Shown here: positions 1-64,000 of the stretch, in pieces
How the letters are laid out: each line of letters opens with the position of its first letter
How positions within the stretch are numbered: position 1 is the stretch's first letter
From: Candidatus Parcubacteria bacterium
GTDB lineage: Bacteria > Patescibacteriota > Patescibacteriia > UBA1558 > GWA2-36-10
Direction of reading: 5' to 3'
DNA: 64,000 nucleotides
NCBI GenBank assembly: GCA_018669975.1
Contig: JABHSK010000005.1
Coordinates: 57,123-121,122, forward strand
Made by a program: the position numbers and the translations under genes
The notes under the pieces: generated by a model
Database searches by the model: none
Told to the model about the DNA's origin: nothing
Seen by the model: only the letters and a program-made list of their open reading frames with translations

Positions 1-2520
1 GGAAGTCCAACCAGATTTATTCATGCCCTACTAAGCCATTTTTCTCGTTGTAAGGATGAAGTGGTCTATCCTGAGGAATATCTCAAGTATGCGGAAAATA
101 TTCATCTAGATACTGATCAGGCAGCTGATCGTGAAGAAATAGAACAGGAGTCATTACGTATTCGAGAGGTTGCCAGTGCCTATCATGTTTACCAACAGCT
201 GCTCCTAGATAACGACGCTTTAGATTTTGGTGATTTAATAAATTACACTCTTCGCTTATTTCAAAAACGTCCGCAGGTTCTTAAAAAATTTCGTGAGCAA
301 TTCAAATATATTTTAGTTGATGAATTTCAGGATACCAACTGGGCTCAATATGAATTGATTAAGGTGTTGGCCGAGCCAGTTAATAATTTGATGGTAGTTG
401 GTGATGATGATCAAGCTATTTATAAGTTTCGTGGTGCGGCTGTTTCTAATATTTTGAACTTTAAAAAAGATTATAAAAAATTGACAGAGATTTTTCTCAA
501 TGACAATTATCGATCTGGTCAAAAGATATTAGATACTGCCTATAAATTTATTCAACAAAATGATCCAGATAGGTTGGAGTATCAATACAAAAAACTTAAG
601 ACACCACTCAATAAAAAACTTAAGAGTCATATAGAAGATAAGGGGCAAGTTAAAGTATTTTCCTTTACTGATAAGAATGCAGAGATAGACGGAGTACTTA
701 ATCAGATAGTGGAGCTCAAGAAAAAAGATAAAGAACTCAGATGGTCTGATTTTGCTATTTTAGTACGGGCCAATGACCAGGCACAGGGTTTTGTCTCTAT
801 GATGAGGAAAACGGGTATACCGCATCAATTTTTAGCTTCTCGTGGCCTCTATGTACAAGATGTTGTCCAAGACATTATTGCCTATTTAAAATTATTAGAC
901 AATTATCATGAGTCACCGGCTTTATTTAGAATTTTATCTTTGCCAATTACTGGGGTAGACATCAAGACCATAATTAATTTGACTCATCTAGCCAATAAAA
1001 AACGTTGGAGTTTATTTTATACTCTCAAGGGTTATAAATCACATCTTGATTTGTCTTTAGCTGATCAGCGTATTATAGATAAGTTAATTGAAGGCATTGA
1101 ACAGCACACTGAACTAGCTAAACAAAAACCTGTTTCCCAGGTTGTTTATAGTTGGTTAGAGGGTAGTGGTTACCTCAAAATGTTGACCATAGAAGAAAAT
1201 CAATACAATCGAGATCAACTACATTTTCTTAATCAATTTTATAAAAAATTACGCACCTGGGAGGAAGAAGCAGTTGAGGGTGGCTCAGTACATGACTTTT
1301 TAGAAACCATTGAAATGGAATTGAGTTCTGGAGAAATGGGGGCTTTACAATTTGATGCCGAGGCTGGTCCAGATGTAGTTAAGGTTATGACGGTACATGG
1401 CTCTAAAGGTCTGGAATTTAAGTATATTTTTATTACCAATCTAGTACACCTTAGATTTCCTAGTACTCAAAGAAAAGATCCAATTGAGATGCCGGAGGAG
1501 TTTATTAAAGAAGACATGCCCACTGGTGACGCACACCTGCAGGAAGAAAGAAGATTGTTTTATGTGGCCTTGACCAGGGCTAAGCAGGCAGTATTTTTGA
1601 CCTGGGCTAAAGATTATGGTGGAGCCAGGGAGAAGAAACCATCTCGTTTTATAGAAGAAATCAACATAGCCTCTAAAGAAATTAAGTCCAAAGATGTCAA
1701 AGAGCCCGAGGATGTTAATAAGCAAATTAAGGGTGTTAAGTATGCAACGCCAAAACATTTTTCATTTTCTCAACTCAAAGCCTATGAAAGTTGTCCGCGA
1801 CAATACTTTTATACTTTTGTAGCCAAGATTCAAACCAAAGGTAATGCAATGTTTAGTTTTGGTAAAACCATTCATGATGCCTTGCATAAATTTTATCAAT
1901 TGATTATTGAACGCAATGAATCTGCTCAGGGTGATTTATTTAGTAAAGATAAGAAAGTAAAGCAGCCGACAGAAAAAGAGCTATTAGGTCTGTATGAAGA
2001 GGCCTGGATAGATGATTGGTATGAGTCAGCCGAGCAAAAAGAAAAATATCGAGCAGATGGTGTTAAAATTTTAAAAGAGTATTTTAAAAAGTTTAAAGGC
2101 AAATGGCCTATACCTTTATTTTTAGAAAAGGGCTTTACTATCAAGGTTGAAGGTCATAGTGTTCGTGGTAGATTTGATAGGGTTGATGCCGACGGTAAAG
2201 GTTGGGAGATTATTGATTACAAAACTGGTAGACCCAAAGAGAAGCTTAGTTTTGAAGATAAGAAACAATTATATATCTATCAATTGGCAGGAGAGGAAGT
2301 TTTTAAAACCACAGTTAAAGGTCTAAGTTTTTATTATATGACCAACAACACACCAATTTCTTTTATTGGCACAGAGAAAGAATTGAAAAAAACTAAAGAT
2401 TGGATAAGTGATACGGCTGATAAGGTTTTGTCTAATGACTTTACAGCCACACCAGGCTTCGTATGTAATACTTGTGATTTTAACAAGATTTGTCCTTTTG
2501 CTAAATTAAATAACAAATAA
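1..2520 (+). CDS. UvrD/PcrA-family helicase (C-terminal part; 5' end runs off the window) fused to a C-terminal PD-(D/E)XK Cas4/AddB-like nuclease domain with a Cys cluster
   Basis: Frame is open from nt 1. Helicase motifs LVDEFQDTN, VMTVHGSKGLEFKYIFI, RLFYVALTRAK; C-terminal SFSQLKAYESCPRQYF ... CNTCDFNKICPF (Cys4, RecB-like nuclease). Confidence 0.8.
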   Translation, partial: GSPTRFIHALLSHFSRCKDEVVYPEEYLKYAENIHLDTDQAADREEIEQESLRIREVASAYHVYQQLLLDNDALDFGDLINYTLRLFQKRPQVLKKFREQFKYILVDEFQDTNWAQYELIKVLAEPVNNLMVVGDDDQAIYKFRGAAVSNILNFKKDYKKLTEIFLNDNYRSGQKILDTAYKFIQQNDPDRLEYQYKKLKTPLNKKLKSHIEDKGQVKVFSFTDKNAEIDGVLNQIVELKKKDKELRWSDFAILVRANDQAQGFVSMMRKTGIPHQFLASRGLYVQDVVQDIIAYLKLLDNYHESPALFRILSLPITGVDIKTIINLTHLANKKRWSLFYTLKGYKSHLDLSLADQRIIDKLIEGIEQHTELAKQKPVSQVVYSWLEGSGYLKMLTIEENQYNRDQLHFLNQFYKKLRTWEEEAVEGGSVHDFLETIEMELSSGEMGALQFDAEAGPDVVKVMTVHGSKGLEFKYIFITNLVHLRFPSTQRKDPIEMPEEFIKEDMPTGDAHLQEERRLFYVALTRAKQAVFLTWAKDYGGAREKKPSRFIEEINIASKEIKSKDVKEPEDVNKQIKGVKYATPKHFSFSQLKAYESCPRQYFYTFVAKIQTKGNAMFSFGKTIHDALHKFYQLIIERNESAQGDLFSKDKKVKQPTEKELLGLYEEAWIDDWYESAEQKEKYRADGVKILKEYFKKFKGKWPIPLFLEKGFTIKVEGHSVRGRFDRVDADGKGWEIIDYKTGRPKEKLSFEDKKQLYIYQLAGEEVFKTTVKGLSFYYMTNNTPISFIGTEKELKKTKDWISDTADKVLSNDFTATPGFVCNTCDFNKICPFAKLNNK

Positions 2521-2523
2521 TTT

Positions 2524-2793
2524 ATGTCTGATTTTGATCAAATAAAAAAAGATGTCGAGGACATTAAGCAGAGGAATAAAAACGTAGAAACAGACAAGGC
2601 TTGGGAGCGTAGTTATGTGCGGCGAGTGGTATTGATGGTTTTTACTTATTTGATTTTAAGTTTGTATATGTTAGCTATAGAGATACCTAGGCCGTGGTTG
2701 AATTCTATAATACCGACAGTAGGATTTTTGTTATCTACTTTGTCACTGCCTTGGTTTAGGCGAATGTGGGAAAAATATTTTTATAATAAATAA
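2524..2793 (+). CDS. small hypothetical membrane protein
   Basis: ORF with a hydrophobic core segment; tightly spaced after the upstream gene. Confidence 0.35.
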   Translation: MSDFDQIKKDVEDIKQRNKNVETDKAWERSYVRRVVLMVFTYLILSLYMLAIEIPRPWLNSIIPTVGFLLSTLSLPWFRRMWEKYFYNK

Positions 2794-2796
2794 TTT

Positions 2797-3093
2797 ATGG
2801 CCTGGGCTAGCTTTAAAGATGCAGCACATAGATCACTGGACGAAAAAGGGATATCTACCCAGGTCCAGGAGTCTTTGGTGCTTAAAGAAGCTAACTATAT
2901 TATTAATAATTTTTTTGATCAGGCTGATCAGGAGAAAGCCAGAGCCATTTATTGGAAGGATAGTATTTTAACCATTGCGGTGCTTTGTGATAATCTATTT
3001 GAGGAGATTGATAGTCAAAAAGAGCAGTTTATTAATATTCTTAATAATCGTTTTGAGGATAATATAGTAGAAGAGCTAAGATTTCTAAATTAA
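2797..3093 (+). CDS. hypothetical protein
   Basis: ORF in an operon-like arrangement; no recognisable motif. Confidence 0.3.
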   Translation: MAWASFKDAAHRSLDEKGISTQVQESLVLKEANYIINNFFDQADQEKARAIYWKDSILTIAVLCDNLFEEIDSQKEQFINILNNRFEDNIVEELRFLN

Positions 3094-3136
3094 TCCTAGG
3101 CATTGATTTTTCCCTTTATTTTTAGTATTATTTATA

Positions 3137-3541
3137 TTGATGAATATCAAAACATACAATATATTCATGATTGTGGCCACAGCTCTAGCGTGGCTGGGTT
3201 TTTTTATAATAATCAACAGTTTTGACCCCTATGAAGCCAATGCGGTAGTTTTTATGCTTTTTTATGGAGTATTGTTTTTAGCATCCTTGGGCACCCTATC
3301 ATTATTGGGGTTTTGGTTGAGAACTTTATGGAATCGTCGTCGTGGTAGACCAAGATTGATGGTTACAGAATCTTTTAGACAATCAATTATTTTTGCTGGA
3401 GTGTTGATAATAGCCTTGTGGTTGCAAGCCAGCAGGATATTGACTTGGTGGAACATAATTATATTAGTTATTTTAGGGGCAGTTGTAGAATTCTTTATTT
3501 TAGTATTCTATCAAAGCCCAGAGAAAAAATTAGAAAAATAA
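3137..3541 (+). CDS. hypothetical polytopic membrane protein
   Basis: Three to four hydrophobic helices. Confidence 0.4.
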   Translation: MMNIKTYNIFMIVATALAWLGFFIIINSFDPYEANAVVFMLFYGVLFLASLGTLSLLGFWLRTLWNRRRGRPRLMVTESFRQSIIFAGVLIIALWLQASRILTWWNIIILVILGAVVEFFILVFYQSPEKKLEK

Positions 3542-3542
3542 T

Positions 3543-4550
3543 ATGGAAAAGAAATTACAGGATCTCAAAAAGACTTTTATGTCCGAAATGGACAATGTCA
3601 AAGACAGTCAGTTTTTGGCTGATTTAAAAAAGAAATATTTGGGACGAAAAGGAGAATTAACGGGCATATTAAAAGAAGTCAAAGATATGGCTTCTGAAGA
3701 AAAGCCGAGAGTTGGAAAATTAGCCAATGAGATTAAAGAGGAGTTGACAGAGGTTTTTAATAAGACCGAAAAGATAATCAAAAATAAAGGAGACCAGGCT
3801 ATTGATTTTGATCCAACTATGCCGGGCACAAAAAGACAAACTGGTCATCTTCATCCTTCTACTATAGTTCAGCAGGAAGTAGAGGATGCTTTTGTCAGTA
3901 TGGGTTTTTCAGTTTATGATGGACCACAATTAGAATCAGATTATTATAATTTTACAGCTCTTAATATTCCTGAAGAACATCCGGCTCGTGATAGTCATGA
4001 TACTTTTTGGTTAGAACAGAACTGGCTGTTAAGAACGCATACTTCAAATTTGCAAGTTAGGATGTTAGAAAAACATGGCGCTCCTTTCAGGGGTATATTT
4101 CCGGGCAGATGTTTTCGCTATGAATCTACTGACGCTTCACACGATCATACTTTTTTTCAATTAGAAGGATTAATGATAGATAAGGGTATAAATATTGGCA
4201 ACTTGATTGCTACTATGAAATCTTTGTTGTCAGCAGTATTTAATACTGACGTAGACGTTCGTTTGCGACCAGGGTTTTTTCCTTTTGTAGAGCCTGGGTT
4301 TGAGATGGACATCAAGTGTTTGGTTTGTGAGGGCAAGGGTTGCTCTGTTTGTAAGCAATCAGGCTGGGTAGAGCTGATGCCCTGTGGCATGGTACATCCA
4401 GAAGTACTTAAAGCCGGCGGTGTTGATCCTAATGAGTATTCAGGCTTTGCCTTTGGTCTAGGTCTAACTCGTCTAGTGATGATGAAGTATCGTATTGACG
4501 ACATAAGGCTGTTAGAGTCTGGCGATCTAAGATTTTTAAAACAATTTTAA
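3543..4550 (+). CDS. pheS: phenylalanine--tRNA ligase alpha subunit
   Basis: Class II aaRS motifs FRYESTDASHDHTFFQLEG, FPFVEPGFEMDIKC, GFAFGLGLTRLVMM. Confidence 0.9.
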   Translation: MEKKLQDLKKTFMSEMDNVKDSQFLADLKKKYLGRKGELTGILKEVKDMASEEKPRVGKLANEIKEELTEVFNKTEKIIKNKGDQAIDFDPTMPGTKRQTGHLHPSTIVQQEVEDAFVSMGFSVYDGPQLESDYYNFTALNIPEEHPARDSHDTFWLEQNWLLRTHTSNLQVRMLEKHGAPFRGIFPGRCFRYESTDASHDHTFFQLEGLMIDKGINIGNLIATMKSLLSAVFNTDVDVRLRPGFFPFVEPGFEMDIKCLVCEGKGCSVCKQSGWVELMPCGMVHPEVLKAGGVDPNEYSGFAFGLGLTRLVMMKYRIDDIRLLESGDLRFLKQF

Positions 4551-4551
4551 T

Positions 4552-6981
4552 ATGTATCTATCATTAAACTGGGTAAAAAACTGGCTTAAACTCCCCAAAG
4601 ATATTAGTGCTAAACAATTGGCGCTTGATTTAACTATGTCCACAGTAGAAGTCGAAGAAGTGATTGATCAGGCAGCTATGCTGGATAAAATAGTGGTTGG
4701 TAAAATTAAAGAAATCACCAAACATCCCAATGCAGATAGGCTGCAGGTTTGTCAGGTTGATATTGGTGAGACTACCAGCAAGATAGTTTGCGGTGGCAGC
4801 AATTTAACCAAGGGCATGTTGGTCGCTGTAGCGCAGATAGGTTCTCAAGTTCGTTGGCATGGTGAAGGGGAGTTAGTTACCTTGGCCAAAGCTAAAATTA
4901 GAGGTGTAGAAAGCAACGGTATGATAGCAGCCTCTACTGAAATTGGTTTAGGAGATTTATTTCCAGTTAAAGATGAAAATGAAATATTAGATTTATCTGC
5001 TCATAAAGTTAAATCAGGCCAGCCTCTAAGTGAGGCTTTGGGATTGAATGACATTATTATTGATATAGATAATAAATCTATTAATCATAGGCCTGATTTG
5101 TGGGGTCAGTACGGCCTAGCTAGAGAATTAGCAGCTATTTATAAGATAAAGCTCAAAGAGTACGCAGTAGCTGATTTGACGCCACAGAGTAAGGGTAAAT
5201 TAAAAGTGACTGTTACTGACAAGAAAAACTGTTTTAGATATTTAGGCCTAGCTATCAGTGGTGTGAAGGTAATCGAATCACCTCTATGGCTCAAGAGCCA
5301 ACTGCAGGCAGTTGGTATCCGTCCGATTAATAACATTGTTGATGTAACCAATTATATTTTGTATGAGTTGGGGCAACCTCTGCATGCTTTTGATAATCGT
5401 CAAATAGCCAATAATAATATTGAGATTAAGCAAGCCCAAAAAGGTGAGTCATTCGTTACTTTAGACGGAGAAAAAAGAAAACTACCTGAAGGAGCGCTGA
5501 TGATAGCTGATAGTGAAAAATATGTGGCTCTAGCCGGTATTATGGGCGGTCAGAATAGTGAAATTAGTCAGGATACTACAGATATTATTATTGAGGCTGC
5601 TAATTTTAGAGATATAAGCATTAGACATACTTCTGTGGTCTTAGGTCTTAGGAGTGAGAGTTCTGCTCGTTTTGAAAAGTCGCTTGATCCAGTTATAGCT
5701 GAGACAGCCATTAAAAAAGCTGCCCAAATGATTTTGGAGTTATGCCCGGATGCAGTTGTTGCTAGTCAACTAGTCGATGTTAATAATAATCCATTTAAGG
5801 AAGTAAGTTTGCAGGTACCTGAAGCACTTATTAATAATCGTTTTGGTGTAGTTATACCGACAGCTGATATAAAAGATATACTTAAGCGATTACAATTTGA
5901 AGTAAGTTATAAAGCAAAGACATTTAATATTAAGGTGCCATCTTTCAGGGCTACTAAAGATATTTCTATCCCAGAGGATATAGTGGAGGAGGTGGCTAGA
6001 ATTTATGGTTATGACAATATCCAAGCACAGTTGCCAATAGTAACTCTGCAAGAACCACGTGCTAATATAGCGTACCAAGCTGGTCGTGATATTAAACGAT
6101 GGTTAGCTCTGTCTCAGTTATATAATGAAGTCTACACCTACCCTTTTACAGATCAGGGCTGGGTTAAAAAAATGAACTTGGATATAATTCAACATATTAA
6201 ATTAAAAAATGCTGTTAGCCCAGAACAAGGTTATCTTAATCTATCATTGCTGCCGAATCTTTTGAAAAGAGCAGAAGAAAATATGCGTTGGTATGAGGAA
6301 TTTAGAATTTTCGAATTAGAAAGAGTATTTGATAAAAGTAGTAAGGGTGTTTATCATACCGAAAAGAGTAAAAACAAATTTTTACCCAAACAAGACAAGG
6401 TGTTAGCTGGCGTAGAAGTCAGCAAACAGACTCAGGAGCAATTGTTTTTATCTATTAAGGGCCTAATTAGCTCCATGATGAGCTATTGGGGCATAGATTG
6501 GAATACAGAGAGGATTAATTTATCTTATGCCAAGGCTGCCTACCAGATTAAATATCAAGAAAATGTTTTAGGATATTTTGGTATTTTAGATTCTGGATTA
6601 TTTGATAGTGGTGGAGCTAAAGTAAATGTTGGTTTTTGGCAGGAAGATTTTACTTTGTTAATTAAATACATTGGTCAGGCACCAAAGTTTAGACAATTGC
6701 CTAAGTATCCTAGTATCAATAGAGATTTAGCTGTTATTGTAGACAAGGATCTGAATTGGCAGGAAATAGAGAACGAGGTACTAAAAGTATCACCTTTGAT
6801 GCAACACATTGAACCGTTTGATATCTTTGTAGGACAGAGCATAGGCGATGACAAAAAGTCCATTGCTTTTCACCTAGAGTTCAGGAGCGATGATAGGACA
6901 TTATTAGCAGAAGATATAGATAAAGTAATGGAGAATATTGTGGAAATACTACAGAAAAAATTTCAGGCTGTTCGTCGATAG
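4552..6981 (+). CDS. pheT: phenylalanine--tRNA ligase beta subunit
   Basis: Directly follows pheS; N-terminal tRNA-binding fold, B3/B4 and C-terminal FDIF...GQSIG...KKSIAFHLEF signature. Confidence 0.9.
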   Translation: MYLSLNWVKNWLKLPKDISAKQLALDLTMSTVEVEEVIDQAAMLDKIVVGKIKEITKHPNADRLQVCQVDIGETTSKIVCGGSNLTKGMLVAVAQIGSQVRWHGEGELVTLAKAKIRGVESNGMIAASTEIGLGDLFPVKDENEILDLSAHKVKSGQPLSEALGLNDIIIDIDNKSINHRPDLWGQYGLARELAAIYKIKLKEYAVADLTPQSKGKLKVTVTDKKNCFRYLGLAISGVKVIESPLWLKSQLQAVGIRPINNIVDVTNYILYELGQPLHAFDNRQIANNNIEIKQAQKGESFVTLDGEKRKLPEGALMIADSEKYVALAGIMGGQNSEISQDTTDIIIEAANFRDISIRHTSVVLGLRSESSARFEKSLDPVIAETAIKKAAQMILELCPDAVVASQLVDVNNNPFKEVSLQVPEALINNRFGVVIPTADIKDILKRLQFEVSYKAKTFNIKVPSFRATKDISIPEDIVEEVARIYGYDNIQAQLPIVTLQEPRANIAYQAGRDIKRWLALSQLYNEVYTYPFTDQGWVKKMNLDIIQHIKLKNAVSPEQGYLNLSLLPNLLKRAEENMRWYEEFRIFELERVFDKSSKGVYHTEKSKNKFLPKQDKVLAGVEVSKQTQEQLFLSIKGLISSMMSYWGIDWNTERINLSYAKAAYQIKYQENVLGYFGILDSGLFDSGGAKVNVGFWQEDFTLLIKYIGQAPKFRQLPKYPSINRDLAVIVDKDLNWQEIENEVLKVSPLMQHIEPFDIFVGQSIGDDKKSIAFHLEFRSDDRTLLAEDIDKVMENIVEILQKKFQAVRR

Positions 6982-7028
6982 CCTTAAAAAAGATATTTGG
7001 GCTAATATTAGTTAAAAAATATACATAA

Positions 7029-7056
7029 AAAACAACCAATCTTGGTTGTTTTTTTG
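7029..7056 (+). terminator. intrinsic terminator after pheT
   Basis: aacaacc-aatc-ttggttgtt hairpin followed by a T-run. Confidence 0.6.
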
Positions 7057-7104
7057 CTGATTTTATGCTAAAATAAAGACATAATTTCGCATAAAAAATA
7101 CTAA

Positions 7105-9156
<2,052 letters not shown>

Positions 9157-9160
9157 GATT

Positions 9161-10891
9161 ATGATTTCAGATATCAGTCAACCAACTTTAAATATTCTAG
9201 CCTGGTCAAAGGTTATATTCTTTCTGTATACATTTTTGACAATATTTTTTATGTATAAAAAAAGACAACCATGGATTTTTATGTTACTGACCACGGTTGT
9301 TTTTGTTTCTTTCTATTTAGTTTTTTCTTGGCCACTACAGACACTATGGTGGGGCAATGTTGGTGATGAAATGTTTGTGCTTGGGTTCCTAGGAAAAGTT
9401 TTATTAGGAGACCCTTGGCATGATTTTTATTATGGGTGGTTGCCACAGTTTTATCCACCTCTTTATTTTTGGGTAACTGGATTATTGTCTAAGCCATTTG
9501 CTAGTAATGCTATTGTAGCGGCTAAAGCAGGTATCACAGGAGTATTAATTCTTTGGTTCCTAGGTTCTTATTTATGGCAAAAGTATTTTTGGAACAAAGT
9601 GAATCAGAACAAGCAGGACAAAGCACTCGAGTCATCAGCCTGGTTTTGGTGGTTGATGCCAGTTCTTTATTTTGTAATGCTAGATTTTGATACTATCATG
9701 CTCAAGCCCTATGAGTGTTTACCAGCCTTATTTGGTGTAATTTTGATAGGATTGATAGCCAAAAGTTTCAATGATCAAAAGTGGTTCTTAAAACATTATC
9801 TATTTATTGGCATTAGCGGTGGTTTATTGTTTTTGATTTATTATTTCTGGTGGATAATGTTGGTGCCAACTATATTTATCATGGCTTTACTTAGTCGAGA
9901 CAAATGGCTTAATATAAAAAGAACAATCTGGTTTGGATTAATTATTTTTTTGGTAGCATCAGTATTTATAGTACCTTTATTTATATCTTATTTTAAATAC
10001 GGTTTAGAGAATGGTCAGGCAGTGCATTTTATTCCAGAAGATTTTTTTACTTTTGTGCCTTGGCGACATTTATCGCTGCAATCTATTATGTATCTATTGG
10101 GGTTGAGTGGATTAATATTTTTTGTTAAAAAAAGTTTTGTGCAATCAAGTTTAGTCGTCCTGTTAGTAGCCTTTGCTTACCAATTATTCAACTACGTCTA
10201 TCTTTTGTTGGGCAACAGACCAATGCAATCATCAAAGGCTTTTTGGTTTTTAGGTACAGCCGCAGCGGCGATTGGATTAACTTATTTATTGATCTATCTT
10301 TATCAAAAATATATTTCTCAGTGGCAACCCAAGTTTAGATTGGGTGTTATTGTGTTAGGGTTTGTATTACTTGTTTCTAGAATGCCTTTTGTTTATTTTG
10401 TGGATGATCCAGTAGTTCTAATGCAAATAGAAAAAGATTTGCAGGTTCCACAGGGTACGGTACAGATAGCAGAAGCCATTAAGACTAATGTGCCTGATTA
10501 TGCAGATAGAACCTGGTTATCAAGTGGTTCTATGGAGTTAGGCGCATACTTACCCTTGTCTTATTATATTGCACATAGTATTCATTTTAGCCACCATGCA
10601 TCAAATTATTCTCAAAGGATGTTGGAAGTGGAGAGTTTGAGTGCTGCTAGTAGTCCAGAAGAATTTATGGCTATTATTGAGCAGGGACAGCCTAGGCAAA
10701 TAGATGCTATGTTGTTGTATCATAATTCTGAGCTTGATCAAGCTGGTGATTATCCGCTGTGGTTTTGGCATGATAATTTTCCTAATGGCGGTAAAGATGC
10801 AGAGATTCGTATATCGCAGGACTTGATTTCGGAGCAAGATTGGCAAGTAGTTTATGATATGAACAATTGGACTGTATTTGTTAGAAAATAA
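9161..10891 (+). CDS. polytopic membrane protein (more than 10 TM helices) with a C-terminal extracytoplasmic domain; possibly a GT-C-type glycosyltransferase
   Basis: Many hydrophobic helices, Trp/Tyr-rich loops; no definitive motif. Confidence 0.45.
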   Translation: MISDISQPTLNILAWSKVIFFLYTFLTIFFMYKKRQPWIFMLLTTVVFVSFYLVFSWPLQTLWWGNVGDEMFVLGFLGKVLLGDPWHDFYYGWLPQFYPPLYFWVTGLLSKPFASNAIVAAKAGITGVLILWFLGSYLWQKYFWNKVNQNKQDKALESSAWFWWLMPVLYFVMLDFDTIMLKPYECLPALFGVILIGLIAKSFNDQKWFLKHYLFIGISGGLLFLIYYFWWIMLVPTIFIMALLSRDKWLNIKRTIWFGLIIFLVASVFIVPLFISYFKYGLENGQAVHFIPEDFFTFVPWRHLSLQSIMYLLGLSGLIFFVKKSFVQSSLVVLLVAFAYQLFNYVYLLLGNRPMQSSKAFWFLGTAAAAIGLTYLLIYLYQKYISQWQPKFRLGVIVLGFVLLVSRMPFVYFVDDPVVLMQIEKDLQVPQGTVQIAEAIKTNVPDYADRTWLSSGSMELGAYLPLSYYIAHSIHFSHHASNYSQRMLEVESLSAASSPEEFMAIIEQGQPRQIDAMLLYHNSELDQAGDYPLWFWHDNFPNGGKDAEIRISQDLISEQDWQVVYDMNNWTVFVRK

Positions 10892-10902
10892 GCAGTTTTG
10901 TA

Positions 10903-10931
10903 TAAAAATCCCTAATTTTTAGGGCTTTTTT
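10903..10931 (+). terminator. intrinsic terminator
   Basis: ccctaa-ttttt-agggc hairpin plus T-run. Confidence 0.55.
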
Positions 10932-11015
10932 GATAGACTTGCCAAAACTATTTTTTTATGATATAGTAATGTCGTTACAAACAGCGCTACGGGGCTGTTT
11001 TAAAGAACTTATATT

Positions 11016-11204
11016 TTGACTATGAACAAATTAATTGCATATCTAAAAGGTTCCAGAGAAGAGCTGGGCAAGGTAGATTGGCCAAATAGAGAAACTACTA
11101 TCAACCATACTGTTATGGTAATTGGTGTATCTGTGTTAGTAGCTGTTTTTCTAGGCGGTATTGATTTTTTGCTTAGTAAAGCTTTGAAAATTGTAGTTGG
11201 ATAA
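11016..11204 (+). CDS. secE: preprotein translocase subunit SecE
   Basis: About 60 aa with a single C-terminal TM helix and conserved N-terminal region; located upstream of nusG. Confidence 0.75.
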   Translation: MTMNKLIAYLKGSREELGKVDWPNRETTINHTVMVIGVSVLVAVFLGGIDFLLSKALKIVVG

Positions 11205-11224
11205 ATTATTTAATTTAAAAATAT

Positions 11225-11770
11225 ATGCCAAAACAAAATCCACAAAAAGGTAGGAGATGGTATGTTCTACATACCTATTCTGGTTACGAAGAAAATGTAT
11301 CTAGAAACTTGAAACAGAGGATTGAATCTATGGATATGGAAGATAAAATCTTTGATGTTTTGATTCCTACAGAAACCAAGATTAAGATTAAGAATGGAAA
11401 ACGTAGAACAGTTCAGGAAAAAATATTTCCTGGTTATGTTTTGGTAAATATGATAGTAACTGACGCTTCATGGTATGTAGTAAGAAACACTCCTAACGTT
11501 ACAGGTTTTGTTGGTTCAGGCACCACTCCAACTCCAGTTTCAGAGGAAGAGATTAAGTCACTGATGGCTAAGATGGGTCAGGAAGAGCCAGAGTTCAAAG
11601 TGGATATTGCTATTGGTGAGGTGGTTAAGATTACCGACGGACCATTTAAGGATTATGAAGGTAAAGTTTCAGAAATTGACGAGGCTCGTGGTAAAGCTAA
11701 GGTGCTAGTGTCCATGTTTGGTCGTGAAACACCAGTCGAATTAGATTTTCTACAAATTAAAAAAATATAA
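11225..11770 (+). CDS. nusG: transcription termination/antitermination factor NusG
   Basis: NGN domain WYVLHTYSGYEENV; KOW motif GEVVKITDGPFKDYEGKV. Confidence 0.9.
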   Translation: MPKQNPQKGRRWYVLHTYSGYEENVSRNLKQRIESMDMEDKIFDVLIPTETKIKIKNGKRRTVQEKIFPGYVLVNMIVTDASWYVVRNTPNVTGFVGSGTTPTPVSEEEIKSLMAKMGQEEPEFKVDIAIGEVVKITDGPFKDYEGKVSEIDEARGKAKVLVSMFGRETPVELDFLQIKKI

Positions 11771-11833
11771 TTAAGATAATCAGAGGGAGCCAGTTTGTCG
11801 AATTGGCGTTTGTACCTCACAAATAATATAAAT

Positions 11834-12262
11834 ATGGCTAAACAATTAAAGCAATTAGTAAAATTGCAAATCCAGGCTGGTAAAGCCACACCGGCTCCTC
11901 CAGTAGGTACTGCTTTAGGGCCACACGGTCTAAACATTCAGGAGTTTTGTACCAAATTTAATGACGCTACCAAGGACAGAATGGGTGAAGTTGTGCCTGT
12001 AGATTTAAGTATCTATGAGGACAGAACTTTTGATTTTGTACTTAAGACTGCGCCAGCATCTGATATGATCAAGAAAAAAATCAATCTCAAGAAAGGTTCA
12101 GGCAGACCTTTGCAGGAAAAAGTAGGCAAATTAACTCAAGCTCAGTTGACTGAGATTGCAGAAGCTAAAATGCCAGACTTGAATGCTAATGATATTGAAG
12201 CAGCTAAAAAGATTATCGCTGGTACTGCTAAGCAAATGGGTGTGCAAATTGAAGAAAATTAA
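11834..12262 (+). CDS. rplK: 50S ribosomal protein L11
   Basis: [39 protein letters not shown]; start chosen at the conserved MAK (ORF track begins 39 nt upstream). Confidence 0.9.
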
Positions 12263-12322
12263 TTTTTATTGAGGGAGCTCGGACTGTCATTTGAGCGTTT
12301 GCACCTCACAAATAATATAAAT

Positions 12323-13009
12323 ATGGCTAAAACAAGCAAAAGATTAAAAGAGGCACAAGCTAAAATTGATAATGAGAAAAAATATACTGCTGATGAAGGA
12401 ATTAAATTAGTTAAGGAAACTTCTCAGGTCAAATTTGACGCCTCAGTAGAAGTTCATGTCCGATTAGGCATTGATCCCAAGAAGGGTGATCAAATCGTTA
12501 GAAACTCAGTTATTTTACCTCACGGCACCGGTAAAACTATTAAGGTAGCAGCCTTTGTGCCAGAAGATAGAGCTAAAGAAGCTAAGGATGCTGGAGCAGA
12601 TGTAGTTGGCTCTGAAGAATTAATTGAATCAATCAAGAAGACTGGCAAAACTGATTTTGATATAGCAGTTACCATTCCTGAAATGATGAAGAATCTGGCT
12701 GTTATTGCTAAGATTTTAGGTCAAAAAGGTTTAATGCCAAATCCTAAAACTGGTACTATTGGTCCTGACCTGACCAAAATGATTGAAGAGCTTAAGAAAG
12801 GTAAGGTGTCCTATAAGAATGATGCTACTGCTAATCTACATATAACTATTGGTAAAGTATCATTTGAAGATAAGCAATTGATTGAAAATTTAGAAAAGTT
12901 TACAGATTCTCTGAAGAAATCAAAACCACAATCTTTAAAGGGAACATTTATTAAATCTCTTTATTTGACATCTTCTATGGGACCTAGTATTAAAATAGTT
13001 GTTAACTAA
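12323..13009 (+). CDS. rplA: 50S ribosomal protein L1
   Basis: MAKTSKRLKEAQAKIDNEKKYT...VRLGIDPKKGDQIVR; start chosen at the conserved MAK. Confidence 0.9.
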   Translation: MAKTSKRLKEAQAKIDNEKKYTADEGIKLVKETSQVKFDASVEVHVRLGIDPKKGDQIVRNSVILPHGTGKTIKVAAFVPEDRAKEAKDAGADVVGSEELIESIKKTGKTDFDIAVTIPEMMKNLAVIAKILGQKGLMPNPKTGTIGPDLTKMIEELKKGKVSYKNDATANLHITIGKVSFEDKQLIENLEKFTDSLKKSKPQSLKGTFIKSLYLTSSMGPSIKIVVN

Positions 13010-13023
13010 AATATTCACATTAA

Positions 13024-13055
13024 ACACGCCGCCCGAATGGGCGGCGTGTTTTTTA
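13024..13055 (+). terminator. intrinsic terminator ending the L11-L1 operon
   Basis: acacgccgccc-gaat-gggcggcgtgt hairpin (11 bp GC-rich) plus TTTTTT. Confidence 0.8.
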
Positions 13056-13369
13056 ATAAAGAGATTTTCTTGACAAGTTTTTTTATTGTGTATACACTGA
13101 AAGTACATAATAAAAATTATGTTAAACATTAGCTTAAAAAACAACAAGTCAAAGAGCTGTAGCTGTAGTTCATTCCGCAGCGGATTTGTTGTTGTTAGCT
13201 AATTACATATTTTTTATTATTTCATAGCCTTTTTGTGGGCAAATAATTGAATATAAATAATTTTATAGTAATCAGCTATCAACTTTACGTAGATAGCTTT
13301 TTTTGTATTCAAATTATTGTTCTTTTCACTTAGGGCGGAGTTGTTCATCTTTCTCAGGAGGCGTACAAA

Positions 13370-13693
13370 ATGTACAGAGACCGTCACAAATGTCGTGGGC
13401 CCATCAGCCACGTACTTCAGGATGCCTGGAAGCAGCGCATGCAGAGTAATCCCAGTAATGACGAATTGGTTGAAATTATCAAGCAAATCGTTGTTTGGCG
13501 GGAAGAGGCTGCTGCTGAGCTTCTCAAACGTGAGTTGAGTCTTACTATTCCTCAGTTGCGGGCAGTTGTCCAAAATGTTCCGGAATGGCAGGGTAAAGCT
13601 AGTCGTTTACTTGACCGTCTGATCGGTTGGGAGGGAGACAGGCAGTTACTGGAAGATCAAGAGGATAAGCCTAAGAAGCAGGCGATTGGCTAA
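13370..13693 (+). CDS. hypothetical protein (GC-rich cassette gene)
   Basis: AGGAGG SD 9 nt upstream of the ATG; local GC clearly above background; no recognisable family. Confidence 0.45.
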   Translation: MYRDRHKCRGPISHVLQDAWKQRMQSNPSNDELVEIIKQIVVWREEAAAELLKRELSLTIPQLRAVVQNVPEWQGKASRLLDRLIGWEGDRQLLEDQEDKPKKQAIG

Positions 13694-13705
13694 GGAGGTG
13701 ATATC

Positions 13706-13906
13706 ATGGCCAAAAAAATGCCTGATCAGAACAAGGGCTTTGATCGCGATGATCTTGTAGATAGTGCTACTGGTGATGAGTTAACGAATACTCAGAGAGG
13801 ATCTGGGGAGCATGAAGCCATCTATGGTCAAGAAGATGTCAGTAATTCTGATGTTTCCTGGACAGGTAATGATGATGATAGTGTTTCGCCATTTTTCGAT
13901 GGGTAA
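13706..13906 (+). CDS. hypothetical small highly acidic protein (net charge about -11 over 66 aa)
   Basis: AAGGAGGTG SD; 12 Asp plus 4 Glu versus 5 basic residues. Confidence 0.45.
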   Translation: MAKKMPDQNKGFDRDDLVDSATGDELTNTQRGSGEHEAIYGQEDVSNSDVSWTGNDDDSVSPFFDG

Positions 13907-14011
13907 CAGTCATGGGCGGTTTGATTTTCAAATCGCCCAGTATTAGAAATAAAGCATTGATATATATTTTAACGTGTGTTAAATTGATTTTAACAATTAA
14001 TCAACAATAGT

Positions 14012-15508
14012 ATGGATTTATTAATAAAAACTAAATCAGAAGACATAATGGAGGCCGAGGTATTATTTGTGCCTGTTTTAGAAGACGAACAAGCAATAAA
14101 GAATACAATTAAAAGCTTGCAATATGATGATCAAGCATGGGTATTGGATAAAATGTCCAAAGAAAAGTTTACAGGTAAAAAAGATCAGATATTAATTATG
14201 CCCGACGATGAGCAGGTGGTGATTTTTATTGGCACCGGACAAGCTGCTAAATTGTCTGTAGAAGATTGGCGTCAGATAGCTGGACAGGTGGTTGCATATT
14301 TAAAAAGATACTCAGCTCAGAGTATAGCTATGGTAGCCTCTCATTGGCTTAAAGGTAATCAAAATGTTAGAGCTTTGACTCAGGCTATGGCAGAAGGTAT
14401 TCTATTGGCTGGTTATGATTTTGATAAATATAAAAAAGAGGATTCTAGTAAAATTAAACTAAACCTTGAAAAAGTTTTTGTCTTAGCTAAAGCCAACCAA
14501 AGAGTAAAATTAAAACAGGGTTGGCAGGTAGGTCTATGGTTAGCAGAGGGCACTATTAAAGCCAGGGACTTAGTTAATGAGCCAGCTAGTGTGATGACTC
14601 CTACTTATTTAGCTAGACAAGCTGAACAAATAGCCAAAGTTAATAAAAGTATATCAGCAAAGATTTTGGAAAAAGCCCAGGTTAAAAAAATGGGCATGAA
14701 TGCTTTTTTAGCAGTTGATCAAGGTTCTAGTCAGGTGCCAAAGTTTATTCATTTGATATACAAGCCTACTGGCCGCACTAAAGACAAAATAGCCATTGTT
14801 GGTAAAGGAGTAACTTTTGATAGCGGTGGATTAAATATAAAGACCGGAGATTCCATGGAGCAGATGAAGATAGATATGGGAGGCGCAGCCACAGTGGTGG
14901 GATTATTTTCTGTGCTAGCTCAATTAAAGCCAAAGGTGGAGGTTCATGGAGTTATTGCTGCCTGTGAGAATATGCCTTCTGGAGCTGCTATTAAGCCAGG
15001 AGATATTGTTAAGAATATGCAGGGCAAGAGCATAGAAATAGGCAACACTGATGCTGAAGGTCGAGTGACCATGGCTGATTCATTGGCCTACGCTCAAAAG
15101 CAAGGTATCAGCAAGGTGGTGGATTTAGCTACTTTAACTGGTGCTGTGATGGCAGCTTTGGGTACGGATTATGCCGGTTTATTTGCTAATGATGAAAAGC
15201 TGGCTAAAGGTCTATTGAAGGCTGGGGATGTTTCTGGTGAAAATCTTTGGTTATTACCACTACCGTTGGAATATAAGAAACTTAATCAAAGTAAAGTAGC
15301 GGATATTAAAAACATACCTAGTACTAGGTATGGAGGAGCTATTACAGCAGCTTTATTTTTGCAGGAATTTATTGAAGAGGATGTAAAGTGGGCTCATCTA
15401 GATATAGCTGCACCAGTTTATGCTGAAAAACCAATGAATAGTTATACACCTGTAGGAGGAGTTGGTTTTGGAGTGCGTACACTATTTGAGTGGCTTAATA
15501 TTTTATAG
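14012..15508 (+). CDS. pepA: leucyl aminopeptidase (M17 family)
   Basis: NTDAEGR signature (GNTDAEGRVTMAD), GKGVTFDSGG, MKIDMGGAA. Confidence 0.85.
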   Translation: MDLLIKTKSEDIMEAEVLFVPVLEDEQAIKNTIKSLQYDDQAWVLDKMSKEKFTGKKDQILIMPDDEQVVIFIGTGQAAKLSVEDWRQIAGQVVAYLKRYSAQSIAMVASHWLKGNQNVRALTQAMAEGILLAGYDFDKYKKEDSSKIKLNLEKVFVLAKANQRVKLKQGWQVGLWLAEGTIKARDLVNEPASVMTPTYLARQAEQIAKVNKSISAKILEKAQVKKMGMNAFLAVDQGSSQVPKFIHLIYKPTGRTKDKIAIVGKGVTFDSGGLNIKTGDSMEQMKIDMGGAATVVGLFSVLAQLKPKVEVHGVIAACENMPSGAAIKPGDIVKNMQGKSIEIGNTDAEGRVTMADSLAYAQKQGISKVVDLATLTGAVMAALGTDYAGLFANDEKLAKGLLKAGDVSGENLWLLPLPLEYKKLNQSKVADIKNIPSTRYGGAITAALFLQEFIEEDVKWAHLDIAAPVYAEKPMNSYTPVGGVGFGVRTLFEWLNIL

Positions 15509-15518
15509 GATATATTTT

Positions 15519-15548
15519 ACCCAGCCCCGAGAGGGGCTGGGTTTTTTT
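15519..15548 (+). terminator. intrinsic terminator after pepA
   Basis: cccagcccc-gaga-ggggctggg plus T7. Confidence 0.8.
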
Positions 15549-16101
15549 AATTGTATTTATTAGAAGCTTGTTCGAATCCTTTATCTAATAATGTTTCTAT
15601 AATCAAGTGGCTAGTATCTATGATTTCTGAAAGTTTCTTTTTTTCTTCAGAGTTAAATTTTTTTAATACAAACTCTTCGGACTTGCCTTTTTGCGGACCA
15701 ATACCCATTCTGACTCGTTTAAAATCTTTTGATTTGAGATATTTAATAACATCTTCTATACCTCTGTGTCCACCAGCACCGCGCTTCTTAGATAGTCTTA
15801 TTTTGCCAAATGGTAAATCAATGTCATCATGGATTATTATAATTTTATTAGTTGGTAATTTGTAAAAGCTTTTTAATCCCCGGACAGCTTTACCAGATTC
15901 ATTCATGTAAAGGTCAGTCTTGGCTAAAATAATTTTCTCTCTGCCACTTTGAAAATCACTAGTAAAACTATTGGCTTTTTTATTTTTCTTCCAGCTAAGA
16001 TTTTTTTTCTCCACCAAAGAATCTAGACTTAAATGTCCAAAATTATGACGGGTGTATTGGTATTCTTTGTCTGGATTTCCCAAACTAACGATTAGTTTCA
16101 T
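15547..16101 (-). CDS. pth: peptidyl-tRNA hydrolase
   Basis: MKLIVSLGNPDKEYQYTRHNFGH..., catalytic His region, IIIHDDIDLPFGKIRL. Confidence 0.9.
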   Translation of the reverse strand: MKLIVSLGNPDKEYQYTRHNFGHLSLDSLVEKKNLSWKKNKKANSFTSDFQSGREKIILAKTDLYMNESGKAVRGLKSFYKLPTNKIIIIHDDIDLPFGKIRLSKKRGAGGHRGIEDVIKYLKSKDFKRVRMGIGPQKGKSEEFVLKKFNSEEKKKLSEIIDTSHLIIETLLDKGFEQASNKYN

Positions 16102-16110
16102 AACTTAATC

Positions 16111-17472
16111 TTAATTTTTATCCTGTACATTCTGGCTTTTTTTGACATATATTTTTATAGGAACACCCAGAAAACCAAATTTATATCTTAAATTTTTCTC
16201 AATAAACCTTAGGTAAGAATCATGTAGGTCTGCCTTAAAATTTATTTTAATAGCAAATGTAGGGGGATTGGTGTGGAGTTGTCTAAGGGTATAGATATAA
16301 GGATGTTTTTCGCCTTTTCCGCGAGATGGTTTATGCCTTTTGACGATTTTTTTAAGCAATTTATCCAAGGCGTTTTCACTAATAGTACGGTTTTTCTCTT
16401 CAAATACATTTACCATGCTAGTTAACAACCTTTTAATGCGGATTTTTTCTGTAGCAGAGGTAAACAATAGAGGTGCCCAGGTAATAAAAGGGAAAAATCT
16501 TTTATAATAGTTTTCAAATTCTTGTACAGTGTCAGTTTTTTTGTCAGGAATCAAATCCCACTTGTTGGCTAAAATTATGATACCAGTGCCAACTTCATTG
16601 GCTTCCTCTATTAGATGTTTGTCTTGCCAACTCAATCTTTTACTGACATCGGTCACGAGGACAATTAGATCAGATTTTTTGATACTAAGCAGGCTTTGTT
16701 CAACGCTTTGTTTTTCAAAGGCATCTTTAGATCGCCTGCTTTGGCGACGCATACCAGCTGTATCTATTAATATTATCTTCTGTCCTTCAAAATTAAACTC
16801 AATATCTTGGGAATCTCTAGTGGTGTGTGGCGTTGAAGACACTATTACTCTTTCTTCGCCTAATATTGCATTGATAAGAGAGGATTTGCCTACGTTTGGT
16901 TTGCCAACAATAGCTACTCGAATTACTGGTATATCTTCATCGACTGATGTTTTGACTTTTTTCTTTGGTATTTTTTTTAATCTTTTAACTATTTCGTCTA
17001 ACAAGTCCCCAGTACCAACGCCACTAGCAGCAGAAACAGGCCAAGGCTTACCTAGATTTAGTTTGTAGAACTCAGCAATAGATTGACGTAGTTTATTATT
17101 ATCAGCTTTATTGGCTATCAAGAGTAGTGGTTTCTTGGCTTTTTTAAATTGTTTAGCTAACTCTATATCAGCTGGCATTAGTCCAGTCTTTGTATCTATA
17201 ACCATTAAAACAAGGTCAGCTTCATCGATTGCCAGTTTAGCTTGGTGACTAATCTGTTGGTCTATATCGTCACCAGTAGTTTTTTCCAAACCCCCAGTAT
17301 CTATCAAATCAAAATCTAAGTCCTTCCAAGAACAAAGGGTGTAGTTCCTATCTCTAGTTGTACCGGCAACCGTTGAGGTAATGGCTTTTTTACTGTTAGC
17401 CAACTTATTGAATAAAGTTGATTTACCTACATTGATTCTGCCAACAATGGCTACCTTATATAAATTAGACAT
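16111..17472 (-). CDS. der: ribosome-biogenesis GTPase Der/EngA (tandem GTPase domains plus KH-like C-terminus)
   Basis: Two P-loops, VAIVGRINVGKSTLFN and VAIVGKPNVGKSSLIN, with DTGG/DTAG motifs. Confidence 0.9.
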   Translation of the reverse strand: MSNLYKVAIVGRINVGKSTLFNKLANSKKAITSTVAGTTRDRNYTLCSWKDLDFDLIDTGGLEKTTGDDIDQQISHQAKLAIDEADLVLMVIDTKTGLMPADIELAKQFKKAKKPLLLIANKADNNKLRQSIAEFYKLNLGKPWPVSAASGVGTGDLLDEIVKRLKKIPKKKVKTSVDEDIPVIRVAIVGKPNVGKSSLINAILGEERVIVSSTPHTTRDSQDIEFNFEGQKIILIDTAGMRRQSRRSKDAFEKQSVEQSLLSIKKSDLIVLVTDVSKRLSWQDKHLIEEANEVGTGIIILANKWDLIPDKKTDTVQEFENYYKRFFPFITWAPLLFTSATEKIRIKRLLTSMVNVFEEKNRTISENALDKLLKKIVKRHKPSRGKGEKHPYIYTLRQLHTNPPTFAIKINFKADLHDSYLRFIEKNLRYKFGFLGVPIKIYVKKSQNVQDKN

Positions 17473-17474
17473 AT

Positions 17475-19073
17475 TTATTCTTCTATTATTATAGCATCAG
17501 TAGAGGAAGTTGTAGAGGCATTAAGTAAGGATGGGTCAATAGTAGCTATTATTTCTGCATCTTCTATTGGCTTATGATCCATACCTAGTACTACTAAAAA
17601 GTCCAATTTTTTTAGTTCTCCATCATCATTTTTAATGCCCCATGAGGAAGCAATAACTGAATCAGAGTATTCTAGGGGCGGTTGATTATTTACTTTGGTT
17701 TGAAATATAGATTCTAATGTTTTAGCTGTTTGTGGTTTATCTTCATTATATTGGTAAATTACGGTGGTTATCTTATCTTGAGAGACAGCATTGCCGTATC
17801 TAATAATATCAACCCCCATTTGTTCTAGATGATTGACGGCTTCTAGGGCTAGGCCAGGCACATCAGTACCATTTTGTATAACGATATTAGAATTTTCAGA
17901 GTATGATTTACCTAGATCAAAGATATTGTGAACCAGCATTTGTATTTGCTCAAAATTACCTGTTACAGGCTGTAAAATATAAGCGCCGTCAGCTTGTGCG
18001 ATGCCAGCTTTAAGGTGTCCACCTGGATTGTCATTAATTGATTGGCTAATTATCTGTTGTGTGTTAATGCCCTTAGCCATGTGTACTAGCTTAACTGCTT
18101 CCCAGGGTTCTAGGTCAGTAGTGGTATATTGATTAAATAATGAAAACAGACTGGTAATTTTTTGAGGATTTATCAGAGTATTAAAAGATGTTAATTTATC
18201 TTTAGCAGCCATGAGTATGTTTTGTTGTCTCTTGATACGGGCAAAGTCTGAGCCTTCTCCATTGTTACCGTGTCTTGAACGAGCATAGCGTAGAGCAGTT
18301 AGTCCAGGCATTATTTGTGCGCCAGCATCAAAGGAAACGGTCTGCCATTTTTCATCATAGGTTGGGAATTGTGCGTCTACAAAACTTGTAGTCACGTCGA
18401 TTTCTATACCATCAACGGCATCTATCATTTTTATGAAGCCATTAAAATCTACAGCTGCAAAATAATGTATAGGCATATCTAAAGTTTCAGACAATACTTC
18501 CTTTACTAGGGAGCCACCGCTACCAAGCTCTTGTTGTTCGCCTATAGTGTAGATGGAGTTTACTTTACGGTAATTATTTTTTTCTAGGGGCACTATCATG
18601 TCTCGTGGTACAGAAAAAACAGCAGATTGTTTGGTAGAAGGTTTAAAGCTAGCAATAATGATTGTATCAGTTAAGTATGGTCCATTGTGACCAGGTCCAC
18701 CCATACCCAATAAAACAAAGTTGATCCGATCTTCTTTTTCACCAGCTAGGTGTTTTTCTTTGCTAGAAATTATATTAGTTATTTGACGAATTAAATATCC
18801 ATTTTTTATGCCGGATAAAAAATTATTATTGTCAGAAGATAGTGTCAAACTAGATAGGCTAAACAAAATAATAAGCACTATAAAAAAGCAGGAAAATTTT
18901 TTTCTACCAGATGTTTTTCTGGTTTTCTTTCCTGATATTTTCTTCTTGGGTTTTTTTATCAAGTGGGACGCCTTGGAAGGACTATTGTCTTCTATGTGGA
19001 CATTTTGTACTGGGCGTTCAACTGATTCATTCTCCAAGAGATTTATCTTACGTTTTTTGAAATCCCTACCCAT
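17475..19073 (-). CDS. LytR-CpsA-Psr (LCP) family cell-envelope phosphotransferase, membrane-anchored, with a C-terminal LytR_C-like domain
   Basis: N-terminal TM helix; LCP core NFVLLGMGGPGHNGPYLTDTIIIASF...SVPRDMIVP. Confidence 0.8.
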   Translation of the reverse strand: MGRDFKKRKINLLENESVERPVQNVHIEDNSPSKASHLIKKPKKKISGKKTRKTSGRKKFSCFFIVLIILFSLSSLTLSSDNNNFLSGIKNGYLIRQITNIISSKEKHLAGEKEDRINFVLLGMGGPGHNGPYLTDTIIIASFKPSTKQSAVFSVPRDMIVPLEKNNYRKVNSIYTIGEQQELGSGGSLVKEVLSETLDMPIHYFAAVDFNGFIKMIDAVDGIEIDVTTSFVDAQFPTYDEKWQTVSFDAGAQIMPGLTALRYARSRHGNNGEGSDFARIKRQQNILMAAKDKLTSFNTLINPQKITSLFSLFNQYTTTDLEPWEAVKLVHMAKGINTQQIISQSINDNPGGHLKAGIAQADGAYILQPVTGNFEQIQMLVHNIFDLGKSYSENSNIVIQNGTDVPGLALEAVNHLEQMGVDIIRYGNAVSQDKITTVIYQYNEDKPQTAKTLESIFQTKVNNQPPLEYSDSVIASSWGIKNDDGELKKLDFLVVLGMDHKPIEDAEIIATIDPSLLNASTTSSTDAIIIEE

Positions 19074-19268
19074 TCAATTGTGATTTTATTCACTTATTTC
19101 TTTAAATAAAGCAAATGAATTATACTAGGAAAAGGTGTCAAAGTCAATCATTGTCTAACTGGTGGTTTTGGGTTAAAATTGCTAGATAAAATAGGCTTTT
19201 TTGCATTTGATTTTAATTATATCTTTGTGTATAATAACCCTACTGTATTATAATTTTAAACTAATTTT

Positions 19269-19937
19269 ATGGAGCAAGGTCAGGATTTAAAAAAAGAAAA
19301 CTCAGAGAAGAATTCAGCAGATGCCACACCAGATAAAGACGATTTTGATATGAGTCATTTTTCGGATGAGGATGATGAGGGTATAGTTAGTAACTGGGCT
19401 AAGAAATTCGGTCTATTAATATTTGAGGTTGTTAAAGTTGTATTAATTTCTCTAGCTATTATTTTACCAATCAGATTATTTTTGGTGCAGCCTTTTTATG
19501 TGGACGGTGCTTCAATGGAGCCAAATTTTTATAATAAAGAATATTTGATTATTGATGAGATATCTTATCGATTTAATGAACCACAACGAGGTGAAGTGGT
19601 AGTTCTGAAGAATCCAAAAGACACCAGAGTTTATTTTATAAAAAGAATTGTAGGTTTACCAGGAGAGACTGTAGAGATTAAAGATGGCAAGGTGTCTATA
19701 GATGGTAAGATTTTAAATGAGGCCTATATTGAACATTTATCTTCGCAGAGTCATGAAGCTTTGACTTTAGCAGAAAATGATTATTTTGTTATGGGTGACA
19801 ATAGGGCAAATAGTTATGATTCTAGAACAATTGGCCCGGTCAATAGAGATTATGTTATTGGTAGAGTCTGGTTCAGGGGTTGGCCTCTAGACAGGTTTAA
19901 TACTTTTAATCTGCCAATTTATGAATTTATGAATTAA
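19269..19937 (+). CDS. lepB: signal peptidase I
   Basis: TM anchor; catalytic Ser box GASMEPNF; Lys box; VMGDNRANSYDSR. Confidence 0.85.
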   Translation: MEQGQDLKKENSEKNSADATPDKDDFDMSHFSDEDDEGIVSNWAKKFGLLIFEVVKVVLISLAIILPIRLFLVQPFYVDGASMEPNFYNKEYLIIDEISYRFNEPQRGEVVVLKNPKDTRVYFIKRIVGLPGETVEIKDGKVSIDGKILNEAYIEHLSSQSHEALTLAENDYFVMGDNRANSYDSRTIGPVNRDYVIGRVWFRGWPLDRFNTFNLPIYEFMN

Positions 19938-19949
19938 TATTTAAATACT

Positions 19950-21272
19950 ATGCCAAAAATAAAGAAAGCAAAAAAATCTCGTGTCCAATTAGTTAAAGGC
20001 ATGAAAGATATCTTGGCCGATGAACAGGTTTATTGGTCTGTGATTAGGGATAAAGTAACTGAGATGGCTAAAAATTATGGTTTTTCTCGTATTGATACAC
20101 CCGTGGTTGAGTTTACCAGCCTTTTTAAAAGAACTATTGGTGAAGAAACTGATGTTGTTAGCAAAGAAATGTATTCCTTCGTTACTCAGGGTGGTGACAA
20201 ACTTTCTTTGCGTCCTGAGAATACAGCCGGAGTAGTTAGGAGTTATATAGAACACGGCATGCTTAATTTACCACAACCAGTCAAACTATTTTATATCGGA
20301 CCACAATTTCGTCATGACAAGCCTCAGGCTGGGCGATATCGTCAATTTTGGCAATTTGGTTTTGAGGCCATTGGTGATGAAGATCCAGTTGTAGATGCTC
20401 AAATGATAGTCATGTCTTACAGTATTTTGAAAGATTTAGGCTTAGATGTGGAGGTACAGATAAATAGTGTAGGGGACAGTGAGTGTAGACCACAATACTT
20501 AAAGGTGCTTAAACAGTATTACCAAGGTTATAAGAAGGAACTATGTGCGGACTGTACCAAGCGTTTTACTAAAAACACGCTTAGATTATTGGATTGTAAG
20601 AGTAAAAGATGTAAAGAATTAGCAGACGAAGCTCCTCAATTGGTAGATCATCTGTCAAGTGATTGTAAGAATCATTTTATGGCTGTTTTAGAGTATTTAG
20701 ATGAAATGGACATTAAATATAATCTAAACCCTAAGATAGTTAGAGGTTTGGATTATTATACTAGGACTGCTTGGGAAATAGTTGAGTCTGGTGAGAAAGG
20801 CAAGCTTAACGCTTTAGGTGGTGGTGGTCGTTATGATGAGCTGGTAGCTTTATTGGGTGGTCGTGAAACACCAGGGGTTGGCTTTGCCATGGGCATTGAA
20901 AGAGTTATTTTAAGCATGCAAGAAGCCAAAACAGAAATAGATAAGACTAAAAGCTGTGATGTTTATGTCGCACAGCTAGGTACTGAGGCTCGCAAGAAGA
21001 CGTTAAAACTTTTTGAGGAATTAATAAGTAAAGGTTTTAGTGTGGCTGAGAATATGTCTAAGAAGGGACTTAAGGATCAATTAGATGCAGCTAATAAAAG
21101 AGGGGCGAAATATACTTTGATATTAGGACAAAAAGAAATTGCAGATGATACAATATTGCTTAGAGATATGGAGAGTGGGGTACAGGAAGTAATTAATTTT
21201 AAAAAGATAGACAGAGAATTAACTAAGCGTTTAGAAGCTCTGCAGGTTAAGTTAGCTAAGGTTAAAAAATAG
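19950..21272 (+). CDS. hisS: histidine--tRNA ligase
   Basis: Class II motifs: RPENTAGVVRSY, FYIGPQFRHDKPQAGRYRQFWQ, GGGGRYDELV; C-terminal anticodon-binding domain. Confidence 0.9.
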   Translation: MPKIKKAKKSRVQLVKGMKDILADEQVYWSVIRDKVTEMAKNYGFSRIDTPVVEFTSLFKRTIGEETDVVSKEMYSFVTQGGDKLSLRPENTAGVVRSYIEHGMLNLPQPVKLFYIGPQFRHDKPQAGRYRQFWQFGFEAIGDEDPVVDAQMIVMSYSILKDLGLDVEVQINSVGDSECRPQYLKVLKQYYQGYKKELCADCTKRFTKNTLRLLDCKSKRCKELADEAPQLVDHLSSDCKNHFMAVLEYLDEMDIKYNLNPKIVRGLDYYTRTAWEIVESGEKGKLNALGGGGRYDELVALLGGRETPGVGFAMGIERVILSMQEAKTEIDKTKSCDVYVAQLGTEARKKTLKLFEELISKGFSVAENMSKKGLKDQLDAANKRGAKYTLILGQKEIADDTILLRDMESGVQEVINFKKIDRELTKRLEALQVKLAKVKK

Positions 21273-21430
21273 CCTTTTGGGCCTCTTAAAAAGATGTTCA
21301 ATAATACACAAGTTTAGTTATTGACTTTTGCTCTAAAATTTGTCATTATAATAGTAAGAATAATCGCCTTCGGGCATTATTCTTTGTACTGATATAATTA
21401 TTAAAAAACTATAGAAAGGGAGGTGATAGC

Positions 21431-21679
21431 GTGTTGGAGGTTAAAAGAAAGGATACAGAGTCTTTTGAAAGTTTGATTCGTAGGTTTACTAAGAAAACTA
21501 TCCAAAGCGGTAAAATTTTACAAGCCAAAAAAATTAGATTTTTTAACAAGAACAAAAGCAAAAGAGAATTGAAAGATAGTGCTTTGCGAAAACAAAAAAT
21601 CGGCGACCGTTTTGAATATATGAAAAAAATCGGCAAACTTGACGAAAGTAAGTTTAAACGTGGTAAAAAAAGAAGATAG
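21431..21679 (+). CDS. rpsU: 30S ribosomal protein S21 (GTG start)
   Basis: MLEVKRKDTESFESLIRRFTKK...RGKKRR; GGGAGGTG SD upstream of the GTG. Confidence 0.8.
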   Translation: MLEVKRKDTESFESLIRRFTKKTIQSGKILQAKKIRFFNKNKSKRELKDSALRKQKIGDRFEYMKKIGKLDESKFKRGKKRR

Positions 21680-21755
21680 TATAATCGTTAGTTTTTGTTT
21701 ACCAATATAATAAATTGGTAAACAGGCTACTAATGAGTATTAATTTCATAAATTC

Positions 21756-22199
21756 ATGTCTCTACAACAGACAATTGATGAGAATTTTAAGAAAGCCTTG
21801 AAGAATAAGGAGGAAATAAAGGTTTCTGTAATGAGGATGCTCAAGGCAGCCATCAAAAATAAATGCATTGAAGACAAGAGGGATAGTCTAGATGATAAAG
21901 ATGTTATGGCCGTTATACAAAAAGAACTCAAAAAACGAAAAGATTCAATAGAGGCTTTTGAAAAAGCAGATCGGCAAGATTTGGCAGATAAAGAGAAAAA
22001 AGAATTAGAGATTTTGGCAGAATATACGCCAGAAATGATGCCTAAAGAAGAAGTGGCAGCTATTGTGGATGAGGTGATAGCGCAAGATAAAGAAGCTAAT
22101 TTTGGACAAATTATGAAACAAGTAATGACCAAGGTGCAAGGCAAGGCCGAAGGGCAGTTGGTACAGAGTTTGGTCAAAGAAAAGTTGAACCACAATTAA
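21756..22199 (+). CDS. GatB/YqeY-domain protein
   Basis: Conserved YqeY N-terminal pattern (ENFKKALKNKEEIKVSVMRMLKAAIKN) and length. Confidence 0.7.
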   Translation: MSLQQTIDENFKKALKNKEEIKVSVMRMLKAAIKNKCIEDKRDSLDDKDVMAVIQKELKKRKDSIEAFEKADRQDLADKEKKELEILAEYTPEMMPKEEVAAIVDEVIAQDKEANFGQIMKQVMTKVQGKAEGQLVQSLVKEKLNHN

Positions 22200-22230
22200 A
22201 AAAAATATTTAAATAGTTAAAAATATCCCC

Positions 22231-23895
22231 ATGCGAATTAATAAAAAAATAACTGTTGTGTTTATTTTATTCTTAGCAGTTATTTTTTTGTTGCCAGACG
22301 TAGCGGCTGCACAGAGTGATATCTACGGTGTTAATCAATTGACTAATGCTAATTTAGGTACCAGAAGTCTCCAGGAGATGGTTGTGTCAGTAGTAAATAT
22401 AGTTCTAGGCTTCCTAGGTATATTAGCCACCTTAGTAATTCTCTATGGTGGTTTTATTTGGATGACCTCTGGCGGCAATTCAGATAAAATTGATAAAGCT
22501 AAACGGACTATTATTAACGGCGTGATTGGCTTGGCAATTATCTTATCATCTTTTGCTATTGCTAGATTCGTTCTCAAAGAGGGTTATGAGGGTATATTCG
22601 GCGGCGGCAGTGGAGGTGGTTCTGGCTATGTTGGTGGTGTTGGTTTGGGAGCTAGTGTTTTAGAGAGTCATTATCCGGCTCGTGGTGCTGTAGATATAGC
22701 AAGAAATACCAATATTTTTGTGACTTTCAAAGAGCCCATGAATGATTCTTTCATTACTAATGTAGGTTGTAATTATGTAGATGTGCCAGCTGGCTACACC
22801 TATTGCGTTGATGATAGCCTCTTTGAATATATAAAAATTTTTATCGATGAGATAAATCCAGTACTAATAGATGGTGATAGGATTATGGTTAAATATAATC
22901 CAGCTAACCCAAGGACATTTGAGTTTAATCCATATGGTACAGATGCTAATAATCATCTAGGGAATCCTAATGGTCACGTGCTTTATAAAGTGGTTTTAGA
23001 TAGCCTAGAAACACAGTCTGGAAACCCAGCCTTTAGTTTTGGATTTTATGATTGGAATTTTACAGTTAGCAATGAATTAGATTTGGTTCCACCAGAGGTG
23101 GTTTCAGTCATACCCGATGGTTCAAATAATCCTTATCCTAGGAATAGTGCAGTACAGATAAATTTTTCTGAGGCAGTCAATCCTATTTATGCTACTGGTG
23201 AACATCCAGGCTTAGGACCGCCATTTGTCAATATTACTATGTCTACCACCACCATTATAAATGGTGAATACACTATTGCTAATCAGTATCGGACAGTAGA
23301 ATTTATAACAGATGAACTTTGTGGGCAGAATTCATGTGGTGGCGATGTTTATTGTTTGCCAGGTAATAATACTATTAATGGCCAGGTAACGGACGTTATT
23401 CAAGATATGGCTGGTAATCAATTAGACGGAGCCTTTGGTAATGGTAATGGTATCGGTGGTGAGGGAGTTGGCGATTATGCTATTTGGAATTTTGACACTA
23501 ATAATACTATTGATTTGACGCCACCTAGGATTACTTATATGGATTCAGACAATTCCAATGCAGGTGGCATGTCATTGTCAGCGCCGATTGAAGTCGGATT
23601 TGATAAGACTTTATTGTTTAACTCAGTTAATGGTAATAGTTTAGGTTTATATAAAAATATATTTGGGGATATCAATTTCTGGTTTACAGCCACAACCACA
23701 AACTTGGTTAATGATACTATTTTGATAAACCATGATTTCTTTGAACCTTTAACCAGTTATGCAGTTACTTCAACCTCAGGTATAAAAGATGGTCTACAGA
23801 ATTGTTGGTATCCATGTAATTGTACTGACAATTTAGGTTCTTGTGATTGTGATACAGGTGGAGCTTGCGCAGGTAATTCTTGCCAAACAAACTAA
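22231..23895 (+). CDS. surface protein: signal peptide + two-helix (TrbC/VirB2-like topology) membrane module + Gly-rich linker + beta-rich extracellular domain; paralog of the N-terminus of the giant protein
   Basis: N-terminal about 115 aa aligns closely with the N-terminus of ORF 23921 (AQSDI.GVN..T...LGTR......V.S..NIVLG.LGI.A...I.YGGF.WMTS.GN.D......K..I...VIGL.IILS..AI.RFVL). Confidence 0.6.
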   Translation: MRINKKITVVFILFLAVIFLLPDVAAAQSDIYGVNQLTNANLGTRSLQEMVVSVVNIVLGFLGILATLVILYGGFIWMTSGGNSDKIDKAKRTIINGVIGLAIILSSFAIARFVLKEGYEGIFGGGSGGGSGYVGGVGLGASVLESHYPARGAVDIARNTNIFVTFKEPMNDSFITNVGCNYVDVPAGYTYCVDDSLFEYIKIFIDEINPVLIDGDRIMVKYNPANPRTFEFNPYGTDANNHLGNPNGHVLYKVVLDSLETQSGNPAFSFGFYDWNFTVSNELDLVPPEVVSVIPDGSNNPYPRNSAVQINFSEAVNPIYATGEHPGLGPPFVNITMSTTTIINGEYTIANQYRTVEFITDELCGQNSCGGDVYCLPGNNTINGQVTDVIQDMAGNQLDGAFGNGNGIGGEGVGDYAIWNFDTNNTIDLTPPRITYMDSDNSNAGGMSLSAPIEVGFDKTLLFNSVNGNSLGLYKNIFGDINFWFTATTTNLVNDTILINHDFFEPLTSYAVTSTSGIKDGLQNCWYPCNCTDNLGSCDCDTGGACAGNSCQTN

Positions 23896-23920
23896 CATAT
23901 AAAAAATAAAATATATAAAA

Positions 23921-26900
23921 ATGAAAAAAGTTTTATCCATACCAATAGTTACTTTGATACTTGGCTATTTGCAAGTAAATAAAGTTTTGGCTCAGTCGGA
24001 CATTTTAGGTGTCAACGGTATGACCGATACAGTTTTGGGTACGAGAGGGATAGAGGATACAGTGGCCTCAATTATAAATATTGTTCTCGGTCTATTGGGA
24101 ATCATTGCTGTAGTTTTGATAATCTATGGCGGGTTTTTATGGATGACTTCTAAAGGAAATACCGATCAAGTTCAACGCGCTAAAATGGTTATTATTAGTG
24201 CGGTTATTGGTTTGGTGATAATCTTGTCTGCCTATGCTATCACTAGGTTTGTTCTTGGTGCTCTGGAGAATGCTGTAGGTCCTGGTGGAGGAACTCCACA
24301 ACAACAAAACCAAAATCCAGGAGGTGCCCTTTGTCCGCCGCCGTTAAATCCAGGTGCAGTAGAGGTTTGCGATCCATTTCCTTCTGCAGCTACTGTGGGT
24401 AGTGCTTTTACAGTGGGTGCTTGGAATATTGGTCCTTGGGATACCTTAGCTACAAGCTTTGTACAATTTAATGACTTGGCAGGTAATACAGCTGTAGCAG
24501 AAATAGCTAGTTGTGGTGCCAATGGATATTATTGGAATTTACTCTATACAGATATTAACACTGGAGATGATTATTATGAGATTAGAGCTCTAGTGCCAGC
24601 TCTACCAGTATCTTTACCAAATTATGATGTTGAGGTACATAATATTAATTTGGCAAATCCTTTTTACACGCCAGCAATGCAATTTGCTATATTAAGTGGG
24701 TCACCTGCACCAAGTATTTTCTGTATTCAACCTTCACATGCTGCGACTAGTACAGCAGTGTCTATCATTGGTCGTGGTCTAGGAGTAGGTGGGCAGGCTT
24801 TGGATGAGATATTTGTAAATGCTTACCCTGGCGGTGTGCACCAACCACAATTTCCAGTTCCCGGCCCGGTTCCTGGTCCAACTATTACAAATTGGGCGGA
24901 TGATCAAATTGATTTTATAATACCAGACCAACAGATCAGTGGTAATGTTACAGTTCAAGTAGATGATGGTGCGGGTAACTCAGATACCAGTAACCCAGTT
25001 TACTTTATAGTTGATTGCACCAATGATGGTGAGTGTGCTTCTGGTTGTTGTCCTGGTTCACCGGGACCAGGTGTTTATGCCTGTTCTGAGGAAGTGGTTT
25101 GTACGGGTATTAGCTCAGCACCACACATTACGGCTATTAATCCAGATAATGGTACTGATGGAAATATAGTTACAGTATTTGGTTATAATTTTTGTGATGA
25201 CGTTGCCTGTGCTCCAGGTACAGTTTGGTTTACAGATGGCGCAAATAACCCTGTGGCCGGTATCTTACCAAGTACTCTCAATGCGCAGTGTGGAGATTTT
25301 TGGACAGACACGGCTATTATAATTGGTGTACCACCAACAGTTGATACTGGACAAGTGACCATGGAAACTGCTGCTGCAGTAGCCAGTGATAACGCTATTA
25401 CTTTTACTGAAAATAACATAGAATATCCTGGTATTTGTGCACTACAAGATGGTGCAGGTAATCCTATTACTACTGGATTTTTTGATGATGGCATACCAGT
25501 ACATGTGCACGGCATTAGATTTAATAATAACGATAGAATTACTTTTGGCGGATTTTTAGGCTATAATCCTTCCTATCTAGGTTTACCAACAGAAGTGCAG
25601 GCTGATGTGCCAAATTCAGTAGGTATAGCTGATGTAGTAGTGACATCTTCCACTGAAGCAACAATTGTAAGTAATCCTTTTCCATTTTCTGCTTTAGCTG
25701 TAACAGGTGGCTTGCCTACCATTTCAGAAATATCACCAACTAGTACTCGTATAGGAAAATATACTACTATCATGGGTGCTAATTTTGGTACCACACCTGG
25801 TGATGTTGAATTTTGGCAATTAGGAGTACATATAGATGATGGGGAGTTTACTTTCCCAGCGCAGTGTGGCAGCCATTATTGGCAGCATGACAGTATAGTA
25901 GTTAAGCCACCAACAGATTTGATACTTAATGGTGGTAACTACGGAGATTTTGATGTGGTAGTTAGAAGAAGTGGCGACAACGCTACTAGCTTACCGCATC
26001 CTGTAGAAATATTAGCAGGACCTCCTGGGCCAGGCATTTGCTTGATGCAACCAGACAATGGTCCAGCTGGTAAGACTATTAATTTTTATGGTGATAATTT
26101 TAATACCGCAGCTGGTGCTGTAGTATTTCATAATAATGAATTTGCTGATTTAACAAATGCAATTTGGGGTAATCAGCAAGTATTGACTGTGCCTGTACCC
26201 AACAATGCAGCCACTGGTCCAGTATTTATCAGAGACTCAGCGGGCATGGATAGTAATGATTTGATGTTTAGTGTTGGTGCCTGTAGTTCTGATACGCAGT
26301 GTCAAAATAATTTGCAGGGTAATATATGTTGTCCAGATACCAATGGAAATTTTTGTGATAATTATTTAGGCTGTAGCTCAATCAATGAATGTACTTATGG
26401 TTGGCGATTTACCACTGAATCATTATTGCAAGTAGTGGGCTGGGGTCCTGTTTGTGATGATTCATGTATCAACGGTACTGTCTGGGTAGATTTTAATACA
26501 GAAATAGTCGCTGCAGATCTTGATTTTAATAATTTTAGTATTTTAGAATGTACTGACTCAACTTGTCAGAATACTAACCCAGGTAATTTTGTAACTGCGG
26601 CTAGTACATTTACTCAGCCAGCACCAGCAGCTGCAGGTGATCCTTGGGTGGTAAGTTTTACACACAACGCTTTTAATCCAAATACCTACTATCTAGTAGA
26701 GGTAAATCCAAATATTCAAAATACAGACGGTGCCATTTTAGGTAATCCGCATTCCTGGAGTTTTGCCACTGGTGCTAATAACTGTGACGTTGATCATATA
26801 AATGTAGCACCGGCTAGTAGGCCTGCTTATATAGGTGATGTTATACCATTTGGTGCACAAGCTTATTCTCCTCCAAGTAGCTGTTATCCGGCTGGTCAGC

Positions 26901-29900
26901 CAATTGCTTGTGACGCAGCTATCAGCTGTAGTTGGAGTGCTTGGACCAACGATGGCGCCTATACTACTCAGATTCCAACAGGAATACCGGAATCAATGGA
27001 TATATCAGCAGATGCTGTTACACTAGTTGGTGGTACCCAGATAGGAGCTGAGGCAGTACAAGGTGCTAATACATTTAATGACTTTGGTGTTTTGGATATT
27101 ACTGTTGGTCCAAATAGTTTATTGGGGCTTAATCGACAGGCATATGGTCCAACCTGTAGTGATTCATGTTTAAATGGTGACGTTTGGATAGAGTTTGATA
27201 GCGAAGTGACCGTCAATGAAGACGCTGCACACTTTAGTATTTTAGAATGTACAGATTCAACTTGTCAGAATACAGTGGGTCCTAATCAAACTAATAGTAC
27301 AACTCAGCCAGTACCAGCAGCCGTAGGTGATCCTTGGCGCGTAGAATTAAATCATAATAATTTTTCACCAAATACTTATTATCTAGTGACCATAGATGGC
27401 AATATTGCCAATAATATTGGTCCTCTTGTAGGTGGTACCTTTACTTGGAGTTTTGGAGCAGGTGATGCTGCCTGTGATGTGGGCAATCTACTGGTGTCTC
27501 CAGCTATTGCTAATGTTAATATTGGGGATACTGTTCATTATTCTGCTCAACCTTATTCTGCGCCAGGTATTTGTTATCCAAGTGGTCAAGCAATTTCTTG
27601 TGACGCAGCCATTGGCTGTAGTTGGAACGCTTGGACAAATGATGGTGCATATACTACTCAGATTCCAATTGCAGTAGACAATATAGATATTTTAGCTAAT
27701 AATCCAACGCCAGCTGTAGGAACTCCAGTAGGTGTAGGAGTGACTCAAGGTGCTACTACTTTCTCTGGTGTAGGTACTTTGAATATAGGTACCGGAGGAG
27801 CGTCAGTGTTCTCCTCCACTGGACATGGTCCAACTTGTAGTGATTCCTGTATTAATGGTTTGGTGCATGCTGACTTTAACGAAGAGCCAGACTTCCTTCC
27901 TTCCACAAGAATTTATCAGTGTGACGATGCTACCTGTACAGCTACTTCTGGACCAAGTTTATTAGTTGGAACAAATACATATCAACTAATGGTTGGTGGT
28001 GACTGGCGAGTTCGACTTTTTCATACTCCTTTTACACCAGGTGTATCTTATCAAGCTTATGTAGATGGTGGCACTTATCATACCTATGCATCAGGTGATG
28101 CTTATCTAGGCAATGCTTTGATGTGGAGTTTTGGCACAGGCGTAAACAGCTGTGATGTTGATCGTGCAGACATTTATCCTCCAGGTCCAGATCCAATTTT
28201 AAGCACTGTAAATTTAGGAGATAATATTAGTTATTCTGTGGAGACCTATTCCGTGCCAGGTATTTGTTATCCAGGTGGTCAACCAATCGTCTGTGATGCA
28301 TCTATTGGTTGTATCTTATTTTGGAATGCAAACAGTCAACCGGGTGGTTTAGTGAATATAACCACTGCGCAAGATACTGATTCAGTTACTTACAATGCAA
28401 CTACCGTCGGTAATAATGATACGGTAAGGATGAGAGCCGTGCAGAATGCAACACAGTTTCTAGATGCCACTGATGTTGATGTTGTTACTGGCGTGCTTCC
28501 AGGTAGTCCAAATATAGTTGACCATGAGCCAGTAGCACTGCCAGTTTGTATTAATGCTGCGCCAACAGTTGTTTTTGATCAGTTGATGGATTCAGCTAGT
28601 ATTAATAGTAATGTTAAAGTATATAGAACTGGAACTCCGGGACCTAATTGTATTAGTCCTGGTAATCCTACTCTTTGTGAGGTTCCAGGTTCATTTACTC
28701 TTGTAGCAGATTCAGCCATACCAGAGACACGGGCCATATTCAATCCCGATACATATTTGGCTACTTCTACAAATCATTATTTATATGTAGGTCCAAACAC
28801 GCAGAGTTTAGATGGTCAGAGTCTTGGTTGGACTACTGACCTTGCGTTTTCTATGCTGGAAGTAACTGGTGATGGAGTTGTGGATGGACTTGCTTGGATG
28901 TTTCCTACTAATCAAACTGTTTGTCAACTTAGTCATGCGATAATCACGCCAACTTATGATTTCTTTCATTGTTCTTTAGATGATTGTGATGAAAATGATG
29001 TTGCACCGGGTGGTAATAATGAGCATAGATATACTGCTGTAGCCTATGGTGTGGATGGTTCACCGCTAAACGTTTCTAATTATTGGTGGACTAACAGTGA
29101 TCCTTCCATATTTACTATAGACTCTCAGACAACTCAACAGATTATGGGTTGGCCAGGATTTGATAATGGGCATGTTACTTTGTCTGTATCAGCCTGGGAC
29201 AATGACCCAGCTATTACAGGTACCGTTGGAGCAGCAGCAGGTATTGAAATTTTCCTTTGTGAAAATCCATGGCCTAGTGCAAACACCGTGCCTTGGGAGC
29301 CAGGCCCACCACCAAATCCTTATCATTATTCAACCCTATATTGTTTAGATGATGGTGATGGTGGATTCCTACCTTACTTAGATGCAGCTGTATCAGCTAC
29401 TAATCCAAATCCAAATGGTGTTTTAAATGCCGGTGAAAGAATATTTATTATCAACCCATCTAGTTCCATGGGAAGTTTGAATTTAGCTCAATATCAGTTT
29501 GGTAGTTTAGCTTATGGAAGAGAGTTGGATATTGATAATAATTTAAGTGAAAATAAATCGTGGTTTGAGAAAATTAGAACTGCTCTTTGGGGAGATGTTA
29601 AAAAAGCAGAGGGACAGGCCAATGCCTTACCAATGTGTGCGCCAGGTAACCCGACAAATCTACAGGTCAGTAGTGTAGATGACACTCAGGTTACCTTGAC
29701 TTGGGGTAACGCTTCAAGTGGTGTTGGACCCAATGGTGCAGTCACAAACTATAATATGTACCGTAGAGAAATTCCAAATGGTAATTATCCAGGCCCTTTA
29801 CAGGGCACTATAAATGTGCCAGGGCAGAGAATATTTACAGATAATACTGTAGTGACAGATACTATTTATGAATATACCGTGACTGCTGAGGCATCAGCTT

Positions 29901-32900
29901 GTCCTGCAGAAACTTTTCCTGTAGTCAGTACGACTGTTACAGCATCTATTTCACAGCCGCATGTAGATATCATAGGTCTTAGGGTGATGGGCAACGATGA
30001 GCACTTGTCTATTACTGATTGGTATAAACAACATGCACCAAATCCAGAAGTACTTGGTGAGATAAAAGAAATAGATGGCTATGAGGCCATGCAAGTTGGT
30101 AATACCACTTATATAGGTGCTTTGAACATGTCAGGACTTATTTATACAAATGTTTATATAATATCCCACAATATAGGTGCTAGTGGAGACACTCGTGATA
30201 TCTATAAGCAATTTATAGAAAACATGAAGTTCAACACTAACATGCCTAGATTGGAAAATGTCTGTAATGCAGATACATCAATTATTTGTTCTAGTGATTT
30301 TGATTGTCCGGTGGGAGATTATTGTACATCTAGAGATTTAAAAATAAAACGTGATTTACAACGCCTAGGTGACTTGATGAATGTTAAAAACATGGTAGAG
30401 GAATATGGTCAATCACATAAGGCTTGTAGTCATAATAGTGCTATTGCTTGTGTAGATGACTCACCTTGTATTTTAGGAGGAGGCACCTGTGTCTCATATT
30501 ATCCATTGCTTAATGCAGGAACCTTTGTGAATGGTATGAGTAATAGTAATTGGCCATCATGGAATACTACTTTACGTACTATTTTGGGAGAGGAATTACC
30601 AGAAGATCCAATTGGTTTATTTAACGGGTGTCCACCAGGTGCTGACCCTGACACATGTTGGGATGAATTAGTTTCACCACCAGAGTTTACTTGTCCAGCT
30701 GAATCATTGATATATTTTTATAATAATGATGTTAATGTTTCGCAAGGTATAGACTATTTCTTGGGAGCCAATTTTGAGTATGATTCTAGTCCAGCTTTAC
30801 ATTTTGATCCTTCGGGGTTTAATCCGTTGACTTTTGGTTGTGATTTATATAATGGACCAGCTAGTATAACTGGTATTTGGCCAGACCCGGCTTGTCCGGT
30901 ACCACAGGATGGTATGCCACATATTTATTCTAGTTTAGATAGCCTGTGTAGTGTGGCTAGTGTTTATTCTCCAGGTGCAGTCACTATCCCTTCTTGTGGA
31001 AATGGCACCTGGGAACCAGATGGTGTTGATGGTGTGCCAAATACACCTGACGATGAAATATGTGAACCTGGTATGCAGAGAAATTTGTGTATAGAAACAG
31101 TAGTTCCGCTAGGAACGGATTGGTGGGATGCAGGAAACCACATAGGTGGTTGTAATCCTGTCGGCACAGAAGATGCCGGTGGTAATCTAATTGAGTGTAC
31201 TTGGTATGAGCCAGATCCTGCTCTAACGGCAGTAGATTGTGGAGGCTATTGTGGTAATAATACTATAGATCCAGTTGAGTCCTGTGATGGTGCAGCTGGT
31301 TTTGATGGACTTTATACTTGCTACGATCCAGATACCATGACTACTAGTACCCCTGTTTGTAATATTAATGTTTGCCAAGCTTTTTGCCCAACCGGAAACT
31401 TAGCATCCCTCTGTGGAGATGGTGCTTGGGATGCTAGCTATGAACAATGTGATGCCAGTGCTGATCCAAGCGGATTGGTAGGCTGGGATTGTGGTGTGGT
31501 GGCTACTTCAACGGTAGCTTGTAATAATTGTGCTATAGAATGTACTATCGGCGGAACTTTATATAATGGTGTATGTGGTAATGATATTATTGAGTGGCCA
31601 GAAGAATGTGAGCCAGGAATACATATTCCTCCAACAGCAGCGACTTCATCGCCGACTTATCAATATTTATGTGATCCTACTTATTGTGTTTATGATGGTG
31701 GTTATTGCGCAGATGGCATTAATCCTGGACCGTATGATTCAGGCGGCAATACTAATGAAGTGGCCATATTGATAGATGGTAGTGCTTTCTACCAACCAGA
31801 AGAATGTGATGATTTAGAATGGGATATACCACAGAGGCATAATTCAGATCAAGATTATGAATATTTATGTAATTCTTGCGTAATTGAAGGTGGCTATTGT
31901 GGTGACGGCAATCGAGATTCTGCAGCTGGTATTTCTCCTAGTCCACCAGAAGAATGTGATGATGGTAATAATTCTGAGGCAGATGTCTGTACTAATGCCT
32001 GTGAGTGGGGCTGTGAAGATGTGGCAATTGGGCCTTTTCCAAGAGCGCCAATTTTGGCTGGCTACATTTCCTCAAAGAATACCGACGATGGTTTATTGTT
32101 TAACACTACTGATGCCACAGTAGAGCTACACGCTGGAGACTCGGCTACGCTACCTCTAGGTAGTTGTCGTATCAGTGGCGATGTAGTAGTTGATGTGACT
32201 GTGCATGGTAATGATTCATATGCAGGTATAGTATTTGTTGTGGACAGGTCAAGTAGTATGAGTGGTGATATAGCTGCTGCTAAAAATGCGATCGGTTCTG
32301 CTATTGTGACAATATTTGACCGTAATCCAACTGCTCAAATTGCTATCGTTGAGTACGGAGATGACGCTTGGACAAGAATTAATTTTACAGGTTTTGAGCA
32401 GGAGAATTTATTAATTGGTAGTTTTAGGAAAACTGGTGCTATAGGAGGAGCAGTTAACCAAATTAATGCCGATAGGCCTAGTACAGACCACTCTATTGGT
32501 TTAGATAGGGCTTATGGTTTATTTAATGCTACTAGCTTTGAGAATAACATAGTTATTTTTATGACAGATGGGAGTCCAACTGGTGGTGTAACTGGGAACT
32601 GTGTTAATGGTGCTAATGTTGGTGATGCCTACGGTCGGACCTTATGTATAGCTGAAAATGATCTTAAATTTTGTAACAATCCCGCAGTAGACACGTGCGT
32701 AGATATGTTTACAGTAGCCTTTACTTCTAATGTCGGTTTGCAAGGTTTTTTAAACGCCGTTTCTTCTTCAGATTGTGTTTATTCTAATTATGGAAGATCA
32801 ACTACAGGGGGTACTTGCGGTAGTAATGGTATTGAATGTCTAAATACTTTAAATCAACGGGAAGAATGTGATGGTGGTCCAGACTGTATATCATCTGCCT

Positions 32901-33265
32901 TGCCCAACGCTTGTCAATGGTCAGGAGATAGGGTTAATGACAATAGGGCGTATTCTGGTAGTAGTCAAGCGGAGTTGGCTCAGATGTATCAGGATATATC
33001 AGGATCCATCCCTATTAATAATGTTTTACTTGCCTTGGATAATTCGGGTGCTACTACCACATTAAATGATATTGGAGTTACTTTTGATAATTCTTACCGT
33101 ATTCATACCAATGGAATTGCAACTTGCAGTGACGGCTCCACTGTTGATAATGAGCTAAATATTAGTGCTAATTTTACAGGTAATATAAATGCTTATCTAG
33201 AATTGAGCAATCCAGTTTATGAATTCTGCCATTGGTATAACTGTCCCTGGTGTTTTAATAACTAA
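23921..33265 (+). CDS. giant (3114 aa) multidomain cell-surface protein: TrbC/VirB2-like N-terminal membrane module; IPT/TIG-like domains; 3 tandem repeats of about 230 aa; FN3; Cys-rich CGDG...ECDDGN repeats (Myxococcus-type, DUF4215-like); vWA domain with MIDAS DRSSS
   Basis: Single uninterrupted 9345-nt ORF; motifs PHITAINPDNGTDGNIVTVFGYNF (IPT), PTNLQVSSVDDTQVTLTW (FN3), CGDGNRDSAAG...EECDDGNNSEADVCTNAC, FVVDRSSSMSGDIAAAKNAIG (vWA). Confidence 0.75.
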   Translation: MKKVLSIPIVTLILGYLQVNKVLAQSDILGVNGMTDTVLGTRGIEDTVASIINIVLGLLGIIAVVLIIYGGFLWMTSKGNTDQVQRAKMVIISAVIGLVIILSAYAITRFVLGALENAVGPGGGTPQQQNQNPGGALCPPPLNPGAVEVCDPFPSAATVGSAFTVGAWNIGPWDTLATSFVQFNDLAGNTAVAEIASCGANGYYWNLLYTDINTGDDYYEIRALVPALPVSLPNYDVEVHNINLANPFYTPAMQFAILSGSPAPSIFCIQPSHAATSTAVSIIGRGLGVGGQALDEIFVNAYPGGVHQPQFPVPGPVPGPTITNWADDQIDFIIPDQQISGNVTVQVDDGAGNSDTSNPVYFIVDCTNDGECASGCCPGSPGPGVYACSEEVVCTGISSAPHITAINPDNGTDGNIVTVFGYNFCDDVACAPGTVWFTDGANNPVAGILPSTLNAQCGDFWTDTAIIIGVPPTVDTGQVTMETAAAVASDNAITFTENNIEYPGICALQDGAGNPITTGFFDDGIPVHVHGIRFNNNDRITFGGFLGYNPSYLGLPTEVQADVPNSVGIADVVVTSSTEATIVSNPFPFSALAVTGGLPTISEISPTSTRIGKYTTIMGANFGTTPGDVEFWQLGVHIDDGEFTFPAQCGSHYWQHDSIVVKPPTDLILNGGNYGDFDVVVRRSGDNATSLPHPVEILAGPPGPGICLMQPDNGPAGKTINFYGDNFNTAAGAVVFHNNEFADLTNAIWGNQQVLTVPVPNNAATGPVFIRDSAGMDSNDLMFSVGACSSDTQCQNNLQGNICCPDTNGNFCDNYLGCSSINECTYGWRFTTESLLQVVGWGPVCDDSCINGTVWVDFNTEIVAADLDFNNFSILECTDSTCQNTNPGNFVTAASTFTQPAPAAAGDPWVVSFTHNAFNPNTYYLVEVNPNIQNTDGAILGNPHSWSFATGANNCDVDHINVAPASRPAYIGDVIPFGAQAYSPPSSCYPAGQPIACDAAISCSWSAWTNDGAYTTQIPTGIPESMDISADAVTLVGGTQIGAEAVQGANTFNDFGVLDITVGPNSLLGLNRQAYGPTCSDSCLNGDVWIEFDSEVTVNEDAAHFSILECTDSTCQNTVGPNQTNSTTQPVPAAVGDPWRVELNHNNFSPNTYYLVTIDGNIANNIGPLVGGTFTWSFGAGDAACDVGNLLVSPAIANVNIGDTVHYSAQPYSAPGICYPSGQAISCDAAIGCSWNAWTNDGAYTTQIPIAVDNIDILANNPTPAVGTPVGVGVTQGATTFSGVGTLNIGTGGASVFSSTGHGPTCSDSCINGLVHADFNEEPDFLPSTRIYQCDDATCTATSGPSLLVGTNTYQLMVGGDWRVRLFHTPFTPGVSYQAYVDGGTYHTYASGDAYLGNALMWSFGTGVNSCDVDRADIYPPGPDPILSTVNLGDNISYSVETYSVPGICYPGGQPIVCDASIGCILFWNANSQPGGLVNITTAQDTDSVTYNATTVGNNDTVRMRAVQNATQFLDATDVDVVTGVLPGSPNIVDHEPVALPVCINAAPTVVFDQLMDSASINSNVKVYRTGTPGPNCISPGNPTLCEVPGSFTLVADSAIPETRAIFNPDTYLATSTNHYLYVGPNTQSLDGQSLGWTTDLAFSMLEVTGDGVVDGLAWMFPTNQTVCQLSHAIITPTYDFFHCSLDDCDENDVAPGGNNEHRYTAVAYGVDGSPLNVSNYWWTNSDPSIFTIDSQTTQQIMGWPGFDNGHVTLSVSAWDNDPAITGTVGAAAGIEIFLCENPWPSANTVPWEPGPPPNPYHYSTLYCLDDGDGGFLPYLDAAVSATNPNPNGVLNAGERIFIINPSSSMGSLNLAQYQFGSLAYGRELDIDNNLSENKSWFEKIRTALWGDVKKAEGQANALPMCAPGNPTNLQVSSVDDTQVTLTWGNASSGVGPNGAVTNYNMYRREIPNGNYPGPLQGTINVPGQRIFTDNTVVTDTIYEYTVTAEASACPAETFPVVSTTVTASISQPHVDIIGLRVMGNDEHLSITDWYKQHAPNPEVLGEIKEIDGYEAMQVGNTTYIGALNMSGLIYTNVYIISHNIGASGDTRDIYKQFIENMKFNTNMPRLENVCNADTSIICSSDFDCPVGDYCTSRDLKIKRDLQRLGDLMNVKNMVEEYGQSHKACSHNSAIACVDDSPCILGGGTCVSYYPLLNAGTFVNGMSNSNWPSWNTTLRTILGEELPEDPIGLFNGCPPGADPDTCWDELVSPPEFTCPAESLIYFYNNDVNVSQGIDYFLGANFEYDSSPALHFDPSGFNPLTFGCDLYNGPASITGIWPDPACPVPQDGMPHIYSSLDSLCSVASVYSPGAVTIPSCGNGTWEPDGVDGVPNTPDDEICEPGMQRNLCIETVVPLGTDWWDAGNHIGGCNPVGTEDAGGNLIECTWYEPDPALTAVDCGGYCGNNTIDPVESCDGAAGFDGLYTCYDPDTMTTSTPVCNINVCQAFCPTGNLASLCGDGAWDASYEQCDASADPSGLVGWDCGVVATSTVACNNCAIECTIGGTLYNGVCGNDIIEWPEECEPGIHIPPTAATSSPTYQYLCDPTYCVYDGGYCADGINPGPYDSGGNTNEVAILIDGSAFYQPEECDDLEWDIPQRHNSDQDYEYLCNSCVIEGGYCGDGNRDSAAGISPSPPEECDDGNNSEADVCTNACEWGCEDVAIGPFPRAPILAGYISSKNTDDGLLFNTTDATVELHAGDSATLPLGSCRISGDVVVDVTVHGNDSYAGIVFVVDRSSSMSGDIAAAKNAIGSAIVTIFDRNPTAQIAIVEYGDDAWTRINFTGFEQENLLIGSFRKTGAIGGAVNQINADRPSTDHSIGLDRAYGLFNATSFENNIVIFMTDGSPTGGVTGNCVNGANVGDAYGRTLCIAENDLKFCNNPAVDTCVDMFTVAFTSNVGLQGFLNAVSSSDCVYSNYGRSTTGGTCGSNGIECLNTLNQREECDGGPDCISSALPNACQWSGDRVNDNRAYSGSSQAELAQMYQDISGSIPINNVLLALDNSGATTTLNDIGVTFDNSYRIHTNGIATCSDGSTVDNELNISANFTGNINAYLELSNPVYEFCHWYNCPWCFNN
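26440..28520 (+). repeat. three tandem in-frame repeats of about 690-700 bp (about 230 aa) inside the giant gene
   Basis: Recurring GPTCSDSC(I/L)NG..W.(D/E)F...ILECTDSTCQNT...GDPW...YYLV...CDV...YS.P..CYP.GQ.I.CDAAI.CSW.AWTNDGAYTTQIP, with stretches of near-identical DNA. Confidence 0.7.
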
Positions 33266-33288
33266 AACTTATAAATATATAATTTAGT

Positions 33289-34083
33289 ATGGAAAATAAT
33301 AAAAAACTTATCTTGATAATTGTTGTAGTTGTACTTGTATTGGCGGTAGTTGGTTTTATTTTGATGCGTAGTATGTCAAAGTCAGATGACAATGTAAATA
33401 ATCAAAATACCAATAGCATTTTATCCACCAACGACAATATACAGCCAGGAGACAATGGAAATGGAGGTGGTTTAAGTACTAGTTATAAATATCGGGACGC
33501 TGAATTTATACATTTGTTAGATGGTTTAGAAGAGGAGGACCTATTGGCCCTTAGGGACACAAAAGGTTATTTGATGTCTAACAAAATGTATCAAATATGT
33601 TTGCGATCTGCTGATGCTGATGAGCAAGAGGAGTGTCTAGAAAGATTAAGGGTTTATCAAATAAATCAAATAGGCAAACCAGAAATGTGTGACCAATTAG
33701 ACACCAGTAGAGATAGTTGCCTGATGAACATTGCTGTAGGTGATAATGATACAAATATATGTAAAGACATTAGCGATCAGGATTTACAGAAGGAATGTAT
33801 AAATTTAATTATTCATTCTTACGCTTTACAACAAGATGATGCTTCTATATGTTATGAGGCATTTGATGAAGAGAATAAGTTAAATTGCATGAAGGCAGTG
33901 GCTCACGAGCACCAGGATTTAGATTATTGTGATACAGATATCATGGTTAATAATGATTTGGGTGACACCTGCCGAAGTATAGTTTTGATAAATCATGTAT
34001 CAGCTAATAACGACAATAGTATTTGTGAGCAGATTCCTTTGCAGGATTATAAGGATATGTGCTTTACTGAGTTTGCATTATAA
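33289..34083 (+). CDS. membrane-anchored Cys-rich repeat protein
   Basis: N-terminal TM helix (LILIIVVVVLVLAVVGFILM); 12 Cys in a repeating C-x-D/N spacing pattern. Confidence 0.45.
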   Translation: MENNKKLILIIVVVVLVLAVVGFILMRSMSKSDDNVNNQNTNSILSTNDNIQPGDNGNGGGLSTSYKYRDAEFIHLLDGLEEEDLLALRDTKGYLMSNKMYQICLRSADADEQEECLERLRVYQINQIGKPEMCDQLDTSRDSCLMNIAVGDNDTNICKDISDQDLQKECINLIIHSYALQQDDASICYEAFDEENKLNCMKAVAHEHQDLDYCDTDIMVNNDLGDTCRSIVLINHVSANNDNSICEQIPLQDYKDMCFTEFAL

Positions 34084-34099
34084 ATTAAATTAGATATTT

Positions 34100-34984
34100 A
34101 TGTTTGATGATTTGAAACAAGATGACCAACAAACAGGGACTCAGGCTCCTCAACCAGCTCCGGCAACTCCACAACCTCAACAACCGGTTCAGCCAGCTGC
34201 TCCGACGCAACCTGCTCCAGTGGCACCAGTTCCTCAACCAGCTCCGGCAACTCCACAACCTCAACAACCGGTTCAGCCAGTTACTCCGACAGGATCAGCA
34301 GCTGATATGTTTGCAGATATAGATCCAGTAGCTGACAAGCCTAGTGCTATTCAATCTGGTAAAATGAAACCAGTTTCTAGTACGGCTGTGCCACCGCCAG
34401 CTGTTCCGACTGCGGCCGACATGATGGTTCGTGATAACGGAGGAGGGGGACTAAAAAAAGTCTTGATTATTGCAGTGGCTTTGATTTTAGTTTTTATAGT
34501 AGTAGCTGGAGTATTTTATTTTATTGGCAATAAAGTAGAGACTGATACAGATGGTGATCAAGCAGCTGTTACAAATACCAATGATAATATTGTTAGCAAC
34601 ACGAATGATGATGTGCCACCCACACAACCTGTCGAGGACATAAATAATGACTTGGGTGATGATGATTTTGATGGTTTAAATAATGGGGAAGAAAGGAAGT
34701 TGGGCACTGATCCGTTAGATCCAGACACTGACAATGATGGTTTATATGACAGCGAGGAAGTCAGGACATATCAGACCAATCCTTTACTTGATGACACTGA
34801 TAATGATGGTCTGTCAGATCATGCTGAGGTTATAATATATACTACCAATCCAAATAATCCAGATACTGACGATGATGGCTTCAATGATGGTACAGAAGTG
34901 GAAAATGGTTATAATCCAAATGGTTCTGGAAAATTGGAAGATTTAATACCACCAGTAGGAAATTTAAATACTAATCAAAATTAA
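34100..34984 (+). CDS. single-pass membrane protein: Pro/Gln-rich N-terminal low-complexity region, TM helix, extracellular thrombospondin-type-3-like Ca-binding repeats (DxDxDG)
   Basis: DPDTDNDGLYDSEE, DDTDNDGLSDHAEV, NPDTDDDGFNDGTEVENG; TM helix KKVLIIAVALILVFIVVAGVFYFIG. Confidence 0.55.
   Translation: MFDDLKQDDQQTGTQAPQPAPATPQPQQPVQPAAPTQPAPVAPVPQPAPATPQPQQPVQPVTPTGSAADMFADIDPVADKPSAIQSGKMKPVSSTAVPPPAVPTAADMMVRDNGGGGLKKVLIIAVALILVFIVVAGVFYFIGNKVETDTDGDQAAVTNTNDNIVSNTNDDVPPTQPVEDINNDLGDDDFDGLNNGEERKLGTDPLDPDTDNDGLYDSEEVRTYQTNPLLDDTDNDGLSDHAEVIIYTTNPNNPDTDDDGFNDGTEVENGYNPNGSGKLEDLIPPVGNLNTNQN
34148..34290 (+). repeat. 84-bp (28-aa) direct tandem repeat x about 1.7 inside ORF 34100
   Basis: cctcaaccagctccggcaactccacaacctcaacaaccggttcagccag occurs twice, 84 nt apart. 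Confidence 0.8.
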
Positions 34985-34989
34985 TTGTT

Positions 34990-36114
34990 ATGTTTGACGA
35001 CAATAAAGTAGGAAATAAAATAGATGACCCTGCTGCTGATATTTCTGAAGAGCAACAAGAAGTTGCTCAGGTTTTAGGTGAAAATAAATCAGAGGTTGCT
35101 AATGGTAAACCAAATCAACAGACAGTGGTGATTAAGGATGAGGATATTCACTCAATGCCAGTAAAATTTTTACCTAATAAGCCACAACAAGCAGCAAATA
35201 AAGCGAGTGTTAGTAGCGGCAAAGGCGGCGGCGGTAAAAAAATAGTATGGGTGTTTGTTGGCTTGATTGTATTTTTGGGAGTTATTATCGGTGGCGGTTT
35301 ATGGTTTATTAATAGTTATAACAAGCCACCAGTAGATCAGGGTAATAACGTGAATCAAGGTGATGTTGTCAGTGACAATACAAATACAGAAGATAATACT
35401 AATACTAACACCAATACTAATGATAATGTAAATACTAATACTAACACCAATACTAATGATAATGTAAATACTAATACTAACACCAATACTAATGATAATG
35501 TGTCACCTCCACCTCCACCACCAACTTCAGCGCTTGACGCAGATAATGATGGACTAACACAATTAGAAGAAGGTATTTATTTTACAAATTCAAATCGTGA
35601 TGATACCGATAGAGATAACTATAAAGATGGTGTAGAGGTGAGTAATCTTTATAATCCACTGGTGCCAGGAGAGGGAGAGTTCTTGGTAGATTCTGGTTTA
35701 GTGACCAAGTATGCAGATGCTTCAGGTTATAATTTATTAAGGCCAAAGAATTGGGTCGCAGAGGCATCTGAGGAACATACAGTAATTTTCATACCAGATG
35801 CGGGGACAGGGGAGCTTATTAGTCTATTGGCCATGCCTAATGAAAATAATATTTCATTGGATACTATTTTTTCTGAAATACCAGATTTGTTGCAGCCACG
35901 CGCAGACTATGTAAATTTTTCTTTAGCTGATCAACCAGCCTTGAAGACCATTGATGGTTTTGGGGTGCTTATGGTGACGGAGGCTTATATTTATATTATT
36001 GATTATGACTTGGGTGGAGTTAGTCAGCCAAACTTTAGTACTACTTTTGGCATGATGCTTAGAAGTTTCACCTTAGGTGAAAAAGATGATGATATGTTAA
36101 ATGATGAACAATAA
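34990..36114 (+). CDS. single-pass membrane protein with an Asn/Thr tandem-repeat region, a polyproline stretch, TSP3-like Ca-binding motifs and a C-terminal globular domain
   Basis: TM helix KKIVWVFVGLIVFLGVIIGGGLWFI; (NTNTNTNDNVNT)x3; SPPPPPPTSALDADNDGLTQLEEG; DDTDRDNYKDGVEV. Confidence 0.5.
   Translation: MFDDNKVGNKIDDPAADISEEQQEVAQVLGENKSEVANGKPNQQTVVIKDEDIHSMPVKFLPNKPQQAANKASVSSGKGGGGKKIVWVFVGLIVFLGVIIGGGLWFINSYNKPPVDQGNNVNQGDVVSDNTNTEDNTNTNTNTNDNVNTNTNTNTNDNVNTNTNTNTNDNVSPPPPPPTSALDADNDGLTQLEEGIYFTNSNRDDTDRDNYKDGVEVSNLYNPLVPGEGEFLVDSGLVTKYADASGYNLLRPKNWVAEASEEHTVIFIPDAGTGELISLLAMPNENNISLDTIFSEIPDLLQPRADYVNFSLADQPALKTIDGFGVLMVTEAYIYIIDYDLGGVSQPNFSTTFGMMLRSFTLGEKDDDMLNDEQ
35395..35505 (+). 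repeat. 36-bp tandem repeat x3 (Asn/Thr tract) inside ORF 34990
   Basis: aatactaatgataatgtaaatactaatactaacacc repeated. Confidence 0.8.
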
Positions 36115-36529
36115 AATAATAAATATAAATAAAAGAGGTTTTAGTGCAGATTTTTCTTGGTTGCCAGATATAGAAAAGATATTTAGTAGTAGTTTTAAAA
36201 AGGATTTTAAAAAAAGTAGATCTATCTCTATAGCTTTAGTTGGCGCAGAAGAGATAAAGCAATTGAATCAAGTTTATCGTCGCAAAAATAAGATTACAGA
36301 TGTACTGTCATTCAATATGGATAGTGATCAGATACTAGGTGAGGTGATTATATGTTTAGAGCAGGCCAAAGCACAGGCTAAGGTCAAACAAAAAACACTT
36401 AAATCAGAATTGCAATTACTGACGATCCACGGAATATTACATTTACTTGGTTATGATCATGAACGTGGTGAAAAATATGCCGCCCAACAAGAGCTTGCCC
36501 AAGAGAAGATTTTAAATTTACTGAATTAA
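36101..36529 (+). CDS. ybeY: rRNA maturation endoribonuclease YbeY
   Basis: Zinc-binding motif HGILHLLGYDHE. Confidence 0.85.
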   Translation: MMNNKIININKRGFSADFSWLPDIEKIFSSSFKKDFKKSRSISIALVGAEEIKQLNQVYRRKNKITDVLSFNMDSDQILGEVIICLEQAKAQAKVKQKTLKSELQLLTIHGILHLLGYDHERGEKYAAQQELAQEKILNLLN

Positions 36530-36532
36530 CTT

Positions 36533-36874
36533 ATGAGTAGTAGACTTTTTCGTAGTTTCCGACATGCCTTTCGGGGTTTAAGGACTGCACTGAAGACAGA
36601 GAAGAACTTCAGAATACACGTAGCCATTACTATATTAGTAATTATATTGGCTTGGTATAAGGATATTGGCCGAATTTCATGGGTAGTCTTACTCTTGGTG
36701 ATGGCCTTGGTGATGGCCTTGGAAATATTTAATTCAGCCATAGAACGCTTAGTAGACATGTTGGCACCAAAGACACATAGTTTTGCCAAAGAGATTAAGG
36801 ACTTACTAGCAGCCATGGTTTTGATAGTATCTTTATTCGCTGTAGCTATAGGTTTGATAATCTTTCTGCGGTAA
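36533..36874 (+). CDS. dgkA: diacylglycerol kinase / undecaprenol kinase family (DgkA)
   Basis: About 113 aa with 3 TM helices; conserved RSFRHAFRGL...E(I)FNSAIERLVD pattern. Confidence 0.75.
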   Translation: MSSRLFRSFRHAFRGLRTALKTEKNFRIHVAITILVIILAWYKDIGRISWVVLLLVMALVMALEIFNSAIERLVDMLAPKTHSFAKEIKDLLAAMVLIVSLFAVAIGLIIFLR

Positions 36875-36949
36875 TTTTAAAAATATTTGGCAAGAATCAA
36901 TAATTTAGTTATAATTAATAATCATAATACCCTAAAATAGTTTTAAAGA

Positions 36950-38200
36950 ATGGCTAAAAATAGAGACATAATTACAGGTTTGGATGTAGGCAGCAGTGCT
37001 GTCCGTATTGTGATGGCTGAGAAGCTGTCCGATGGTCGTCTTAAGGTAATTGGAGCCGCAGAGACTTCATCCGAAGGCGTTAGTAGAGGTAGCATTACTT
37101 CAATAGAGGCTGCTGTTTCTTCTATCTCAGAAACCATAGAGAAATGTGAACGAATGACAGGTTTGAGAGTGGATAGGATGGTGGTGGGTATGTCAGGCAT
37201 ACACATTAAAATGGTCAATAGTAAGGGTGTGGTAGCTGTAGCTAAGGCTAATGAGCAAGTAGAGTATTCTGATATAGATCGAGCCCTAGAAGTGGCCGAA
37301 AGTACAACTACAGTGCCAAACTATGAAATTATCAATGTTTTGCCTATTAGCTATAATTTAGATGACCAAAAAAACATCAAAGAGCCACAAGGTATGTCAG
37401 GTGTTCGTCTAGAGGTAGAGACGCAGATTATTATGTCACTATCATCACAGGTTAAAAATTTAACAAAGTGTATTTATAGGACGGGTGTTGATATTGATGA
37501 TATTGTTTTTTCTATCTTAGCCACCTCTGAAGCAGTGTTGACTCCTAAACAAAAAGAACTAGGTGTGGCTGTGGTAGATATTGGTTCAGCCACCACTTCT
37601 TTGGCTATCTTTGAAGAAGGTAATATTTTACATACAGCTATTTTACCAATTGGCGCTGGGCACATTACCAATGATTTAGCTATTGGCCTAAAGACATCGG
37701 TTGATGTAGCTGAGGCAGTTAAAAAAGATCATGCGCAGGCGTTAGCCGAAGGAATTTCTAAAAGAGATGAGATTGATTTGCACAAATATTCAGAAGAAGA
37801 AAAGAAAGGTTCCTATGTTTTTAAAAAGGACATTTCTGAGATATCAGAAGCTAGAATGGAAGAGGTTTTTTCCATGGTTAACGATGAATTGAAAAAAATT
37901 GACAGAGATGGTAAATTACCTTCTGGAATCGTTTTAACAGGTGGAGGAGCTAAATTACCCCTAGTTATTGATTTGGCTAAGCAAGTATTCAACTTGCCAG
38001 TATTTATGGGATTGCCAGTTGAAAGCAATTTTCCTATAGATAAGTTAAATGATCCTGAGTATACCACTGCTTTAGGCTTGGTAATTTGGGGTGATAAAAA
38101 CATTGATGAAGGTGGAAGTTTTTTTAACAATATAACAGCAGTTAAACAGAGCACAGATAAGATGAGGTCTTGGTTTAGATCTTTATGGCCCTCATCATAG
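36950..38200 (+). CDS. ftsA: cell division protein FtsA
   Basis: Actin-like ATPase motifs ITGLDVGSSAVRIV, VVDIGSATTSLAIFE, GIVLTGGGAKL; upstream of ftsZ. Confidence 0.9.
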   Translation: MAKNRDIITGLDVGSSAVRIVMAEKLSDGRLKVIGAAETSSEGVSRGSITSIEAAVSSISETIEKCERMTGLRVDRMVVGMSGIHIKMVNSKGVVAVAKANEQVEYSDIDRALEVAESTTTVPNYEIINVLPISYNLDDQKNIKEPQGMSGVRLEVETQIIMSLSSQVKNLTKCIYRTGVDIDDIVFSILATSEAVLTPKQKELGVAVVDIGSATTSLAIFEEGNILHTAILPIGAGHITNDLAIGLKTSVDVAEAVKKDHAQALAEGISKRDEIDLHKYSEEEKKGSYVFKKDISEISEARMEEVFSMVNDELKKIDRDGKLPSGIVLTGGGAKLPLVIDLAKQVFNLPVFMGLPVESNFPIDKLNDPEYTTALGLVIWGDKNIDEGGSFFNNITAVKQSTDKMRSWFRSLWPSS

Positions 38201-38221
38201 TTTTAAATAATAAACAAAACG

Positions 38222-39400
38222 ATGGTAAAAAAGAAAAACATAAAAGAAGTCGTGCCTCCTATTGAGACTTTTGCCAGCATTAAGGTTGTTGGTGTTGGTG
38301 GTTCAGGTGGTTCAGCTGTCAATAGAATGGTTTCTGCAAAAATTCGAGGAGTAGATTTTATAGCGGTTAATACTGACGCACAAGCCCTTCATCATTCTAT
38401 AGCGCCAAGTAAGGTGCACATTGGACGTGATACTACCAAGGGGTTAGGTGCTGGTATGGATCCTGATTTAGGCCTTAAAAGTGCTGAGGAAAATGAGCAG
38501 GAAATCATGAACATGTTGGATGGTTCTGATATGGTTTTTATAACCTGCGGTTTAGGTGGCGGTACTGGAACTGGTGCAGCCCCAATCATTGCTGATATAG
38601 CTAGAGAGGTCGGAGCTTTGACAGTGGCCGTAGTGACTAAGCCTTTTACTTTTGAGGGCGTACAACGCAAAGATATTGCCGAAAGAGGTTTGGAGCGCTT
38701 ATTAGATAAAGTAGATACTATTATTACCATACCAAACGATCGATTATTACAAATTATAGATAAAAAAACATCATTATTAGAAGCCTTTGCCATTGTTGAT
38801 GAAGTGTTAAAGCAGGGCGTACAGGGTATCTCTGAAGTTATTACTGTGCCAGGATTGGTTAATGTTGATTTCGCTGACGTAAAAACTATCATGAATAGTT
38901 CTGGTTCTGCCTTGATGGGTATTGGTAAATCTAGTGGAGAGAATAGAGCTAGAGAAGCAGCTAAAGCCGCTATTGATAGTCCTTTATTAGAGTTGTCCAT
39001 TGATGGTGCTACTGGAGTTTTATTTACTATCACCGGTAGTTCAGACTTATCAATGTTTGAGGTCAATGAGGCAGCTGAAGTAGTTACTTCTAGCTGTTCT
39101 TCAGACGCTAAAATCATTTTTGGTGCAGTTATTGATGAGGAATTAGGTGATGAGGTCAAGGTAACCGTTATAGCTACTGGTTTTAAATCTGATGTAGAGG
39201 CTACTAGAGAGTCATCTGCAGTTCAGCCAAGTATTTCTTATCCAGAAACTTTTTCTAAAAAAGAAGAAGAGAGGACAGTTAAGAAAGCTTTTAGAAAAGA
39301 AAAAGAAGAAGAGGAAAATGTAGAAGATGTGCCAAAGAGCAGGGAAGAGGAAGAATTGGATATTCCAGCATTTTTGAGGAAGAAATTGAAAAATAGATAA
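38222..39400 (+). CDS. ftsZ: cell division protein FtsZ
   Basis: Tubulin signature GGGTGTGAAPIIA, NTDAQAL, C-terminal DIPAFLRK tail. Confidence 0.95.
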   Translation: MVKKKNIKEVVPPIETFASIKVVGVGGSGGSAVNRMVSAKIRGVDFIAVNTDAQALHHSIAPSKVHIGRDTTKGLGAGMDPDLGLKSAEENEQEIMNMLDGSDMVFITCGLGGGTGTGAAPIIADIAREVGALTVAVVTKPFTFEGVQRKDIAERGLERLLDKVDTIITIPNDRLLQIIDKKTSLLEAFAIVDEVLKQGVQGISEVITVPGLVNVDFADVKTIMNSSGSALMGIGKSSGENRAREAAKAAIDSPLLELSIDGATGVLFTITGSSDLSMFEVNEAAEVVTSSCSSDAKIIFGAVIDEELGDEVKVTVIATGFKSDVEATRESSAVQPSISYPETFSKKEEERTVKKAFRKEKEEEENVEDVPKSREEEELDIPAFLRKKLKNR

Positions 39401-39865
39401 ATGAATTGTCCTAGTTGTAATTCAAATGAAACTAAAGTTATAGACTCTCGTCTTAGTGGCGAGGGTTTTAGTATTAGGCGAAGAAGATCATGTCAGAGTT
39501 GTAGTTTTAGATTTTCTACCATTGAAGAAATAGAAATATTAGATCTAGTGGTTATTAAGAGGGATGGACATAGAGAAAATTATACTCGTGATAAATTAAT
39601 TAGAGGTTTACGTACCTCATTGGAAAAACGAGCTTATCTAGAAGAAGATTTTAGGCGAATGATTAGTGAGATCGAAAGAGATATACAAAAAAAGGCCACT
39701 ACTGAGATTACTTCTCAGCAAATGGGCGAGATAATCATGAAACGTCTTAAAGCTTTTGATCAGGTAGCTTATATCCGTTATGCCTCAGTTTATCGATCTT
39801 TTAAGGACGCTAAAACTTTTCAAAAAGAGCTTAATCGTTTGTTAAAAAAGAAAAATAAAAAATAG
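39401..39865 (+). CDS. nrdR: transcriptional repressor NrdR
   Basis: Zinc ribbon MNCPSCNS...CQSC followed by an ATP-cone. Confidence 0.9.
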   Translation: MNCPSCNSNETKVIDSRLSGEGFSIRRRRSCQSCSFRFSTIEEIEILDLVVIKRDGHRENYTRDKLIRGLRTSLEKRAYLEEDFRRMISEIERDIQKKATTEITSQQMGEIIMKRLKAFDQVAYIRYASVYRSFKDAKTFQKELNRLLKKKNKK

Positions 39866-39934
39866 TTATTAACAGTTGCTTAATTGTATATTGCGTGTTA
39901 AGATAATTTTACTTTGACAATTATATCAGGGAAG

Positions 39935-40130
39935 CGAGGTTAGATTCCTCCACAGTCCTAGCTACGGTATATCCCCAAAGGGGTAAAGTCCGACACCTGA
40001 GTTTTATTCTTTTTTCTAAGGAGAGAAAGGGCAAATTTATTATAAAGATAATAACTTTATCCGTCCTCTCCTTAATGGGGAGTTTTTTAATAGTTAAAAT
40101 TGTTCTTTATCAATAAATCAAGGAGGTAGA
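39935..40130 (+). promoter_or_regulatory. structured 5' leader (candidate cis-regulatory RNA) upstream of the TTG-start lipoprotein gene
   Basis: GC-rich about 75-nt segment with a cccc-aaa-gggg hairpin and a CUAGCUAC octamer, followed by an aaggagag...ctctcctt long stem and U-run; then SD AAGGAGG and TTG. Confidence 0.3.
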
Positions 40131-40133
40131 GCG

Positions 40134-40622
40134 TTGAACATCACTCGTCGTAAAGTTGTTAAACGGGGGTTGGGTATTCTAGTGTTTGCTCCGTTTGTGA
40201 GCTTGAGTAGTCTTCTATCGGGATGCATGAATATCACTGATCCCGAGGTAGAGTTACCGAAGCAACCCGAACAGCCATTGGCTGACAAGTCCGAACCAGA
40301 GGATCTAGTGCAATCAGGTACTGTAGCTGATTTTTTACAGAGGCGGGTAATATCTATTGAGTATTACGAGCAGTCTGATTGGAATTGTGGCTCTGGTCTA
40401 TTATTGATGAAGCACCTGGTGACTTCTCGTGGAGACCATGGTCTAGATGGGTATGAATATTTTATCAACGGAGAGTGTGTCCAGGAGGCTATTAATTTAG
40501 TTGATTTCAATCCCAGTCAGAGATTGTCTATTAAACGAAATGGACAGCGTGTCTGGAGCTATAAGCCTAGGACCAGACCTAATGTTCATATGCATGAACA
40601 AGCTCTACCAGAACCAACTTGA
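40134..40622 (+). CDS. putative Tat-signal lipoprotein, GC-rich cassette gene (TTG start)
   Basis: RRKVVKRG twin-Arg-like n-region, hydrophobic core, lipobox LLSGC; AAGGAGG SD 7 nt upstream of the TTG; local GC about 50%. Confidence 0.5.
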   Translation: MNITRRKVVKRGLGILVFAPFVSLSSLLSGCMNITDPEVELPKQPEQPLADKSEPEDLVQSGTVADFLQRRVISIEYYEQSDWNCGSGLLLMKHLVTSRGDHGLDGYEYFINGECVQEAINLVDFNPSQRLSIKRNGQRVWSYKPRTRPNVHMHEQALPEPT

Positions 40623-40630
40623 TAATTTAT

Positions 40631-40663
40631 GGTGTGGTGTAATATCACCACACCAAGTTTTTA
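40631..40663 (+). terminator. intrinsic terminator
   Basis: ggtgtggtg-taatat-caccacacc hairpin plus T-run. Confidence 0.7.
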
Positions 40664-40684
40664 TAAAAAATTAATCAGATAATT

Positions 40685-42451
40685 ATGAAAAAAGTTTTAT
40701 TTTTAATTTTTGCTATTAGTCTAGTGTTTAGTCCTGGCCTGATTAAAGCTGACTATAGTAATACTATTGATTATCTACAATCTCAAACACAAAATGCTTG
40801 GACCACGCAGGCTTTGGCAGCGGCCAATGTCAATAATTCAGATGTTTCTTATATTGATGCAAGTACTAGTGATTTGATGACTGCTATTAAAAGTGTGCTA
40901 GCTTTAGCGGCTAACAATAGTCAAGATCAAGATGTAGTTATTAGCTTGAGTGATACTATCAACAGCAACATGTCTGCTGGACAACTTGGATCAGCTGATT
41001 TGCTCAACGATGATTTCTGGGGGTTAATGGCTTTGAAGTCAATTGGTCAAACAGATAATATTGATACTATTAAAGATTTTATTTTAAGTGCACAAAACAC
41101 AGATGGTGGCTGGGGTTGGTCTACTACAGCTGGTTCAGATAGTAATGATACAGCGGCAGCAGTTATGGCTCTTTTAGACGCTGGATTCACAAGCTCAGAT
41201 GCACAGCTGGCTGCAGCCTTAGCTTATATTCAAACTACTCAAAATGATGACGGTGGTTTTGGTTATGATGTTGATAGTGATTCAGATGGTGCTTCCACAG
41301 CTTGGGTGATTGCTACTTTAAACAAGTCTAATGTTAGTCCTAGTACTTGGGAAAAAAATAATAACAACCCAGTGTTATTTTTAGAGAGCCTACAACAGGC
41401 AGATGGTTCATTTTTATGGTTGCCTTCAGATCAACAGGGATCAGCCATGGTAACGGCTTATGCTTTATTAGCTTTATCAGATGGTACTTATCCAGTTAAT
41501 TATATTCAACTAAATGATGACCAGTCAGAAGTAGGGGTAGATTTAAGAATTGAGGGGCCTACAGAAACTATTTGTCTAGCAGCTGATTTGCAGGCTAGTA
41601 CAGTTTTAGAGTTATTAGAAACAGCGGCTGATGCTTGTGATTTTGAATACATAGCTGAGGATACCGCCTATGGCACCTATGTTTCTAGTATAGGTGGTGT
41701 AGACGCGCAAGGTATGGAGGGTTGGCAGTATTGGGTTGATTGGCAGTCGGCCACTGTGGGTGCAGCTGACTACCAGCTGTCTGATGGTGAGGATGTATTA
41801 TGGGCCTATGGTCAATTTGATATTAAACCAAGTAGAGTAGAAATTAATAGTACTGTGCTGGATACTTCAGAAAGTTTGATAGTTACAGTTCAACATTTTG
41901 ATGGCAGTGATTGGCTTGCCTGGCCGTCAGCTGAACTACATATTGGTTCAGAAACATATCATAGTGGAGATAATGGTCAATTGACTATTACCCTAAACAA
42001 TGATGGTGTCTATGAAGTTTGGGCAGAGCAGAGCAGTGCTTACATTCGCAGTAATAAGCTCTATGTAACAGTAGGAGATGGAGTGTCCAATACAGTAGAT
42101 CTGTTGGTTGATATAGAATCAGATGGTTCAGGTTCTGGTCAGGATGCTATTGCATTCTCAGTTAGTCAATCTAACATTAATTTTGGTAGTCTTAAGCCAG
42201 GCCAGTCAGCCGACACTATTCTTAGTTTAAATAATACTGGTAATGTTAGTGTTTATATTGAAGCTAGTATTTTAGGAGATGACATTTTTAAAGATAATGT
42301 AAGTTTAGGGCAGTCCATGTGGGAGGACTTTAATATATATTTGCCAACAACTGATTCTAATTCAGTCAACGTTGGTTTGGAAATACCCAACTCATTTTCT
42401 GGTAGCGGACAAAAGAGTGGTCAGTTAATATTTTGGGCTACCAATAATTAG
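40685..42451 (+). CDS. secreted protein with prenyltransferase/squalene-cyclase-like (alpha-alpha toroid) repeats and a C-terminal beta-rich domain
   Basis: Signal peptide; repeated D(D/G)G(G/S)(W/F)G motifs: TDGGWGWSTTAGSDSNDTAAAVMALLDAG, DDGGFGYDVDSDSDGASTAWVIATL, ADGSFLWLPSDQQGSAMVTAYALLAL. Confidence 0.5.
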   Translation: MKKVLFLIFAISLVFSPGLIKADYSNTIDYLQSQTQNAWTTQALAAANVNNSDVSYIDASTSDLMTAIKSVLALAANNSQDQDVVISLSDTINSNMSAGQLGSADLLNDDFWGLMALKSIGQTDNIDTIKDFILSAQNTDGGWGWSTTAGSDSNDTAAAVMALLDAGFTSSDAQLAAALAYIQTTQNDDGGFGYDVDSDSDGASTAWVIATLNKSNVSPSTWEKNNNNPVLFLESLQQADGSFLWLPSDQQGSAMVTAYALLALSDGTYPVNYIQLNDDQSEVGVDLRIEGPTETICLAADLQASTVLELLETAADACDFEYIAEDTAYGTYVSSIGGVDAQGMEGWQYWVDWQSATVGAADYQLSDGEDVLWAYGQFDIKPSRVEINSTVLDTSESLIVTVQHFDGSDWLAWPSAELHIGSETYHSGDNGQLTITLNNDGVYEVWAEQSSAYIRSNKLYVTVGDGVSNTVDLLVDIESDGSGSGQDAIAFSVSQSNINFGSLKPGQSADTILSLNNTGNVSVYIEASILGDDIFKDNVSLGQSMWEDFNIYLPTTDSNSVNVGLEIPNSFSGSGQKSGQLIFWATNN

Positions 42452-42456
42452 ATTAT

Positions 42457-43017
42457 ATGAAGTGGTTTAAATTTTTTCTAATCAGCAGTTTATTTTTACC
42501 TATTACCTGTCAGGCAATAGGTGTTTCAGTGGAGCCAGCAGAGCTAGATATTTTATATCCTAGCCAGGAAAAATATAGTTTTACAGTAACTAACATATCA
42601 GCTGAGCCTATAGTAGTATCAACATATGTAGATGCTTTTCAGGACAATGTTTCTTTGCAACCAAATGAGATTAAATTATTACCTAAGGAAGTGACAGAGG
42701 TGGTAGTCAAGGCAGATTTTATTGGCACGCCAGCGGGTGTAAAAAATACTTACATTTCTATTATCAGTAAAGCCATAGATAAGCGTAGCTTTAATGCTGC
42801 TTCTGGTATTAAATTGCCATTGTCAGTTAATATAACTGAATCTACTTGGCGTTGGTCAGGTGAAGCAGTTTTTGTGGTAGTTTTTCTGAGTTTAATGGTT
42901 TTAATAATATTAGTTCAGTTGATATTTTTATCTTTTCAAGCTAAAAAGAAAAAACGTCATTGGCGAGGAACGAATTTCCTTTTACATAAGAAAAAATTTC
43001 GATTATTCAAACGATGA
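42457..43017 (+). CDS. secreted beta-sandwich-like protein with a C-terminal TM anchor and polybasic tail (partner of ORF 40685)
   Basis: Signal peptide MKWFKFFLISSLFLPITCQA; C-terminal TM VVVFLSLMVLIILVQLIFLSF then KKKKRHWRG. Confidence 0.45.
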   Translation: MKWFKFFLISSLFLPITCQAIGVSVEPAELDILYPSQEKYSFTVTNISAEPIVVSTYVDAFQDNVSLQPNEIKLLPKEVTEVVVKADFIGTPAGVKNTYISIISKAIDKRSFNAASGIKLPLSVNITESTWRWSGEAVFVVVFLSLMVLIILVQLIFLSFQAKKKKRHWRGTNFLLHKKKFRLFKR

Positions 43018-43096
43018 AGTCAAATTAAGTAGCAGTTAACGAATTGCTGCTTTTTTGGTATAATTCAAGTATTAATAATATAATTCTATACTTATT

Positions 43097-43450
43097 ATGG
43101 ATGAAGAATCAAAAAAACTATTACAAGAAAATAAGGAGGTTTTATTAGATTTAGAAAAAAGAGTCCAAAAAATTCAAAATAAGATGATGTGGAACACTAT
43201 TGGCAGTGTTTTAAAAATCGTTTTAATTATTGGGCCAATAATTTGGGGTGCAATTTATCTTTCCCCAATACTTAAAGAATACACAACAGCTTTTAAGCCG
43301 TTGATGGATGTTTTACATATTTCTAAAGATAGTGATTCAACAGGGACAGATTCCGCACCAGTGTTAAACTTAGAAGTTAGTCCAGAAAATCAGCAGATAT
43401 TTTGTAACCCTAGAACCAGGGAACTAATGGTTCAGCAAATTTGTAATTAG
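43097..43450 (+). CDS. hypothetical protein with one TM helix
   Basis: ORF with a hydrophobic helix; no recognisable family. Confidence 0.35.
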   Translation: MDEESKKLLQENKEVLLDLEKRVQKIQNKMMWNTIGSVLKIVLIIGPIIWGAIYLSPILKEYTTAFKPLMDVLHISKDSDSTGTDSAPVLNLEVSPENQQIFCNPRTRELMVQQICN

Positions 43451-43456
43451 ATATTT

Positions 43457-44539
43457 GTGGAAGAACTAGATAGTAAAATTAACGACTTAGCCTCTAAAAT
43501 TAACAAGGCCATCAAAAAGATGGACTTAGATAGCAAGGGGGTTAAGTTAGAACAGCTAAAAGAGCAGATGTCAGCTGCTGATTTTTGGAACAACCAAGAT
43601 AATGCTAGGGCTGTCAGTACGCAAGCCAGTAGACTGGAAGAGGATATCAAAGCTTGGCGTAGTTTGTCAGAACGCATAGCTGATTTACAAATTTTAATAA
43701 ATGATAAGCAGGCCCAGGATTTATTTGCAGAATTGGAAACGAACTTTGATGTTTTGTTTGAGGATTACAATCATTTATCTAAAGATCTTTTATTGCAAGG
43801 TAAGCATGATCAAAGTCCAGCTATCATTACTATCAATGCTGGCGCTGGAGGTGTTGACGCCCAAGATTGGGCGCAAATGTTGGAAAGAATGTTTTTGAGG
43901 TTTGCTGAACAACAAAATTGGTCAGTCAAAAATTTAGCTAGGTCAACTGGTTCGGAAGCAGGTATTAAGAGTTCAACTTTTCGTATTCAAGGAGAATATT
44001 CTTATGGTTATCTAAAGAATGAGGCTGGCGTGCATCGTTTGGTTAGATTGTCTCCCTTTGATGCTGATCATGCTCGTCATACTTCGTTTGCTATGATTGA
44101 GGTATTACCGGAGCTTAGTCAGATAGACACAAAGATTAAAGAAGAAGATTTAAAAGTAGACACTTTTCGTGCTTCAGGACACGGAGGTCAATCAGTTAAT
44201 ACTACTGACTCAGCTGTACGCATTACACATATCCCCACGGGTTTATCAGCTATTTGTCAAAATGAAAGATCCCAGCTGCAGAATAAACGTCAGGCTATGG
44301 TGTATTTACAGAGTAGACTTCAGAAATACCAAGAAGCAGAGCAGGAGGAAGAAAAAAAGGCACTCAAGGGAGAATATACTGAAGCGGCCTGGGGAAATCA
44401 GATTAGATCATACGTCATACATCCTTACAAAATGGTCAAAGATCATCGTACTAATTATGAATCTTCAGAGCCCGATAAAATTTTAGATGGGCAGTTGATG
44501 GATTTTATAGAGGCAAACTTAGAAGATAATATAAAGTAA
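43457..44539 (+). CDS. prfB: peptide chain release factor 2 (GTG start, no programmed frameshift)
   Basis: SPF tripeptide (VRLSPFDA) and GGQ motif (ASGHGGQSVNTTDSAVRITHIPTG); complete in one frame. Confidence 0.85.
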   Translation: MEELDSKINDLASKINKAIKKMDLDSKGVKLEQLKEQMSAADFWNNQDNARAVSTQASRLEEDIKAWRSLSERIADLQILINDKQAQDLFAELETNFDVLFEDYNHLSKDLLLQGKHDQSPAIITINAGAGGVDAQDWAQMLERMFLRFAEQQNWSVKNLARSTGSEAGIKSSTFRIQGEYSYGYLKNEAGVHRLVRLSPFDADHARHTSFAMIEVLPELSQIDTKIKEEDLKVDTFRASGHGGQSVNTTDSAVRITHIPTGLSAICQNERSQLQNKRQAMVYLQSRLQKYQEAEQEEEKKALKGEYTEAAWGNQIRSYVIHPYKMVKDHRTNYESSEPDKILDGQLMDFIEANLEDNIK

Positions 44540-44544
44540 GATAT

Positions 44545-45027
44545 ATGAAAATAAAAAAAATGTTGGTATTAATAGTATTGTTTGTTTTTTTAAACCTTAG
44601 TCTTTTAGCGGTGCTTTCCTTTGTTCTTTCCAAATATATAAATATCAACAAGATATTTCCTGGTGAAACAATAGCTAGAGACTTAGGTTTTAATCCTAAA
44701 GTACCACCACTTGATCAGGTGAGTAGGTTTTTGGATGATGATTTGGAAAAAACATTGGTTAGTCAGGTGTGTGAGCAGGGAGGTTATAATATTGATGAAT
44801 TTGTTGATAGTAAATTATTTATAAATTCTTTTGGTATCAAAGAGGTTTATCAGGAAGGCAATGAGAATTCACCTAGACATCCTTTGAAATTTATTTGGTT
44901 AGAACCAGTTGATGGTGCAGTTATTCAGCCTTTTATGTGTGCTTATATTGGTATTGATTTTGATAGAGATGACGATCCATTGATCCCAGGTATTTTTTCT
45001 GTTAAAGATAAGCAGATAGTTAAATAA
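44545..45027 (+). CDS. hypothetical membrane-anchored protein
   Basis: N-terminal TM helix; no recognisable family. Confidence 0.35.
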   Translation: MKIKKMLVLIVLFVFLNLSLLAVLSFVLSKYININKIFPGETIARDLGFNPKVPPLDQVSRFLDDDLEKTLVSQVCEQGGYNIDEFVDSKLFINSFGIKEVYQEGNENSPRHPLKFIWLEPVDGAVIQPFMCAYIGIDFDRDDDPLIPGIFSVKDKQIVK

Positions 45028-45063
45028 TTTTTATTAAGCATCTATTTATGGTATAATAATCCT

Positions 45064-46542
45064 ATGTTTGAACATTTGGGGTATATACCAGAGACAACTT
45101 TAAGAAAAAAAAGTAAATCCAAAGTTTACGTCAGTTTTTTAATGGCAGCTTTGGCAGTTTTTACTTTTTCTTTTAGTATTAATCGTGGACCATCTTTAGT
45201 GGCTCAAGAATATGTTAATCCAGCAGCTCAAATTGTAGCTGATGATGTTCAACGTAATTTAGCCGTTGATAATCCTAGGTTTCCAGTTTTTAGTTTTATC
45301 ATTAAGACTAATTTACCAGGTATAGAATTGAGCAATCTCAAAGTTAAGGTCAATGGTGTCTATGATGTCAACTTACTAAAAGATTTAAAGCTATACCATC
45401 AGGGCGTTCAGCTAGGTACTATTTCAGAAGTAGGAACAGGTGGTAGTTTGTATTTTGATATCGATGGATATCAGCTGCCAGCTGGTGATAATTTGTTTAG
45501 TTTTATACTATCTACTGGTCAGGCAACTAAAGTTGGTAATATTCTGGAATTTAATTTTCAAGATCAATCTAGTGTAATTTTATCTTATCAAGGTCACCCT
45601 TTCACACCCAACGGACAGTGGCCAATTGTTGGTAGTCTAACTTCAGTGGTAGAGCACGGTAGTATCGCAGCATATAACAATATCTACAATACAGAACTTT
45701 TAATAGTTGATAGCGTGCCTCGTTTGGTTGGGAATTTTAGCTTAGCTAATAAGGGTGAGATAGCAGACCTTTATTCTTTGACCGTTGGCTACCGGGAGCT
45801 CAGTGATAATAAACTTGATAATGAAAAATTTGTTTTACTTTATAATGAACAAACAGTTGCTAAAGGTAGCTTAGATGTTAAGGAAAACAAGATTGTCTTT
45901 AAGTTTGAGAAGTCATTTGTTATTAGCAATGCAAGTGACAGCAAATTTGAGTTGCATGCCTTGTCCCTACCAACAGGAGTTTTTGAATTTTATTTACAAG
46001 ATATTAGTGCGCTTGGTTTTGTTTCGGGAAAAAATTTATCCTTGGAAGACCAATTGCAACTTAGTTATGTAGATGTAGTAGATTATTATCCAGAGTTTAG
46101 TTTGGGAGAACTAGAGACCAAGCTTTCTGATGGTTGGAATGAGCTATATGATTTAAATATTCAAGCCAGAGGTAGTGATGATATTAAGTTGCACAAGCTT
46201 AGTTGGTCACTGGGTAGTATTGGTACTAGCATAGAAGAAGTAGAACTATGGATTAACAACCAACAGTACATGGCGGATTTGACTATATCAGGGGAAGACT
46301 TGATAGTGAAGACAGATTGGGAGGATCCTTTAGACGTGAGTAGATTGGGTACCAATTTGAAATTACTAGTTAAAGTATCTGAATCACAACCAGGGTCTAA
46401 GTTGAGCGTCTATTTGTTGACAGACGAAATAAAATTATCAGAGGTGCTAGACAGTAATATTTTATGGTCTTTAGGTGAACAATTTTATAGTGGTTATAAA
46501 TTGCCACAATTGCCGTTAGGGCCCAGTGTATTGAGTTATTAA
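45064..46542 (+). CDS. hypothetical membrane-anchored extracytoplasmic protein
   Basis: N-terminal TM helix followed by a beta-rich domain; no recognisable family. Confidence 0.4.
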   Translation: MFEHLGYIPETTLRKKSKSKVYVSFLMAALAVFTFSFSINRGPSLVAQEYVNPAAQIVADDVQRNLAVDNPRFPVFSFIIKTNLPGIELSNLKVKVNGVYDVNLLKDLKLYHQGVQLGTISEVGTGGSLYFDIDGYQLPAGDNLFSFILSTGQATKVGNILEFNFQDQSSVILSYQGHPFTPNGQWPIVGSLTSVVEHGSIAAYNNIYNTELLIVDSVPRLVGNFSLANKGEIADLYSLTVGYRELSDNKLDNEKFVLLYNEQTVAKGSLDVKENKIVFKFEKSFVISNASDSKFELHALSLPTGVFEFYLQDISALGFVSGKNLSLEDQLQLSYVDVVDYYPEFSLGELETKLSDGWNELYDLNIQARGSDDIKLHKLSWSLGSIGTSIEEVELWINNQQYMADLTISGEDLIVKTDWEDPLDVSRLGTNLKLLVKVSESQPGSKLSVYLLTDEIKLSEVLDSNILWSLGEQFYSGYKLPQLPLGPSVLSY

Positions 46543-46556
46543 ATAATATTATTTTA

Positions 46557-46590
46557 GCGCGCCGTCTGTATAGACGGCGCGTTTTTGTTT
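46557..46590 (+). terminator. intrinsic terminator
   Basis: gcgcgccgtc-tgtata-gacggcgcg plus T-run. Confidence 0.8.
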
Positions 46591-46606
46591 TGACAAAAAT
46601 ACTTAT

Positions 46607-47956
46607 TTGATATTAAATATATACAAATTATATAAAGCGATTTCGATGAGCAAAAGCAAAATCTTTTTGTTGGTTAGCCTTATTTTTTTGGCAGGAAATT
46701 TTATTTGGTTGCTGTATTGGGAGGATGCCGGTAACCATGATTTTTCCTATGGGCAATATTATTCTTTTACTGCTCAGATTAAAAATACCGACAAAAAGTT
46801 ACATGGTTGGAATATAGTAGTTGAGCCGCAGCAATTGGAAAAATACAAAGGTCGTATTTTAGTTTATGCTAATCTATATCCTGAATATTATTACGGAGAC
46901 ATTTTGGAGTTGTCTTGTAAAATATATCAACCCGAGCCCATTATTGATGAAGGAGGTAAGGATTTTGCCTATGATAAGTATTTGGCCAAAGATAATATTT
47001 TTGGTACTTGTTTTAGACCTAGAATAAAAGTTGTTGGTAAACATAAGGATATATTTTTTTACTTATCTCAAAGCAAAGCGTATTTCCTCAACAATTTAAA
47101 TAATCACCTGGTTGAGCCAGCCTCATCTTTGTCCAAGGCTATTATTTTGGCCTCTAGACGTGAGATACCCGATGATCTAAGGCAAAGCTTTGCTAGGGTG
47201 GGATTGAGCCATGTGGTGGCTATTTCAGGCTTACACATAGCCATTATTGTGTGGATACTCCAAGCTGTACTGGGTGGCTTTGGTTTATCTAGAAAAAAAG
47301 CTTTTTGGTTGCTGCTGATGGTTTTGATTTTATATTTATATTTACTTGGGTTTCCTAGTTCAGCTGTTAGAGCTAGCATGATGGTTGTTATGGTTTTATT
47401 GGGGCCCTTCCTAGGTCGTAGTACTACCTCTATTTATAGTCTATTGTTGGCAGCAGATATTTTTGTGATATTCAATCCTTATTTATTAATTTATGATATT
47501 GGTTTCCAACTGTCTTTTTTAGCTGTATTAGGTTTATTATTTTATATAAAATTTTTTAATAGGGTTTTAATTTTTATTCCTAAAAAATTTAAAATACGGG
47601 AGGTGATGTCAGTTACCCTGGCAGCTCAAGTTTTTACTTGGCCACTGATTATTTATCATTTTGGAATATTTTCTCTAATTGCCCCATTAGCTAATTTTAT
47701 TGTTTTACCATTGTTACCTTTTATTTTAGTTTTTAGTTTACTGTTAGCTATTGTTGGTTTTTGGCAGTGGTTGGCTAGTATAGTTGCCTGGCCACTTTTT
47801 ATATTATTAAAGATTATAGTTTTGGTGGCAGAGCACATGTCTAAAATACCCTGGGCTTATGTGATGATTGAAGATTTCCCACTTATTTTTTTACTAGGTA
47901 GTTTATTTTTTATGATGTTAATAACCTGGATATTAAAACCACAACAATATGAATAA
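46607..47956 (+). CDS. comEC: ComEC/Rec2-like DNA internalisation channel, membrane part (DUF4131 + competence domain)
   Basis: More than 8 TM helices; GLSHVVAISGLHIAIIVW motif; true start is probably the internal MSKSKIF. Confidence 0.75.
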   Translation: MILNIYKLYKAISMSKSKIFLLVSLIFLAGNFIWLLYWEDAGNHDFSYGQYYSFTAQIKNTDKKLHGWNIVVEPQQLEKYKGRILVYANLYPEYYYGDILELSCKIYQPEPIIDEGGKDFAYDKYLAKDNIFGTCFRPRIKVVGKHKDIFFYLSQSKAYFLNNLNNHLVEPASSLSKAIILASRREIPDDLRQSFARVGLSHVVAISGLHIAIIVWILQAVLGGFGLSRKKAFWLLLMVLILYLYLLGFPSSAVRASMMVVMVLLGPFLGRSTTSIYSLLLAADIFVIFNPYLLIYDIGFQLSFLAVLGLLFYIKFFNRVLIFIPKKFKIREVMSVTLAAQVFTWPLIIYHFGIFSLIAPLANFIVLPLLPFILVFSLLLAIVGFWQWLASIVAWPLFILLKIIVLVAEHMSKIPWAYVMIEDFPLIFLLGSLFFMMLITWILKPQQYE

Positions 47957-48764
47957 ATTTATAATCTTGATTATTTTAGCCGTGCTAGTATTTCTAATGT
48001 TTTCTCTGAGTTCAAAAGAGGAGCAGCTGGAAGTGCATTTTTTAGATGTTGGGCAGGGTGATGCTATTTTGATTCGCACTCCACAGGGACAAAATATTTT
48101 GATAGATGCTGGTCCTGACAATCTTGTTTTATCGGAGTTAGCCAAAGTGTTGCCCTGGTGGGATAGAAAGATAGACTATGTCATCATCAGTCATTATCAT
48201 GCGGATCACTACATTGGTTTGGTGGATATACTAAATAAATATCAAGTTGGTCATATTTTAACTACTGCTCATCAGCCAGATGATTGGTTTTACGATTTTT
48301 ATCAGGGTGAATTATTTAGGCATCAACTTACAGAAACCATAGTCGAGGCAGGGGAGAAATTTATATTGGCGGATGATTTATATTGGCAGGTGTTGTTAGC
48401 AGATAGTCATCACGAAGATTTTAATGATAATTCACTGGTTACGCGATTTACCTATGGGCAAGTTGATTTTTTATTTATGGGGGATTTGCCAGCTTCCGGA
48501 GAAGAACATATTTTACAACAGAATCTTATTTTAGAGTCTGAGTTTTTGAAAATAGGTCATCACGGTAGTAAATATTCATCTAGTCAGGGATTTTTGCAGA
48601 CTGTAAATCCTAAAGTATGCATTATTCAGTCTGGTTTAGATAATAAATTTGGTCATCCACATGCTGAAGCCATTCAAAGGATGGGGCAAGTTGGTTGTCA
48701 GATTAGAGATACACAAAATCAAGGAACAATTAGTCTATTTAGTGATGGAAAAATTATATATTGA
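47949..48764 (+). CDS. metallo-beta-lactamase-fold domain protein corresponding to the ComEC C-terminal domain (split gene, 8-nt overlap)
   Basis: HFLDVGQGDAILIRTPQGQNILIDAG, HYHADH, GHHGS. Confidence 0.8.
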   Translation: MNKFIILIILAVLVFLMFSLSSKEEQLEVHFLDVGQGDAILIRTPQGQNILIDAGPDNLVLSELAKVLPWWDRKIDYVIISHYHADHYIGLVDILNKYQVGHILTTAHQPDDWFYDFYQGELFRHQLTETIVEAGEKFILADDLYWQVLLADSHHEDFNDNSLVTRFTYGQVDFLFMGDLPASGEEHILQQNLILESEFLKIGHHGSKYSSSQGFLQTVNPKVCIIQSGLDNKFGHPHAEAIQRMGQVGCQIRDTQNQGTISLFSDGKIIY

Positions 48765-48789
48765 CCACTAAAAATAAGGATGATATAAT
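48761..48789 (+). promoter_or_regulatory. near-consensus sigma70 promoter TTGACC-17-TATAAT
   Basis: TTGACC at 48761-48766, 17-nt spacer, TATAAT at 48784-48789; overlaps the comEC-C stop codon. Confidence 0.55.
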
Positions 48790-48796
48790 TAAAAAT

Positions 48797-49660
48797 GTAG
48801 TGTATTTGTACATTTCTTAAGTATATTTCATGCCCTCGGGCATGATCTGAAGGGCGACTCACAAATCTCAACGAAAGGAGTATTTTCCGTTCTCCGTCAT
48901 TTGTGTCAACCATTCTCACGTGGATTTGGGTCTTATGACCCTGGAGGCAACTCTATGATTGTCATCACCACCACCTCGACCACCACCGGCCAGAACAGGA
49001 ATTCCGGCATCTGAAGTCAAGTGTGACACATTGGGGTACTAAACCCAACCGATATCGTGGTTGGGATAGTCCTACCAATCTTTTTCAGAGGAGAACGTCT
49101 ATGGATGCGCTAGCTTAGCTTCCTAGATCCTGGAAGCATCGCCGTCATCGTACGTACTTCACTTGTCACTTCGACACCTCCAACATGCATCAACTGTGAT
49201 TTTCTCAGAGCAGATAGACAAGCAAGTCGATCTCTGATCGACAAGGAGGACAAATTTTATGCTTGTCCAAAGCATGATCACGATCAACGCTATCAGCGAC
49301 TCCCAAAACGCGAACAACAATCACGCGCCGGAGCATTTGCTGCGCACCCAGGAAGACCAGAGCCCGTAGGTCAAGAAGAATACCTACTCAGCGCTCGCGA
49401 TTCGCAAGATCGTTCCAAAGAGAAAGGATTCCCGACTGTGTTCTGCAGATGTAAAATGCATGAGCACGCTTTTGACTAGCTCAACTTTGATTTGACGCAA
49501 TACTCTAGTCTACCCTTCATCCGTTTAAACGGATTACACCGGACTTTCCAATTAGGAGACAGTGTTTCCCAGCTCGCCGTGGGAACTTCTCAAATTAACT
49601 CATTAAGAGTGTCCGGACCGTCGTGTTAGCTTGCCTAGCGCGACGGTTTTTCTTTCCTTG
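48797..49660 (+). ncRNA. candidate large structured ncRNA(s): about 860-nt ORF-free island of about 50% GC between a consensus promoter and an intrinsic terminator; identity unresolved
   Basis: No ORF over 70 aa on either strand; GC far above neighbours; a GGAAAGUCCGG P4-like motif with a preceding hairpin lies on the minus strand (+49538-49548); palindrome CCGTTTAAACGG. Confidence 0.4.
49617..49656 (+). terminator. intrinsic terminator closing GC-rich island 1
   Basis: accgtcg...cgacggt stem followed by TTTTTCTTT. Confidence 0.6.
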
Positions 49661-49716
49661 ATTTTTGCTTTATTTTGACTTATAATAAAGGCATTAAATT
49701 ATTAAGTTGAAAGAAT

Positions 49717-50106
49717 ATGTCAGATAATAAAACTAAGATTTTATTGATTGAAGATGAAGAGATGTTGGCCAATATGTATGAGGTCAAATTTAAAAATGAA
49801 GGTTTTGATTTAGTTAAGGCTCTTGATGGAGAGCAGGGCCTAGAAATGGCTAAGACTGTCAGTCCAGACTTTATCCTGTTAGATATTATTATGCCAAAGA
49901 TGGATGGTTTTTCAGTTCTTAAAGCACTTAAAGAAGACGCTACTACTAAAGATGTGCCAGTCATGCTACTAACTAATCTAGGGCAGGATGAGGATATTGA
50001 AAGAGGTAAGTCACTGGGTTCAGTCGGGTATCTAGTAAAAGCTAATATCACCCCTTCTGAGGTAGTGGATGCTGTTAAAAAAGAAATTGCCAAATTAAAC
50101 AAATAA
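49717..50106 (+). CDS. stand-alone response-regulator receiver (REC) domain protein
   Basis: KILLIEDEE...DFILLDIIMPKMDGF...LLTNL pattern with the phospho-acceptor Asp; no output domain and no kinase nearby. Confidence 0.8.
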   Translation: MSDNKTKILLIEDEEMLANMYEVKFKNEGFDLVKALDGEQGLEMAKTVSPDFILLDIIMPKMDGFSVLKALKEDATTKDVPVMLLTNLGQDEDIERGKSLGSVGYLVKANITPSEVVDAVKKEIAKLNK

Positions 50107-50181
50107 TATTTATAACATTATAAGATTCACCCCTGTTATAGTGGGGTGAATTTGACTAAAAATTAATTTTTAACTTGTAAT

Positions 50182-50760
50182 ATGGATTTCAAAAAAGAAA
50201 AGACTTATGTCATGATCAAGCCGGATGGCGTCAAGAAAGGATTGATTGGAGAAATCATTAGACGTTTTGAACAACGTGATCTTAAAGTGGTAGCTATAGA
50301 AATGTTTATGCCAACTACAAAAGATATAGACGATCATTATCCAAAGGATGAGGCCTGGATTGGGCGTTTAGGTGAAAAAACCTTAGGAACTTATGCAAAG
50401 TATGGTGTTGATGCTAATAAAGAATTGGGCACTGACAGCGCTCTAGAAATTGGCAAGATGGTTAGAGGTTGGTTGATAGATTATATGACTTCAGCTCCAT
50501 TGGTTCGCATGGTGGTAGAAGGTATTCACGCTGTAGATATGGTTAGGAAGATTTGTGGTGTTACGCTACCAAATTTAGCAGATATGGGAACTATCCGTGG
50601 TGATTATTCAGCTGACTCTCCAGCAGTAGCTAATTCTGAGAAGAGAGCAGTAATGAATTTAGTGCATGCTTCAGAAACTCCAGAGGAGGCCGAACATGAG
50701 ATTAAACACTGGTTTGGTGACCGAGATGTAATATTTGACTATAAAAGATTTGTTGATTAA
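50182..50760 (+). CDS. ndk: nucleoside diphosphate kinase (long form with insertions)
   Basis: TYVMIKPDGV, catalytic His region NLVHASET, YMTSAPLVRMVVEG. Confidence 0.8.
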   Translation: MDFKKEKTYVMIKPDGVKKGLIGEIIRRFEQRDLKVVAIEMFMPTTKDIDDHYPKDEAWIGRLGEKTLGTYAKYGVDANKELGTDSALEIGKMVRGWLIDYMTSAPLVRMVVEGIHAVDMVRKICGVTLPNLADMGTIRGDYSADSPAVANSEKRAVMNLVHASETPEEAEHEIKHWFGDRDVIFDYKRFVD

Positions 50761-50764
50761 ATTA

Positions 50765-50792
50765 AAGGGGCTAGTATTAGCCCCTTTTTTTA
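50765..50792 (+). terminator. intrinsic terminator after ndk
   Basis: aggggctagtattagcccct plus T8. Confidence 0.8.
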
Positions 50793-51155
50793 ATGAATTT
50801 GGAAATATTTTTACAGAGTGCTATACTAATAGTGTAGCTCTTTTCTTTTGAATAATATAAAACTCTACAACAATATAGTAAAGGGAACTTTATATTGACT
50901 GGGGCTGTGGCCTTATGTTTGCGAGTACCCACCTGTTCTATCAGGGGTTTACTATCTTCAAAAGCAGAGCTACGAGTCGTCAATTAGTAAAAGATAAACT
51001 ATGTACGAAGATGACTTGCAAAAAGGCGTTTTATCTGTATAATAACGATAGAAACGTCTTTTTGTTTTTCCCGTGAAACATGGGAATTGTATTTTTAGAT
51101 AAAATTCGTACCTTAAAACTAAGGATAAAAATTTCCAAAATCAAGGAGGCTTACT

Positions 51156-51827
51156 TTGAGAGCAAATGGAAAGATACCGCTGATAGCTAATCATGATGGA
51201 TTTATTTTTGATCTAGATATGACCCTAGTGGAGACTCACTTTATCAACTGTATTTATGTATCTATCTTGGCTACTATTCGAGAATTGGGTGGAATTATAC
51301 CTGATGTTGATTTAGCTAGAAAATTTTGGTACGGTTCTGTTCATAGGGATCAATGCATATTCAGGCAATTTGGTTTGGATCCTAAGTTGTTCTGGGCTAC
51401 TTTCCGGAAGTATGATACGCCAGAATTTCGTTTGGCTCATACTACGGTAGTTCCTGGAGCTCGAGAGGCATTATTGCTTCTTAAAACCAAAAGGAAAAAA
51501 GTGGCTATCATTACTGCCTCAGTGGCTCATATGGCTGAACCAGAGATTGAAATGCTTGAGTTTGATTTCGATGCACACTTTTCGGTGTCAGAATCACCAG
51601 ACTTCGAGCCCAAGCCCGACCCGCAGAGCCTTGAGCTTATGATGCAAACCTTGTCAGTGCAACCTGATCGTACGGTATATACTGGCGATAGTCATGAAGA
51701 TAATCGCTTTGCCAACAATGCCGGGGTCAAATTTGTTTACTATGATCGTAATAGGGGTATTGCTATGCCACACGAGCCTGACGCTACCTTTAATGACTGG
51801 AAACAATATCCAACTTTAGAAGTATAA
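51156..51827 (+). CDS. HAD-superfamily hydrolase (TTG start), GC-rich cassette gene
   Basis: Motif I FIFDLDMTLV (DxDxT); AAGGAGG SD 7 nt upstream of the TTG; consensus-like promoter TTGCAA-16-TATAAT at about 51013-51041. Confidence 0.6.
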   Translation: MRANGKIPLIANHDGFIFDLDMTLVETHFINCIYVSILATIRELGGIIPDVDLARKFWYGSVHRDQCIFRQFGLDPKLFWATFRKYDTPEFRLAHTTVVPGAREALLLLKTKRKKVAIITASVAHMAEPEIEMLEFDFDAHFSVSESPDFEPKPDPQSLELMMQTLSVQPDRTVYTGDSHEDNRFANNAGVKFVYYDRNRGIAMPHEPDATFNDWKQYPTLEV

Positions 51828-51833
51828 TTATTA

Positions 51834-51867
51834 CCACCCTACACCATAGTGCAGGGTGGATTTTTTT
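51834..51867 (+). terminator. intrinsic terminator
   Basis: ccaccctacaccatagtgcagggtgg plus T7. Confidence 0.8.
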
Positions 51868-51903
51868 GTTATACTGATTAAGGTGATTATTAATATAAAT
51901 TTT

Positions 51904-53415
51904 ATGGACAAAAAAGCTTTTAATAAATTATTATCAGGAAAAAAGTGTGTAGCCGTTGTTTGTAATCAGTGGGGTGACACCGGCAAGGGAAAATTTGTAG
52001 ACCTACTATCTTCTTGGGCAGATATCATTATTCGAGGAACTGGCGGAGCCAACGCTGGACACACAATAGTGGTTAATGGTCAGGAATTTATATTTCATTT
52101 AATACCCTCAGGTATTTTGCATGATACTGATGGTAAGGTGAATGTCTTAGGTAGGAGCGTAGCTTTTGATCCTAGGGTAGTAATAGAGGAGTTGGATGTT
52201 TTGGCAGATAATAATGTCAAAGTTAATAATCTTAAAATAAGTCATCAAGCGCCACTGATGTTACCTTGGCATATAATGATTGATAGGATTGGCGACAAAA
52301 AACAAAAGATAGGCACCACTGGACGTGGTATTGGTCCTTTGTATTCAGACTTTACAGCCCGTCATTCATTGTTCGTTAATGATATTTTTAATCGGGATGT
52401 ATTTAGAGAAAAGTTAGTTAAGTTTTTTGAAGACAAAAAAAGAATACTCTCAACCATAGATAAAGGTGTAGCTAAAGAGGTTTTAAATCATCCTCATTTA
52501 TGCAACGGGGCTTTCTTTGATGAGAAGGATATTTTAAATATTGACGCTATTGTAGATAAATATACTGGAGAGTTCGCCGATAGATTAAAATCTTATATTA
52601 TAGACTTGAGAGAGTATGTAGACCAAGCCTTGCAAGACAATAAGAATATTTTACTTGAGGGTGCTCAAGGCACATTGTTGAGTATAGATTATGGCACTAC
52701 CAAATATCAAACTTCATCTGATTGTACTATTGCAGGCTTAGCTAAGGGTAGTGGTCTCAAAGAACAACAAGTTGATTATGTGTTTGGTATTACCAAGGCT
52801 TTTTATATGACTAGAGTGGGCAACGGTCCTTTTCCAGCTGAATTTGGTGGCAGTCAAAGTGAGGAGTACTGCGCTAAGGGGATTACCAAAGATGAGGAAA
52901 AGGATAAGTATGCTAGTCAAATAGATAAACTAATGGAATCGGATGATGATTTTGAGATAGGGGTAGCAGTTCGTTTATTGGGCGGAGAGTATGGAGCAAC
53001 CACCGGACGTACTAGAAGGAATGGTTGGTTAGATTTAGTTGCTTTAAAGCACGCCGTAAAGATTAATGGTCATAATTTATCTTTAACCAAAGTTGATGTC
53101 CTAGATAAATTTAAACAAATAAAACTTTGTACTCATTATAAATATACTGGTCCAGATATTTTTTATGCTGGTAAAAATCTGAAGACAGGGGATACGATAG
53201 ATTTTTTTCCGCGTTTTTCCGAAATTTTATATCATTGTCAGCCAATCTATAAAGAGTTTCCAGGTTGGCAACAAGACATTACTAAAATAGAGAATTATAA
53301 AGATTTACCCAAAGCCATAAAAGATGTTGTTGATTTCATGGAGGAGTATGTTGGAGCGCAGGTAGACGTGATCTCTGTGGGTCCAGATCGAGAACAGACT
53401 ATTTTTAAAATATAA
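51904..53415 (+). CDS. purA: adenylosuccinate synthetase
   Basis: QWGDTGKGKFVDLL P-loop, GTTGRGIGPLY, GATTGRTRR; start set at the internal MDKKAF downstream of the terminator hairpin. Confidence 0.9.
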   Translation: MDKKAFNKLLSGKKCVAVVCNQWGDTGKGKFVDLLSSWADIIIRGTGGANAGHTIVVNGQEFIFHLIPSGILHDTDGKVNVLGRSVAFDPRVVIEELDVLADNNVKVNNLKISHQAPLMLPWHIMIDRIGDKKQKIGTTGRGIGPLYSDFTARHSLFVNDIFNRDVFREKLVKFFEDKKRILSTIDKGVAKEVLNHPHLCNGAFFDEKDILNIDAIVDKYTGEFADRLKSYIIDLREYVDQALQDNKNILLEGAQGTLLSIDYGTTKYQTSSDCTIAGLAKGSGLKEQQVDYVFGITKAFYMTRVGNGPFPAEFGGSQSEEYCAKGITKDEEKDKYASQIDKLMESDDDFEIGVAVRLLGGEYGATTGRTRRNGWLDLVALKHAVKINGHNLSLTKVDVLDKFKQIKLCTHYKYTGPDIFYAGKNLKTGDTIDFFPRFSEILYHCQPIYKEFPGWQQDITKIENYKDLPKAIKDVVDFMEEYVGAQVDVISVGPDREQTIFKI

Positions 53416-53424
53416 CTTTTATTA

Positions 53425-53457
53425 AAAAACCGCCCCCACTCAGCGGGGGCGGTTTTG
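53425..53457. terminator. bidirectional intrinsic terminator between purA and rpmB
   Basis: aaaaaaccgcccccactcagcgggggcggtttt. Confidence 0.85.
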
Positions 53458-53468
53458 AGAACTCTATA

Positions 53469-53657
53469 TTAAACAGTAGTTTGTTTTTTTAGTTTATTCA
53501 AAGTCTTAATACAAGAGGTACAGATAGTCACTTTTTTGTTACCAATTTTTTTGGACTGCAAATTAACACCCATTTTTCTCTTAGTGGATATATTTGAGTG
53601 ACTGCGCCTATTACCAGATAGCGCTCTTTTATTACAGATTTCACAGATTTTAGCCAT
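53469..53657 (-). CDS. rpmB: 50S ribosomal protein L28
   Basis: MAKICEICNKRALSGNRRSHSNISTKRK. Confidence 0.85.
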   Translation of the reverse strand: MAKICEICNKRALSGNRRSHSNISTKRKMGVNLQSKKIGNKKVTICTSCIKTLNKLKKQTTV

Positions 53658-53744
53658 GATGTTGATTTTTTGATTAATAAAAGTTATAATTTACCTTACT
53701 AACGTTAGATAAGGCTAACATAAAAAATAATTTTTGTAAAGACT

Positions 53745-54377
53745 ATGTTGATTAATATTTTGACAGAAAGCCCACAAATATTTTTGGTAGTTATACTCGC
53801 TATTATATACGCCCTGACAATTCATGAGTTTTCTCATGCTTGGGCAGCCACTCTTTTGGGGGATAGTACTGCTAAATTTAACGGACGATTGACTTTGAAT
53901 CCATTAGCTCATATGGAGATTTTTGGCACAATCATGTTATTTATAGCTGGTTTTGGTTGGGGTAAGCCAGTACCAGTGAATATTTATAATCTTAAATGGC
54001 GTCGTTGGGGTGGAGCAGTTGTGTCTTTAGCTGGCCCTTTATCTAATTTTATTAGTGTCTTTGTTTTTATACTAATATTTAGTGTTATTGCGCCGAATTT
54101 AGGGCCAAGTAATTTATTAGTTGTTTTCCTATCTTTTTTGATATTTATCAATCTTATTTTGGGCGTTTTTAATTTAATACCAATTCCGCCCCTAGATGGC
54201 TCTAAGATATTATTTGCTGCTTTACCAGGTCAATTTGATGAGTTTAAGCGTAAATTTACTATCAATGGCCCATTTGTATTAATAGCTTTGATAATTTTAG
54301 ACAATTTACTTAATTTGCATATTCTAGATACTATTTTTAGCTTTTTTGTAAGCATAATAGAGAGCTTCTTGTTCTAA
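53745..54377 (+). CDS. site-2-protease-family (M50) intramembrane zinc metalloprotease
   Basis: HEFSHAW (HExxH in a TM helix) and the downstream NLIPIPPLDGSKIL motif. Confidence 0.7.
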   Translation: MLINILTESPQIFLVVILAIIYALTIHEFSHAWAATLLGDSTAKFNGRLTLNPLAHMEIFGTIMLFIAGFGWGKPVPVNIYNLKWRRWGGAVVSLAGPLSNFISVFVFILIFSVIAPNLGPSNLLVVFLSFLIFINLILGVFNLIPIPPLDGSKILFAALPGQFDEFKRKFTINGPFVLIALIILDNLLNLHILDTIFSFFVSIIESFLF

Positions 54378-54425
54378 TATTAGTTAAAAATTAGTATATT
54401 TAACATAAAGGTTTGTCATTAGTCC

Positions 54426-54453
54426 TTGACAAATTTTTTATTTATGCTATAAT
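54426..54453 (+). promoter_or_regulatory. consensus sigma70 promoter TTGACA-16-TATAAT
   Basis: TTGACA at 54426-54431, TATAAT at 54448-54453. Confidence 0.6.
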
Positions 54454-54459
54454 GCGTAA

Positions 54460-55485
54460 TCAGTCTAAAGTTAGACAACCGAACATTTTTCAATCAAACA
54501 GACCCAAGTCGCGATAAACAACGAAGGAGTTGTTAATAGAATGCGGAGCGGAGCCGCTTAACTCCGTGCGTAGTCACCCTGGAACGGCCATCAAACGGCC
54601 ACATCTTTTAAGAATCAGGGAGGGATCAATGATCTATACGCATCCACCGTAGCTATGGCTTATTTTCACTAAAGCCTCACAACGTCCGATGAGGCGGTTT
54701 AAACCTCCGATAATTTTTATCAGCTTAAAAGCTGATAAATAACAACAAGTAATAACATCGGTTTAAACCTAGGACAGCCGTTTAGCCCTTAGAACATCTT
54801 GCGCCCACCGGTACTAAGTACCTGTTGGCCCAATTAGGGCTCGACACAACCACCCGGCCATCCTGCTGCCTAGCATGGAGGAGTCACCCGATGACGAACA
54901 TTCGGCTGATGCACATGCTGCCCTTACCATTCTATTAACCCTTAACTGATTTCTCCTTCGGCGCGGCTGCCAATTTCAACACTCCGGATTCATCGACGAG
55001 CGGAATCGCCGCAACGAGCGCACTCATTTTCTACGTGCTCATACGGCGCTTTCCGGCGACGGCACACATTGCCGCCTTGCCGGACCACCTTCCGCCACCA
55101 TTTCCGGAGACGCGACGTCTTGACACCCGAGAAGAGCTGGTGAAGCTGACCAGCACTTTGCTCGGCGTACCCGTGCCCTCATTACTTACCGCCAATCAGG
55201 CGGCATTTAATAGGGAGGCACTTGCCTCAAGACGTCCGACGGCAGCCGCGCCGTCTTTCTTACCAAAAACAAGACAGACAATCGACGAGGGTCAGTGCGA
55301 CCGACAAACAGTAGACCGGACTGAATTCGCCATACATCCCATTCCGATGGGATACGGAAAGCCTAGTGCTCTACCGGCGAGCGAACTTCCTGCTCCAGCT
55401 ATTGGACATCCGCTTTACTCGTTTCTCGAGTTGTGCGCCCGGGGGGTACCTACCACTTTTGTGGAAAGGGCCCTCTTTTTTTATG
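54460..55485 (+). ncRNA. candidate large structured ncRNA: about 1-kb GC-rich (50-58%) island without a credible ORF, between a consensus promoter and a terminator-like GGGCCC hairpin plus T8; identity unresolved
   Basis: Only ORF is 55035..55490 (GTG start, no SD, Pro/Ala/Arg-rich, looks spurious); self-complementary GGTTTAAACC x2; perfect hairpin tttatcagctt-aa-aagctgataaa. Confidence 0.4.
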
Positions 55486-55587
55486 TATAAACAGTCAAAT
55501 ACTTGACTTTAATATTTCTTTATGCTATTTTATCTACGACTTTAAAGCAGCTTTTTGCTTTAAATTATTTAATTTTATTGTTTAAAT

Positions 55588-56016
55588 ATGCCAACAGTAA
55601 ACCAATTATTGAAAAAACCTAGGAAGTCTCCTAAGAGAAAGAGTACTACCCCTGCCTTGAAGACTGTTTTGAATAGTTTGAAAAGGAGAAAGAAAGATCT
55701 ACAAAAAGGCGCACCATTCAAAAGAGGAGTGTGTTTGAAGGTTACTACAGTGACCCCAAAGAAACCTAATTCAGCTTTACGTAAAATTGCTAGGGTTAGA
55801 CTTTCTAATGGTATGGAAGTAACAGCCTATATTCCAGGTGAAGGACATAACTTGCAAGAGCATAGTATTGTTTTGATTCGTGGTGGTAGGGTAAAAGATC
55901 TTCCAGGTGTCAGATATCATGTAGTGCGTGGTGTCTATGATACTCAGGGAGTAGAAGGTAGAAAACGAGGCCGTTCACTGTATGGTACTAAAAAAGATAA
56001 AAAGGCTAGTAAATAA
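55588..56016 (+). CDS. rpsL: 30S ribosomal protein S12 (with a short basic N-terminal insertion)
   Basis: [12 protein letters not shown]..., [38 protein letters not shown]. Confidence 0.9.
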
Positions 56017-56040
56017 TATTTTGATAAACTCAATATAAAT

Positions 56041-56505
56041 ATGAGAGGAAAAAAAGCACCAAAAAGAAAAATTGAGGCAGATCCAAAGTTTCAGAGAGTC
56101 GATATTGCCAAATTGATAAATAAAATTATGGAGCGTGGTAAAAAGACCATTGCTCAAAAAGTTGTCTATGGCGCTTTTGAATATATTTCAAGCAAGGCAA
56201 AGGAAGATCCTATTGAAACATTTGATGCAGCCATTAGAAATATTTCACCAAATTTGGAAGTTAAAGGTAAAAGAATTGGCGGCGCCAATTATCAAGTACC
56301 GATTGTAGTTATTGGTGATAGAAAGATGACCTTGGCTTATCGTTGGTTGATTGAAGCTGCTAAAGCTCGTAAGGGCGCTGCAATGTCAGTTAGACTTGGT
56401 GAAGAGTTGCTAGCCGCTGCTAAAGGTGAGGGTTCTGCTATGAAAAAACGTGAAGATGTACAAAGAATGGCTGAATCAAATAGAGCCTTTGCACACTTTG
56501 CATAA
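56041..56505 (+). CDS. rpsG: 30S ribosomal protein S7
   Basis: RGKKAPKR..., TLAYRWL, C-terminal RAFAHFA; follows rpsL. Confidence 0.9.
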   Translation: MRGKKAPKRKIEADPKFQRVDIAKLINKIMERGKKTIAQKVVYGAFEYISSKAKEDPIETFDAAIRNISPNLEVKGKRIGGANYQVPIVVIGDRKMTLAYRWLIEAAKARKGAAMSVRLGEELLAAAKGEGSAMKKREDVQRMAESNRAFAHFA

Positions 56506-56514
56506 ACATATTTT

Positions 56515-57201
56515 ATGTCGAAAGCCTTTTCATTTGATAATATAGAAAATCAACCCGGGCAATTAGCCCAGGAAGTTTTAAGAAATAACATAGACTCTGC
56601 TTTAGACGATTACTCTGTGCTTTTAAAAAGACGTGTTGAAGGCCAGGTAGATGAGAAGCTAGAACAACAAATACAAGAACAACGTCAAAACCTAATCCAG
56701 CTTTCACAACAGCTTGATAGCCAGTTGGAGCTGGATGATGTATTTTTTGAGAGGGTAAGCGAGTTATTGGAAGTAGCAGATAAAGGAATAGAAATTGGTA
56801 GAAAAGAACTTCAAGATAGATCAGATGGCAAGAGTAATATTGAAGCAATCATTTCTGATATGAGGGAATACGCTAATCAGCTTGCTAGAATTGACGCACA
56901 ACTATTAAATGTAGATACAGATTCTACCGAATCAGAAGAGATCATTTTGGAACTCAAGACCATGATACGAGCAATGACTAGTATGGCAGGAGAAATACAA
57001 AGAGTGATTTTATCTCTAGAAAGAGAAGATAAGGCAGATTTGATTCGAAGACAAGTAAAGATAATGAATGATTTGGTGAGTGCGATTAAGCACTTTGATG
57101 AATTAGATAAAGATATAAATAAATTAAAGAAAATAAGAGAACATTTTTATAAACATTTTGATGAAGCAATATTCTTTTATGAAGAATTAAAAGATTTATA
57201 A
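56515..57201 (+). CDS. hypothetical acidic coiled-coil protein inserted between rpsG and fusA
   Basis: 228 aa, Glu/Asp/Gln-rich, heptad-like helical sequence; no known family; sits inside the otherwise conserved str operon. Confidence 0.5.
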   Translation: MSKAFSFDNIENQPGQLAQEVLRNNIDSALDDYSVLLKRRVEGQVDEKLEQQIQEQRQNLIQLSQQLDSQLELDDVFFERVSELLEVADKGIEIGRKELQDRSDGKSNIEAIISDMREYANQLARIDAQLLNVDTDSTESEEIILELKTMIRAMTSMAGEIQRVILSLEREDKADLIRRQVKIMNDLVSAIKHFDELDKDINKLKKIREHFYKHFDEAIFFYEELKDL

Positions 57202-57233
57202 AAATAATATAATTAAAATTTTAGAAAAATAAT

Positions 57234-59330
57234 ATGCCCAGACAGTATCCATTAGGAAAAATTAGAAACATTGGCATCATTGCTCATATTGATGCTGGAA
57301 AAACTACCGTCACCGAACGTATCCTTTTTTATACTGGTAAAAAACATAAGATTGGTGAAGTCCACGAAGGTGAAGCTGAGATGGACTGGATGGAGCAGGA
57401 GAAAGAAAGAGGTATTACTATTACCTCAGCTGCTACTACTTGTTTTTGGGATCTACCAGATTGGTTAGGTGGTGACAAGGCTAACATTAATATTATTGAT
57501 ACCCCAGGCCACGTTGATTTTACTGTAGAGGTAGAGAGATCTTTACGTGTTTTAGATGGCGGTGTGATTGTTTTTGATGGTGTAGCTGGTGTAGAGCCAC
57601 AATCTGAAACTGTTTGGAGACAAGCTGATAAATACAATGTACCTAGAATAGCCTTTATCAACAAGATGGATAGAATGGGTGCAGATTTTTATTATGATTT
57701 AGATACTATTCACGAAAGATTAACTAAGATTGCTCATCCAATGCAGCTACCTATTGGTGCTGCTGAAACCTTTGAAGGTATTATTAATCTTTTGGAAAAA
57801 GAAGCTTGGTTTTATTTAGATGAAGATGGTAAGGAATTTGAAAAACGTGATATTCCAGAAGACTTGAAAGATAAAGTAGAAGAATATCGTGGTAAATTGA
57901 TTGAAGCCATTGTTGAAAATGATGAAGCTTTGATGGAAAAATATCTTGGCGGTGAAGAACCAGCTCTTGAAGATTTGAAAAAAGTTTTACGTAAGGCAGT
58001 GATCGATAATAAGATTGTACCTGTTTTTGTGGGCTCCGCACTTAAGAATAAAGGTGTGCAATTCTTGTTGGATGCTATTGTTGCTTATTTACCATCACCA
58101 CTTGATTTACCCGACATTGAAGGTACTGAGCCACGTAACGAAGAAAGTAAAGTTATTGTAAAAGCATCTGATGATGAACCGTTTACTGGTTTAGCTTTTA
58201 AAGTAGCTACCGATCCCTATGTTGGTAGATTAACTTTTGTCAGAGTTTATTCTGGCATTTTACAGTCAGGATCTTATGTTTATAATACTAACTCAGATAA
58301 GAAAGAAAGAATTGGTCGTATTTTAAGAATGCACGCTAATTCTCGTGAAGAAGTAAGTGAAGTGTATGCTGGTGATATTGTAGCCGTGGTTGGTCTTAAA
58401 AACACCACCACTGGTCATACGATAGTTGACCCAAGTCGACATGTTGTTTTGGAGAGTATGGAATTCCCTGATCCAGTTATTTTTGTGGCTGTTGAGCCAA
58501 AGACTAAACAAGATCAAGAAAAGATGGGACTAGCTTTGAGTAAGCTTACTGAAGAAGATCCTACCTTTACTGTCCGTACAGATGAAGAGACCAACCAGAC
58601 AATTATTGGTGGTATGGGAGAACTACACTTGGATATTATCATTGATCGTATGAAACGAGAGTTTTCTGTCGAAGCCAATGTTGGTGCTCCGCAGGTTGCT
58701 TTCAAAGAGACTATTGGAGTTCAGGCTGAAGCAGAAGGTAAATACGTCAAGCAGTCAGGTGGTCGTGGTCAATATGGTCATTGTTGGTTGAGGTTAGAGC
58801 CAATGGAAAGAGGTGCAGGTTTTGAATTTAGTGATGAAATCAAAGGCGGCTCTATTCCTAAAGAATATATTCCAGCTATTGAAAAAGGTATTAAGCAAAC
58901 AATGGCTAACGGAATTTTAGCTGGTTATCAAATTCAAGATGTTAGGGCTGTCGTTTACGATGGTAGTTATCATGAGGTTGATTCTTCTGAAGCAGCGTTT
59001 AAAGTAGCTGGTTCAATGGCTTTTAAAGCAGCCTTTAATAAAGCAAATCCTTCTGTCCTAGAACCGATTATGAAAGTAGAAGCTGTCACACCTGAACAAT
59101 ATATGGGTGACGTTATTGGTGATTTGAATTCTAAGAGAGGACAGGTTTCAGAAATGACAGATAGGGCTGGCGCTAAAGTTATTAATGCTGAAGTGCCACT
59201 TTCAGAGATGTTTGGCTATGCTACATCCCTTCGTTCTATGACGCAGGGTCGTGCTAGTTATTCTATGGAATTTGCCAAATATCAGGAAGTACCGAAGAGT
59301 GTAGAAGAAGAGTTGAAGAAGAAAGCGTAA
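57234..59330 (+). CDS. fusA: elongation factor G
   Basis: [22 protein letters not shown]; full five-domain length. Confidence 0.95.
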
Positions 59331-59400
59331 TTGTGATATAATATATAGAGCTGGTTTAGGCCAGTGTAATATATAAAATTTATTAGTAACACCCAGTAAA

Positions 59401-59595
59401 ATGCCACAAGGAAAAGTAAAGTGGTTCAATGACACCAAGGGTTTCGGTTTTATCGAACAAGATGATGGAGGTGCAGACCTCTTCGTTCACAAGACCGAAG
59501 TTGAAGGTGGTTCTTTGCAAGAAGGACAAGTTGTTGAATACGAAGTCGGCGAAGGTCCAAAAGGTCCTAACGCCACCAATGTAAAAGTTGCCTAA
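59401..59595 (+). CDS. cold-shock protein (CspA family)
   Basis: [15 protein letters not shown] (RNP1) and VFVHK (RNP2). Confidence 0.9.
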
Positions 59596-59618
59596 AAACA
59601 ATTGATATATTGAAAAAT

Positions 59619-59646
59619 TAAACCCCGCTTAGGCGGGGTTTTTTTG
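59619..59646 (+). terminator. intrinsic terminator after csp
   Basis: aaccccgcc-taa-ggcggggtt plus T8 (exact stem offsets approximate). Confidence 0.8.
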
Positions 59647-59656
59647 TTTATAAATA

Positions 59657-59690
59657 AAAACCCCACCGAATTGAATTCGGTGGGGAATAA
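59657..59690 (-). terminator. intrinsic terminator for the minus-strand gene 59694..60836
   Basis: ccccaccgaattgaattcggtgggg hairpin with a U-run on the minus strand. Confidence 0.7.
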
Positions 59691-59693
59691 AGA

Positions 59694-60836
59694 TCAAACA
59701 ATCTGGACAGCAAAGCCCTGGTCTACCATGCCTCGCATCATTGTAACCGCTGGATCATTGTCAGCTGGGACAATGACAGTAGTATCCCTAAATTGACTGG
59801 GATAGTCATGGTTGTTTAGGAAGGTTAGCTTGAGACCAGTGTTAATAATCAGACCGGGATTATAGATGCTGTTTTGTAGCACCGGCGTTAGTAGTTTGCC
59901 AGCTCTTTTTTCGTGATACTCTCGATCACAGAATAGTTTGAAGGCCAACAATTTGCCAGCAGAGAAGAAGGCTACCGCGATATTAGGTAGACTTTCTTGA
60001 ATTTTCTCACCGCTGTGAGCAATGACACCGATATTACTGACAACTTCACGACTATCATCCAGTAGGTAGGCAAAGCGGAGCGGACCTATGGGTGATTTGA
60101 TGCCATTCTCCAAAGGGAAGAAGCGCAAATGAGTGCCACGACGATTATTGTCGTATTTACCTTTCTTGTTGTAGCAGAGCATGAGCAGTTTTTCCGTATC
60201 CTTGAAGCTGACGCGGGTGCTGAGCTTGGATTCATTGGTGATACGACGAATTGATCCGCAAAACACACCGCGTTCATAGGCCACAAAGACTTCACCAGTC
60301 AGTAGATTGAGAACGATAGCAAAACGAATCTGGTTGTCTTTGAGGAAAGTGACGGAAGCATTTGGTGCCTGTACGCGGGCTAGTGGTTTGCCGATACGTT
60401 TGAGTTCGGCGTCAAAAATTTGACCCATAGTCTGGCAAGAGTCACCAAATTCCTCGATCATTCTTTCTAGATGAGATGATCCATCTATTGGATCAGAGAT
60501 AATAATCGGAGTATTGGTTTCGATGCGACGGTCTTTGGGTACACGACCACGTTCTTCGGTGATGACTACACCTGATTGACGGTAGATGCGTTGGAAGAGG
60601 GAATAGTGACCAAAGCATTGTTCACCGCCAAGGCAGATGATATCTTCGGCTACCACATCAAACCAACGTGTGTCCTTTCCATCTTTACGGGAATAGAGTG
60701 TCTGAGTTTCAGCGTCCATTTCGCTGATGTGGCGGATAGCATCTTTGACAGATAGGCGACATAGCGTGTTGTACATTCGTCGCATAATAGTCAGGGAGCC
60801 ATTGAGCATCATGGTGTCTTTGTTGGGGGGAGCCAT
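59694..60836 (-). CDS. inositol-monophosphatase/FBPase-superfamily-like phosphatase with an N-terminal extension (GC-rich islet gene)
   Basis: VVITEERG (metal-binding EE) about 40 aa before IIISDPIDGSSHLE (IMPase-like DPxDG[ST] motif); start set at the internal MAPPNK, which has GGAGGT 5 nt upstream (ORF track start 60902 has no SD). Confidence 0.4.
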   Translation of the reverse strand: MAPPNKDTMMLNGSLTIMRRMYNTLCRLSVKDAIRHISEMDAETQTLYSRKDGKDTRWFDVVAEDIICLGGEQCFGHYSLFQRIYRQSGVVITEERGRVPKDRRIETNTPIIISDPIDGSSHLERMIEEFGDSCQTMGQIFDAELKRIGKPLARVQAPNASVTFLKDNQIRFAIVLNLLTGEVFVAYERGVFCGSIRRITNESKLSTRVSFKDTEKLLMLCYNKKGKYDNNRRGTHLRFFPLENGIKSPIGPLRFAYLLDDSREVVSNIGVIAHSGEKIQESLPNIAVAFFSAGKLLAFKLFCDREYHEKRAGKLLTPVLQNSIYNPGLIINTGLKLTFLNNHDYPSQFRDTTVIVPADNDPAVTMMRGMVDQGFAVQIV

Positions 60837-60968
60837 TTTATTACCTCCGGCTCGGGTGATTGTTTGTGGGTTGTGAAGGTTCGATTGATAAATTTTTAAC
60901 ATAAATACATACTCTGGTCAAACCAGGAAAAATAAAATACCTACACTGCAAGTGTAGGTATCAGGTTG

Positions 60969-61136
60969 TTAGTCTTTTTTTGTTTCATTGGCGATAGTCT
61001 CATGTTCGCCGTCCAGTTTACGAATTTTCGTCTCAATGTCCATGACTAGACAATCCCAGAGTGAGATACCAAATGGGTCTGCCTGCAGAGCAGTGATAGT
61101 TTCGGGTTCAAGCCCGCCACGTACGATTTGGCACAT
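60969..61136 (-). CDS. small hypothetical protein (55 aa), not in the ORF track
   Basis: ATG preceded by AAGGGAGA at about 6-nt spacing; sequence MCQIVRGGLEPETITALQADPFGISLWDCLVMDIETKIRKLDGEHETIANETKKD. Confidence 0.3.
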   Translation of the reverse strand: MCQIVRGGLEPETITALQADPFGISLWDCLVMDIETKIRKLDGEHETIANETKKD

Positions 61137-61349
61137 CGATGTCTCCCTTCTATCCGTGAAGGAATTTAAAAGAACGTAATATTAAAAATAATAAAATTAT
61201 CTTAAACTGTCAAATAAAAAAAAGATCTCGATTCAAGGGAACCGAGTCTTTCTCGAGGGGTAGCGTTTACCCCTTTTAAACTCACTATTACTAGCGAGCT
61301 TAAAAGGGGCCCCGACAAGAAGTCAGGGCAGGGAACAGGTGGCGTGTTA

Positions 61350-61451
61350 TTAGGGCAGTTTGATGCCCATCGCCTGTTGTTCCCCTGAGGGAATTTCGAG
61401 CAATCCCATTGTGATTGCCAGTCCTTCTATGAGAGCTTTGATCAATTTCAT
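61350..61451 (-). CDS. small hydrophobic peptide (33 aa) with a perfect SD and a structured leader
   Basis: AAGGAGGTGATC-ATG; MKLIKALIEGLAITMGLLEIPSGEQQAMGIKLP; followed on the minus strand by hairpins (agggg-taaacgcta-cccct; ctcga...tcgag) and T8. Confidence 0.3.
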   Translation of the reverse strand: MKLIKALIEGLAITMGLLEIPSGEQQAMGIKLP

Positions 61452-61454
61452 GAT

Positions 61455-61560
61455 CACCTCCTTTTGGGGTTGAAGAAATTTTCCCTCCTGAATGCACCAA
61501 CTAGTGATACTCTCAGGAGGGAGCCAGTCTGAGACTGGCTTGAAAAAATTGTATGTAGAG
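61455..61560 (-). promoter_or_regulatory. structured 5' leader of the 33-aa peptide gene containing an anti-SD element
   Basis: On the minus strand: perfect hairpin gccagtc-tca-gactggc, then ctccctcctga...tcaggaggga (10-bp stem) immediately upstream of the true SD AAGGAGG; the CCCUCCU segment could alternatively sequester the SD. Confidence 0.35.
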
Positions 61561-61894
61561 AATTTGGGTGCAGAAGGTGGAGTTGAACCACATCCATTTG
61601 GACCGGTAGGTCATTGATTTGACGGGAACACCCATCCCTTAAACCGGCAACTGCCCAACATAAGTTGCTCTACAAAGAGCGGAACTGGAGGTGAGATTGC
61701 CCAACTTTGGACCTAAGCCCGTTGAAACCAGGTTACTAGGTTGAAATTATTGAGCCGGAGCCCTATAAAATCAGCTAATATAATCTGTTCTCGCCCCTCC
61801 AAATCTACTCTTTGCAAAAACTTTATTTTTCTAAGTTCTTTATTGTAATAGAGCATTATAGCATATATTTCATATCTTGTCAAGGGTATAAAAG

Positions 61895-61937
61895 GGTTAA
61901 AAAAAAGACCGTCGAGCGATGAACTCGACGGTGTAAT
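61895..61937 (-). terminator. intrinsic terminator for the SPFH-like gene
   Basis: On the minus strand: accgtcgag-ttcatcg-ctcgacggt plus T8. Confidence 0.8.
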
Positions 61938-61939
61938 AA

Positions 61940-62731
61940 TCAGGCCACCCTAGCCAGTAGATTAGATTTACCATTCCAGACAAAGTGTACAGACAGGAAT
62001 TCGTTGGTCTCAGTACTCCATTTATTTTCCAAGATATCAAAGATAGACATACCTACTGCTTGAGCAATTATTTGCTGCTTGATGTAGTCAACGTAGTGCT
62101 TTTCCAGGGCATGGGAGTCAACCTGGCGAGGTTGCCGACCATAGTTGAGTATCAATTTGATGGTGCCATTGAGATTGAGGCGCTTGCCTTCCTGACAGAT
62201 AATCTCCAAGTCTTTGAGATGTATCTTTGGTGTGGTGATAACGCGCAAGGCATAACTTCCCCCAGGACGTAGGTGGAATTGTTCACCGCCATAGTATAAT
62301 TGCTGTTTGAATCGGATTACATCACCTTCTGTAACTAGGCAGCACCTCCATACGCGGTACATTAGTAGTATCTGCAAGCCAAAAGTAGCTAGAGCGATAA
62401 TAGGAAGTTTACTGTTGAATTCGGGACTGACAAGGGGAGTTAGAAATAACATAAAGCTGACAAATATATTGCAGACAGCTAGTGGCCAACCTAGACCATG
62501 GGCAATAATGCCCAGGATTTTGCTGGGGTATTGGCAACGTGAAATACTGCGTTGCATGACCAGTAGTAGTGACGACATTAGCATGCAGAAGCCTAGTCCA
62601 CCGAGAGCTAGTCTAAAAATGGTAGAAAATGACCAATCTGTCGGATTTTCTTCGGTTGGCGTAAAGGTGCCATTAAGTAATAGGCCAAGGCCAAGGAAAA
62701 TAACAAATACGAACAACATCATCCATTTCAT
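61940..62731 (-). CDS. membrane protein: N-terminal 4-TM region plus C-terminal SPFH/band-7-like domain (GC-rich islet gene)
   Basis: AGGAGA SD; hydrophobic N-terminal half; C-terminal half YALRVITTPKIHLKDLEIICQEGKRLNLNGTIKLILNY...IFDILENK resembles the SPFH core pattern. Confidence 0.4.
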   Translation of the reverse strand: MKWMMLFVFVIFLGLGLLLNGTFTPTEENPTDWSFSTIFRLALGGLGFCMLMSSLLLVMQRSISRCQYPSKILGIIAHGLGWPLAVCNIFVSFMLFLTPLVSPEFNSKLPIIALATFGLQILLMYRVWRCCLVTEGDVIRFKQQLYYGGEQFHLRPGGSYALRVITTPKIHLKDLEIICQEGKRLNLNGTIKLILNYGRQPRQVDSHALEKHYVDYIKQQIIAQAVGMSIFDILENKWSTETNEFLSVHFVWNGKSNLLARVA

Positions 62732-62888
62732 GATTTTTTCTCCTGTTTTTTGAGTGGTTTTGATTGGGTAGGAACGATATTAAGATAAGCTAATATATCA
62801 ATTTCGTAGTTTTATGTCAATTGTGTATAAAATTGTTTGACAATAGCTGATTTTTACCATAAAATAAGCCTACTTTTAAGATAAATTT

Positions 62889-63263
62889 ATGGCAAATTAT
62901 AAACAAATGGACAAGGTTTTAGAGCTAGCAGCCAAAACTGGTGATAAGGTCATTGTATTATCAGAAAATCACGACCCTTATGTAGTGATGCCAGTCAAGG
63001 AGTATGAGGTTTTATTACAAGGTTCATCCACTGTAGATGGTCTAACTGAGGAGCAATTATTAGATAAAATAAACCGTGATATTGCTGTTTGGAAATCATC
63101 TCAAGATGACTTGGAAGATTACAATTTAGATCAATTTAAGGTGGAGTCACTTAAAAAAGTTGATGTAAGTAAAAAGGCGGTTGATAATAAAGTTCAGGAG
63201 CCAAAAATTGAGAAAGTTGAAGTCGAAGAAGAGGATAGGTATTATATTGAGCCTGTAGACTAG
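62889..63263 (+). CDS. hypothetical protein with a Phd/YefM-antitoxin-like N-terminal domain and an acidic/Lys-rich C-terminal tail
   Basis: MDKVLELAAKTGDKVIVLSENHDPYVVMPVKEYEVLL fits the YefM/Phd N-terminal pattern; no toxin gene adjacent. Confidence 0.35.
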   Translation: MANYKQMDKVLELAAKTGDKVIVLSENHDPYVVMPVKEYEVLLQGSSTVDGLTEEQLLDKINRDIAVWKSSQDDLEDYNLDQFKVESLKKVDVSKKAVDNKVQEPKIEKVEVEEEDRYYIEPVD

Positions 63264-63452
63264 TATTTTAGCTAACATTAGCTCATAAGTACTAAAAACA
63301 CAGATTATGCCCCAGGGGGCTTGCAAAAATTTAAGAACAGTGCTATAATCTGTGTGTTTTAAAAAACAATTATTAAGTAATTAATTTAAAAGATAGTTGG
63401 GTTACAAAGGCCCTTTATTTGTAGGGTCACTATCAAAGGAGAAACATAAAAA

Positions 63453-64000
63453 ATGGCAGAAGTTTTTAAAAGAGAAAAACCCCACATAAATGTAGGTACC
63501 ATTGGTCACGTTGATCACGGTAAAACTACATTAACTGCAGCTATTCTAAAAGTTTTAGCAACTGCTGGTGGTGTTGCTCAACAAAAGGACGTTGATCAAA
63601 TTGACAACGCTCCAGAAGAAAAAGAGCGTGGTATTACTATTGCTACTGCTCACGTAGAGTATGAAAGTGAAGCAAGACACTATGCTCATGTTGACTGTCC
63701 AGGTCATGCTGACTATGTCAAAAATATGATCACTGGTGCAGCTCAAATGGATGGTGCTATCTTGGTTGTTTCAGCCGCTGATGGTCCTATGCCCCAAACT
63801 AGAGAACACATCTTACTTGCTCGTCAAGTTGGAGTTCCTTACATTGTTGTTTTCTTAAACAAGATGGATCAGGTTGATGATCCAGAACTAGTTGATCTAG
63901 TTGAGGAAGAAATTAGGGATTTATTGAAAAAATATGAATTCCCTGGTGACGATGTGCCTATTATCAGAGGAACAGCTTTGAAAGCTCTAGAAGATCCTGC
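63453..64000 (+). CDS. tuf: elongation factor Tu (N-terminal part; 3' end beyond the window)
   Basis: [35 protein letters not shown]; AAAGGAG SD. Confidence 0.95.

Follow-up and report, generated by a model that had tools for sequence, protein, structure and literature searches.

Candidate L1 operators before both rplK and rplA in a Patescibacteria ribosomal protein operon

In the 64-kb stretch of DNA analysed here (the window), the leaders of rplK and rplA each carry one copy of an irregular hairpin. As the earlier note on this DNA had proposed, both leaders very probably carry a mimic of the L1-binding site of 23S rRNA (helices 76-78), and we put the probability that both elements are L1 autoregulatory operators, copies of the canonical operator, at about 0.85. 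This reading is favored because a covariance model of the hairpin, R1, is specific to rplA and rplK leaders and also recovers the L1 operator of Escherichia coli and the L1 stalk of 23S rRNA; the shared irregular fold and the covariation of its helices point the same way. Structure, conservation, covariation, the exclusive position upstream of rplA and rplK, and the equivalence to the E. coli operator were all computed.

The secE-nusG-rplK-rplA cluster and its repeated leaders

The region is a secE-nusG-rplK-rplA gene cluster, all four genes of which match NCBIfam equivalog models above the cut-offs. Its features are as follows:

10939 to 10967, + strand: candidate sigma-70-type promoter 5' of secE, TTGCCA-17-TATAGT with TG before the second hexamer (consensus match only, 10/12)
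11022 to 11204, + strand: secE (NCBIfam TIGR00964 match)
11225 to 11770, + strand: nusG, the gene 5' of the first leader (TIGR00922, E 2.8e-63, above the curated cut-off)
11783 to 11818, + strand: putative L1 operator before rplK, copy K (MFE structure equal to the centroid, -13 kcal/mol; R1 35.2 bits, E 1.2e-8)
Parts of copy K, + strand: P1 11783-11786/11815-11818 (GAGG/CCUC); 5' bulge GA 11787-11788; P2 11789-11796/11800-11807; loop GUC 11797-11799; 3' strand GUUUGUA 11808-11814
11819 to 11833, + strand: 15-nt A/U-rich spacer ACAAAUAAUAUAAAU without Shine-Dalgarno (SD) sequence, from operator K to the rplK AUG; predicted unpaired, presumed 30S landing region
11834 to 12262, + strand: rplK, ribosomal protein L11 (TIGR01632 L11_bact, E 1.7e-55)
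12271 to 12307, + strand: putative L1 operator before rplA, copy A (same fold as copy K, -11.9 kcal/mol; R1 39.6 bits, E 4.6e-10)
Parts of copy A, + strand: P1 12271-12274/12304-12307; bulge GA 12275-12276; P2 12277-12283/12290-12296; loop CUGUCA 12284-12289; 3' strand GUUUGCA 12297-12303
12308 to 12322, + strand: 15-nt A/U-rich SD-less spacer before rplA, identical in sequence to the one before rplK; predicted unpaired
12323 to 13009, + strand: rplA, ribosomal protein L1, the presumed repressor binding both operators (TIGR01169 rplA_bact, E 6.6e-90)
13022 to 13054, + strand: predicted intrinsic terminator closing the operon, with a 13-bp GC-rich stem, a GAAU loop and a U run (folding)

The spacers measure 63 nt between nusG and rplK and 60 nt between rplK and rplA. 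In a consensus scan of 10700-13400, the match at 10939-10967 was the best on the + strand, and neither spacer holds one as strong. This candidate promoter upstream of secE is the likely start of a secE-nusG-rplK-rplA transcript, and the four genes may be co-transcribed, as good promoter matches, judged by the consensus scan only, are absent from both spacers. Within the operon, a strong terminator was found after rplA only (-25.7 kcal/mol, z = -6.5, with none of 200 shuffles as stable).

Past this terminator, a promoter-like TTGACA-17-TACACT lies at 13070-13098, followed by about 250 nt of A/T-rich sequence with an imperfect inverted repeat, AACAACAAG...TTTGTTGTTGTT, at about 13140-13196, and then by short GC-richer ORFs at 13370-13906. 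The genes rplJ and rplL are not found 3' of rplA in the window (13010-13370). Farther away, at 23921-33265 on the + strand, the window contains one ORF of 3114 aa. The genomes closest to the window are MAGs of Patescibacteria that carry the labels Komeilibacteria or Parcubacteria; their L1 identity is at most 78%. Window positions 11244-14859 are matched at 100% identity by all 3616 nt of a JGI metagenome contig (L090, Ga0209249_1014977), which presumably comes from the same population as the window.

The 45 nt upstream of the two start codons had been described as nearly identical. The repeat is real, but the near-identity covers a 37-nt block only, consisting of 28 nt upstream of the ATG and nine coding nucleotides (ATGGCTAAA); a repeat search of the 64-kb window found this block at 11806-11842 and 12295-12331 with 36/37 identical positions. 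There are exactly two copies of GCGTTTGYACCTCACAAATAATATAAATATGGCTAAA in the window, at these same positions, and none of 100 shuffles gave any match. Over the full 45 nt, only 34/45 positions are identical in an ungapped manual count because the hairpin stem differs between the copies. The second shared element, said to lie about 50 nt upstream of both ATGs, was recovered as GAGGGAGC at 11783-11790 and 12271-12278, which places it at -51 relative to the rplK ATG (11834) and at -52 relative to the rplA ATG (12323). A third GAGGGAGC, at 61517, was rejected as an operator, as R1 gives no match there. The interval 11771-12330, quoted at first for the duplicated leader, also takes in the whole rplK gene.

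No SD core is present 4-13 nt upstream of either ATG, in agreement with the earlier note. The accompanying view that most other genes in this region have strong AGGAGG sequences does not hold, as only three of the 49 predicted genes have an SD core of at least 4 nt at 4-13 nt upstream of the start, which is rarer than the 13% obtained for random positions. On average, A+T makes up 82% of the 20 nt that precede the starts of these 49 genes. An SD-less leader is the rule in this genome and sets rplK and rplA apart from nothing. In two of the rare genes with a strong SD, the TTG start is preceded by nearly the same motif, TCAAGGAGG (40110-40136 and 51132-51158, with ORFs 40134-40622 and 51156-51827). 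We also considered N-terminally extended L11 and L1 proteins that would start at in-frame TTGs at 11795 and 12269, and rejected them, as MAK is the N-terminus of the homologues and the spacers differ in length from genome to genome.

The hairpin and its equivalence to known L1 sites

Both leaders are predicted to form one shared irregular hairpin, with the MFE structure equal to the centroid. It consists of a 4-bp P1 (GAGG/CCUC), a 5' GA bulge, a P2 of 7-8 bp and the 7-nt 3' strand GUUUGYA, and it ends 15 nt before the AUG in each case. P2 opens with a G-C and a C-G pair in both copies, and the small loop includes GUC. The P2 stems of copies K and A differ at several positions, and these changes are compensatory. 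In shape, both hairpins fit the published L1-site consensus (PMC3616713), in which an irregular stem-loop of about 6-12 bp is interrupted by an internal bulge, where an unpaired A comes after a potential G-A pair. As single-sequence folding gave unremarkable z-scores (-0.9 to -2.4), the support for the predicted hairpin comes from the comparison between genomes and not from thermodynamics.

For this comparison, 80 related loci were collected by L1 homology, and nusG, rplK, and rplA were located in them. A copy of the hairpin lies just 5' of rplA in almost all of these loci; rplA leaders of the Komeilibacteria-like type read GAGGGAGC...ACCUC, and those of the Magasanikbacteria-like type read GUGGGAYC...ACCAC. 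A hand-written pairing descriptor, used first, was too permissive, with 467 background matches in 1.1 Mb, and was replaced by R1, which was built from a MAFFT alignment of 71 distinct Patescibacteria leaders. These training leaders were chosen with the descriptor, yet the descriptor match lies 5' of rplA in 75 of the 80 loci and in the window, in comparison to a background of 0.43 matches per kb.

In the 71-leader alignment, the helices covary, which was the check that had been suggested for related leaders. The second pair of P1 is A-U in 33 leaders and U-A in 38, all five scored P2 pairs vary on both sides, and in total 6-7 of nine pairs change on both sides; none of 500 shuffles reached the covariation score. 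Paired cells amount to 98.9%, and this value collapsed to 41-55% in controls with the partner slid. The core positions G, GG, A and ACC.C are invariant in the same alignment.

R1 proved to be highly selective. On the 64-kb window, with E up to 10, it gave two matches only, which are the two leaders, 488 nt apart and with similar scores. On 489 kb of the 80 related loci, with E up to 1, it gave 86 matches, 85 of which lie directly 5' of rplA or rplK, and the matches include leaders that had been left out of training. The scores range from 29.9 to 43.4 bits for rplK copies and from 26.4 to 42.1 bits for rplA copies. In more distant, SD-using metagenome bacteria, rplA is preceded by the same core, which there adjoins AAGGAG without a gap.

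Throughout the Komeilibacteria-like clade, (A/U)GUC is conserved in the P2 loop, as in CUAGUCGG and UUAGUCAC (window 11797-11799 and 12285-12288; P2 loops of loci L001-L023). The Magasanikbacteria-like leaders mostly have ACCAC-type P2 loops instead. A conserved P2 loop is absent from the published L1 consensus.

R1 was also run with filters off on both strands of 15 kb of E. coli K-12 sequence that includes rrnB and nusG-rplKA. The top match was GGGAGCCUcucagAGGCGUUAUUACC, located 17 nt before the rplK AUG (15.4 bits, E 0.005), and we take this stretch to be exactly the mapped L1 site. The third match was nt 2119-2179 of 23S rRNA, the L1 stalk; it is a weak match (8.4 bits, E 0.8) because the stalk has a long insertion. 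As a scan of the window found no rRNA gene, this comparison with the rRNA covers the 23S rRNA of E. coli. In two publications (PMC3616713 and PMC10931766, citing Baughman & Nomura 1983 and Thomas & Nomura 1987), the L1 target is described as mapped to the rplK 5' UTR.

The E. coli operator and the window sites have nearly the same core, GGGAGCC-hairpin-GGCGUUAUUACC in E. coli and GGGAGCC-hairpin-GGCGUUUGUACC in the window. The operator also stands at a similar distance from the AUG (17 nt in E. coli, 15 nt in the window), and in both cases a site lies 3' of nusG and 5' of rplK. However, E. coli has a single site, rplA is regulated by translational coupling over a 3-nt spacer, and a GAGG Shine-Dalgarno sequence lies between site and AUG, whereas the window has two sites, a 60-nt spacer, and no SD. 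The L1 stalk of 23S rRNA (helices 76-78) has its flanking recognition core in common with the leaders, with GUGGGAGGC ... AAUACCAC (E. coli nt 2119-2179) to be compared with GUGGGAYC ... GUACCAC and GAGGGAGC ... GYACCUC of the leaders. In the rRNA, however, the helices meet in a three-way junction, H78 is long and H77 is additional, whereas the mRNA site is one short hairpin with a 7-nt strand. Published work indicates that L1 has a lower affinity for mRNA than for rRNA (PMC2175363).

A comparison with the Rfam leader models, which had also been suggested, gave no match for the window leaders, neither at the gathering threshold nor at E up to 10. As a control, we scanned the L1 operator of E. 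coli, which likewise gets no match in Rfam 15. The negative Rfam result is uninformative and says nothing against the assignment to L1, because Rfam 15 misses even the E. coli operator. R1 fills this gap, as Rfam 15 is without a model that detects the L1 operator.

Distribution and origin of the two copies

The distribution of the sites was scored in loci with adjacent rplK and rplA and a spacer of 54-116 nt, which are 23 genomes counting the window (22 related loci). The rplA site is present in all of them (23/23; 22/22 related loci), and the rplK site in 10/23, namely the window and loci L001-L004, L007, L011, L012, L022, and L023; the other relatives have the rplA site only. Dual sites also occur in the metagenome loci L083, L097, and L108. 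The duplication is not absent in relatives, an outcome that the earlier note had considered, but recurs in at least ten species genomes and in further metagenome contigs. Locus L021, with an rplK-rplA spacer of 4 nt, has the rplK site only, which is the E. coli arrangement, and L085, with a spacer of about 7 nt, also has the rplK site only. The gap between operator and AUG is kept within narrow limits; measured from the 3' end of P1, it amounts to 14-18 nt at each of the 11 rplK sites (window included) and to 12-20 nt at most rplA sites.

Judged by its presence in nearly all related Patescibacteria, the rplA-proximal site is the ancestral one. The rplK site appears to be derived, because the genomes that have it fall mostly in one Komeilibacteria-like subclade of a neighbor-joining tree of NusG, L11, and L1. 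As many close relatives manage with the rplA site alone, the rplK site should be dispensable in principle.

In seven of the ten dual-site genomes, the two copies within a genome are 0.86-0.96 identical; the mean for orthologous copies is 0.64-0.78, and the rplK DNA identity between dual-site genomes is 0.69-0.92. L011 and L012 each have a unique hairpin variant that is common to both of their own copies. In the window, the pattern is a mosaic: the rplK hairpin resembles the rplK hairpin of L083 (14/18), and its 3' half equals that of its own rplA copy (35/36). For L108, the nearest relative, the hairpins are identical (19/19), and the 3' halves agree at 32/36 positions. The 3' half is well conserved among close relatives anyway (31-33/36), so selection also contributes to the likeness of the copies. 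The mosaic fits short-tract gene conversion between two old copies and thus an apparent, patchy concerted evolution. Taken together, we slightly favor the view that the rplK operator arose in the Komeilibacteria-like subclade as a duplicate of the complete rplA initiation module (operator, A/U-rich SD-less spacer, and first codons), and that the copies, 490 nt apart, have since repeatedly exchanged sequence by short-tract gene conversion, so that L1 affinity and the strength of initiation would remain alike for both cistrons.

Other arrangements were seen in the wider set of loci. In L024, L026, L043, L051, L060, L064, L069, and L080, a conserved gene of about 140 aa lies between rplK and rplA, with spacers of 508-643 nt; the inserted protein has apparently hydrophobic (membrane-like) segments near each end, and the L1 operator stays with rplA. 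A membrane-like protein of about 320 aa is found between rplK and rplA in L041 and L044, and a protein of about 336 aa in L035. The Magasanikbacteria-like loci (L028-L079) mostly have no rplK within 3 kb 5' of rplA, yet rplA keeps its operator, which is often preceded by an apparent TTGACA-type promoter.

Predicted regulation, known dual sites and alternative explanations

According to the arrangement described above, a secE-nusG-rplK-rplA mRNA would carry an operator in front of rplK and a second one in front of rplA, each 15 nt from the AUG. L1 in excess of free 23S rRNA would bind the GGGAG/ACC core of each irregular hairpin. As the bound L1 would lie directly against the A/U-rich SD-less initiation region, it would hinder loading of the 30S subunit and so repress the synthesis of L11 and L1, each independently through the operator of its own cistron. 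A separate site for each cistron would be needed because the 60-nt spacer precludes tight translational coupling as in E. coli. What we infer from the sequence in this scheme is that L1 binds the hairpins, that it represses by competing sterically with the 30S subunit, and that the genes are co-transcribed. The predicted operators adjoin an SD-less A/U-rich initiation region in a genome in which SD sequences are rare.

In archaea such as Methanococcus vannielii, the L1 site is rplA-proximal, and the archaeal operon is rplA-rplJ-rplL. The earlier note had regarded a duplicated L1 site as unusual among bacteria, which the literature contradicts. Fu et al. 2013 (PMC3616713) found that over 40% of Firmicute genomes have sites before both rplK and rplA, both Geobacillus kaustophilus sites bind L1 with a Kd of 25-50 nM, and Bacillus subtilis co-transcribes rplK and rplA (PMC3616713). 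Thermus thermophilus and Thermotoga maritima are further bacteria with dual sites, according to a review of 2024 (PMC10931766, section 3.1). Bacteria with a site before rplA only are known too, namely Actinobacteria, Cyanobacteria, and Chloroflexi (PMC3616713). Like these groups and the archaea, the wider clade of the window has a single rplA site as its putative ancestral state, found in nearly all 80 relatives; unlike them, the window has a second site added before rplK.

The window shares with the Firmicutes (G. kaustophilus and B. subtilis), T. thermophilus, and T. maritima the arrangement of one operator before each of the two genes and the same irregular stem-loop with an internal bulge. 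The rplK-rplA pair is co-transcribed in those bacteria and may be so in the window. The window differs in belonging to the phylum Patescibacteria (Komeilibacteria-like) and in its duplicated unit, which is the whole SD-less initiation region plus the first three codons. The two copies of the window clade also show homogenization within genomes, a feature scored here in Patescibacteria alone. Whereas L1 binding has been measured for Firmicute sites, the window sites are known from sequence.

As a literature search for Patescibacteria linked with L1 leaders found no paper, the window is the first Patescibacteria example found in that search of an otherwise known mechanism, dual L1 operators. With this example, L1 autoregulation and its two-operator layout would reach into the candidate phyla radiation, whose members are uncultured and genome-reduced and whose gene regulation is almost unknown. 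No new mechanism is revealed; what is modestly novel is that the second copy was gained recently and apparently evolves in concert with the first. The related loci provide a small and clean natural series of autoregulatory rewiring, with gain of a second operator, loss in some lineages, a single rplK site at a 4-nt spacer, and apparent concerted evolution.

As most relatives with the same gene order have no rplK site, it is conceivable that only the ancestral rplA site works and that the rplK copy is a neutral by-product of duplication or gene conversion, kept for its A/U-rich ribosome-loading spacer. The frequent near-identity of the copies within a genome (0.86-0.96) is also what recent copying predicts. 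However, the rplK copy persists in at least ten species genomes whose rplK DNA is 69-92% identical, it reaches R1 scores as high as those of the rplA copies, and in L021 it is the sole site. In the window, L004, L007, and L022, the P2 differences between the copies are compensatory, which indicates selection on the hairpin, and in Geobacillus both sites bind L1 (PMC3616713). We therefore regard a neutral rplK copy as improbable.

It is even less probable that the hairpins are generic intergenic RNA elements unrelated to L1 that serve, for instance, in RNase processing, RNA stability or transcription attenuation. Processing hairpins are indeed frequent between the genes of a polycistronic operon, which is where these hairpins lie, and they match no Rfam family; as the E. 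coli operator is unmatched too, the latter point carries no information. The stems lack a following U run and are not terminators, so the attenuator or terminator reading was rejected. Moreover, the unpaired GGGA ... ACC is invariant or nearly so while the stems covary, which is typical of a protein-recognition site, and R1 recovers both the E. coli L1 operator and the L1 stalk of 23S rRNA. We rejected as extremely unlikely that the repeat is dispersed, is left over from a mobile element, or reflects a chance resemblance between A/T-rich stretches of low complexity, as might be suspected from the A/T-rich 15-nt spacer and the similar AAUAAU-type spacers in relatives. The 64 kb hold no more than two copies, 100 shuffles gave none, and both copies lie at a fixed distance from their start codons, likewise across about 80 genomes.

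A pattern scan of metagenomes returned 30 loci, 12 of which had no nusG, rplK, or rplA nearby and no rRNA, mostly with low R1 scores; by a rough calculation, about 12 chance matches to the 20-base pattern are expected in such a collection. Operator-like hairpins were also seen in two short metagenome contigs, L089 (377-419) and L094 (1473-1512), with R1 scores of 31.5 and 32.7 bits and no nusG, rplK, or rplA homologue by tblastn. The gene context of these two may have diverged or be truncated, or they may be genuine sites at other places.

Follow-up and report, generated by a model that had tools for sequence, protein, structure and literature searches.

A putative stall-responsive leader-peptide attenuator upstream of two orphan small genes between rplA and pepA in Parcubacteria

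In the attenuators of amino-acid operons (trpL, hisL, leuL, thrL and pheL), a leader ORF is combined with mutually exclusive 1:2, 2:3 and 3:4 pairings and with a terminator in front of the structural genes, and segment 2 is covered once a ribosome has reached the stop codon. A second group of leaders senses ribosome stalling. These include the leaders of ermC/ermB and the transcription attenuators of vmlR, lmo0919, hflXr and bmrCD, which carry no amino-acid codon runs; an early stall in the short ORF (sORF) remodels the RNA and turns on genes that relieve the stall.

The locus described here lies between rplA and pepA on the chromosome of a Komeilibacteria-like member of the Parcubacteria and has in common with the amino-acid operon attenuators all of the elements named above. 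Unlike them, it has no cognate codon run, its cargo is two orphan small proteins (A and B) and not biosynthetic enzymes, it matches no Rfam model, and its host belongs to the Candidate Phyla Radiation (CPR). The logic that we infer for it is that of the stall-sensing leaders, with no homology of peptide or RNA implied. However, the cargo of those leaders is recognisable (a methyltransferase, ABC-F, HflX or a transporter) and their inducer is known, whereas the cargo here is orphan. Our literature search found no paper joining transcription attenuation with the CPR.

A further comparison concerns translation initiation. Bacteroidia combine Shine-Dalgarno (SD)-blind translation with an autoregulatory loop of an SD-led rpsU, which encodes bS21 (PMC7797042, PMC9976891, PMC13000453). 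The genome studied here is likewise poor in SD motifs and has a probable rpsU with an extended SD, but it belongs to another phylum, and several of its non-ribosomal genes also have strong SDs.

From the sequence evidence presented below, we consider it fairly likely, as one joint explanation, that a 27-codon leader peptide and competing hairpins switch A and B on at ribosome stalling, and that positions 13070-13938, flanked by the rplA terminator and the pepA promoter, form a self-contained module that is inherited vertically and restricted to certain lineages.

The chromosomal frame between rplA and pepA

The window (the whole 64-kb stretch of DNA that was analysed) holds the following features on either side of the module.

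12323-13009, + strand: rplA (uL1), last gene of secE-nusG-rplK-rplA; upstream context, outside the module
13022-13056, + strand: intrinsic terminator of the rplKA operon, recognised in the sequence as an inverted repeat with 100% complementarity
13914-13938, + strand: GC-rich hairpin 3' of gene B, without a U-tract; 3' boundary of the module
13957-13985, + strand: pepA promoter (TTGATA ... TGTTAAATT), pepA's own; downstream context
14012-15508: pepA (Pfam Peptidase_M17, E 1.8e-120)

A preliminary description of this DNA had proposed that a strong terminator closes secE-nusG-rplK-rplA, and this was borne out: a perfect 13-bp stem (13022-13034/13039-13051) encloses the 4-nt loop GAAT and is followed by a T-run. 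A simple terminator scanner overlooked this hairpin because the T-run lies partly within the stem. Equivalent GC-rich hairpins with a U-tract were present 3' of rplA in relatives. We used rplA as the query for collecting related Parcubacteria loci; the rplA product of a relative matched Pfam Ribosomal_L1 and, at 228 aa, had the same length as that encoded in the window.

The same description had correctly stated that rplJ, rplL, rpoB and rpoC are missing from the window. None of the four was found in its 64 kb by tblastn with E. coli L10 and L12 or by motif scans for RpoB, RpoC and L12. It had also treated the L11-L1 operon as ending abruptly, and this anomaly dissolves on comparison: rplJ/rplL stood near rplA in 0 of 80 Parcubacteria loci, rplJ/rplL/rpoBC followed rplA in 0 of 80, and the rplA-pepA synteny is the norm of the clade, whose conserved order is nusG-rplK-rplA-[gap]-pepA-pth. 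The 64-kb window contained no tRNA, tmRNA or rRNA gene. Zinc-ribbon genes in the relatives gave generic sub-threshold zinc-finger matches only.

The gap between rplA and pepA is occupied by the cassette in scattered Komeilibacteria-like lineages, always at the same chromosomal site and with the same gene order. Relatives without the cassette have a clean junction of rplA terminator and pepA promoter of about 120 nt. On a housekeeping-gene tree the carriers were scattered, with many sister lineages lacking the cassette. The promoter of pepA was kept in relatives both with and without it. The hairpin after gene B was present in all lineages with 12-15 bp; its structure was conserved while its sequence was not, and in no lineage was it followed by a U-run. 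Its probable role is that of a stabiliser or a leaky terminator.

Searches of 50,697 phage records, 72,556 plasmids and IMG/VR contigs (tblastn for these collections), PHROGs and PADLOC yielded no homologue of the cassette. The possibility of phage or plasmid homologues, raised earlier, thus came to nothing, and an origin from a mobile element was rejected on the phage, plasmid and IMG/VR searches.

The position of A and B directly 3' of rplA could suggest that they are extremely diverged uL10/bL12 stalk proteins at the ancestral rplJ-rplL position, preceded by a long regulated leader like that of rplJL. A longer, near-neutral protein is indeed followed by a small acidic one, the leader is long and structured, and the hydrophobic C-terminal tip of B can be likened to the tails of stalk proteins. 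We regard this reading as hardly credible. Stalk proteins are essential and could not be missing, as the cassette is, from many sister lineages, and the absence of rplJL beside rplA in all 80 Parcubacteria loci means that the position is not ancestral here. Neither Ribosomal_L10 nor Ribosomal_L12 was matched even at E<=1, nor did the leader match the Rfam L10_leader model.

The leader element and its alternative pairings

The region between the rplA terminator and gene A contains the features listed below.

13070-13098, + strand: module promoter, sigma-70 type; TTGACA (13070-13075), 17-nt spacer, TACACT (13093-13098)
13119-13202, + strand: leader sORF, 27 codons plus TAA, MLNISLKNNKSKSCSCSSFRSGFVVVS
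13128-13150, + strand: segment 1, 5' arm of the long hairpin, at sORF codons ~4-11, placed from inverted repeats and minimum free energy (MFE) folds
13183-13207, + strand: segment 2, 3' arm of the long hairpin; holds the sORF stop codon (13200-13202)
13269-13284, + strand: segment 3, 5' arm of the attenuator terminator plus 5 nt upstream; complementary to segment 2
13274-13304, + strand: attenuator terminator (segments 3:4), AGCTATCAAC / GTAGATAGCT, then a T-run
13319-13327, + strand: GTTCTTT(T)C block, 3' of the attenuator and 5' of the gene A SD, found in every diverged lineage

The consensus-like promoter that had been reported upstream was confirmed as TTGACA-17-TACACT, matching the consensus at 10 of 12 positions. 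This block was invariant in close relatives, and all diverged lineages had TTGACA-17-TATAnn. Transcription would start at about 13105.

The leader sORF has no SD and begins in an A/U-rich context, as is typical of this genome. No leader contained any other ATG ORF of 20-35 codons, and the sORF was found in 12 of 12 instances, with an invariant ATG and a length of 25-29 codons across six diverged lineages. By chance, an ORF of this kind would end in segment 2 with a probability of ~3% per lineage, or ~1e-9 over the six. No leader peptide contained a run of any single codon. The early codons were enriched in Asn, Ser and Lys, with Asn occurring one to three times within codons 3-9 of every leader peptide by manual count. 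The middle of the peptide varied even among close relatives, so a sequence-specific arrest peptide is unsupported. We also considered a type I toxin for the sORF and rejected it, the hydrophobic stretch of 7-9 residues being too short.

A long inverted repeat had been described in this region. The repeat is present, with arms at 13137-13150/13183-13196 and extensions at 13128-13139/13192-13203 and 13107-13122/13205-13220. Judged by its pairings and their conservation, it is more than a simple palindrome and forms the body of a predicted leader-peptide transcription attenuator. Segment 2 is complementary to segment 1 and also to segment 3, the 2:3 pairing forming the putative antiterminator. 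The long 1:2 hairpin appeared in the MFE folds of all instances, with a duplex of -10 to -16.5 kcal/mol. The 2:3 duplex had -11.8 to -14.5 kcal/mol here and -9 to -18.6 kcal/mol in relatives (z -1.7 to -6.6 against shuffled sequences). It comprised 14-16 bp, with -9 to -16 kcal/mol in the analysis by instance, and in each instance it was stronger than the terminator. In 11 of 12 instances the sORF stop codon fell within it.

In 12/12 instances an attenuator terminator, with a hairpin energy of -6.4 to -11.1 kcal/mol and T5-7 after the hairpin, was found 52-99 nt 3' of the sORF stop. In this genome it is weak (-7.2 kcal/mol) and it is invariant in close relatives. When all leaders were aligned with MAFFT, the alignment was too poor for RNAalifold to derive more than a minimal consensus, and for this reason the pairings were analysed for each instance and on a short, partly hand-registered alignment. 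In the 2:3 register, 84% of cells were paired, compared with 19-55% when the segments were slid. Covariation in 2:3, scored on a short, partly hand-registered alignment in which the register of four sequences was set by hand, was moderate: five pairs showed double changes and the score was matched by 58 of 500 shuffles. Compensatory changes occurred at several positions of the duplex, and segments 2 and 3 were fairly conserved.

We simulated ribosome occupancy of the leader. In free RNA the terminator formed in 10 of 12 instances, and two instances (L010 and L020) were scored as antiterminated, the MFE simulation being crude. With a ribosome placed at early codons the alternative pairing displaced the terminator, and with a ribosome in the late codons or on the stop codon the terminator returned.

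The leader as a whole had a fold z of -4.8. It was 91% identical among close relatives, whereas the synonymous sites of the flanking genes had a dS of 1.2-1.8. A heuristic attenuator scan of the window returned this leader element as the sole match, and nhmmer with the element, run across 94 loci, found matches upstream of gene A only. One relative carried the element in two tandem copies. No Rfam family was matched at the gathering threshold in the window and eight relatives, the models Trp_leader, His_leader, Leu_leader, Thr_leader, Phe_leader, L10_leader and T-box included; all sub-threshold matches were due to the rplA terminator. A 6S, SRP or Y-type RNA was considered for the long hairpin and rejected, since Rfam gave it no support and a conserved ORF makes up the hairpin.

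The leader thus combines a conserved sORF, a terminator before gene A, an exclusive 2:3 pairing and a segment 1 that sequesters segment 2, as expected of a leader-peptide attenuator. The tandem regulatory codons that mark classical biosynthetic attenuators were absent from the leader peptides.

The promoter, sORF, hairpin and terminator might instead constitute an independent small gene (an sRNA, a peptide with a hydrophobic tail or a dual-function RNA), with 2:3 incidental and with A and B depending on constitutive leakage or a separate start for their expression. The unit does have its own promoter and terminator, tandem copies in one genome are reminiscent of some sRNA families, and palindromic motifs containing AGCT could yield apparent cross-complementarity. 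We nevertheless judge this improbable: the 2:3 pairing extends over 14-16 bp in register with the stop inside it in 11/12 instances and with several compensatory changes, and the element never occurs apart from gene A. Another start for A and B is also hard to place, as 13305-13356 held no second promoter-like site and a weak 9/12 match (13192-13220) lies inside the leader. A peptide gene of this kind fits poorly with a hydrophobic stretch of 7-9 residues, too short for a membrane helix.

Genes A and B and their products

The two genes follow the attenuator, each with its own SD.

13356-13693, + strand: gene A with its SD (AGGAGG, 13356-13361); CDS 13370-13693, 107 aa
13692-13906, + strand: gene B with its SD (AAGGAGGTGAT, 13692-13702); CDS 13706-13906, 66 aa

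That these two SD-led small ORFs of 107 and 66 aa, with 42-49% GC, are real genes agrees with the earlier account. Substitutions relative to close relatives fell mostly in third codon positions, with counts for the three positions of 9/7/33 in gene A and 14/8/28 in gene B. The dN/dS of gene A was 0.07-0.12, compared with 0.07-0.08 for rplA and pepA, and that of gene B was 0.14-0.21. By these substitution patterns, A and B are genuine coding genes under purifying selection. The codon-position bias and dN/dS ruled out the alternative of a structured RNA, in place of genes, in the GC-rich stretch. An A-stop-B read-through fusion was also dismissed: the two genes are in the same frame in the window, L001 and L010, and out of frame in L030.

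The product of gene A is predicted to belong to the fold class of mini alpha-solenoids, with ~2.5 helical hairpin repeats of the HEAT/PBS-lyase type (HEAT/PPR-like). It resembles the HEAT-like/PBS-lyase and PPR alpha-solenoids (e.g., E. coli YibA, PDB 1oyz) in fold class only. No match to it was found in Pfam (HEAT, PPR and TPR included), NCBIfam, PHROG or PDB sequences, and Foldseek with the model gave none below E=1. An exhaustive HMM search recovered orthologues of 95-98 aa together with unannotated proteins of 200-430 aa built from the same repeat. The genomic context of one of these long relatives (P0013) contained nothing informative. A metagenome search with a narrow alignment of A returned four loci.

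Protein B contains 16 D+E and 5 K+R, which gives the net charge of -11 stated previously, and has a pI of 4.05. AlphaFold, run on a 10-sequence alignment, returned a mean pLDDT of 58.8 and a pTM of 0.12 with no secondary structure, and B is accordingly predicted to be acidic and fully disordered. Its family consists only of stand-alone proteins of 59-66 aa from the same Parcubacteria lineages, which share the motifs MP(D/E), R(E/D)D..DG, AIYGQ(D/E)D and a C-terminal (S/T)P(F/W/I)F(D/L)G. Protein B matched nothing in Pfam, PHROGs or PADLOC and nothing of note among PDB sequences. Its sole NCBIfam match, to secA2, was far below threshold (E 0.21; 9.8 bits against a cut-off of 930).

In composition, the GC content of 300-nt windows peaked at 0.46-0.49 over A and B compared with ~0.30-0.40 around them. 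Gene A had a GC of 0.49 and gene B of 0.42, and the GC3 of gene A was 0.49 against 0.24-0.31 in its neighbours. The codon adaptation of both genes was among the lowest in the window. An SD-like motif preceded 4 of 41 window genes, and A and B belong to this minority with strong SDs and high GC3. Several non-ribosomal window genes with strong SDs also showed atypical codon usage. The probable rpsU (bS21) at 21431-21679, which starts with GTG and whose assignment falls just under the curated cut-offs, is another gene of the minority with strong SDs and high GC3 and is preceded by the extended SD GGGAGGTGAT.

The view of A/B as a discrete cassette of compositional outliers was upheld by its own promoter and by GC3, SD strength and codon adaptation. 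A compositional check for foreign origin gave a divided answer: A and B are outliers in GC and GC3, but the GC3 excess of gene A was kept in every lineage, including genomes of 26-28% GC, and tracked host GC, which argues against a recent foreign origin.

This result bears on the proposal, made in the preliminary description, of a horizontally acquired anti-restriction or anti-defence cassette in which B acts as a DNA mimic, Ocr/ArdA-like in charge. The net charge of -11 over 66 aa, the GC, codon usage and SD strength atypical for the genome, and the variable presence among relatives would all be in keeping with it. However, T7 Ocr/ArdA and B are alike in strongly negative net charge only; B has no sequence similarity to them, lacks a phage or plasmid setting and is not predicted to fold. 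In the DNA mimics that have been characterised, carboxylates stand in rigid arrays, whereas no fold was predicted for B. The homologues in relatives are chromosomal, at a fixed site with the same flanks, and are under purifying selection comparable to that of housekeeping genes. The GC3 excess follows host GC in every lineage, and phage, plasmid, IMG/VR, PHROGs and PADLOC searches brought up no homologue. We therefore abandoned the DNA-mimic proposal as very unlikely indeed.

A toxin-antitoxin or addiction pair, with A as the stable effector and B as its labile acidic antidote, would likewise account for a pair of small genes transcribed together, with one product acidic and disordered, and for a patchy distribution with repeated loss. 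In a type III-like variant the leader would also have a place: type III loci consist of a structured RNA, a terminator and then a protein gene, a superficial likeness to the layout of the module. Such a pair is nonetheless very unlikely. No toxin or antitoxin domain was found in Pfam, NCBIfam or PADLOC, A is a predicted helical repeat scaffold without a catalytic-looking fold, a DNA-binding domain is missing from B, the leader is not built from short tandem repeats, and the locus is single-copy at a fixed site.

Proposed mechanism and its meaning for the clade

In the attenuation mechanism that we favour, the near-consensus promoter would drive a leader of ~200 nt encoding the 27-codon peptide, and this leader would act as a classical ribosome-mediated transcription attenuator. 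With no ribosome present, 1:2 would pair, the 3:4 terminator would form and transcription would stop at 13299-13304. A ribosome that reaches the stop codon would mask segment 2, so that 3:4 again forms and transcription ends at the same place. A ribosome stalled in roughly the first 8-14 codons would mask segment 1, leaving segment 2 to form the 2:3 antiterminator and allowing read-through into A and B. The two proteins would then be translated from SDs that are unusually strong in a genome that hardly uses them. Stalling would be the inducing signal, and amino-acid shortage and translation inhibition are candidates for its cause. Asn codons are enriched in the sensing stretch of the sORF.

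An alternative with the same attenuator mechanism differs in signal and output. It holds that the attenuator senses amino-acid shortage, that transcripts read through the U-less hairpin after B into pepA (leucyl aminopeptidase), and that A and B are partners or regulators of PepA. The post-B hairpin lacks a U-tract in every lineage and thus probably does not terminate efficiently. Auxotrophy is general among CPR bacteria, and every leader peptide has its one to three early Asn residues. Also, pepA is always the next gene, with the exception of L026, where another peptidase gene lies between B and pepA and so counts against the alternative. Also against it, pepA has its own conserved promoter whether the cassette is present or absent, many relatives have pepA without the module, and the leader contains no codon run for a single amino acid. 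We see an output through pepA as rather unlikely.

For the stall-responsive switch of A and B themselves, our best guess, based on fold class and regulation, is that A, as a peptide-binding solenoid, and B, as an acidic tail protein with docking motifs, jointly answer translation stress or starvation.

Through their SD dependence, A and B may be subject to a further tier of control tied to bS21, by analogy with Bacteroidia. More speculatively, and with considerable doubt on our part, the module could be a two-tier sensor of the translation state that is unique to this CPR clade. In it, the attenuator would report stalling through transcription, and the very strong SDs, a trait that A and B share with rpsU in this SD-poor genome, would limit translation of A and B to ribosomes with a free anti-SD, e.g., those lacking bS21. 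If this were true, A (a solenoid adaptor) and B (with its conserved aromatic C-terminal tip) would be new ribosome- or translation-factor-associated proteins, and the retained GC3-rich codon usage of both genes would belong to how the module works.

As its members are uncultured, RNA-based regulation in the Candidate Phyla Radiation has hardly been explored. An attenuator of the textbook 1:2/2:3/3:4 design that is retained together with its cargo throughout a clade of family rank would demonstrate that these reduced genomes make use of sensing by coupled transcription and translation. It would also offer a handle on the function of the orphan proteins A and B, both of which would be expected to appear upon ribosome stalling. 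An SD-poor genome with strong SDs on rpsU, A, B and a few other genes points to a possible Parcubacteria analogue of the SD-blind ribosome and bS21 loop of Bacteroidia.

The rplK-rplA locus and the end of its operon

The source is an uncultured Parcubacteria (CPR) bacterium whose nearest species-representative genomes carry the labels Candidatus Komeilibacteria or Parcubacteria. The gene order was gyrB, membrane protein, secE, nusG, rplK, rplA, the cassette (a leader with genes A and B) and pepA, then pth, der and a LytR-family gene on the opposite strand. An identical 66-aa record of the gene B product is named 'hypothetical protein HOB10_02760 [Candidatus Parcubacteria bacterium]'. The features from the end of rplA onwards were:

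13022-13051, rplA terminator, 13-bp perfect stem
13070-13098, promoter TTGACA-17-TACACT of the module
13119-13202, short leader-peptide ORF (sORF), MLNISLKNNKSKSCSCSSFRSGFVVVS
around 13128-13203, inverted repeat
13274-13298, candidate attenuator terminator, followed by a T-run
13370-13693, gene A (107 aa), strong Shine-Dalgarno sequence (SD)
13706-13906, gene B (66 aa), strong SD

The observations of the preliminary description held: the rplA terminator, promoter and inverted repeat were each found in place, as were the two AGGAGG-led ORFs, the GC rise (reaching 0.46-0.49) and the acidic 66-aa protein (net charge -11), and no rplJ, rplL, rpoB or rpoC was found in the 64 kb. GTDB species representatives were scanned with the window's uL1, giving 80 Parcubacteria loci. 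Neither tblastn searches using the E. coli L10 and L12 proteins nor an L12 motif scan placed rplJ or rplL closer than 6 kb to rplA at any of the 80. The operon end, previously described as abrupt, is normal for the clade, and the idea of displaced rplJL-rpoBC genes was unsupported. At the 23 closest loci (L010-L032) rplK-rplA was followed by a variable gap and usually by pepA (21/23), then pth (19/23).

An identical 23-nt block, ACCTCACAAATAATATAAATATG, was located at 11814-11836 and 12303-12325 (+), ending at the rplK and rplA start codons. No such repeat is expected by chance. An anti-SD-like ACCTC lies within the block, which may act as a translational operator common to both genes, as in feedback by uL1 or uL11. 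ARAGORN and Rfam turned up no RNA gene of known type, tRNA and rRNA included, in the window (1-64000). Further along, the product of 22231-23895 (+) combines a TrbC/VirB2-type T4SS pilin domain with Big_5 domains, and a 3114-aa ORF (23921-33265, +) comes next.

Genes A and B and their inheritance

Single-sequence searches of 5.8 billion proteins returned close homologues only, three for A and two for B, and the contigs of all of them carried the same neighbour genes. Substitutions relative to close relatives gathered at third codon positions, and dN/dS (A, 0.07-0.12; B, 0.14-0.21) resembled that of rplA and pepA (0.07-0.08). A and B are real genes. The start of gene A at 13370 is correct, because its first 23 codons differ only synonymously from those of a close relative (L001), and the 84-aa database version (P0003) is therefore too short. 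The dS of gene A against close relatives (L001, L006) was 0.72-0.83, below that of the flanking rplA, rplK and pepA (1.2-1.8), which suggests selection on the mRNA itself, via structure or codon choice. In every lineage, gene A GC3 exceeded that of its neighbours by 15-30 points; in genomes of 26-28% GC it was 0.26 against 0.11-0.14. With this excess and the reduced dS, the atypical composition appears to be a trait that has been kept up, and not the mark of a recent import yet to be ameliorated.

The preliminary description had compared protein B with DNA-mimic, anti-defence proteins. Neither A nor B had matches in a phage collection, a plasmid collection, IMG/VR contigs or PHROGs, and PADLOC gave just two weak chance-level matches, both for A, leaving that reading unsupported. 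The compositional check that it proposed bore out an atypical GC and GC3, the GC3 excess of gene A being present in each lineage.

A profile search with protein A, exhaustive over 1.84 billion representatives, recovered three orthologue groups of 95-98 aa. It also recovered some 20 longer metagenomic proteins lacking annotation, which matched in 2-6 stretches (one low-complexity protein in 11). The longer proteins repeat a unit, about 28-36 residues long, whose pattern is W..LL....PSN.DL..II.....REEA. Comparing ten of them with Pfam yielded no convincing family, and eight for which cluster records were consulted had no functional name there. The protein B family consisted only of stand-alone 59-66-aa proteins from the same lineages. 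Disorder was predicted over the whole length of protein B. Short motifs are conserved in it, one of them (S/T)P(F/W/I)F(D/L)G at the C-terminus; it is plausible that B would dock via these motifs on A or a third partner. Both proteins are lineage-specific, and confidence in any particular role for them is low.

In about ten of the closest relatives, pepA lay 110-140 nt after the rplA terminator, and this gap contained a conserved pepA promoter, TTGAYA ... TGTTAAATT. The remaining relatives had additional DNA exactly between terminator and promoter. At this site L010, L022, L026, L030, L091 and L092 carried diverged versions of both genes, with identities of 38-51% for A and 34-48% for B; L020 had A alone, adjoining an assembly gap, and L019 a doubtful A-like ORF. 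Carriers were interspersed among non-carriers in a neighbour-joining tree of nusG, rplK, rplA and pepA. The cassette is a discrete, chromosomally fixed and patchily retained module. With the same site, the same gene order and the same signals throughout, the simplest reading is that the module is ancestral and was lost repeatedly.

Relatives also carried one or two small CxxC...CxxC zinc-ribbon genes (L001 1436-1627, L010 6744-6938 and 6935-7123, L091 about 1900-2180, all minus strand; likewise L027, L029 and L030), transcribed divergently between the rplA terminator and the leader promoter. They were SD-led and GC-rich (GC3 0.55 in L001) and were assigned to no family, and the window has none. 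In L026 an M20-type peptidase-like gene lay between gene B and pepA.

The leader upstream of gene A

The region upstream of gene A was 91% identical among aligned close relatives, above the identity of the genes themselves, and the leader RNA folded far better than shuffles (z -4.8). Leaders of diverged relatives shared an invariant ATG, and each leader had exactly one ATG ORF of 20-35 codons, the homologous one (25-29 codons in relatives). By dinucleotide shuffles, the chance of such an ORF ending there was about 3% per lineage and about 1e-9 over six lineages. The sORF folds on itself, its 5' part forming segment 1 and its 3' part, stop codon included, segment 2. In 12/12 of the leader copies compared, a hairpin with a tail of five to seven T lay 52-99 nt further downstream.

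Segment 2 is complementary over 14-16 bp to the 5' arm of this terminator (segment 3). The predicted duplex (-9 to -16 kcal/mol; z down to -6.6 against shuffles) was more stable than the terminator in each instance and included the sORF stop codon in 11/12. Compensatory changes occurred at several of its positions. In a short alignment of the duplex, with the register of four sequences adjusted by hand, 84% of cells paired in register against 19-55% when slid, and both sides had changed in five pairs; the covariation score was unremarkable (reached by 58/500 shuffles). In a simulation, a ribosome footprint was also moved along the sORF. The terminator formed in the free RNA in 10/12 instances, was displaced by the alternative pairing with the ribosome at roughly the first 8-14 codons, and returned with the ribosome late in the sORF or at its stop.

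From these predicted structures, the inverted repeat is quite probably a leader-peptide transcription attenuator. It is part of a leader with an sORF, predicted alternative pairings and a terminator. The switching logic is that of the classical trp-type attenuator, but in contrast to tandem-codon leaders the peptides had no run of one codon. No Rfam family matched the leader, and nothing in the literature searched connects CPR or Patescibacteria to leader peptides or to attenuation of transcription. The leader appears to add one more case of an established type of regulation, in a phylum from which none seems to have been reported.

A heuristic signature scan over 1.9 Mb, covering each locus and the window on both strands, returned matches before gene A and six scattered unrelated ones; within the 64-kb window the gene A leader was the sole match. 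A search by nhmmer with the leader alignment gave known instances only. The putative attenuator is, by these scans, specific to the A-B cassette. L026 had two tandem sORF-attenuator copies before gene A (900-1051 and 1069-1218).

Variation in the middle of the peptide even among close relatives gives no indication of a sequence-specific arrest peptide. Asn occurred 1-3 times in codons 3-9 of every leader peptide, a weak hint to the signal. The safest statement is that, by its design, the leader would turn A and B on under slow elongation over the first dozen codons, caused by amino-acid shortage or translation inhibition.

Two further signals were observed. A GTTCTTT(T)C block (13319-13327, +), between the attenuator terminator and the gene A SD, was kept in all diverged lineages. 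A hairpin after gene B (13914-13938, +) was conserved in structure but not sequence, with equivalents in L001, L006, L010, L019, L022, L026, L030, L091 and L092. No U-tract came after this hairpin in any of them, unlike the rplA terminators in these genomes, which all had one. The hairpin may stabilise the 3' end or form a stop ahead of pepA that is leaky on purpose.

SD-led genes in an SD-poor genome

The genome hardly uses SDs. An SD-like motif preceded 4/41 long ORFs of the window, AGGAGG overall occurred at chance frequency, and typical starts were A/U-rich, like that of the sORF, which has no SD. Besides A and B, the strongly SD-led genes were:

21431-21679 (+), probable rpsU (bS21), extended SD GGGAGGTGAT, GTG start; region 21419-21679
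40134-40622 (+), ORF, strong SD, TTG start
51156-51827 (+), HAD hydrolase, strong SD, TTG start
59694-60836 (-), ORF, strong SD
61940-62731 (-), ORF, strong SD

Without rpsU, the SD-led set comprised exactly the genes of lowest codon adaptation in the window. The four at 40134, 51156, 59694 and 61940 also had raised GC3 and, along with A and B, make up a gene class of their own.

In Bacteroidia, bS21, bS18 and bS6 sequester the anti-SD, making ribosomes SD-blind, and SD-led rpsU is better translated by ribosomes lacking bS21 (PMC7797042, PMC9976891). Among CPR bacteria, just 48% of Parcubacteria had a detected anti-SD motif, and Parcubacteria often lack bS21 (PMC9297842). The SD-poor genome and the extended SD on the probable rpsU parallel the Bacteroidia autoregulation.

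Taken as a whole, an attenuator-controlled, lineage-specific A-B module is a moderately likely picture. The attenuator would govern two lineage-specific proteins, and if an arrangement similar to that of Bacteroidia operates here, A and B would be under dual control, by stalling and by ribosome state.

Follow-up and report, generated by a model that had tools for sequence, protein, structure and literature searches.

Proteins that combine VirB2-type pilin modules with adhesin-like ectodomains in a conserved Patescibacterial locus

The ultra-small Patescibacteria (CPR) contribute much of bacterial diversity, and every cultivated member is, to our knowledge, found attached to host cells. A survey of these bacteria recorded VirB2-like pilins in 1,948 assemblies and 'no adhesins such as PrgB', counting matches to the PF18895 family without their lengths or extra domains (PMC12102498). 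The T4SS cluster of Southlakia epibionticum contains an essential six-gene pilin array, and arrays of 2–11 genes are found in 383 assemblies (PMC10633639, PMC12102498, PMC12857230). A review speaks only of a 'potential' VirB2-type filament in Patescibacteria (PMC12857230), and our literature search found no visualised filament of this type for any Patescibacterium.

Classical conjugative pili are built from the major pilin VirB2/TraA with VirB5 as the tip protein; the corresponding TrwL and TrwJ are multiplied in Bartonella, and paralogous pilins may broaden the host range (PMC12857230, PMC12102498). In the sources consulted, no naturally occurring VirB2/TraA is described that is fused to a large domain. 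Fusions of this design are known from the modular type IV pilins of Streptococcus sanguinis, where a pilin module is combined with a vWA/MIDAS domain in PilB (PMC8179133) and with a lectin in PilC (PMC8179133, PMC9934059).

Here we analyze five adjacent genes, A to E, in a 64,000-nt window (the whole stretch of DNA under study: assembly GCA_018669975.1, contig JABHSK010000005.1, positions 57,123–121,122 of the forward strand), whose GenBank record, 'Candidatus Parcubacteria bacterium', identifies the source as a Patescibacterium, the kind of organism that an earlier note on this DNA had envisaged. We posit, with a confidence just short of even, that A and B are modular VirB2-type pilins which display adhesive ectodomains and join an assembly of stand-alone PF18895 pilins, and that their locus is a chromosomal cassette passed on vertically in Patescibacteria, mostly of the class ABY1. 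It may represent an undescribed surface or host-contact part of a pilin system.

Domain architecture of the five proteins

The five ORFs are all present on the plus strand (Table 1), with gaps of 5–31 bp between successive genes from A to E and an overlap of 14 bp between E and ybeY. The C-terminal regions of both A and B consist of typical adhesion-type modules, as the earlier note had held. The gene A family comprises at least 291 clusters of proteins of ~510–640 aa with the same architecture, and its ectodomain is ~50–60% conserved among close relatives. In Foldseek searches of the PDB this ectodomain finds its best matches in the S-layer proteins SbsC and Sap and in the BIg domains of Ldt (L,D-transpeptidase), with TM-scores of only ~0.17 and mostly to generic tandem Ig domains. 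An LPXTG-type sorting signal was sought at the C-termini of A and B, which end in CAGNSCQTN and NCPWCFNN, respectively; neither such a signal nor a C-terminal hydrophobic segment was found.

Table 1. Genes of the locus and features of their products (nucleotide positions in the window)
Feature	Residues	Position	Strand	Description
Gene A		22231..23895	+	554 aa; GenBank MBT6691235.1 'hypothetical protein' (exact sequence in NCBI); pilin module, Gly-rich linker, three Ig-like domains, Cys-rich tail
A pilin module	1-123	22231..22599	+	signal peptide (A-A-A-Q) and two-helix hairpin; YGGFIWMTS, loop GGNSDKIDKAK
A Ig-like (Big_5) domains, three	140-530	22648..23820	+	beta-sandwich; Big_5 48.8 bits
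Gene B		23921..33265	+	3114 aa; GenBank MBT6691236.1 'VWA domain-containing protein'
B pilin module	1-119	23921..24277	+	signal peptide (V-L-A-Q) and hairpin; YGGFLWMTS, loop KGNTDQVQRAK
B IPT/TIG-type Ig-like repeats	257-855	24689..26485	+	PF01833
B tandem repeats, three	842-1535	26444..28525	+	each with a Big_5-like domain and conserved Cys; E down to 5e-64
B Cys-rich region	2340-2720	30938..32080	+	CG(D/N)G...EEC(D/E) motifs; 8-10 Cys per 100 aa
B vWA	2770-2960	32228..32800	+	MIDAS D2775-R-S-S-S ... T ... D
Gene C		33289..34083	+	264 aa, N-terminally anchored
Gene D		34100..34984	+	294 aa, bitopic
Gene E		34990..36114	+	374 aa, bitopic

Most of the domains that had been read by eye in the giant B protein are recovered by profile searches. 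Its IPT/TIG domains match PF01833 with 41 bits (gathering score 20.9), and this region is internally similar, with residues 257–436 resembling 697–855 and 401–595 resembling 599–789. The three repeats of ~230 aa begin at residues 842, 1076 and 1303 and are 33–52% identical, the first of them matching Big_5 with 24.3 bits. The C-terminal vWA domain exceeds the gathering scores of both PF13519 (39.8 vs 27 bits) and PF00092 (31.4 vs 23.8 bits), its D2775-R-S-S-S motif being followed by the signatures PSTDHS and FMTDGS. The FN3 domain proposed for B is less well supported than claimed, as it scores 22.1 bits, under the gathering score of 25. As for the cysteine repeats described as 'Myxococcus-type', the motif CGDG...EECDDGN is indeed present at residues 2498–2690, but a family match is wanting: the Cys-rich region yields no Pfam match at E<=0.1, and the whole protein no NCBIfam match at E<=0.01 for the Myxococcus cysteine-rich repeat, which we take to be PF13948/TIGR02232.

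The product of gene C is Cys-rich and anchored as predicted, with an N-terminal TM segment, 12 Cys residues and at least five short Cys-pair repeats. Thrombospondin type 3 repeats had been assigned to both D and E. Those in D are confirmed by PF18884 (TSP3_bac; 68.3 vs 25 bits, in three stretches), while E lacks a Pfam TSP3 match and contains one TSP3-like stretch that is 52% identical to D over 52 aa (E 8.6e-10). D has a P/Q-rich, predicted cytoplasmic N-terminus, a TM segment at residues ~118–147 and extracellular Ca-binding repeats of the bacterial TSP3 type. In E, the predicted cytoplasmic N-terminus and a TM segment at residues ~84–108 precede an N/T-rich linker, the TSP3-like stretch and a conserved C-terminal domain, which has no Pfam or PDB match and is 30–36% identical among orthologues. 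The predicted cytoplasmic N-termini of D and E bear conserved motifs, MFDD (at the very start of D) and [IV]H.MP.KFL.

The N-terminal pilin module

The N-termini of A and B are homologous (49.6% identity over 127 aa, E 6.8e-33), and the topology claimed for them is borne out: hydropathy analysis reveals in each a signal-peptide-like helix ending in A-Q and two further hydrophobic helices (residues 46–80 and 92–117 of A, 43–79 and 83–116 of B), and the YGGF(I/L)WMTS motif is found in both. AlphaFold2 likewise models two helices at residues 44–75 and 81–119 of the B module (pLDDT >90) and at 47–78 and 84–123 of A (model pLDDT 81). Both proteins match PF18895 (T4SS_pilin) above its gathering score (A 35.7 and B 35.4 vs 26.6 bits), covering positions 2–70 of the 71 in the profile. 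The TrbC family PF04956, with which the module had first been compared, detects A with an E-value of 1.3e-5, but both proteins remain below its gathering score of 27.9 bits, A narrowly (25.7 bits, profile positions 7–96 of 98) and B with 17.5 bits; similarly, the NCBIfam model for the Mbov_0395 pilin-like conjugal transfer proteins matches both at E ~1e-8, under its cut-off. No match to PF07963, the class III signal peptide with its N-methylation site (G|FxxxE), was found in A or B. With a type I A-Q site and two helices in place of such a match, a type IV pilin identity can be rejected, and the module is of the conjugative (TrbC/VirB2-like) type, as the earlier note maintained.

Stand-alone Patescibacterial VirB2-like pilins of ~125 aa align with the module from end to end at 41–60% identity, and among the 120 best module matches, 118 are no longer than 175 aa. 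The 43 stand-alone pilins that were compared share with the B module the invariant residues G60, G71, M75, T76, G79, A87 and G97. A profile of stand-alone pilins detects only A and B in the window (hmmsearch, E 1e-42 to 1e-46; A 2.6e-42). The 80% consensus is identical in the A group, the B group (73 orthologues each) and the stand-alone pilins, and comprises the A-Q site, GLG..D.R, LGfLG, Y.GF.WMT..G...K..KAK and IGL.IILS..AI..F. A and B depart from the family in size: small PF18895 proteins consist of the module only (~110–150 aa), as against 554 and 3114 aa.

Alternatively, the hairpin might remain in the cytoplasmic membrane as a two-helix N-terminal anchor, independent of any T4SS. A and B, which may pair via their hairpins, could then form with D and E a permanent surface coat or fibrils, which might resemble an S-layer, act as a scaffold across the wall or make up an adhesive fuzz of a general kind. 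We regard this as quite possible, if clearly less than probable. It agrees with the missing C-terminal sorting signal, which leaves the hairpin as the sole visible anchor of A and B, with the conservation of A, which is that of a structural protein, and with the S-layer and cell-wall-enzyme matches of its ectodomain, although the low TM-scores and generic nature of these tell against their weight. However, a plain anchor should not hold pilin-specific extracellular and loop motifs at a consensus of at least 80% across deep divergence. Nor should it exceed the ectodomain in conservation, yet the module is 47–68% identical among A orthologues as against 38–61% for the ectodomain, and 43–71% among B orthologues as against ~30–34% at best. 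As the opposite is expected of a passive anchor, this argues that the hairpin is a pilin module. In one lineage (L012 and L013), moreover, the place of the giant is taken by a pilin of 142 aa without further domains, 61% identical to the B module, and in L074, L080, L082 and L084 an additional pilin of 123–165 aa lies between A and the giant; the module is thus autonomous. The A and B modules are more alike within a genome than between genomes (mean 0.535 vs 0.40), which suggests co-evolution or a common partner.

Distribution, synteny and genomic context

Relatives of A are encoded in at least 558 species-level genomes, in which the locus forms a conserved syntenic cassette; the architecture is not peculiar to its source. 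A second ORF with a pilin module, usually of 1400 to >3400 aa, directly follows A in 71 of the 80 loci inspected. Syntenic B orthologues of 1632–3318 aa all carry the module, and of the 150 representative clusters with the best scores, 21 have a single N-terminal pilin module followed by 1500–4158 aa. The conserved gene order is LepB-HisS-S21-YqeY, A-B-(C)-D-E, YbeY-DAGK-FtsA-FtsZ. D orthologues come after the giant wherever the locus sequence extends far enough, whereas C is optional, with orthologues in L007, L016, L018 and L021 only.

The secretion or pilus machinery that the earlier note's attachment apparatus called for was looked for in the window, and none was found: there is no VirB4, VirB6, VirD4, type IV pilus ATPase or stand-alone pilin. 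The 37 annotated ORFs include no T4SS family, the genes flanking the cassette being those for YqeY and YbeY, and there is no T4SS gene within 22–28 kb of the A–B pair. No VirB4 is encoded within 10 kb of the closest stand-alone pilins (L014 and L015) either. This remoteness from T4SS genes, together with a conserved housekeeping synteny adjoining genes for a LytR-CpsA-Psr protein, signal peptidase I and FtsA/FtsZ, speaks for an anchor, as does the position of the PF18895 arrays of ABY1 relatives, which are likewise not beside VirB4. On the other hand, Table S1 of the survey (PMC12102498) records VirB4 for two Komeilibacteria genomes with the locus, namely RIFOXYD1_FULL_37_29 (L022) and RIFCSPHIGHO2_01_FULL_52_14 (L031).

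The same neighborhood could point to a housekeeping role in the envelope or division machinery, for instance as a Ca-dependent wall or septum scaffold whose domains bind the cell's own wall polymers and not a host, which we consider improbable. The site directly upstream of ybeY-dagK-ftsA-ftsZ and downstream of the LCP enzyme gene is invariant even where the A proteins are only ~30–36% identical, the N-terminal motifs of D and E suggest intracellular partners, and the Ig domains of A resemble those of L,D-transpeptidases. However, housekeeping synteny is common in reduced genomes and is by itself no sign of function; the giant ectodomain varies from 0 to >3400 aa, with the giant absent in L042, L061 and L068, unlike a core division factor; and vWA-MIDAS domains with Ig arrays are typical of foreign-ligand binding. 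Lastly, a mis-assembly or gene-calling read-through that joins a pilin gene to an adhesin gene downstream of it, to which the short database 'pilins' on ~1 kb contigs that may be truncated giant N-termini lend some color, is refuted by an identical, uninterrupted product of 3114 aa in GenBank and in each of four independent assemblies, the same uninterrupted arrangement in those 71 species-level loci, and the Gly-rich linker in frame after helix 2.

A proposed adhesive pilin and its comparison with known systems

Accordingly, we return to A and B as modular pilins. They would pass through Sec, signal peptidase I would cleave them behind the conserved A-Q site, and the hairpin would be inserted with its basic loop facing the cytoplasm and its two ends facing outward, as the sequence and the analogy with known VirB2/TraA pilins suggest. 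The Gly-rich linker and all that lies beyond it would thereby be outside the cell, that is, the three Ig-like domains of A and ~3000 aa of Ig-like repeats, disulfide-rich region and vWA-MIDAS domain of B. Since the behavior of the hairpin is that of a genuine pilin module, A and B could join the assembly formed by the stand-alone PF18895 pilins that these genomes encode at other sites. A ~3000-aa appendage is sterically demanding in a tightly packed helical pilus and hence would fit only at the tip or in low copy; A and B are thus envisaged as low-copy, tip or nucleating subunits that fill the VirB5/adhesin role seemingly missing from monoderm T4SS-like systems. Their ectodomains might touch a partner cell or surface in a metal-dependent manner, with D and E as two bitopic Ca-binding partners.

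Incorporation into a filament is favored by the PF18895 scores, the retained consensus, the autonomy of the module and the VirB4-positive carriers, and further by the survey without adhesins, the essential pilin array of S. epibionticum and the precedent of PilB. It is disfavored by the position of the cassette among housekeeping genes and not in a T4SS cluster, by the want of a visualised filament, and by a fold comparison that did not tie the hairpin specifically to solved conjugative pilins (TraA, VirB2 and the archaeal Ced/Ted pilins); the conservation of the A ectodomain is also unusual for a host-specific adhesin. A bolder version, which we hold to be doubtful, casts the PF18895 hairpin as a general assembly handle and the A–B pair as the part that nucleates a VirB2-type filament or forms its adhesive tip, uniting pilin and tip adhesin/VirB5 in one polypeptide of up to >4000 aa. 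If true, these would be the first natural modular conjugative-type pilins and, for the T4SS-like apparatus of ABY1 and its neighbors, the 'missing adhesin' that determines host recognition. With this apparatus and its pilin array essential in the one species tested and no adhesin in the survey, the A–B pair is a concrete candidate for how Patescibacteria touch partner cells. Should the hairpin serve for anchoring alone, the locus nonetheless provides a syntenic marker, valid across the class, of a major surface structure in uncultivated ABY1.

We found no paper describing a VirB2-like pilin module fused to an adhesin-like region, in keeping with the earlier view of the fusion as uncharacterised, but it is conserved and its domains are already tagged in public resources (PF18895+PF13205, 'Ig-like domain-containing protein' and 'VWA domain-containing protein'). 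The Patescibacterial VirB2-like pilins share with A and B the Pfam family, the signal peptide, hairpin and basic loop, and the phylum, and their arrays resemble the A–B locus, where two or three pilin-module genes stand in tandem. However, they have been discussed only as small subunits, often near virB4, whereas A and B carry an additional 430 and 3000 extracellular residues, respectively. The VirB2/TraA pilus likewise has a hairpin pilin with a leader peptide, but assigns adhesion to a tip protein of its own; the common, monoderm-type Patescibacterial T4SS is not reported to include a VirB5 homologue, and in A and B adhesin and pilin would be one polypeptide. Sortase-pilus tip adhesins (RrgA/SpaC) and RTX adhesins (LapA/SiiE) present long Ig-like arrays ending in vWA/MIDAS domains, with Ca-binding accessory repeats, and are anchored by LPXTG/sortase or T1SS retention. 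Their domain content is like that of B and D, and the anchoring differs, A and B having an N-terminal pilin hairpin. PilB and PilC of S. sanguinis follow the same design as A and B, with the adhesive module C-terminal of a filament-docking pilin module in a monoderm envelope, B presumably being ~5–6 times larger than PilB. Yet type IV pilins start with a signal peptide of class III and have only one N-terminal helix, as opposed to the type I signal peptide and VirB2-like two-helix hairpin of A and B, so that the likeness is one of analogy between unrelated pilin superfamilies and not of membership. Our proposal, if true, would take the 'modular pilin' principle beyond type IV pili, where it has been documented to date, to the unrelated conjugative-pilin superfamily.

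The cassette and its products

Positions 22231-36114, which an earlier note made from the sequence alone had described as a cell-surface locus, are filled by five co-directional ORFs, here A through E, with gaps of 5-31 bp between them. The first two, A and the giant B, have homologous N-termini, as that note had seen (49.6% identity over 127 aa, E = 6.8e-33). The A protein recurs as identical copies on 13 contigs from several samples. In GenBank the proteins, A and B as well as a further one of the cassette region, MBT6691238.1, have as their source a 'Candidatus Parcubacteria bacterium' MAG.

Positions in the window, lengths and GenBank records of the cassette ORFs
ORF	Position	Length	GenBank protein
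A	22231-23895	554 aa	MBT6691235.1 'hypothetical protein'
B	23921-33265	3114 aa	MBT6691236.1 'VWA domain-containing protein'
C	33289-34083	264 aa	
D	34100-34984	294 aa	
E	34990-36114	374 aa	

Beyond the N-terminus, Pfam detects Big_5 Ig-like domains in A. Much of the earlier annotation of B is borne out, namely an IPT/TIG domain (41 bits), three internal repeats of ~230 aa starting at aa 842, 1076 and 1303 (33-52% identity), and an above-threshold vWA domain with a MIDAS motif, D2775-R-S-S-S...T...D, that looks complete. Two of its labels do not reach family thresholds: in a segment-wise Pfam scan (E<=0.1) the rest of B gave just weak Big_13, Big_5 and fn3 matches, the FN3 assignment being sub-threshold, and the Cys-rich stretch at aa 2340-2720 matched no family, its CGDG...EECDDGN-like motifs falling short of the threshold for the supposed Myxococcus repeat. 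C is, as had been noted, an anchored Cys-rich protein; its anchor is N-terminal and it has Cys-pair repeats. Of the two downstream proteins previously assigned TSP3 repeats, D carries three bacterial TSP3 repeats (68 bits), while E shares a single TSP3 stretch with D and adds a C-terminal domain without family assignment. Neither C nor E has a meaningful match among PDB sequences.

The D orthologues of four relatives (loci L007, L008, L010, L011; window 34100-34130) all begin with MFDD or MFDE and share a second motif, DDMF.D[IV]DP; the E orthologues of the same loci (window 34990-35200) have [IV]H.MP.KFL in common in the predicted-cytoplasmic N-terminal region. Both sets are conserved short linear motifs. 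A promoter and terminator scan of 21200-37000 gave counts not above shuffled expectation and found no intergenic terminator; the data are thus compatible with a single long co-directional transcription unit, although they are not very informative.

The N-terminal pilin module

In both proteins the module begins with a signal-peptide-like helix ending at A-Q and continues with ~20 polar residues; then come two hydrophobic helices, the first of which ends in YGGF(I/L)WMTS, joined by a short basic loop. AlphaFold2 confidently models a hairpin, H44-75 + H81-119 in B (pLDDT above 90) and H47-78 + H84-123 in A, where a disordered Gly-rich linker and then three beta-sandwich domains come next (A model: mean pLDDT 81, pTM 0.72). 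Both modules belong to the Pfam T4SS_pilin family PF18895 (A 35.7, B 35.4 bits; curated threshold 26.6), in agreement with the two-helix TrbC/VirB2-like identity claimed for them. The match to TrbC/VirB2 proper (PF04956) is less secure, with A just under the threshold (25.7 bits, E = 1.3e-5, versus 27.9) and B weak, and the NCBIfam Mbov_0395 pilin-like conjugal transfer model matches both at E about 1e-8, under its cut-off. Fold searches were uninformative because a helical hairpin has thousands of unrelated structural matches. A profile of 45 pilin modules had zero matches among PDB sequences.

A search with the first 124 residues of B alone returned 585 proteins, and among the best 120 of these 118 are at most 175 aa long and almost all carry PF18895. 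Forty-three such stand-alone pilins, which consist of the module only, align with the B module from end to end at 41-60% identity and terminate ~10 residues past helix 2, the exact point at which the Gly-rich linker of A and B begins. Residues G60, G71, M75, T76, G79, A87 and G97 (B numbering) are invariant in the stand-alone pilins and retained in the fused modules, and the 80% consensus, computed apart for 73 modules each of A and B and for the 43 stand-alone pilins, is nearly one string. Judging by these sequence features, we regard the A/B module as a genuine pilin module.

The module is widespread: when 1.84 billion representative proteins were searched with its profile, 71,462 clusters matched at E<=1e-3. 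The 147 best new representatives comprise 59 proteins shorter than 200 aa, 65 of 200-1000 aa and 23 of at least 1000 aa, and 21 of the best-scoring ones bear a single N-terminal module on a protein of 1546-4158 aa. Many database proteins are single polypeptides in which between 2 and about 15 PF18895 hairpin modules stand in tandem (P0246, P0248, P0241, P0243, P0261, P0299, P0354). In P0246 the second module is preceded by its own signal-peptidase-like site, A-H-A-Q, which suggests that such proteins are pilin polyproteins or multi-hairpin membrane proteins.

Conservation and variants of the cassette

The A family comprises at least 291 clusters, whose proteins measure about 510-640 aa, have the PF18895+Big_5 architecture and are labeled by source as Komeili-, Falkow-, Uhr-, Nomura- or Parcubacteria, or as plain 'Ig-like domain-containing protein'. 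Scanning one genome per species gave at least 558 loci with an A relative. Among the 80 best of these, a second pilin-module ORF directly follows A in 71 and yqeY precedes A in 65, with D, E, ybeY, dagK and ftsA coming next wherever the locus extends far enough. The second ORF mostly measures from 1400 to over 3400 aa, many being clipped by the 10-kb flank, and all five giants examined closely have the module (E about 1e-40). Many cassette-bearing records (L017, L020, L021, L026 and others) are titled 'uncultured Gammaproteobacteria bacterium'; throughout this MAG series the titles seem to be errors or placeholders.

Several variants are informative. In one relative, represented by two independent assemblies (L012:5857-7855 and L013:1142-3140; GCA_002896335.2 and an ENA assembly), the A orthologue is followed at the giant's position by a bare 142-aa pilin (61% identity to the B module) and directly thereafter by rpsL-rpsG-fusA, with D and E absent. 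This absence raised a dependence of D and E on the giant's ectodomain, which we reject, as three species (L042, L061, L068) retain D and E directly after the A orthologue with no giant pilin-module gene. Elsewhere an extra pilin of 123-165 aa lies between the A orthologue and the giant (L074:11884-12273, L080:7071-7442, L082:11893-12264, and L084:8753-9250, the last from a record titled Candidatus Uhrbacteria), so the cassette can be a three-pilin array.

By sequence identity, conservation is higher in the pilin module than in the ectodomain it carries: 47-68% versus 38-61% among A orthologues, and 43-71% among B orthologues, whose ectodomains show about 30-34% for closer relatives, align patchily for distant ones, and vary in repeat number and in the vWA end. 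Across 80 loci (L016-L095) the A and B modules are more alike within a genome (mean similarity 0.535, reaching 0.90 in L029 and 0.81 in L038) than between genomes (0.40), which suggests co-evolution or co-adaptation of the two, concerted evolution, or occasional gene conversion. In a neighbor-joining tree of the modules, A and B form no clean clades; its about 110 alignment columns carry too little signal for the fusion to be dated from it.

Genomic setting and possible role

The window is a housekeeping stretch of the Patescibacterial chromosome, with a UvrD-like helicase, PheST, GyrB, NusG, L11, L1, PepA, Pth, Der, an LCP enzyme, LepB, HisS, S21 and YqeY upstream of the cassette, and YbeY, DAGK, FtsA, FtsZ, NrdR, RF2, a split ComEC, PurA and EF-G downstream. 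The earlier note proposed a genome search for secretion or pilus machinery. Pfam scans of the 37 ORFs in the 64-kb window found no VirB4, VirB6, VirD4 or type IV pilus ATPase, and the window has no pilin modules beyond A and B. The nearest to such machinery are ComEC (46607-48764) and, through a weak side match to PilM_2, FtsA. ComEC appears divided into two overlapping ORFs, with the Competence domain at 46607-47956 and the metallo-beta-lactamase domain at 47949-48764. At 40685-43017 lie two genes that may form another surface module: the first encodes a secreted 588-aa protein combining a prenyltransferase/squalene-hopene-cyclase-like alpha-alpha toroid with DUF4430, the next a 186-aa protein that has a signal peptide and is anchored by a C-terminal TM segment. 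Despite the many ribosomal and translation genes, the 64 kb contain no tRNA genes and no Rfam families at gathering threshold.

A survey of 3,035 Patescibacterial genomes reported VirB2-like pilins, called by PF18895, PF04956 and other profiles, in 1,948 VirB4-positive assemblies, in gene arrays of 2-11 and with 'no adhesins such as PrgB'; it discusses neither their length nor fused domains (PMC12102498). In S. epibionticum the pilin array lies inside the T4SS cluster and is essential (PMC10633639, PMC12102498, PMC12857230). Two Komeilibacteria genomes that contain the cassette (L022, L031) appear in Table S1 of PMC12102498 as VirB4-positive members of class ABY1. The nearest genuine stand-alone pilins (L014, Magasanikbacteria, 5134-13353; L015, 5885-13466) are encoded in conserved arrays that each comprise about 10 PF18895 genes, for products of 121-377 aa, some of them extended. 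Genes for an NTP-transferase and for an SBP_bac_1 solute-binding protein are interspersed in these arrays, and VirB4 is absent within 10 kb.

Our analysis establishes the architecture, the family membership of the module, its conservation and its synteny. From the sequence and what is known of VirB2/TraA pilins, we infer that A and B would be exported by Sec and cleaved by signal peptidase I after A-Q, and that the hairpin would insert with its K/R-rich loop inside and both ends outside, making the ectodomain extracellular and disulfide-rich (B has 117 Cys in total). We tentatively posit that A and B are modular pilins, which may enter the assembly of the stand-alone PF18895 pilins as tip subunits, nucleators or low-copy components that supply adhesion. 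The main rival, that the hairpin is only the membrane anchor of a T4SS-independent surface coat, draws on the housekeeping synteny of a locus far from any T4SS gene, on how well A is conserved, and on weak S-layer-like structural matches; we consider it a real possibility, if a doubtful one, and favor modular pilins because the hairpin keeps every pilin-specific feature, is better conserved than the ectodomains, appears to co-evolve between A and B, and can be found bare in the giant's place. A role in division or in the envelope, for which the synteny is the main argument, strikes us as improbable, and an artefact is excluded.

VirB2-like pilins of Patescibacteria and giant Ig/vWA adhesins are each already known, and public databases contain A/B-type proteins, their Pfam domains marked. 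Our literature searches, limited in coverage, found no description of large ectodomains joined to a VirB2-type pilin module, nor of such a fusion being retained, across hundreds of species, as a pair of genes at one fixed chromosomal site together with two TSP3 partners. The closest functional analogue of A and B is PilB of S. sanguinis, a modular type IV pilin carrying a vWA-MIDAS module (PMC8179133): there the vWA-MIDAS is borne on a type IV pilin, whereas in B it is borne on a VirB2-type module.

Follow-up and report, generated by a model that had tools for sequence, protein, structure and literature searches.

Genomic context and signals of the island

The stretch of DNA analysed, hereafter the window, was 64 kb long. 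The gene order at the locus was L28 (opposite strand), an M50 protease, the island described here, rpsL, rpsG, a gene for a 228-aa protein, and fusA. Database matches of the M50 protein carried the names Komeilibacteria or Parcubacteria, and the 228-aa neighbour protein was annotated as 'Candidatus Parcubacteria bacterium'. The signals that delimit the island and the adjacent operon were as follows.

54426-54453, + strand: promoter TTGACA-16 nt-TATAAT with a TG extended -10, 12 of 12 consensus positions matched
54460-55482, + strand: predicted transcript, a structured RNA of ~1,020 nt bounded by promoter and terminator
55441-55482, + strand: intrinsic terminator, a 14-pair GC-rich stem (55441-55475) followed by U7 (T7 at 55476-55482)
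55503-55531, + strand: native promoter of rpsL, TTGACT-17-TATTTT with TG, preserved after the RNA gene

A promoter scan revealed 54426-54453 as the sole perfect sigma-70-type promoter match in the 53.5-56.5 kb region, and transcription probably starts at ~54460. The 28-nt island promoter was the same in four lineages (A, to which the window belongs, and B, C and D, listed below) apart from one spacer base, while the DNA immediately upstream of it and the flanking intergenic DNA were variable between lineages. The terminator stem, GGGGGGTACCTACCAC-TTTT-GTGGAAAGGGCCCTC, and its T-run were retained in lineages B and C with different loops and one compensatory pair. The island thus carries promoter and terminator signals of its own, conserved on the + strand, and these mark out a predicted transcription unit. 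An earlier reading made from the sequence alone (the sequence-only reading) had described a textbook promoter here, which was accurate at every consensus base. It had also described a terminator centred on GGGCCC with a T8 run; a hairpin with a T-run was indeed present, but GGGCCC lay in the 3' arm and not at the centre, and the run was T7.

In 200-nt windows, the GC content rose from 0.25-0.30 upstream to 0.41-0.605 past the promoter (maximum 0.605). The region 54501-55500 had a GC content of 0.52 with a GC skew of -0.13 and was the sole ~1-kb stretch above 50% GC in the window. The GC-rich island of ~1020 nt proposed by the sequence-only reading was therefore recovered, but the background of 34% GC given with it was measured as.37. 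The composition of the transcript (A.255, C.293, G.224, U.229) compared with that of the window (G.217, C.154, GC.37) demonstrated that the island was enriched in C specifically and not in G+C.

Coding potential and searches for known families

The longest ORF of the island (151 aa, GTG start, 55035-55490) matched only itself among 5.8 billion proteins and had no Pfam match. The longest ORFs of the A, B and C islands differed in frame, strand or extent, the 151-aa frame being absent from the sister lineages, and six-frame translation of the island revealed no protein similarity. Indels between the islands of different lineages (e.g., 1, 2, 4, 5, 8, 13 and 26 nt) were not multiples of three. 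With an unconserved frame and no protein similarity, the island did not behave as a protein-coding gene or pseudogene. This agreed with the earlier statement that a credible ORF was absent, and a homolog with an intact protein frame, named at that time as an observation that would count against an RNA, was seen in none of the sister lineages, whose islands contained no intact long ORF.

The Rfam 15 collection (4,227 models) includes OLE, GOLLD, ROOL, HEARO, raiA, RNase P, tmRNA, SRP and 6S, and also covers group I/II introns, riboswitches and ribosomal protein leaders. No match was obtained in the whole 64-kb window at the gathering threshold. With the threshold relaxed to E<=10, the island received five chance-level matches of 13-20 bits (eukaryotic snoRNA, miRNA and similar) over both strands. 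OLE, GOLLD, ROOL, HEARO, RNase P, tmRNA, SRP and the introns, most of which had been suggested for this search by the sequence-only reading, were all without a match when all models were run on both strands. The same search produced nothing beyond noise on the islands of lineages B, C and D; the second ORF-free region and lineage E likewise gave noise alone. ARAGORN predicted no tRNA or tmRNA gene in the window.

The island DNA had no match among phages and plasmids, and three exact or gapped island patterns had no match in viral contigs. Neither terminal repeats nor tandem repeats could be found in the island, and the 64-kb window contained no further copy of it. A mobile element (IS, MITE, group II intron, or phage or plasmid fragment) was rejected on this lack of repeats, extra copies and mobile-DNA matches. 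Repeats of the DGR, tandem-array or TIGR-like kind were likewise absent from the island.

Distribution among relatives and selection on the island

The interval between M50 and rpsL was compared among related lineages, ordered below by M50 identity to the window.

Lineage A (window): M50-rpsL gap 1,210 nt; island
Lineage B: M50 89% identical; gap 1,174 nt; homologous island, complete in L085/L086
Lineage C: M50 84% identical; homologous island, 5' part in L074 and 3' part in L093
Lineage D: M50 84% identical; 5' ~300 nt of the island in L076/L083/L084, with an extra 214-aa ORF ahead
Lineage E (P0014): M50 70% identical; gap 1,226 nt; three unrelated promoter-terminator units
P0007 lineage: M50 69% identical; gap 62 nt
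L001: M50 68% identical; gap 93 nt; rpsL promoter alone
L002: M50 65% identical; gap 149 nt; rpsL promoter alone

The islands of B, C and D occupied the same M50-rpsL gap with 77-85% nucleotide identity, and the island was absent from relatives with 65-70% M50 identity (L001, L002 and the P0007 lineage, gaps of 62-149 nt). When metagenomes were scanned with an invariant 20-mer, the matches came from lineages A, B and D only, apart from four chance matches in high-GC contigs, which a covariance model of the 5' core rejected. A search of the window and of 42 loci (419 kb) with this 5'-core model (R1) recovered family members only; a 21-bit partial match in L055 was judged spurious. With recovery from lineages A to D alone, the family appears to be restricted to a genus-level clade, a small group of uncultured Parcubacteria/Komeilibacteria-like Patescibacteria. 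Its absence at 65-70% M50 identity further indicates that the island RNA is dispensable for the wider group.

Between lineages A and B, the island was 0.80 identical overall, the first 100 nt reaching 0.94 and the remainder 65-84%. Four-fold degenerate sites between the same two lineages were 49% identical in M50 and 52% in purA; in rpsL and rpsG, which are codon-biased, the figure was 75-77%. The island identity of 77-85% against ~50% at four-fold sites of flanking genes indicates that the island is under selection. Lineage A contigs carrying four synonymous rpsL SNPs relative to the window had zero differences over 760-1,200 nt of the island.

Consensus fold and covariation

A consensus fold was obtained with RNAalifold from the three longest sequences (A, B and C), the lineage-C sequence consisting of two abutting contigs whose junction was assumed. 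The fold consisted of 254 pairs in 35 helices. Among the 86 pairs that varied, both bases had changed in a compensatory way in 29, and 26 differed by a single wobble-compatible change. Paired cells amounted to 94.7% in the consensus fold and to 36-40%, with 1-7 compensatory pairs, after the partners were slid by 1-3 columns. A separate counting tool gave 13 compensatory pairs in the 5' half (shuffled mean 4.3, with 0 of 500 shuffles reaching 13; 0-2 when slid) and 16 in the 3' half (shuffled mean 7.0, with 0 of 500 reaching 16; 1-6 when slid). An excess of compensatory changes over controls, the general mark of a structured ncRNA, was therefore present, as counted in 3 sequences and on a fold derived from the scored alignment; since the island was available in full or nearly so from three lineages and in part from one, all closely related, these covariation statistics are weak. 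Folding energies on the + strand, compared with dinucleotide shuffles, gave z values of -4.4 (54460-54790), -7.3 (54791-55282) and -1.5 (3' domain), and an M50 coding control gave -1.1.

The structural elements of the predicted RNA, all on the + strand, were as follows.

54463-54476, + strand: 5' terminal stem-loop GUCUA-loop-UAGAC, stem invariant and loop variable
54477-54500, + strand: conserved A/U-rich single-stranded linker directly after the 5' stem-loop
54501-54511, + strand: 5' arm of the closing helix, GACCC..GUCG, pairing with 55283-55293 (9 pairs, invariant in A, B and C)
54518-54660, + strand: 5' conserved core, a multi-helix junction with 90% mean column identity in A-D
54696-54769, + strand: helix GGUUUAAACC/GGUUUAAACC (54696-706/54759-69, 11 pairs) around a variable-length hairpin
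54785-54840, + strand: hairpin domain with the densest covariation (54785-93/54834-40 and 54799-815/54817-33; 7 compensatory pairs)
54872-54938, + strand: conserved module with mini-ORF 2, its 3' part pairing back to 54534-54549
54959-55253, + strand: 13-bp invariant long-range helix 54959-71/55241-53, 100% complementary, predicted only
55283-55436, + strand: 3' arm of the closing helix and 3' conserved domain, 89% mean column identity in A, B and C

The architecture is one of near-invariant 5' and 3' domains with long-range helices around variable peripheral tips, as in large functional RNAs. The 5' core includes GAAUGCGGAGCGGAGCCGCU, which was invariant in four lineages. Zero variation among A, B and C leaves the closing helix 54501-11/55283-93 a prediction, and the long-range helix 54534-43/54928-37 is (near-)invariant and hence also predicted only. 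The two copies of GGTTTAAACC and the perfect hairpin tttatcagctt/aagctgataaa pointed out by the sequence-only reading were both located: the copies lie at 54696-705 and 54760-769 and pair with each other in a manner that co-varies, and the hairpin (54716-54739) sits inside the GGUUUAAACC helix that they form. Three of the 11 pairs of this helix were compensatory in lineage C, and the insert within it was 26 nt shorter in B and of other sequence in C and D.

The most variable domain is enclosed by the helix 54959-71/55241-53 and spans ~270 nt in A and B and ~250 nt more in C. Its inner helix 55112-23/55227-39 showed 3 compensatory pairs, and 55127-35/55157-65, 55167-70/55218-21 and 55177-84/55208-15 were also among the best-supported helices. 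In the 3' domain, the hairpin 55336-42/55347-53 had 2 compensatory pairs. A complementarity of 54822-36 to the rpsL start region was judged to be due to chance, as it was unconserved in B or C.

Conserved mini-ORFs and a possible peptide product

Of three GGAGG motifs in the RNA, two precede an ATG by 5-9 nt, and two short ORFs of 7 and 15 codons follow.

54629-54652, + strand: mini-ORF 1, MI(Y/H)THPP-stop, with GGGAGG, 5 nt, ATG
54891-54938, + strand: mini-ORF 2, MT(N/T)IRLM(H/Y)MLP(L/Q)PF(Y/F)-stop, with GGAG, 7-9 nt, ATG

In all four lineages, A to D, mini-ORF 1 had the same start, length and stop position, the stop codon alternating between TAG and TAA; mini-ORF 2 was retained in A, B and C. 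Predicted helices 54577-80/54617-20 and 54623-27/54631-35 contain the Shine-Dalgarno sequence and the start codon of mini-ORF 1. A third Shine-Dalgarno-preceded ATG ORF (MRSGAA...) did not conserve its length. The two conserved mini-ORFs leave room for a translated function; their translation is possible, yet it is not needed to explain the conservation.

The main alternative to a noncoding RNA is accordingly a riboregulated micropeptide mRNA or dual-function RNA, which would express one or both peptides (MIHTHPP and MTNIRLM(H/Y)MLPLPFY) from ribosome-binding sites sequestered by the fold and would resemble type I toxin mRNAs or stalling leaders. Consistent with it are the spacing of two of the three GGAGG motifs, the retention of start, length and stop by both ORFs in every available lineage, with stop swaps and some synonymous changes, and the burial of Shine-Dalgarno sequences and start codons in conserved helices; two further ORF-poor units of the window also have small ORFs behind strong Shine-Dalgarno sequences. 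The pattern of substitution argues otherwise: of the nine variable sites of mini-ORF 2, two are at first, three at second and four at third codon positions, which is not the pattern of a coding sequence, and 4 of its 15 residues differ among lineages whose M50 proteins are 84-89% identical. The segments in which both ORFs sit form helix arms and are conserved as such in any case; the ORFs make up 72 nt of ~1,020, most of the conserved and covarying sequence being distant from them. The varying length of the third ORF also speaks against a coding role, and this alternative was considered unlikely.

A type I toxin is a small hydrophobic membrane peptide of about 20-60 aa with an overlapping or adjacent antisense sRNA. 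Peptides of 7 and 15 codons, proline-rich and not hydrophobic, do not fit this description, being too short and too rich in proline for membrane toxins, and the promoter scan revealed no antisense promoter or terminator in the island. Several features are nevertheless common to the island and hok/sok, aapA/isoA, TnaC and the Erm leaders, namely buried Shine-Dalgarno sequences and starts of small ORFs and long-range 5'-3' pairing; mini-ORF 1 also ends in Pro-Pro-stop, a known slow-termination context. Compared with these systems, the island transcript is three to five times longer, its peptides of 7 and 15 aa are non-hydrophobic, and it has neither an antisense promoter nor a regulated gene downstream in the transcript.

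Relation to rpsL and the str operon

In the island-less L001 and L002, the rpsL promoter directly follows M50, and the rpsL 5' UTR hairpin downstream of the island matches that of island-less relatives. The island promoter and the rpsL promoter have TTTATGCTAT in common, and a TGTTAT-type extended -10 is shared by rpsL and the three inserts of lineage E. From these shared elements we infer that local copies of the ribosomal-protein promoter drive new units at this site.

The position of the island directly upstream of rpsL on the same strand, a promoter that resembles a copy of the rpsL promoter, and a terminator merely 20 nt from the rpsL promoter are what would be seen if the RNA were a cis-acting leader of the str operon, sensing a signal and tuning terminator read-through into rpsL-rpsG-fusA. 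Such a leader would serve an operon without its own promoter through a conditional terminator. Here, however, an intact, conserved rpsL promoter and 5' UTR of the kind present in island-less relatives come after the strong terminator (14-pair stem with U7), and the folds showed no alternative pairing of the anti-terminator kind. Close relatives manage the operon with no leader of this sort, and the lineage E site holds three unrelated self-contained units. A leader function is therefore improbable. With ribosomal-protein operon leaders the island shares its site immediately upstream of rpsL and an rpsL-type promoter; it differs from them in being self-terminated, in leaving the operon its own promoter, and in being absent from close relatives.

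Non-functional remnant and choice of strand

A decayed foreign gene or selfish insertion left behind a duplicated promoter was also considered. Its foreign composition, its lineage-specific occurrence at an apparently permissive site with variable cargo, and its negative GC skew like that of the antisense strand of a gene would suit such a remnant, whereas conservation well above neutral sites, compensatory changes, and a promoter kept invariant and a terminator maintained across four lineages would not. The lack of protein similarity in the frames tested, of DNA matches to phages, plasmids and viral contigs, and of terminal or tandem repeats also speaks against it, and a non-functional remnant is disfavoured as very improbable.

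Structured RNAs are typically G-rich, and the C-rich, G-poor + strand is unusual in this respect. The minus strand is G-richer, and its consensus folds have lower energy and more pairs. The helices common to both strand predictions contain 14 G-U against 14 A-C cells and are hence strand-uninformative. The + strand is favoured by its conserved signals, with no credible promoter or terminator found on the minus strand by the promoter and terminator scan, by stronger shuffle z-scores, and by five G-U pairs that are invariant on the + strand and would be C-A mismatches on the minus strand. A functional G-rich RNA made from the minus strand, although it would fold at lower energy with more pairs and is not separated from the + strand by the shared helices, is hardly credible against promoter and terminator signals that are credible and conserved on the + strand only, better + z-scores and invariant + strand G-U pairs.

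A candidate large structured RNA family

Taken together, these sequence comparisons point to the island as a genuine large structured RNA, selected and (as predicted) transcribed independently, that belongs to a new family restricted to one clade. The proposal of the sequence-only reading, a large structured ncRNA of no known class, is upheld by the lack of Rfam matches, by homologs in lineages B, C and D whose conservation clearly exceeds the neutral rate, and by compensatory base-pair changes in these homologs above slid and shuffled controls. To it are added the narrow, approximately genus-level family that is absent from the next relatives, and the two mini-ORFs preceded by Shine-Dalgarno sequences.

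On balance, the island RNA is probably an abundant trans-acting structural, scaffold or catalytic RNA comparable to OLE, GOLLD and ROOL. It would be made abundantly from a duplicated copy of a ribosomal-protein promoter and released at its own terminator, and it may fold into a closed multi-domain particle in which helix 54501-11/55283-93 clamps the 5' and 3' domains. Like those RNAs, it would act in trans, as an RNP or by self-assembly, and would not regulate the str operon in cis. Both mini-ORFs could then be by-products of the fold or be gated by it.

OLE, GOLLD, ROOL, raiA and HEARO have in common with the island a stand-alone gene, a multi-domain fold with conserved cores and variable peripheral hairpins, and a noncoding, GC-rich and ORF-free island in an AT-rich genome whose function is not evident from the sequence. 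The island matches none of their Rfam models even at E<=10. It is longer (~1,020 nt, against ~600 nt for OLE, ~800 nt for GOLLD and ~580 nt for ROOL), C-rich and G-poor, and has embedded mini-ORFs. It occurs in one genus-level Patescibacteria clade, whereas the others are spread across orders or phyla, and it is not phage-associated and has no identified conserved partner protein gene. RNase P RNA, group I/II introns and rRNA share with it a core closed by long-range helices with insertions at helix tips, the tip insertions at 54716-39 and the extra ~250 nt in C being comparable to expansion segments. Unlike these RNAs, the island has no match to the Rfam models for RNase P, Intron_gpI, Intron_gpII or group-II-D1D4, interrupts no gene, and lacks an intron-encoded protein and a recognisable domain V or P4.

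To our knowledge, very few bacterial noncoding RNAs exceed 500 nt, and RNase P, OLE, GOLLD and ROOL each revealed unexpected biochemistry. The present RNA would be a new family within the large structured bacterial ncRNAs and, at ~1,020 nt, would rank with the largest orphan RNAs of bacteria. That a ~1-kb fold is under selection in an episymbiont genome of roughly megabase class, in which each kilobase comes at a cost, speaks for an important function. One clade has the family, the next lacks it, and a third has different cargo at the same site, a pattern that makes it a tractable case of the recent birth or acquisition of a large RNA gene; its conserved cores, variable tips and embedded mini-ORFs provide direct experimental handles.

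A more speculative extension, which we regard as possible but doubtful, is that the island is the founding member of a class of kilobase-size ornate RNAs larger than GOLLD, an RNA machine or RNP in ultra-small Patescibacteria. On this view several large RNA genes specific to single lineages, the island among them (with 48.8-49.65 kb, 61.85-61.22 kb on the minus strand, and the lineage E trio), would arise and turn over behind duplicated ribosomal-protein-type promoters in genomes that are otherwise streamlined. If several such turnover-prone large RNAs exist, they would form an unrecognised, fast-evolving RNA layer in symbiont biology.

Other features of the window and its relatives

Two further ORF-poor promoter-terminator units were observed in the window, at 48765-49716 on the + strand and 60903-61939 on the minus strand. 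Neither showed any likeness to the island, and each has small ORFs behind strong Shine-Dalgarno sequences.

The 228-aa protein encoded downstream of rpsG is clade-specific and had no family matches; its model was all-helical with a low-confidence pLDDT of 62. No gene for it was seen between rpsG and the next gene in lineage E, the lineage with unrelated inserts in the M50-rpsL gap. Nothing linked this protein to the island RNA.

A hypervariable segment within the island, suggested by contig L063, was also rejected. The first 135 nt of L063 were 100% identical to lineage B and the remainder 100% identical to lineage A; this contig is a chimera of the two lineages, which explains the assembly breaks inside the island where lineages A and B co-occur.

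Promoter of the island and the M50-rpsL site in other lineages

The motif TTT(A/C)TTTATGCTAT was common to the island promoter (54437-54450) and the rpsL promoter (55515-55528), and this shared sequence suggests that the ribosomal-protein promoter was duplicated and that its copy drives the RNA gene. The M50-rpsL site was differently furnished in two other lineages, as listed below.

Features of the M50-rpsL site in lineages E and D
L099 3631-4856, lineage E: M50-rpsL gap with three tandem promoter-terminator units of ~580, ~200 and ~190 nt
L076 2279-2923, lineage D: extra 214-aa ORF between M50 and the island promoter

The M50 of lineage E was 70% identical to that of the window. Its three units in the gap revealed neither a relation to the window's island nor an Rfam match, and the promoters of all three resembled lineage E's own rpsL promoter (TGTTAT-type extended -10). 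The lineage-D ORF could not be assigned to any family.

Mixed contigs and a weak match

Lineage-B and lineage-A sequences were joined within the island in the metagenome contigs L063 and L071 (3' end); positions 1-135 of L063 were 100% B and the remainder was 100% A. The island was also the end point of many low-coverage contigs in samples holding both lineages. The joined contigs are either recombinants or assembly chimeras formed at conserved stretches common to A and B. A weak, partial match (21 bits) of the covariance model built from the conserved 5' core of the island was observed in a Roizmanbacteria contig (L055 9893-9988, - strand); this match was judged probably spurious.

Protein gene between rpsG and fusA

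56515-57201, + strand: gene for a 228-aa protein, inserted between rpsG and fusA

The encoded protein was acidic and all-helical with a low-confidence AlphaFold model (pLDDT 62), and it was represented by only five clusters among 5.8 billion proteins. No relatives were found in Pfam, PHROG, PADLOC or PDB. The gene was absent from the rpsG-fusA interval in L001 and L002, two relatives lacking the island, and none was seen in this interval of lineage E.

Other ORF-poor stretches of the window

Neither tRNA genes nor Rfam family matches were present across the whole 64 kb (1-64000). Two further ORF-poor stretches were observed.

48765-49716, + strand: second ORF-poor unit, GC-elevated (0.46-0.49)
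48761-48789, + strand: its promoter, TTGACC-17(TG)-TATAAT
49615-49649, + strand: its terminator, 15 pairs
60903-61939, - strand: third ORF-poor stretch, two promoter-terminator units in succession
61883-61855 and 61246-61227, - strand: perfect promoter and terminator of the first unit, ~630 nt
61213-61185 and 60962-60936, - strand: promoter and terminator of the second unit, ~250 nt

The second unit of the window, flanked by a Lactamase_B gene and a response regulator, had no Rfam match and contained small ORFs with Shine-Dalgarno and ATG, among them a 19-mer rich in Thr (MIVITTTSTTTGQNRNSGI) and a 36-mer; a comparable gap of ~950 nt occurred at this position in a lineage-B contig. Within the third stretch, the ~630-nt unit contained AAGGAGGTGATC-ATG and a 34-codon ORF, and the ~250-nt unit contained a 55-aa ORF. 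The NDK and HAD hydrolase genes were separated by a 395-nt AT-rich gap (50761-51155), and a promoter-like sequence was noted close to position 50734.
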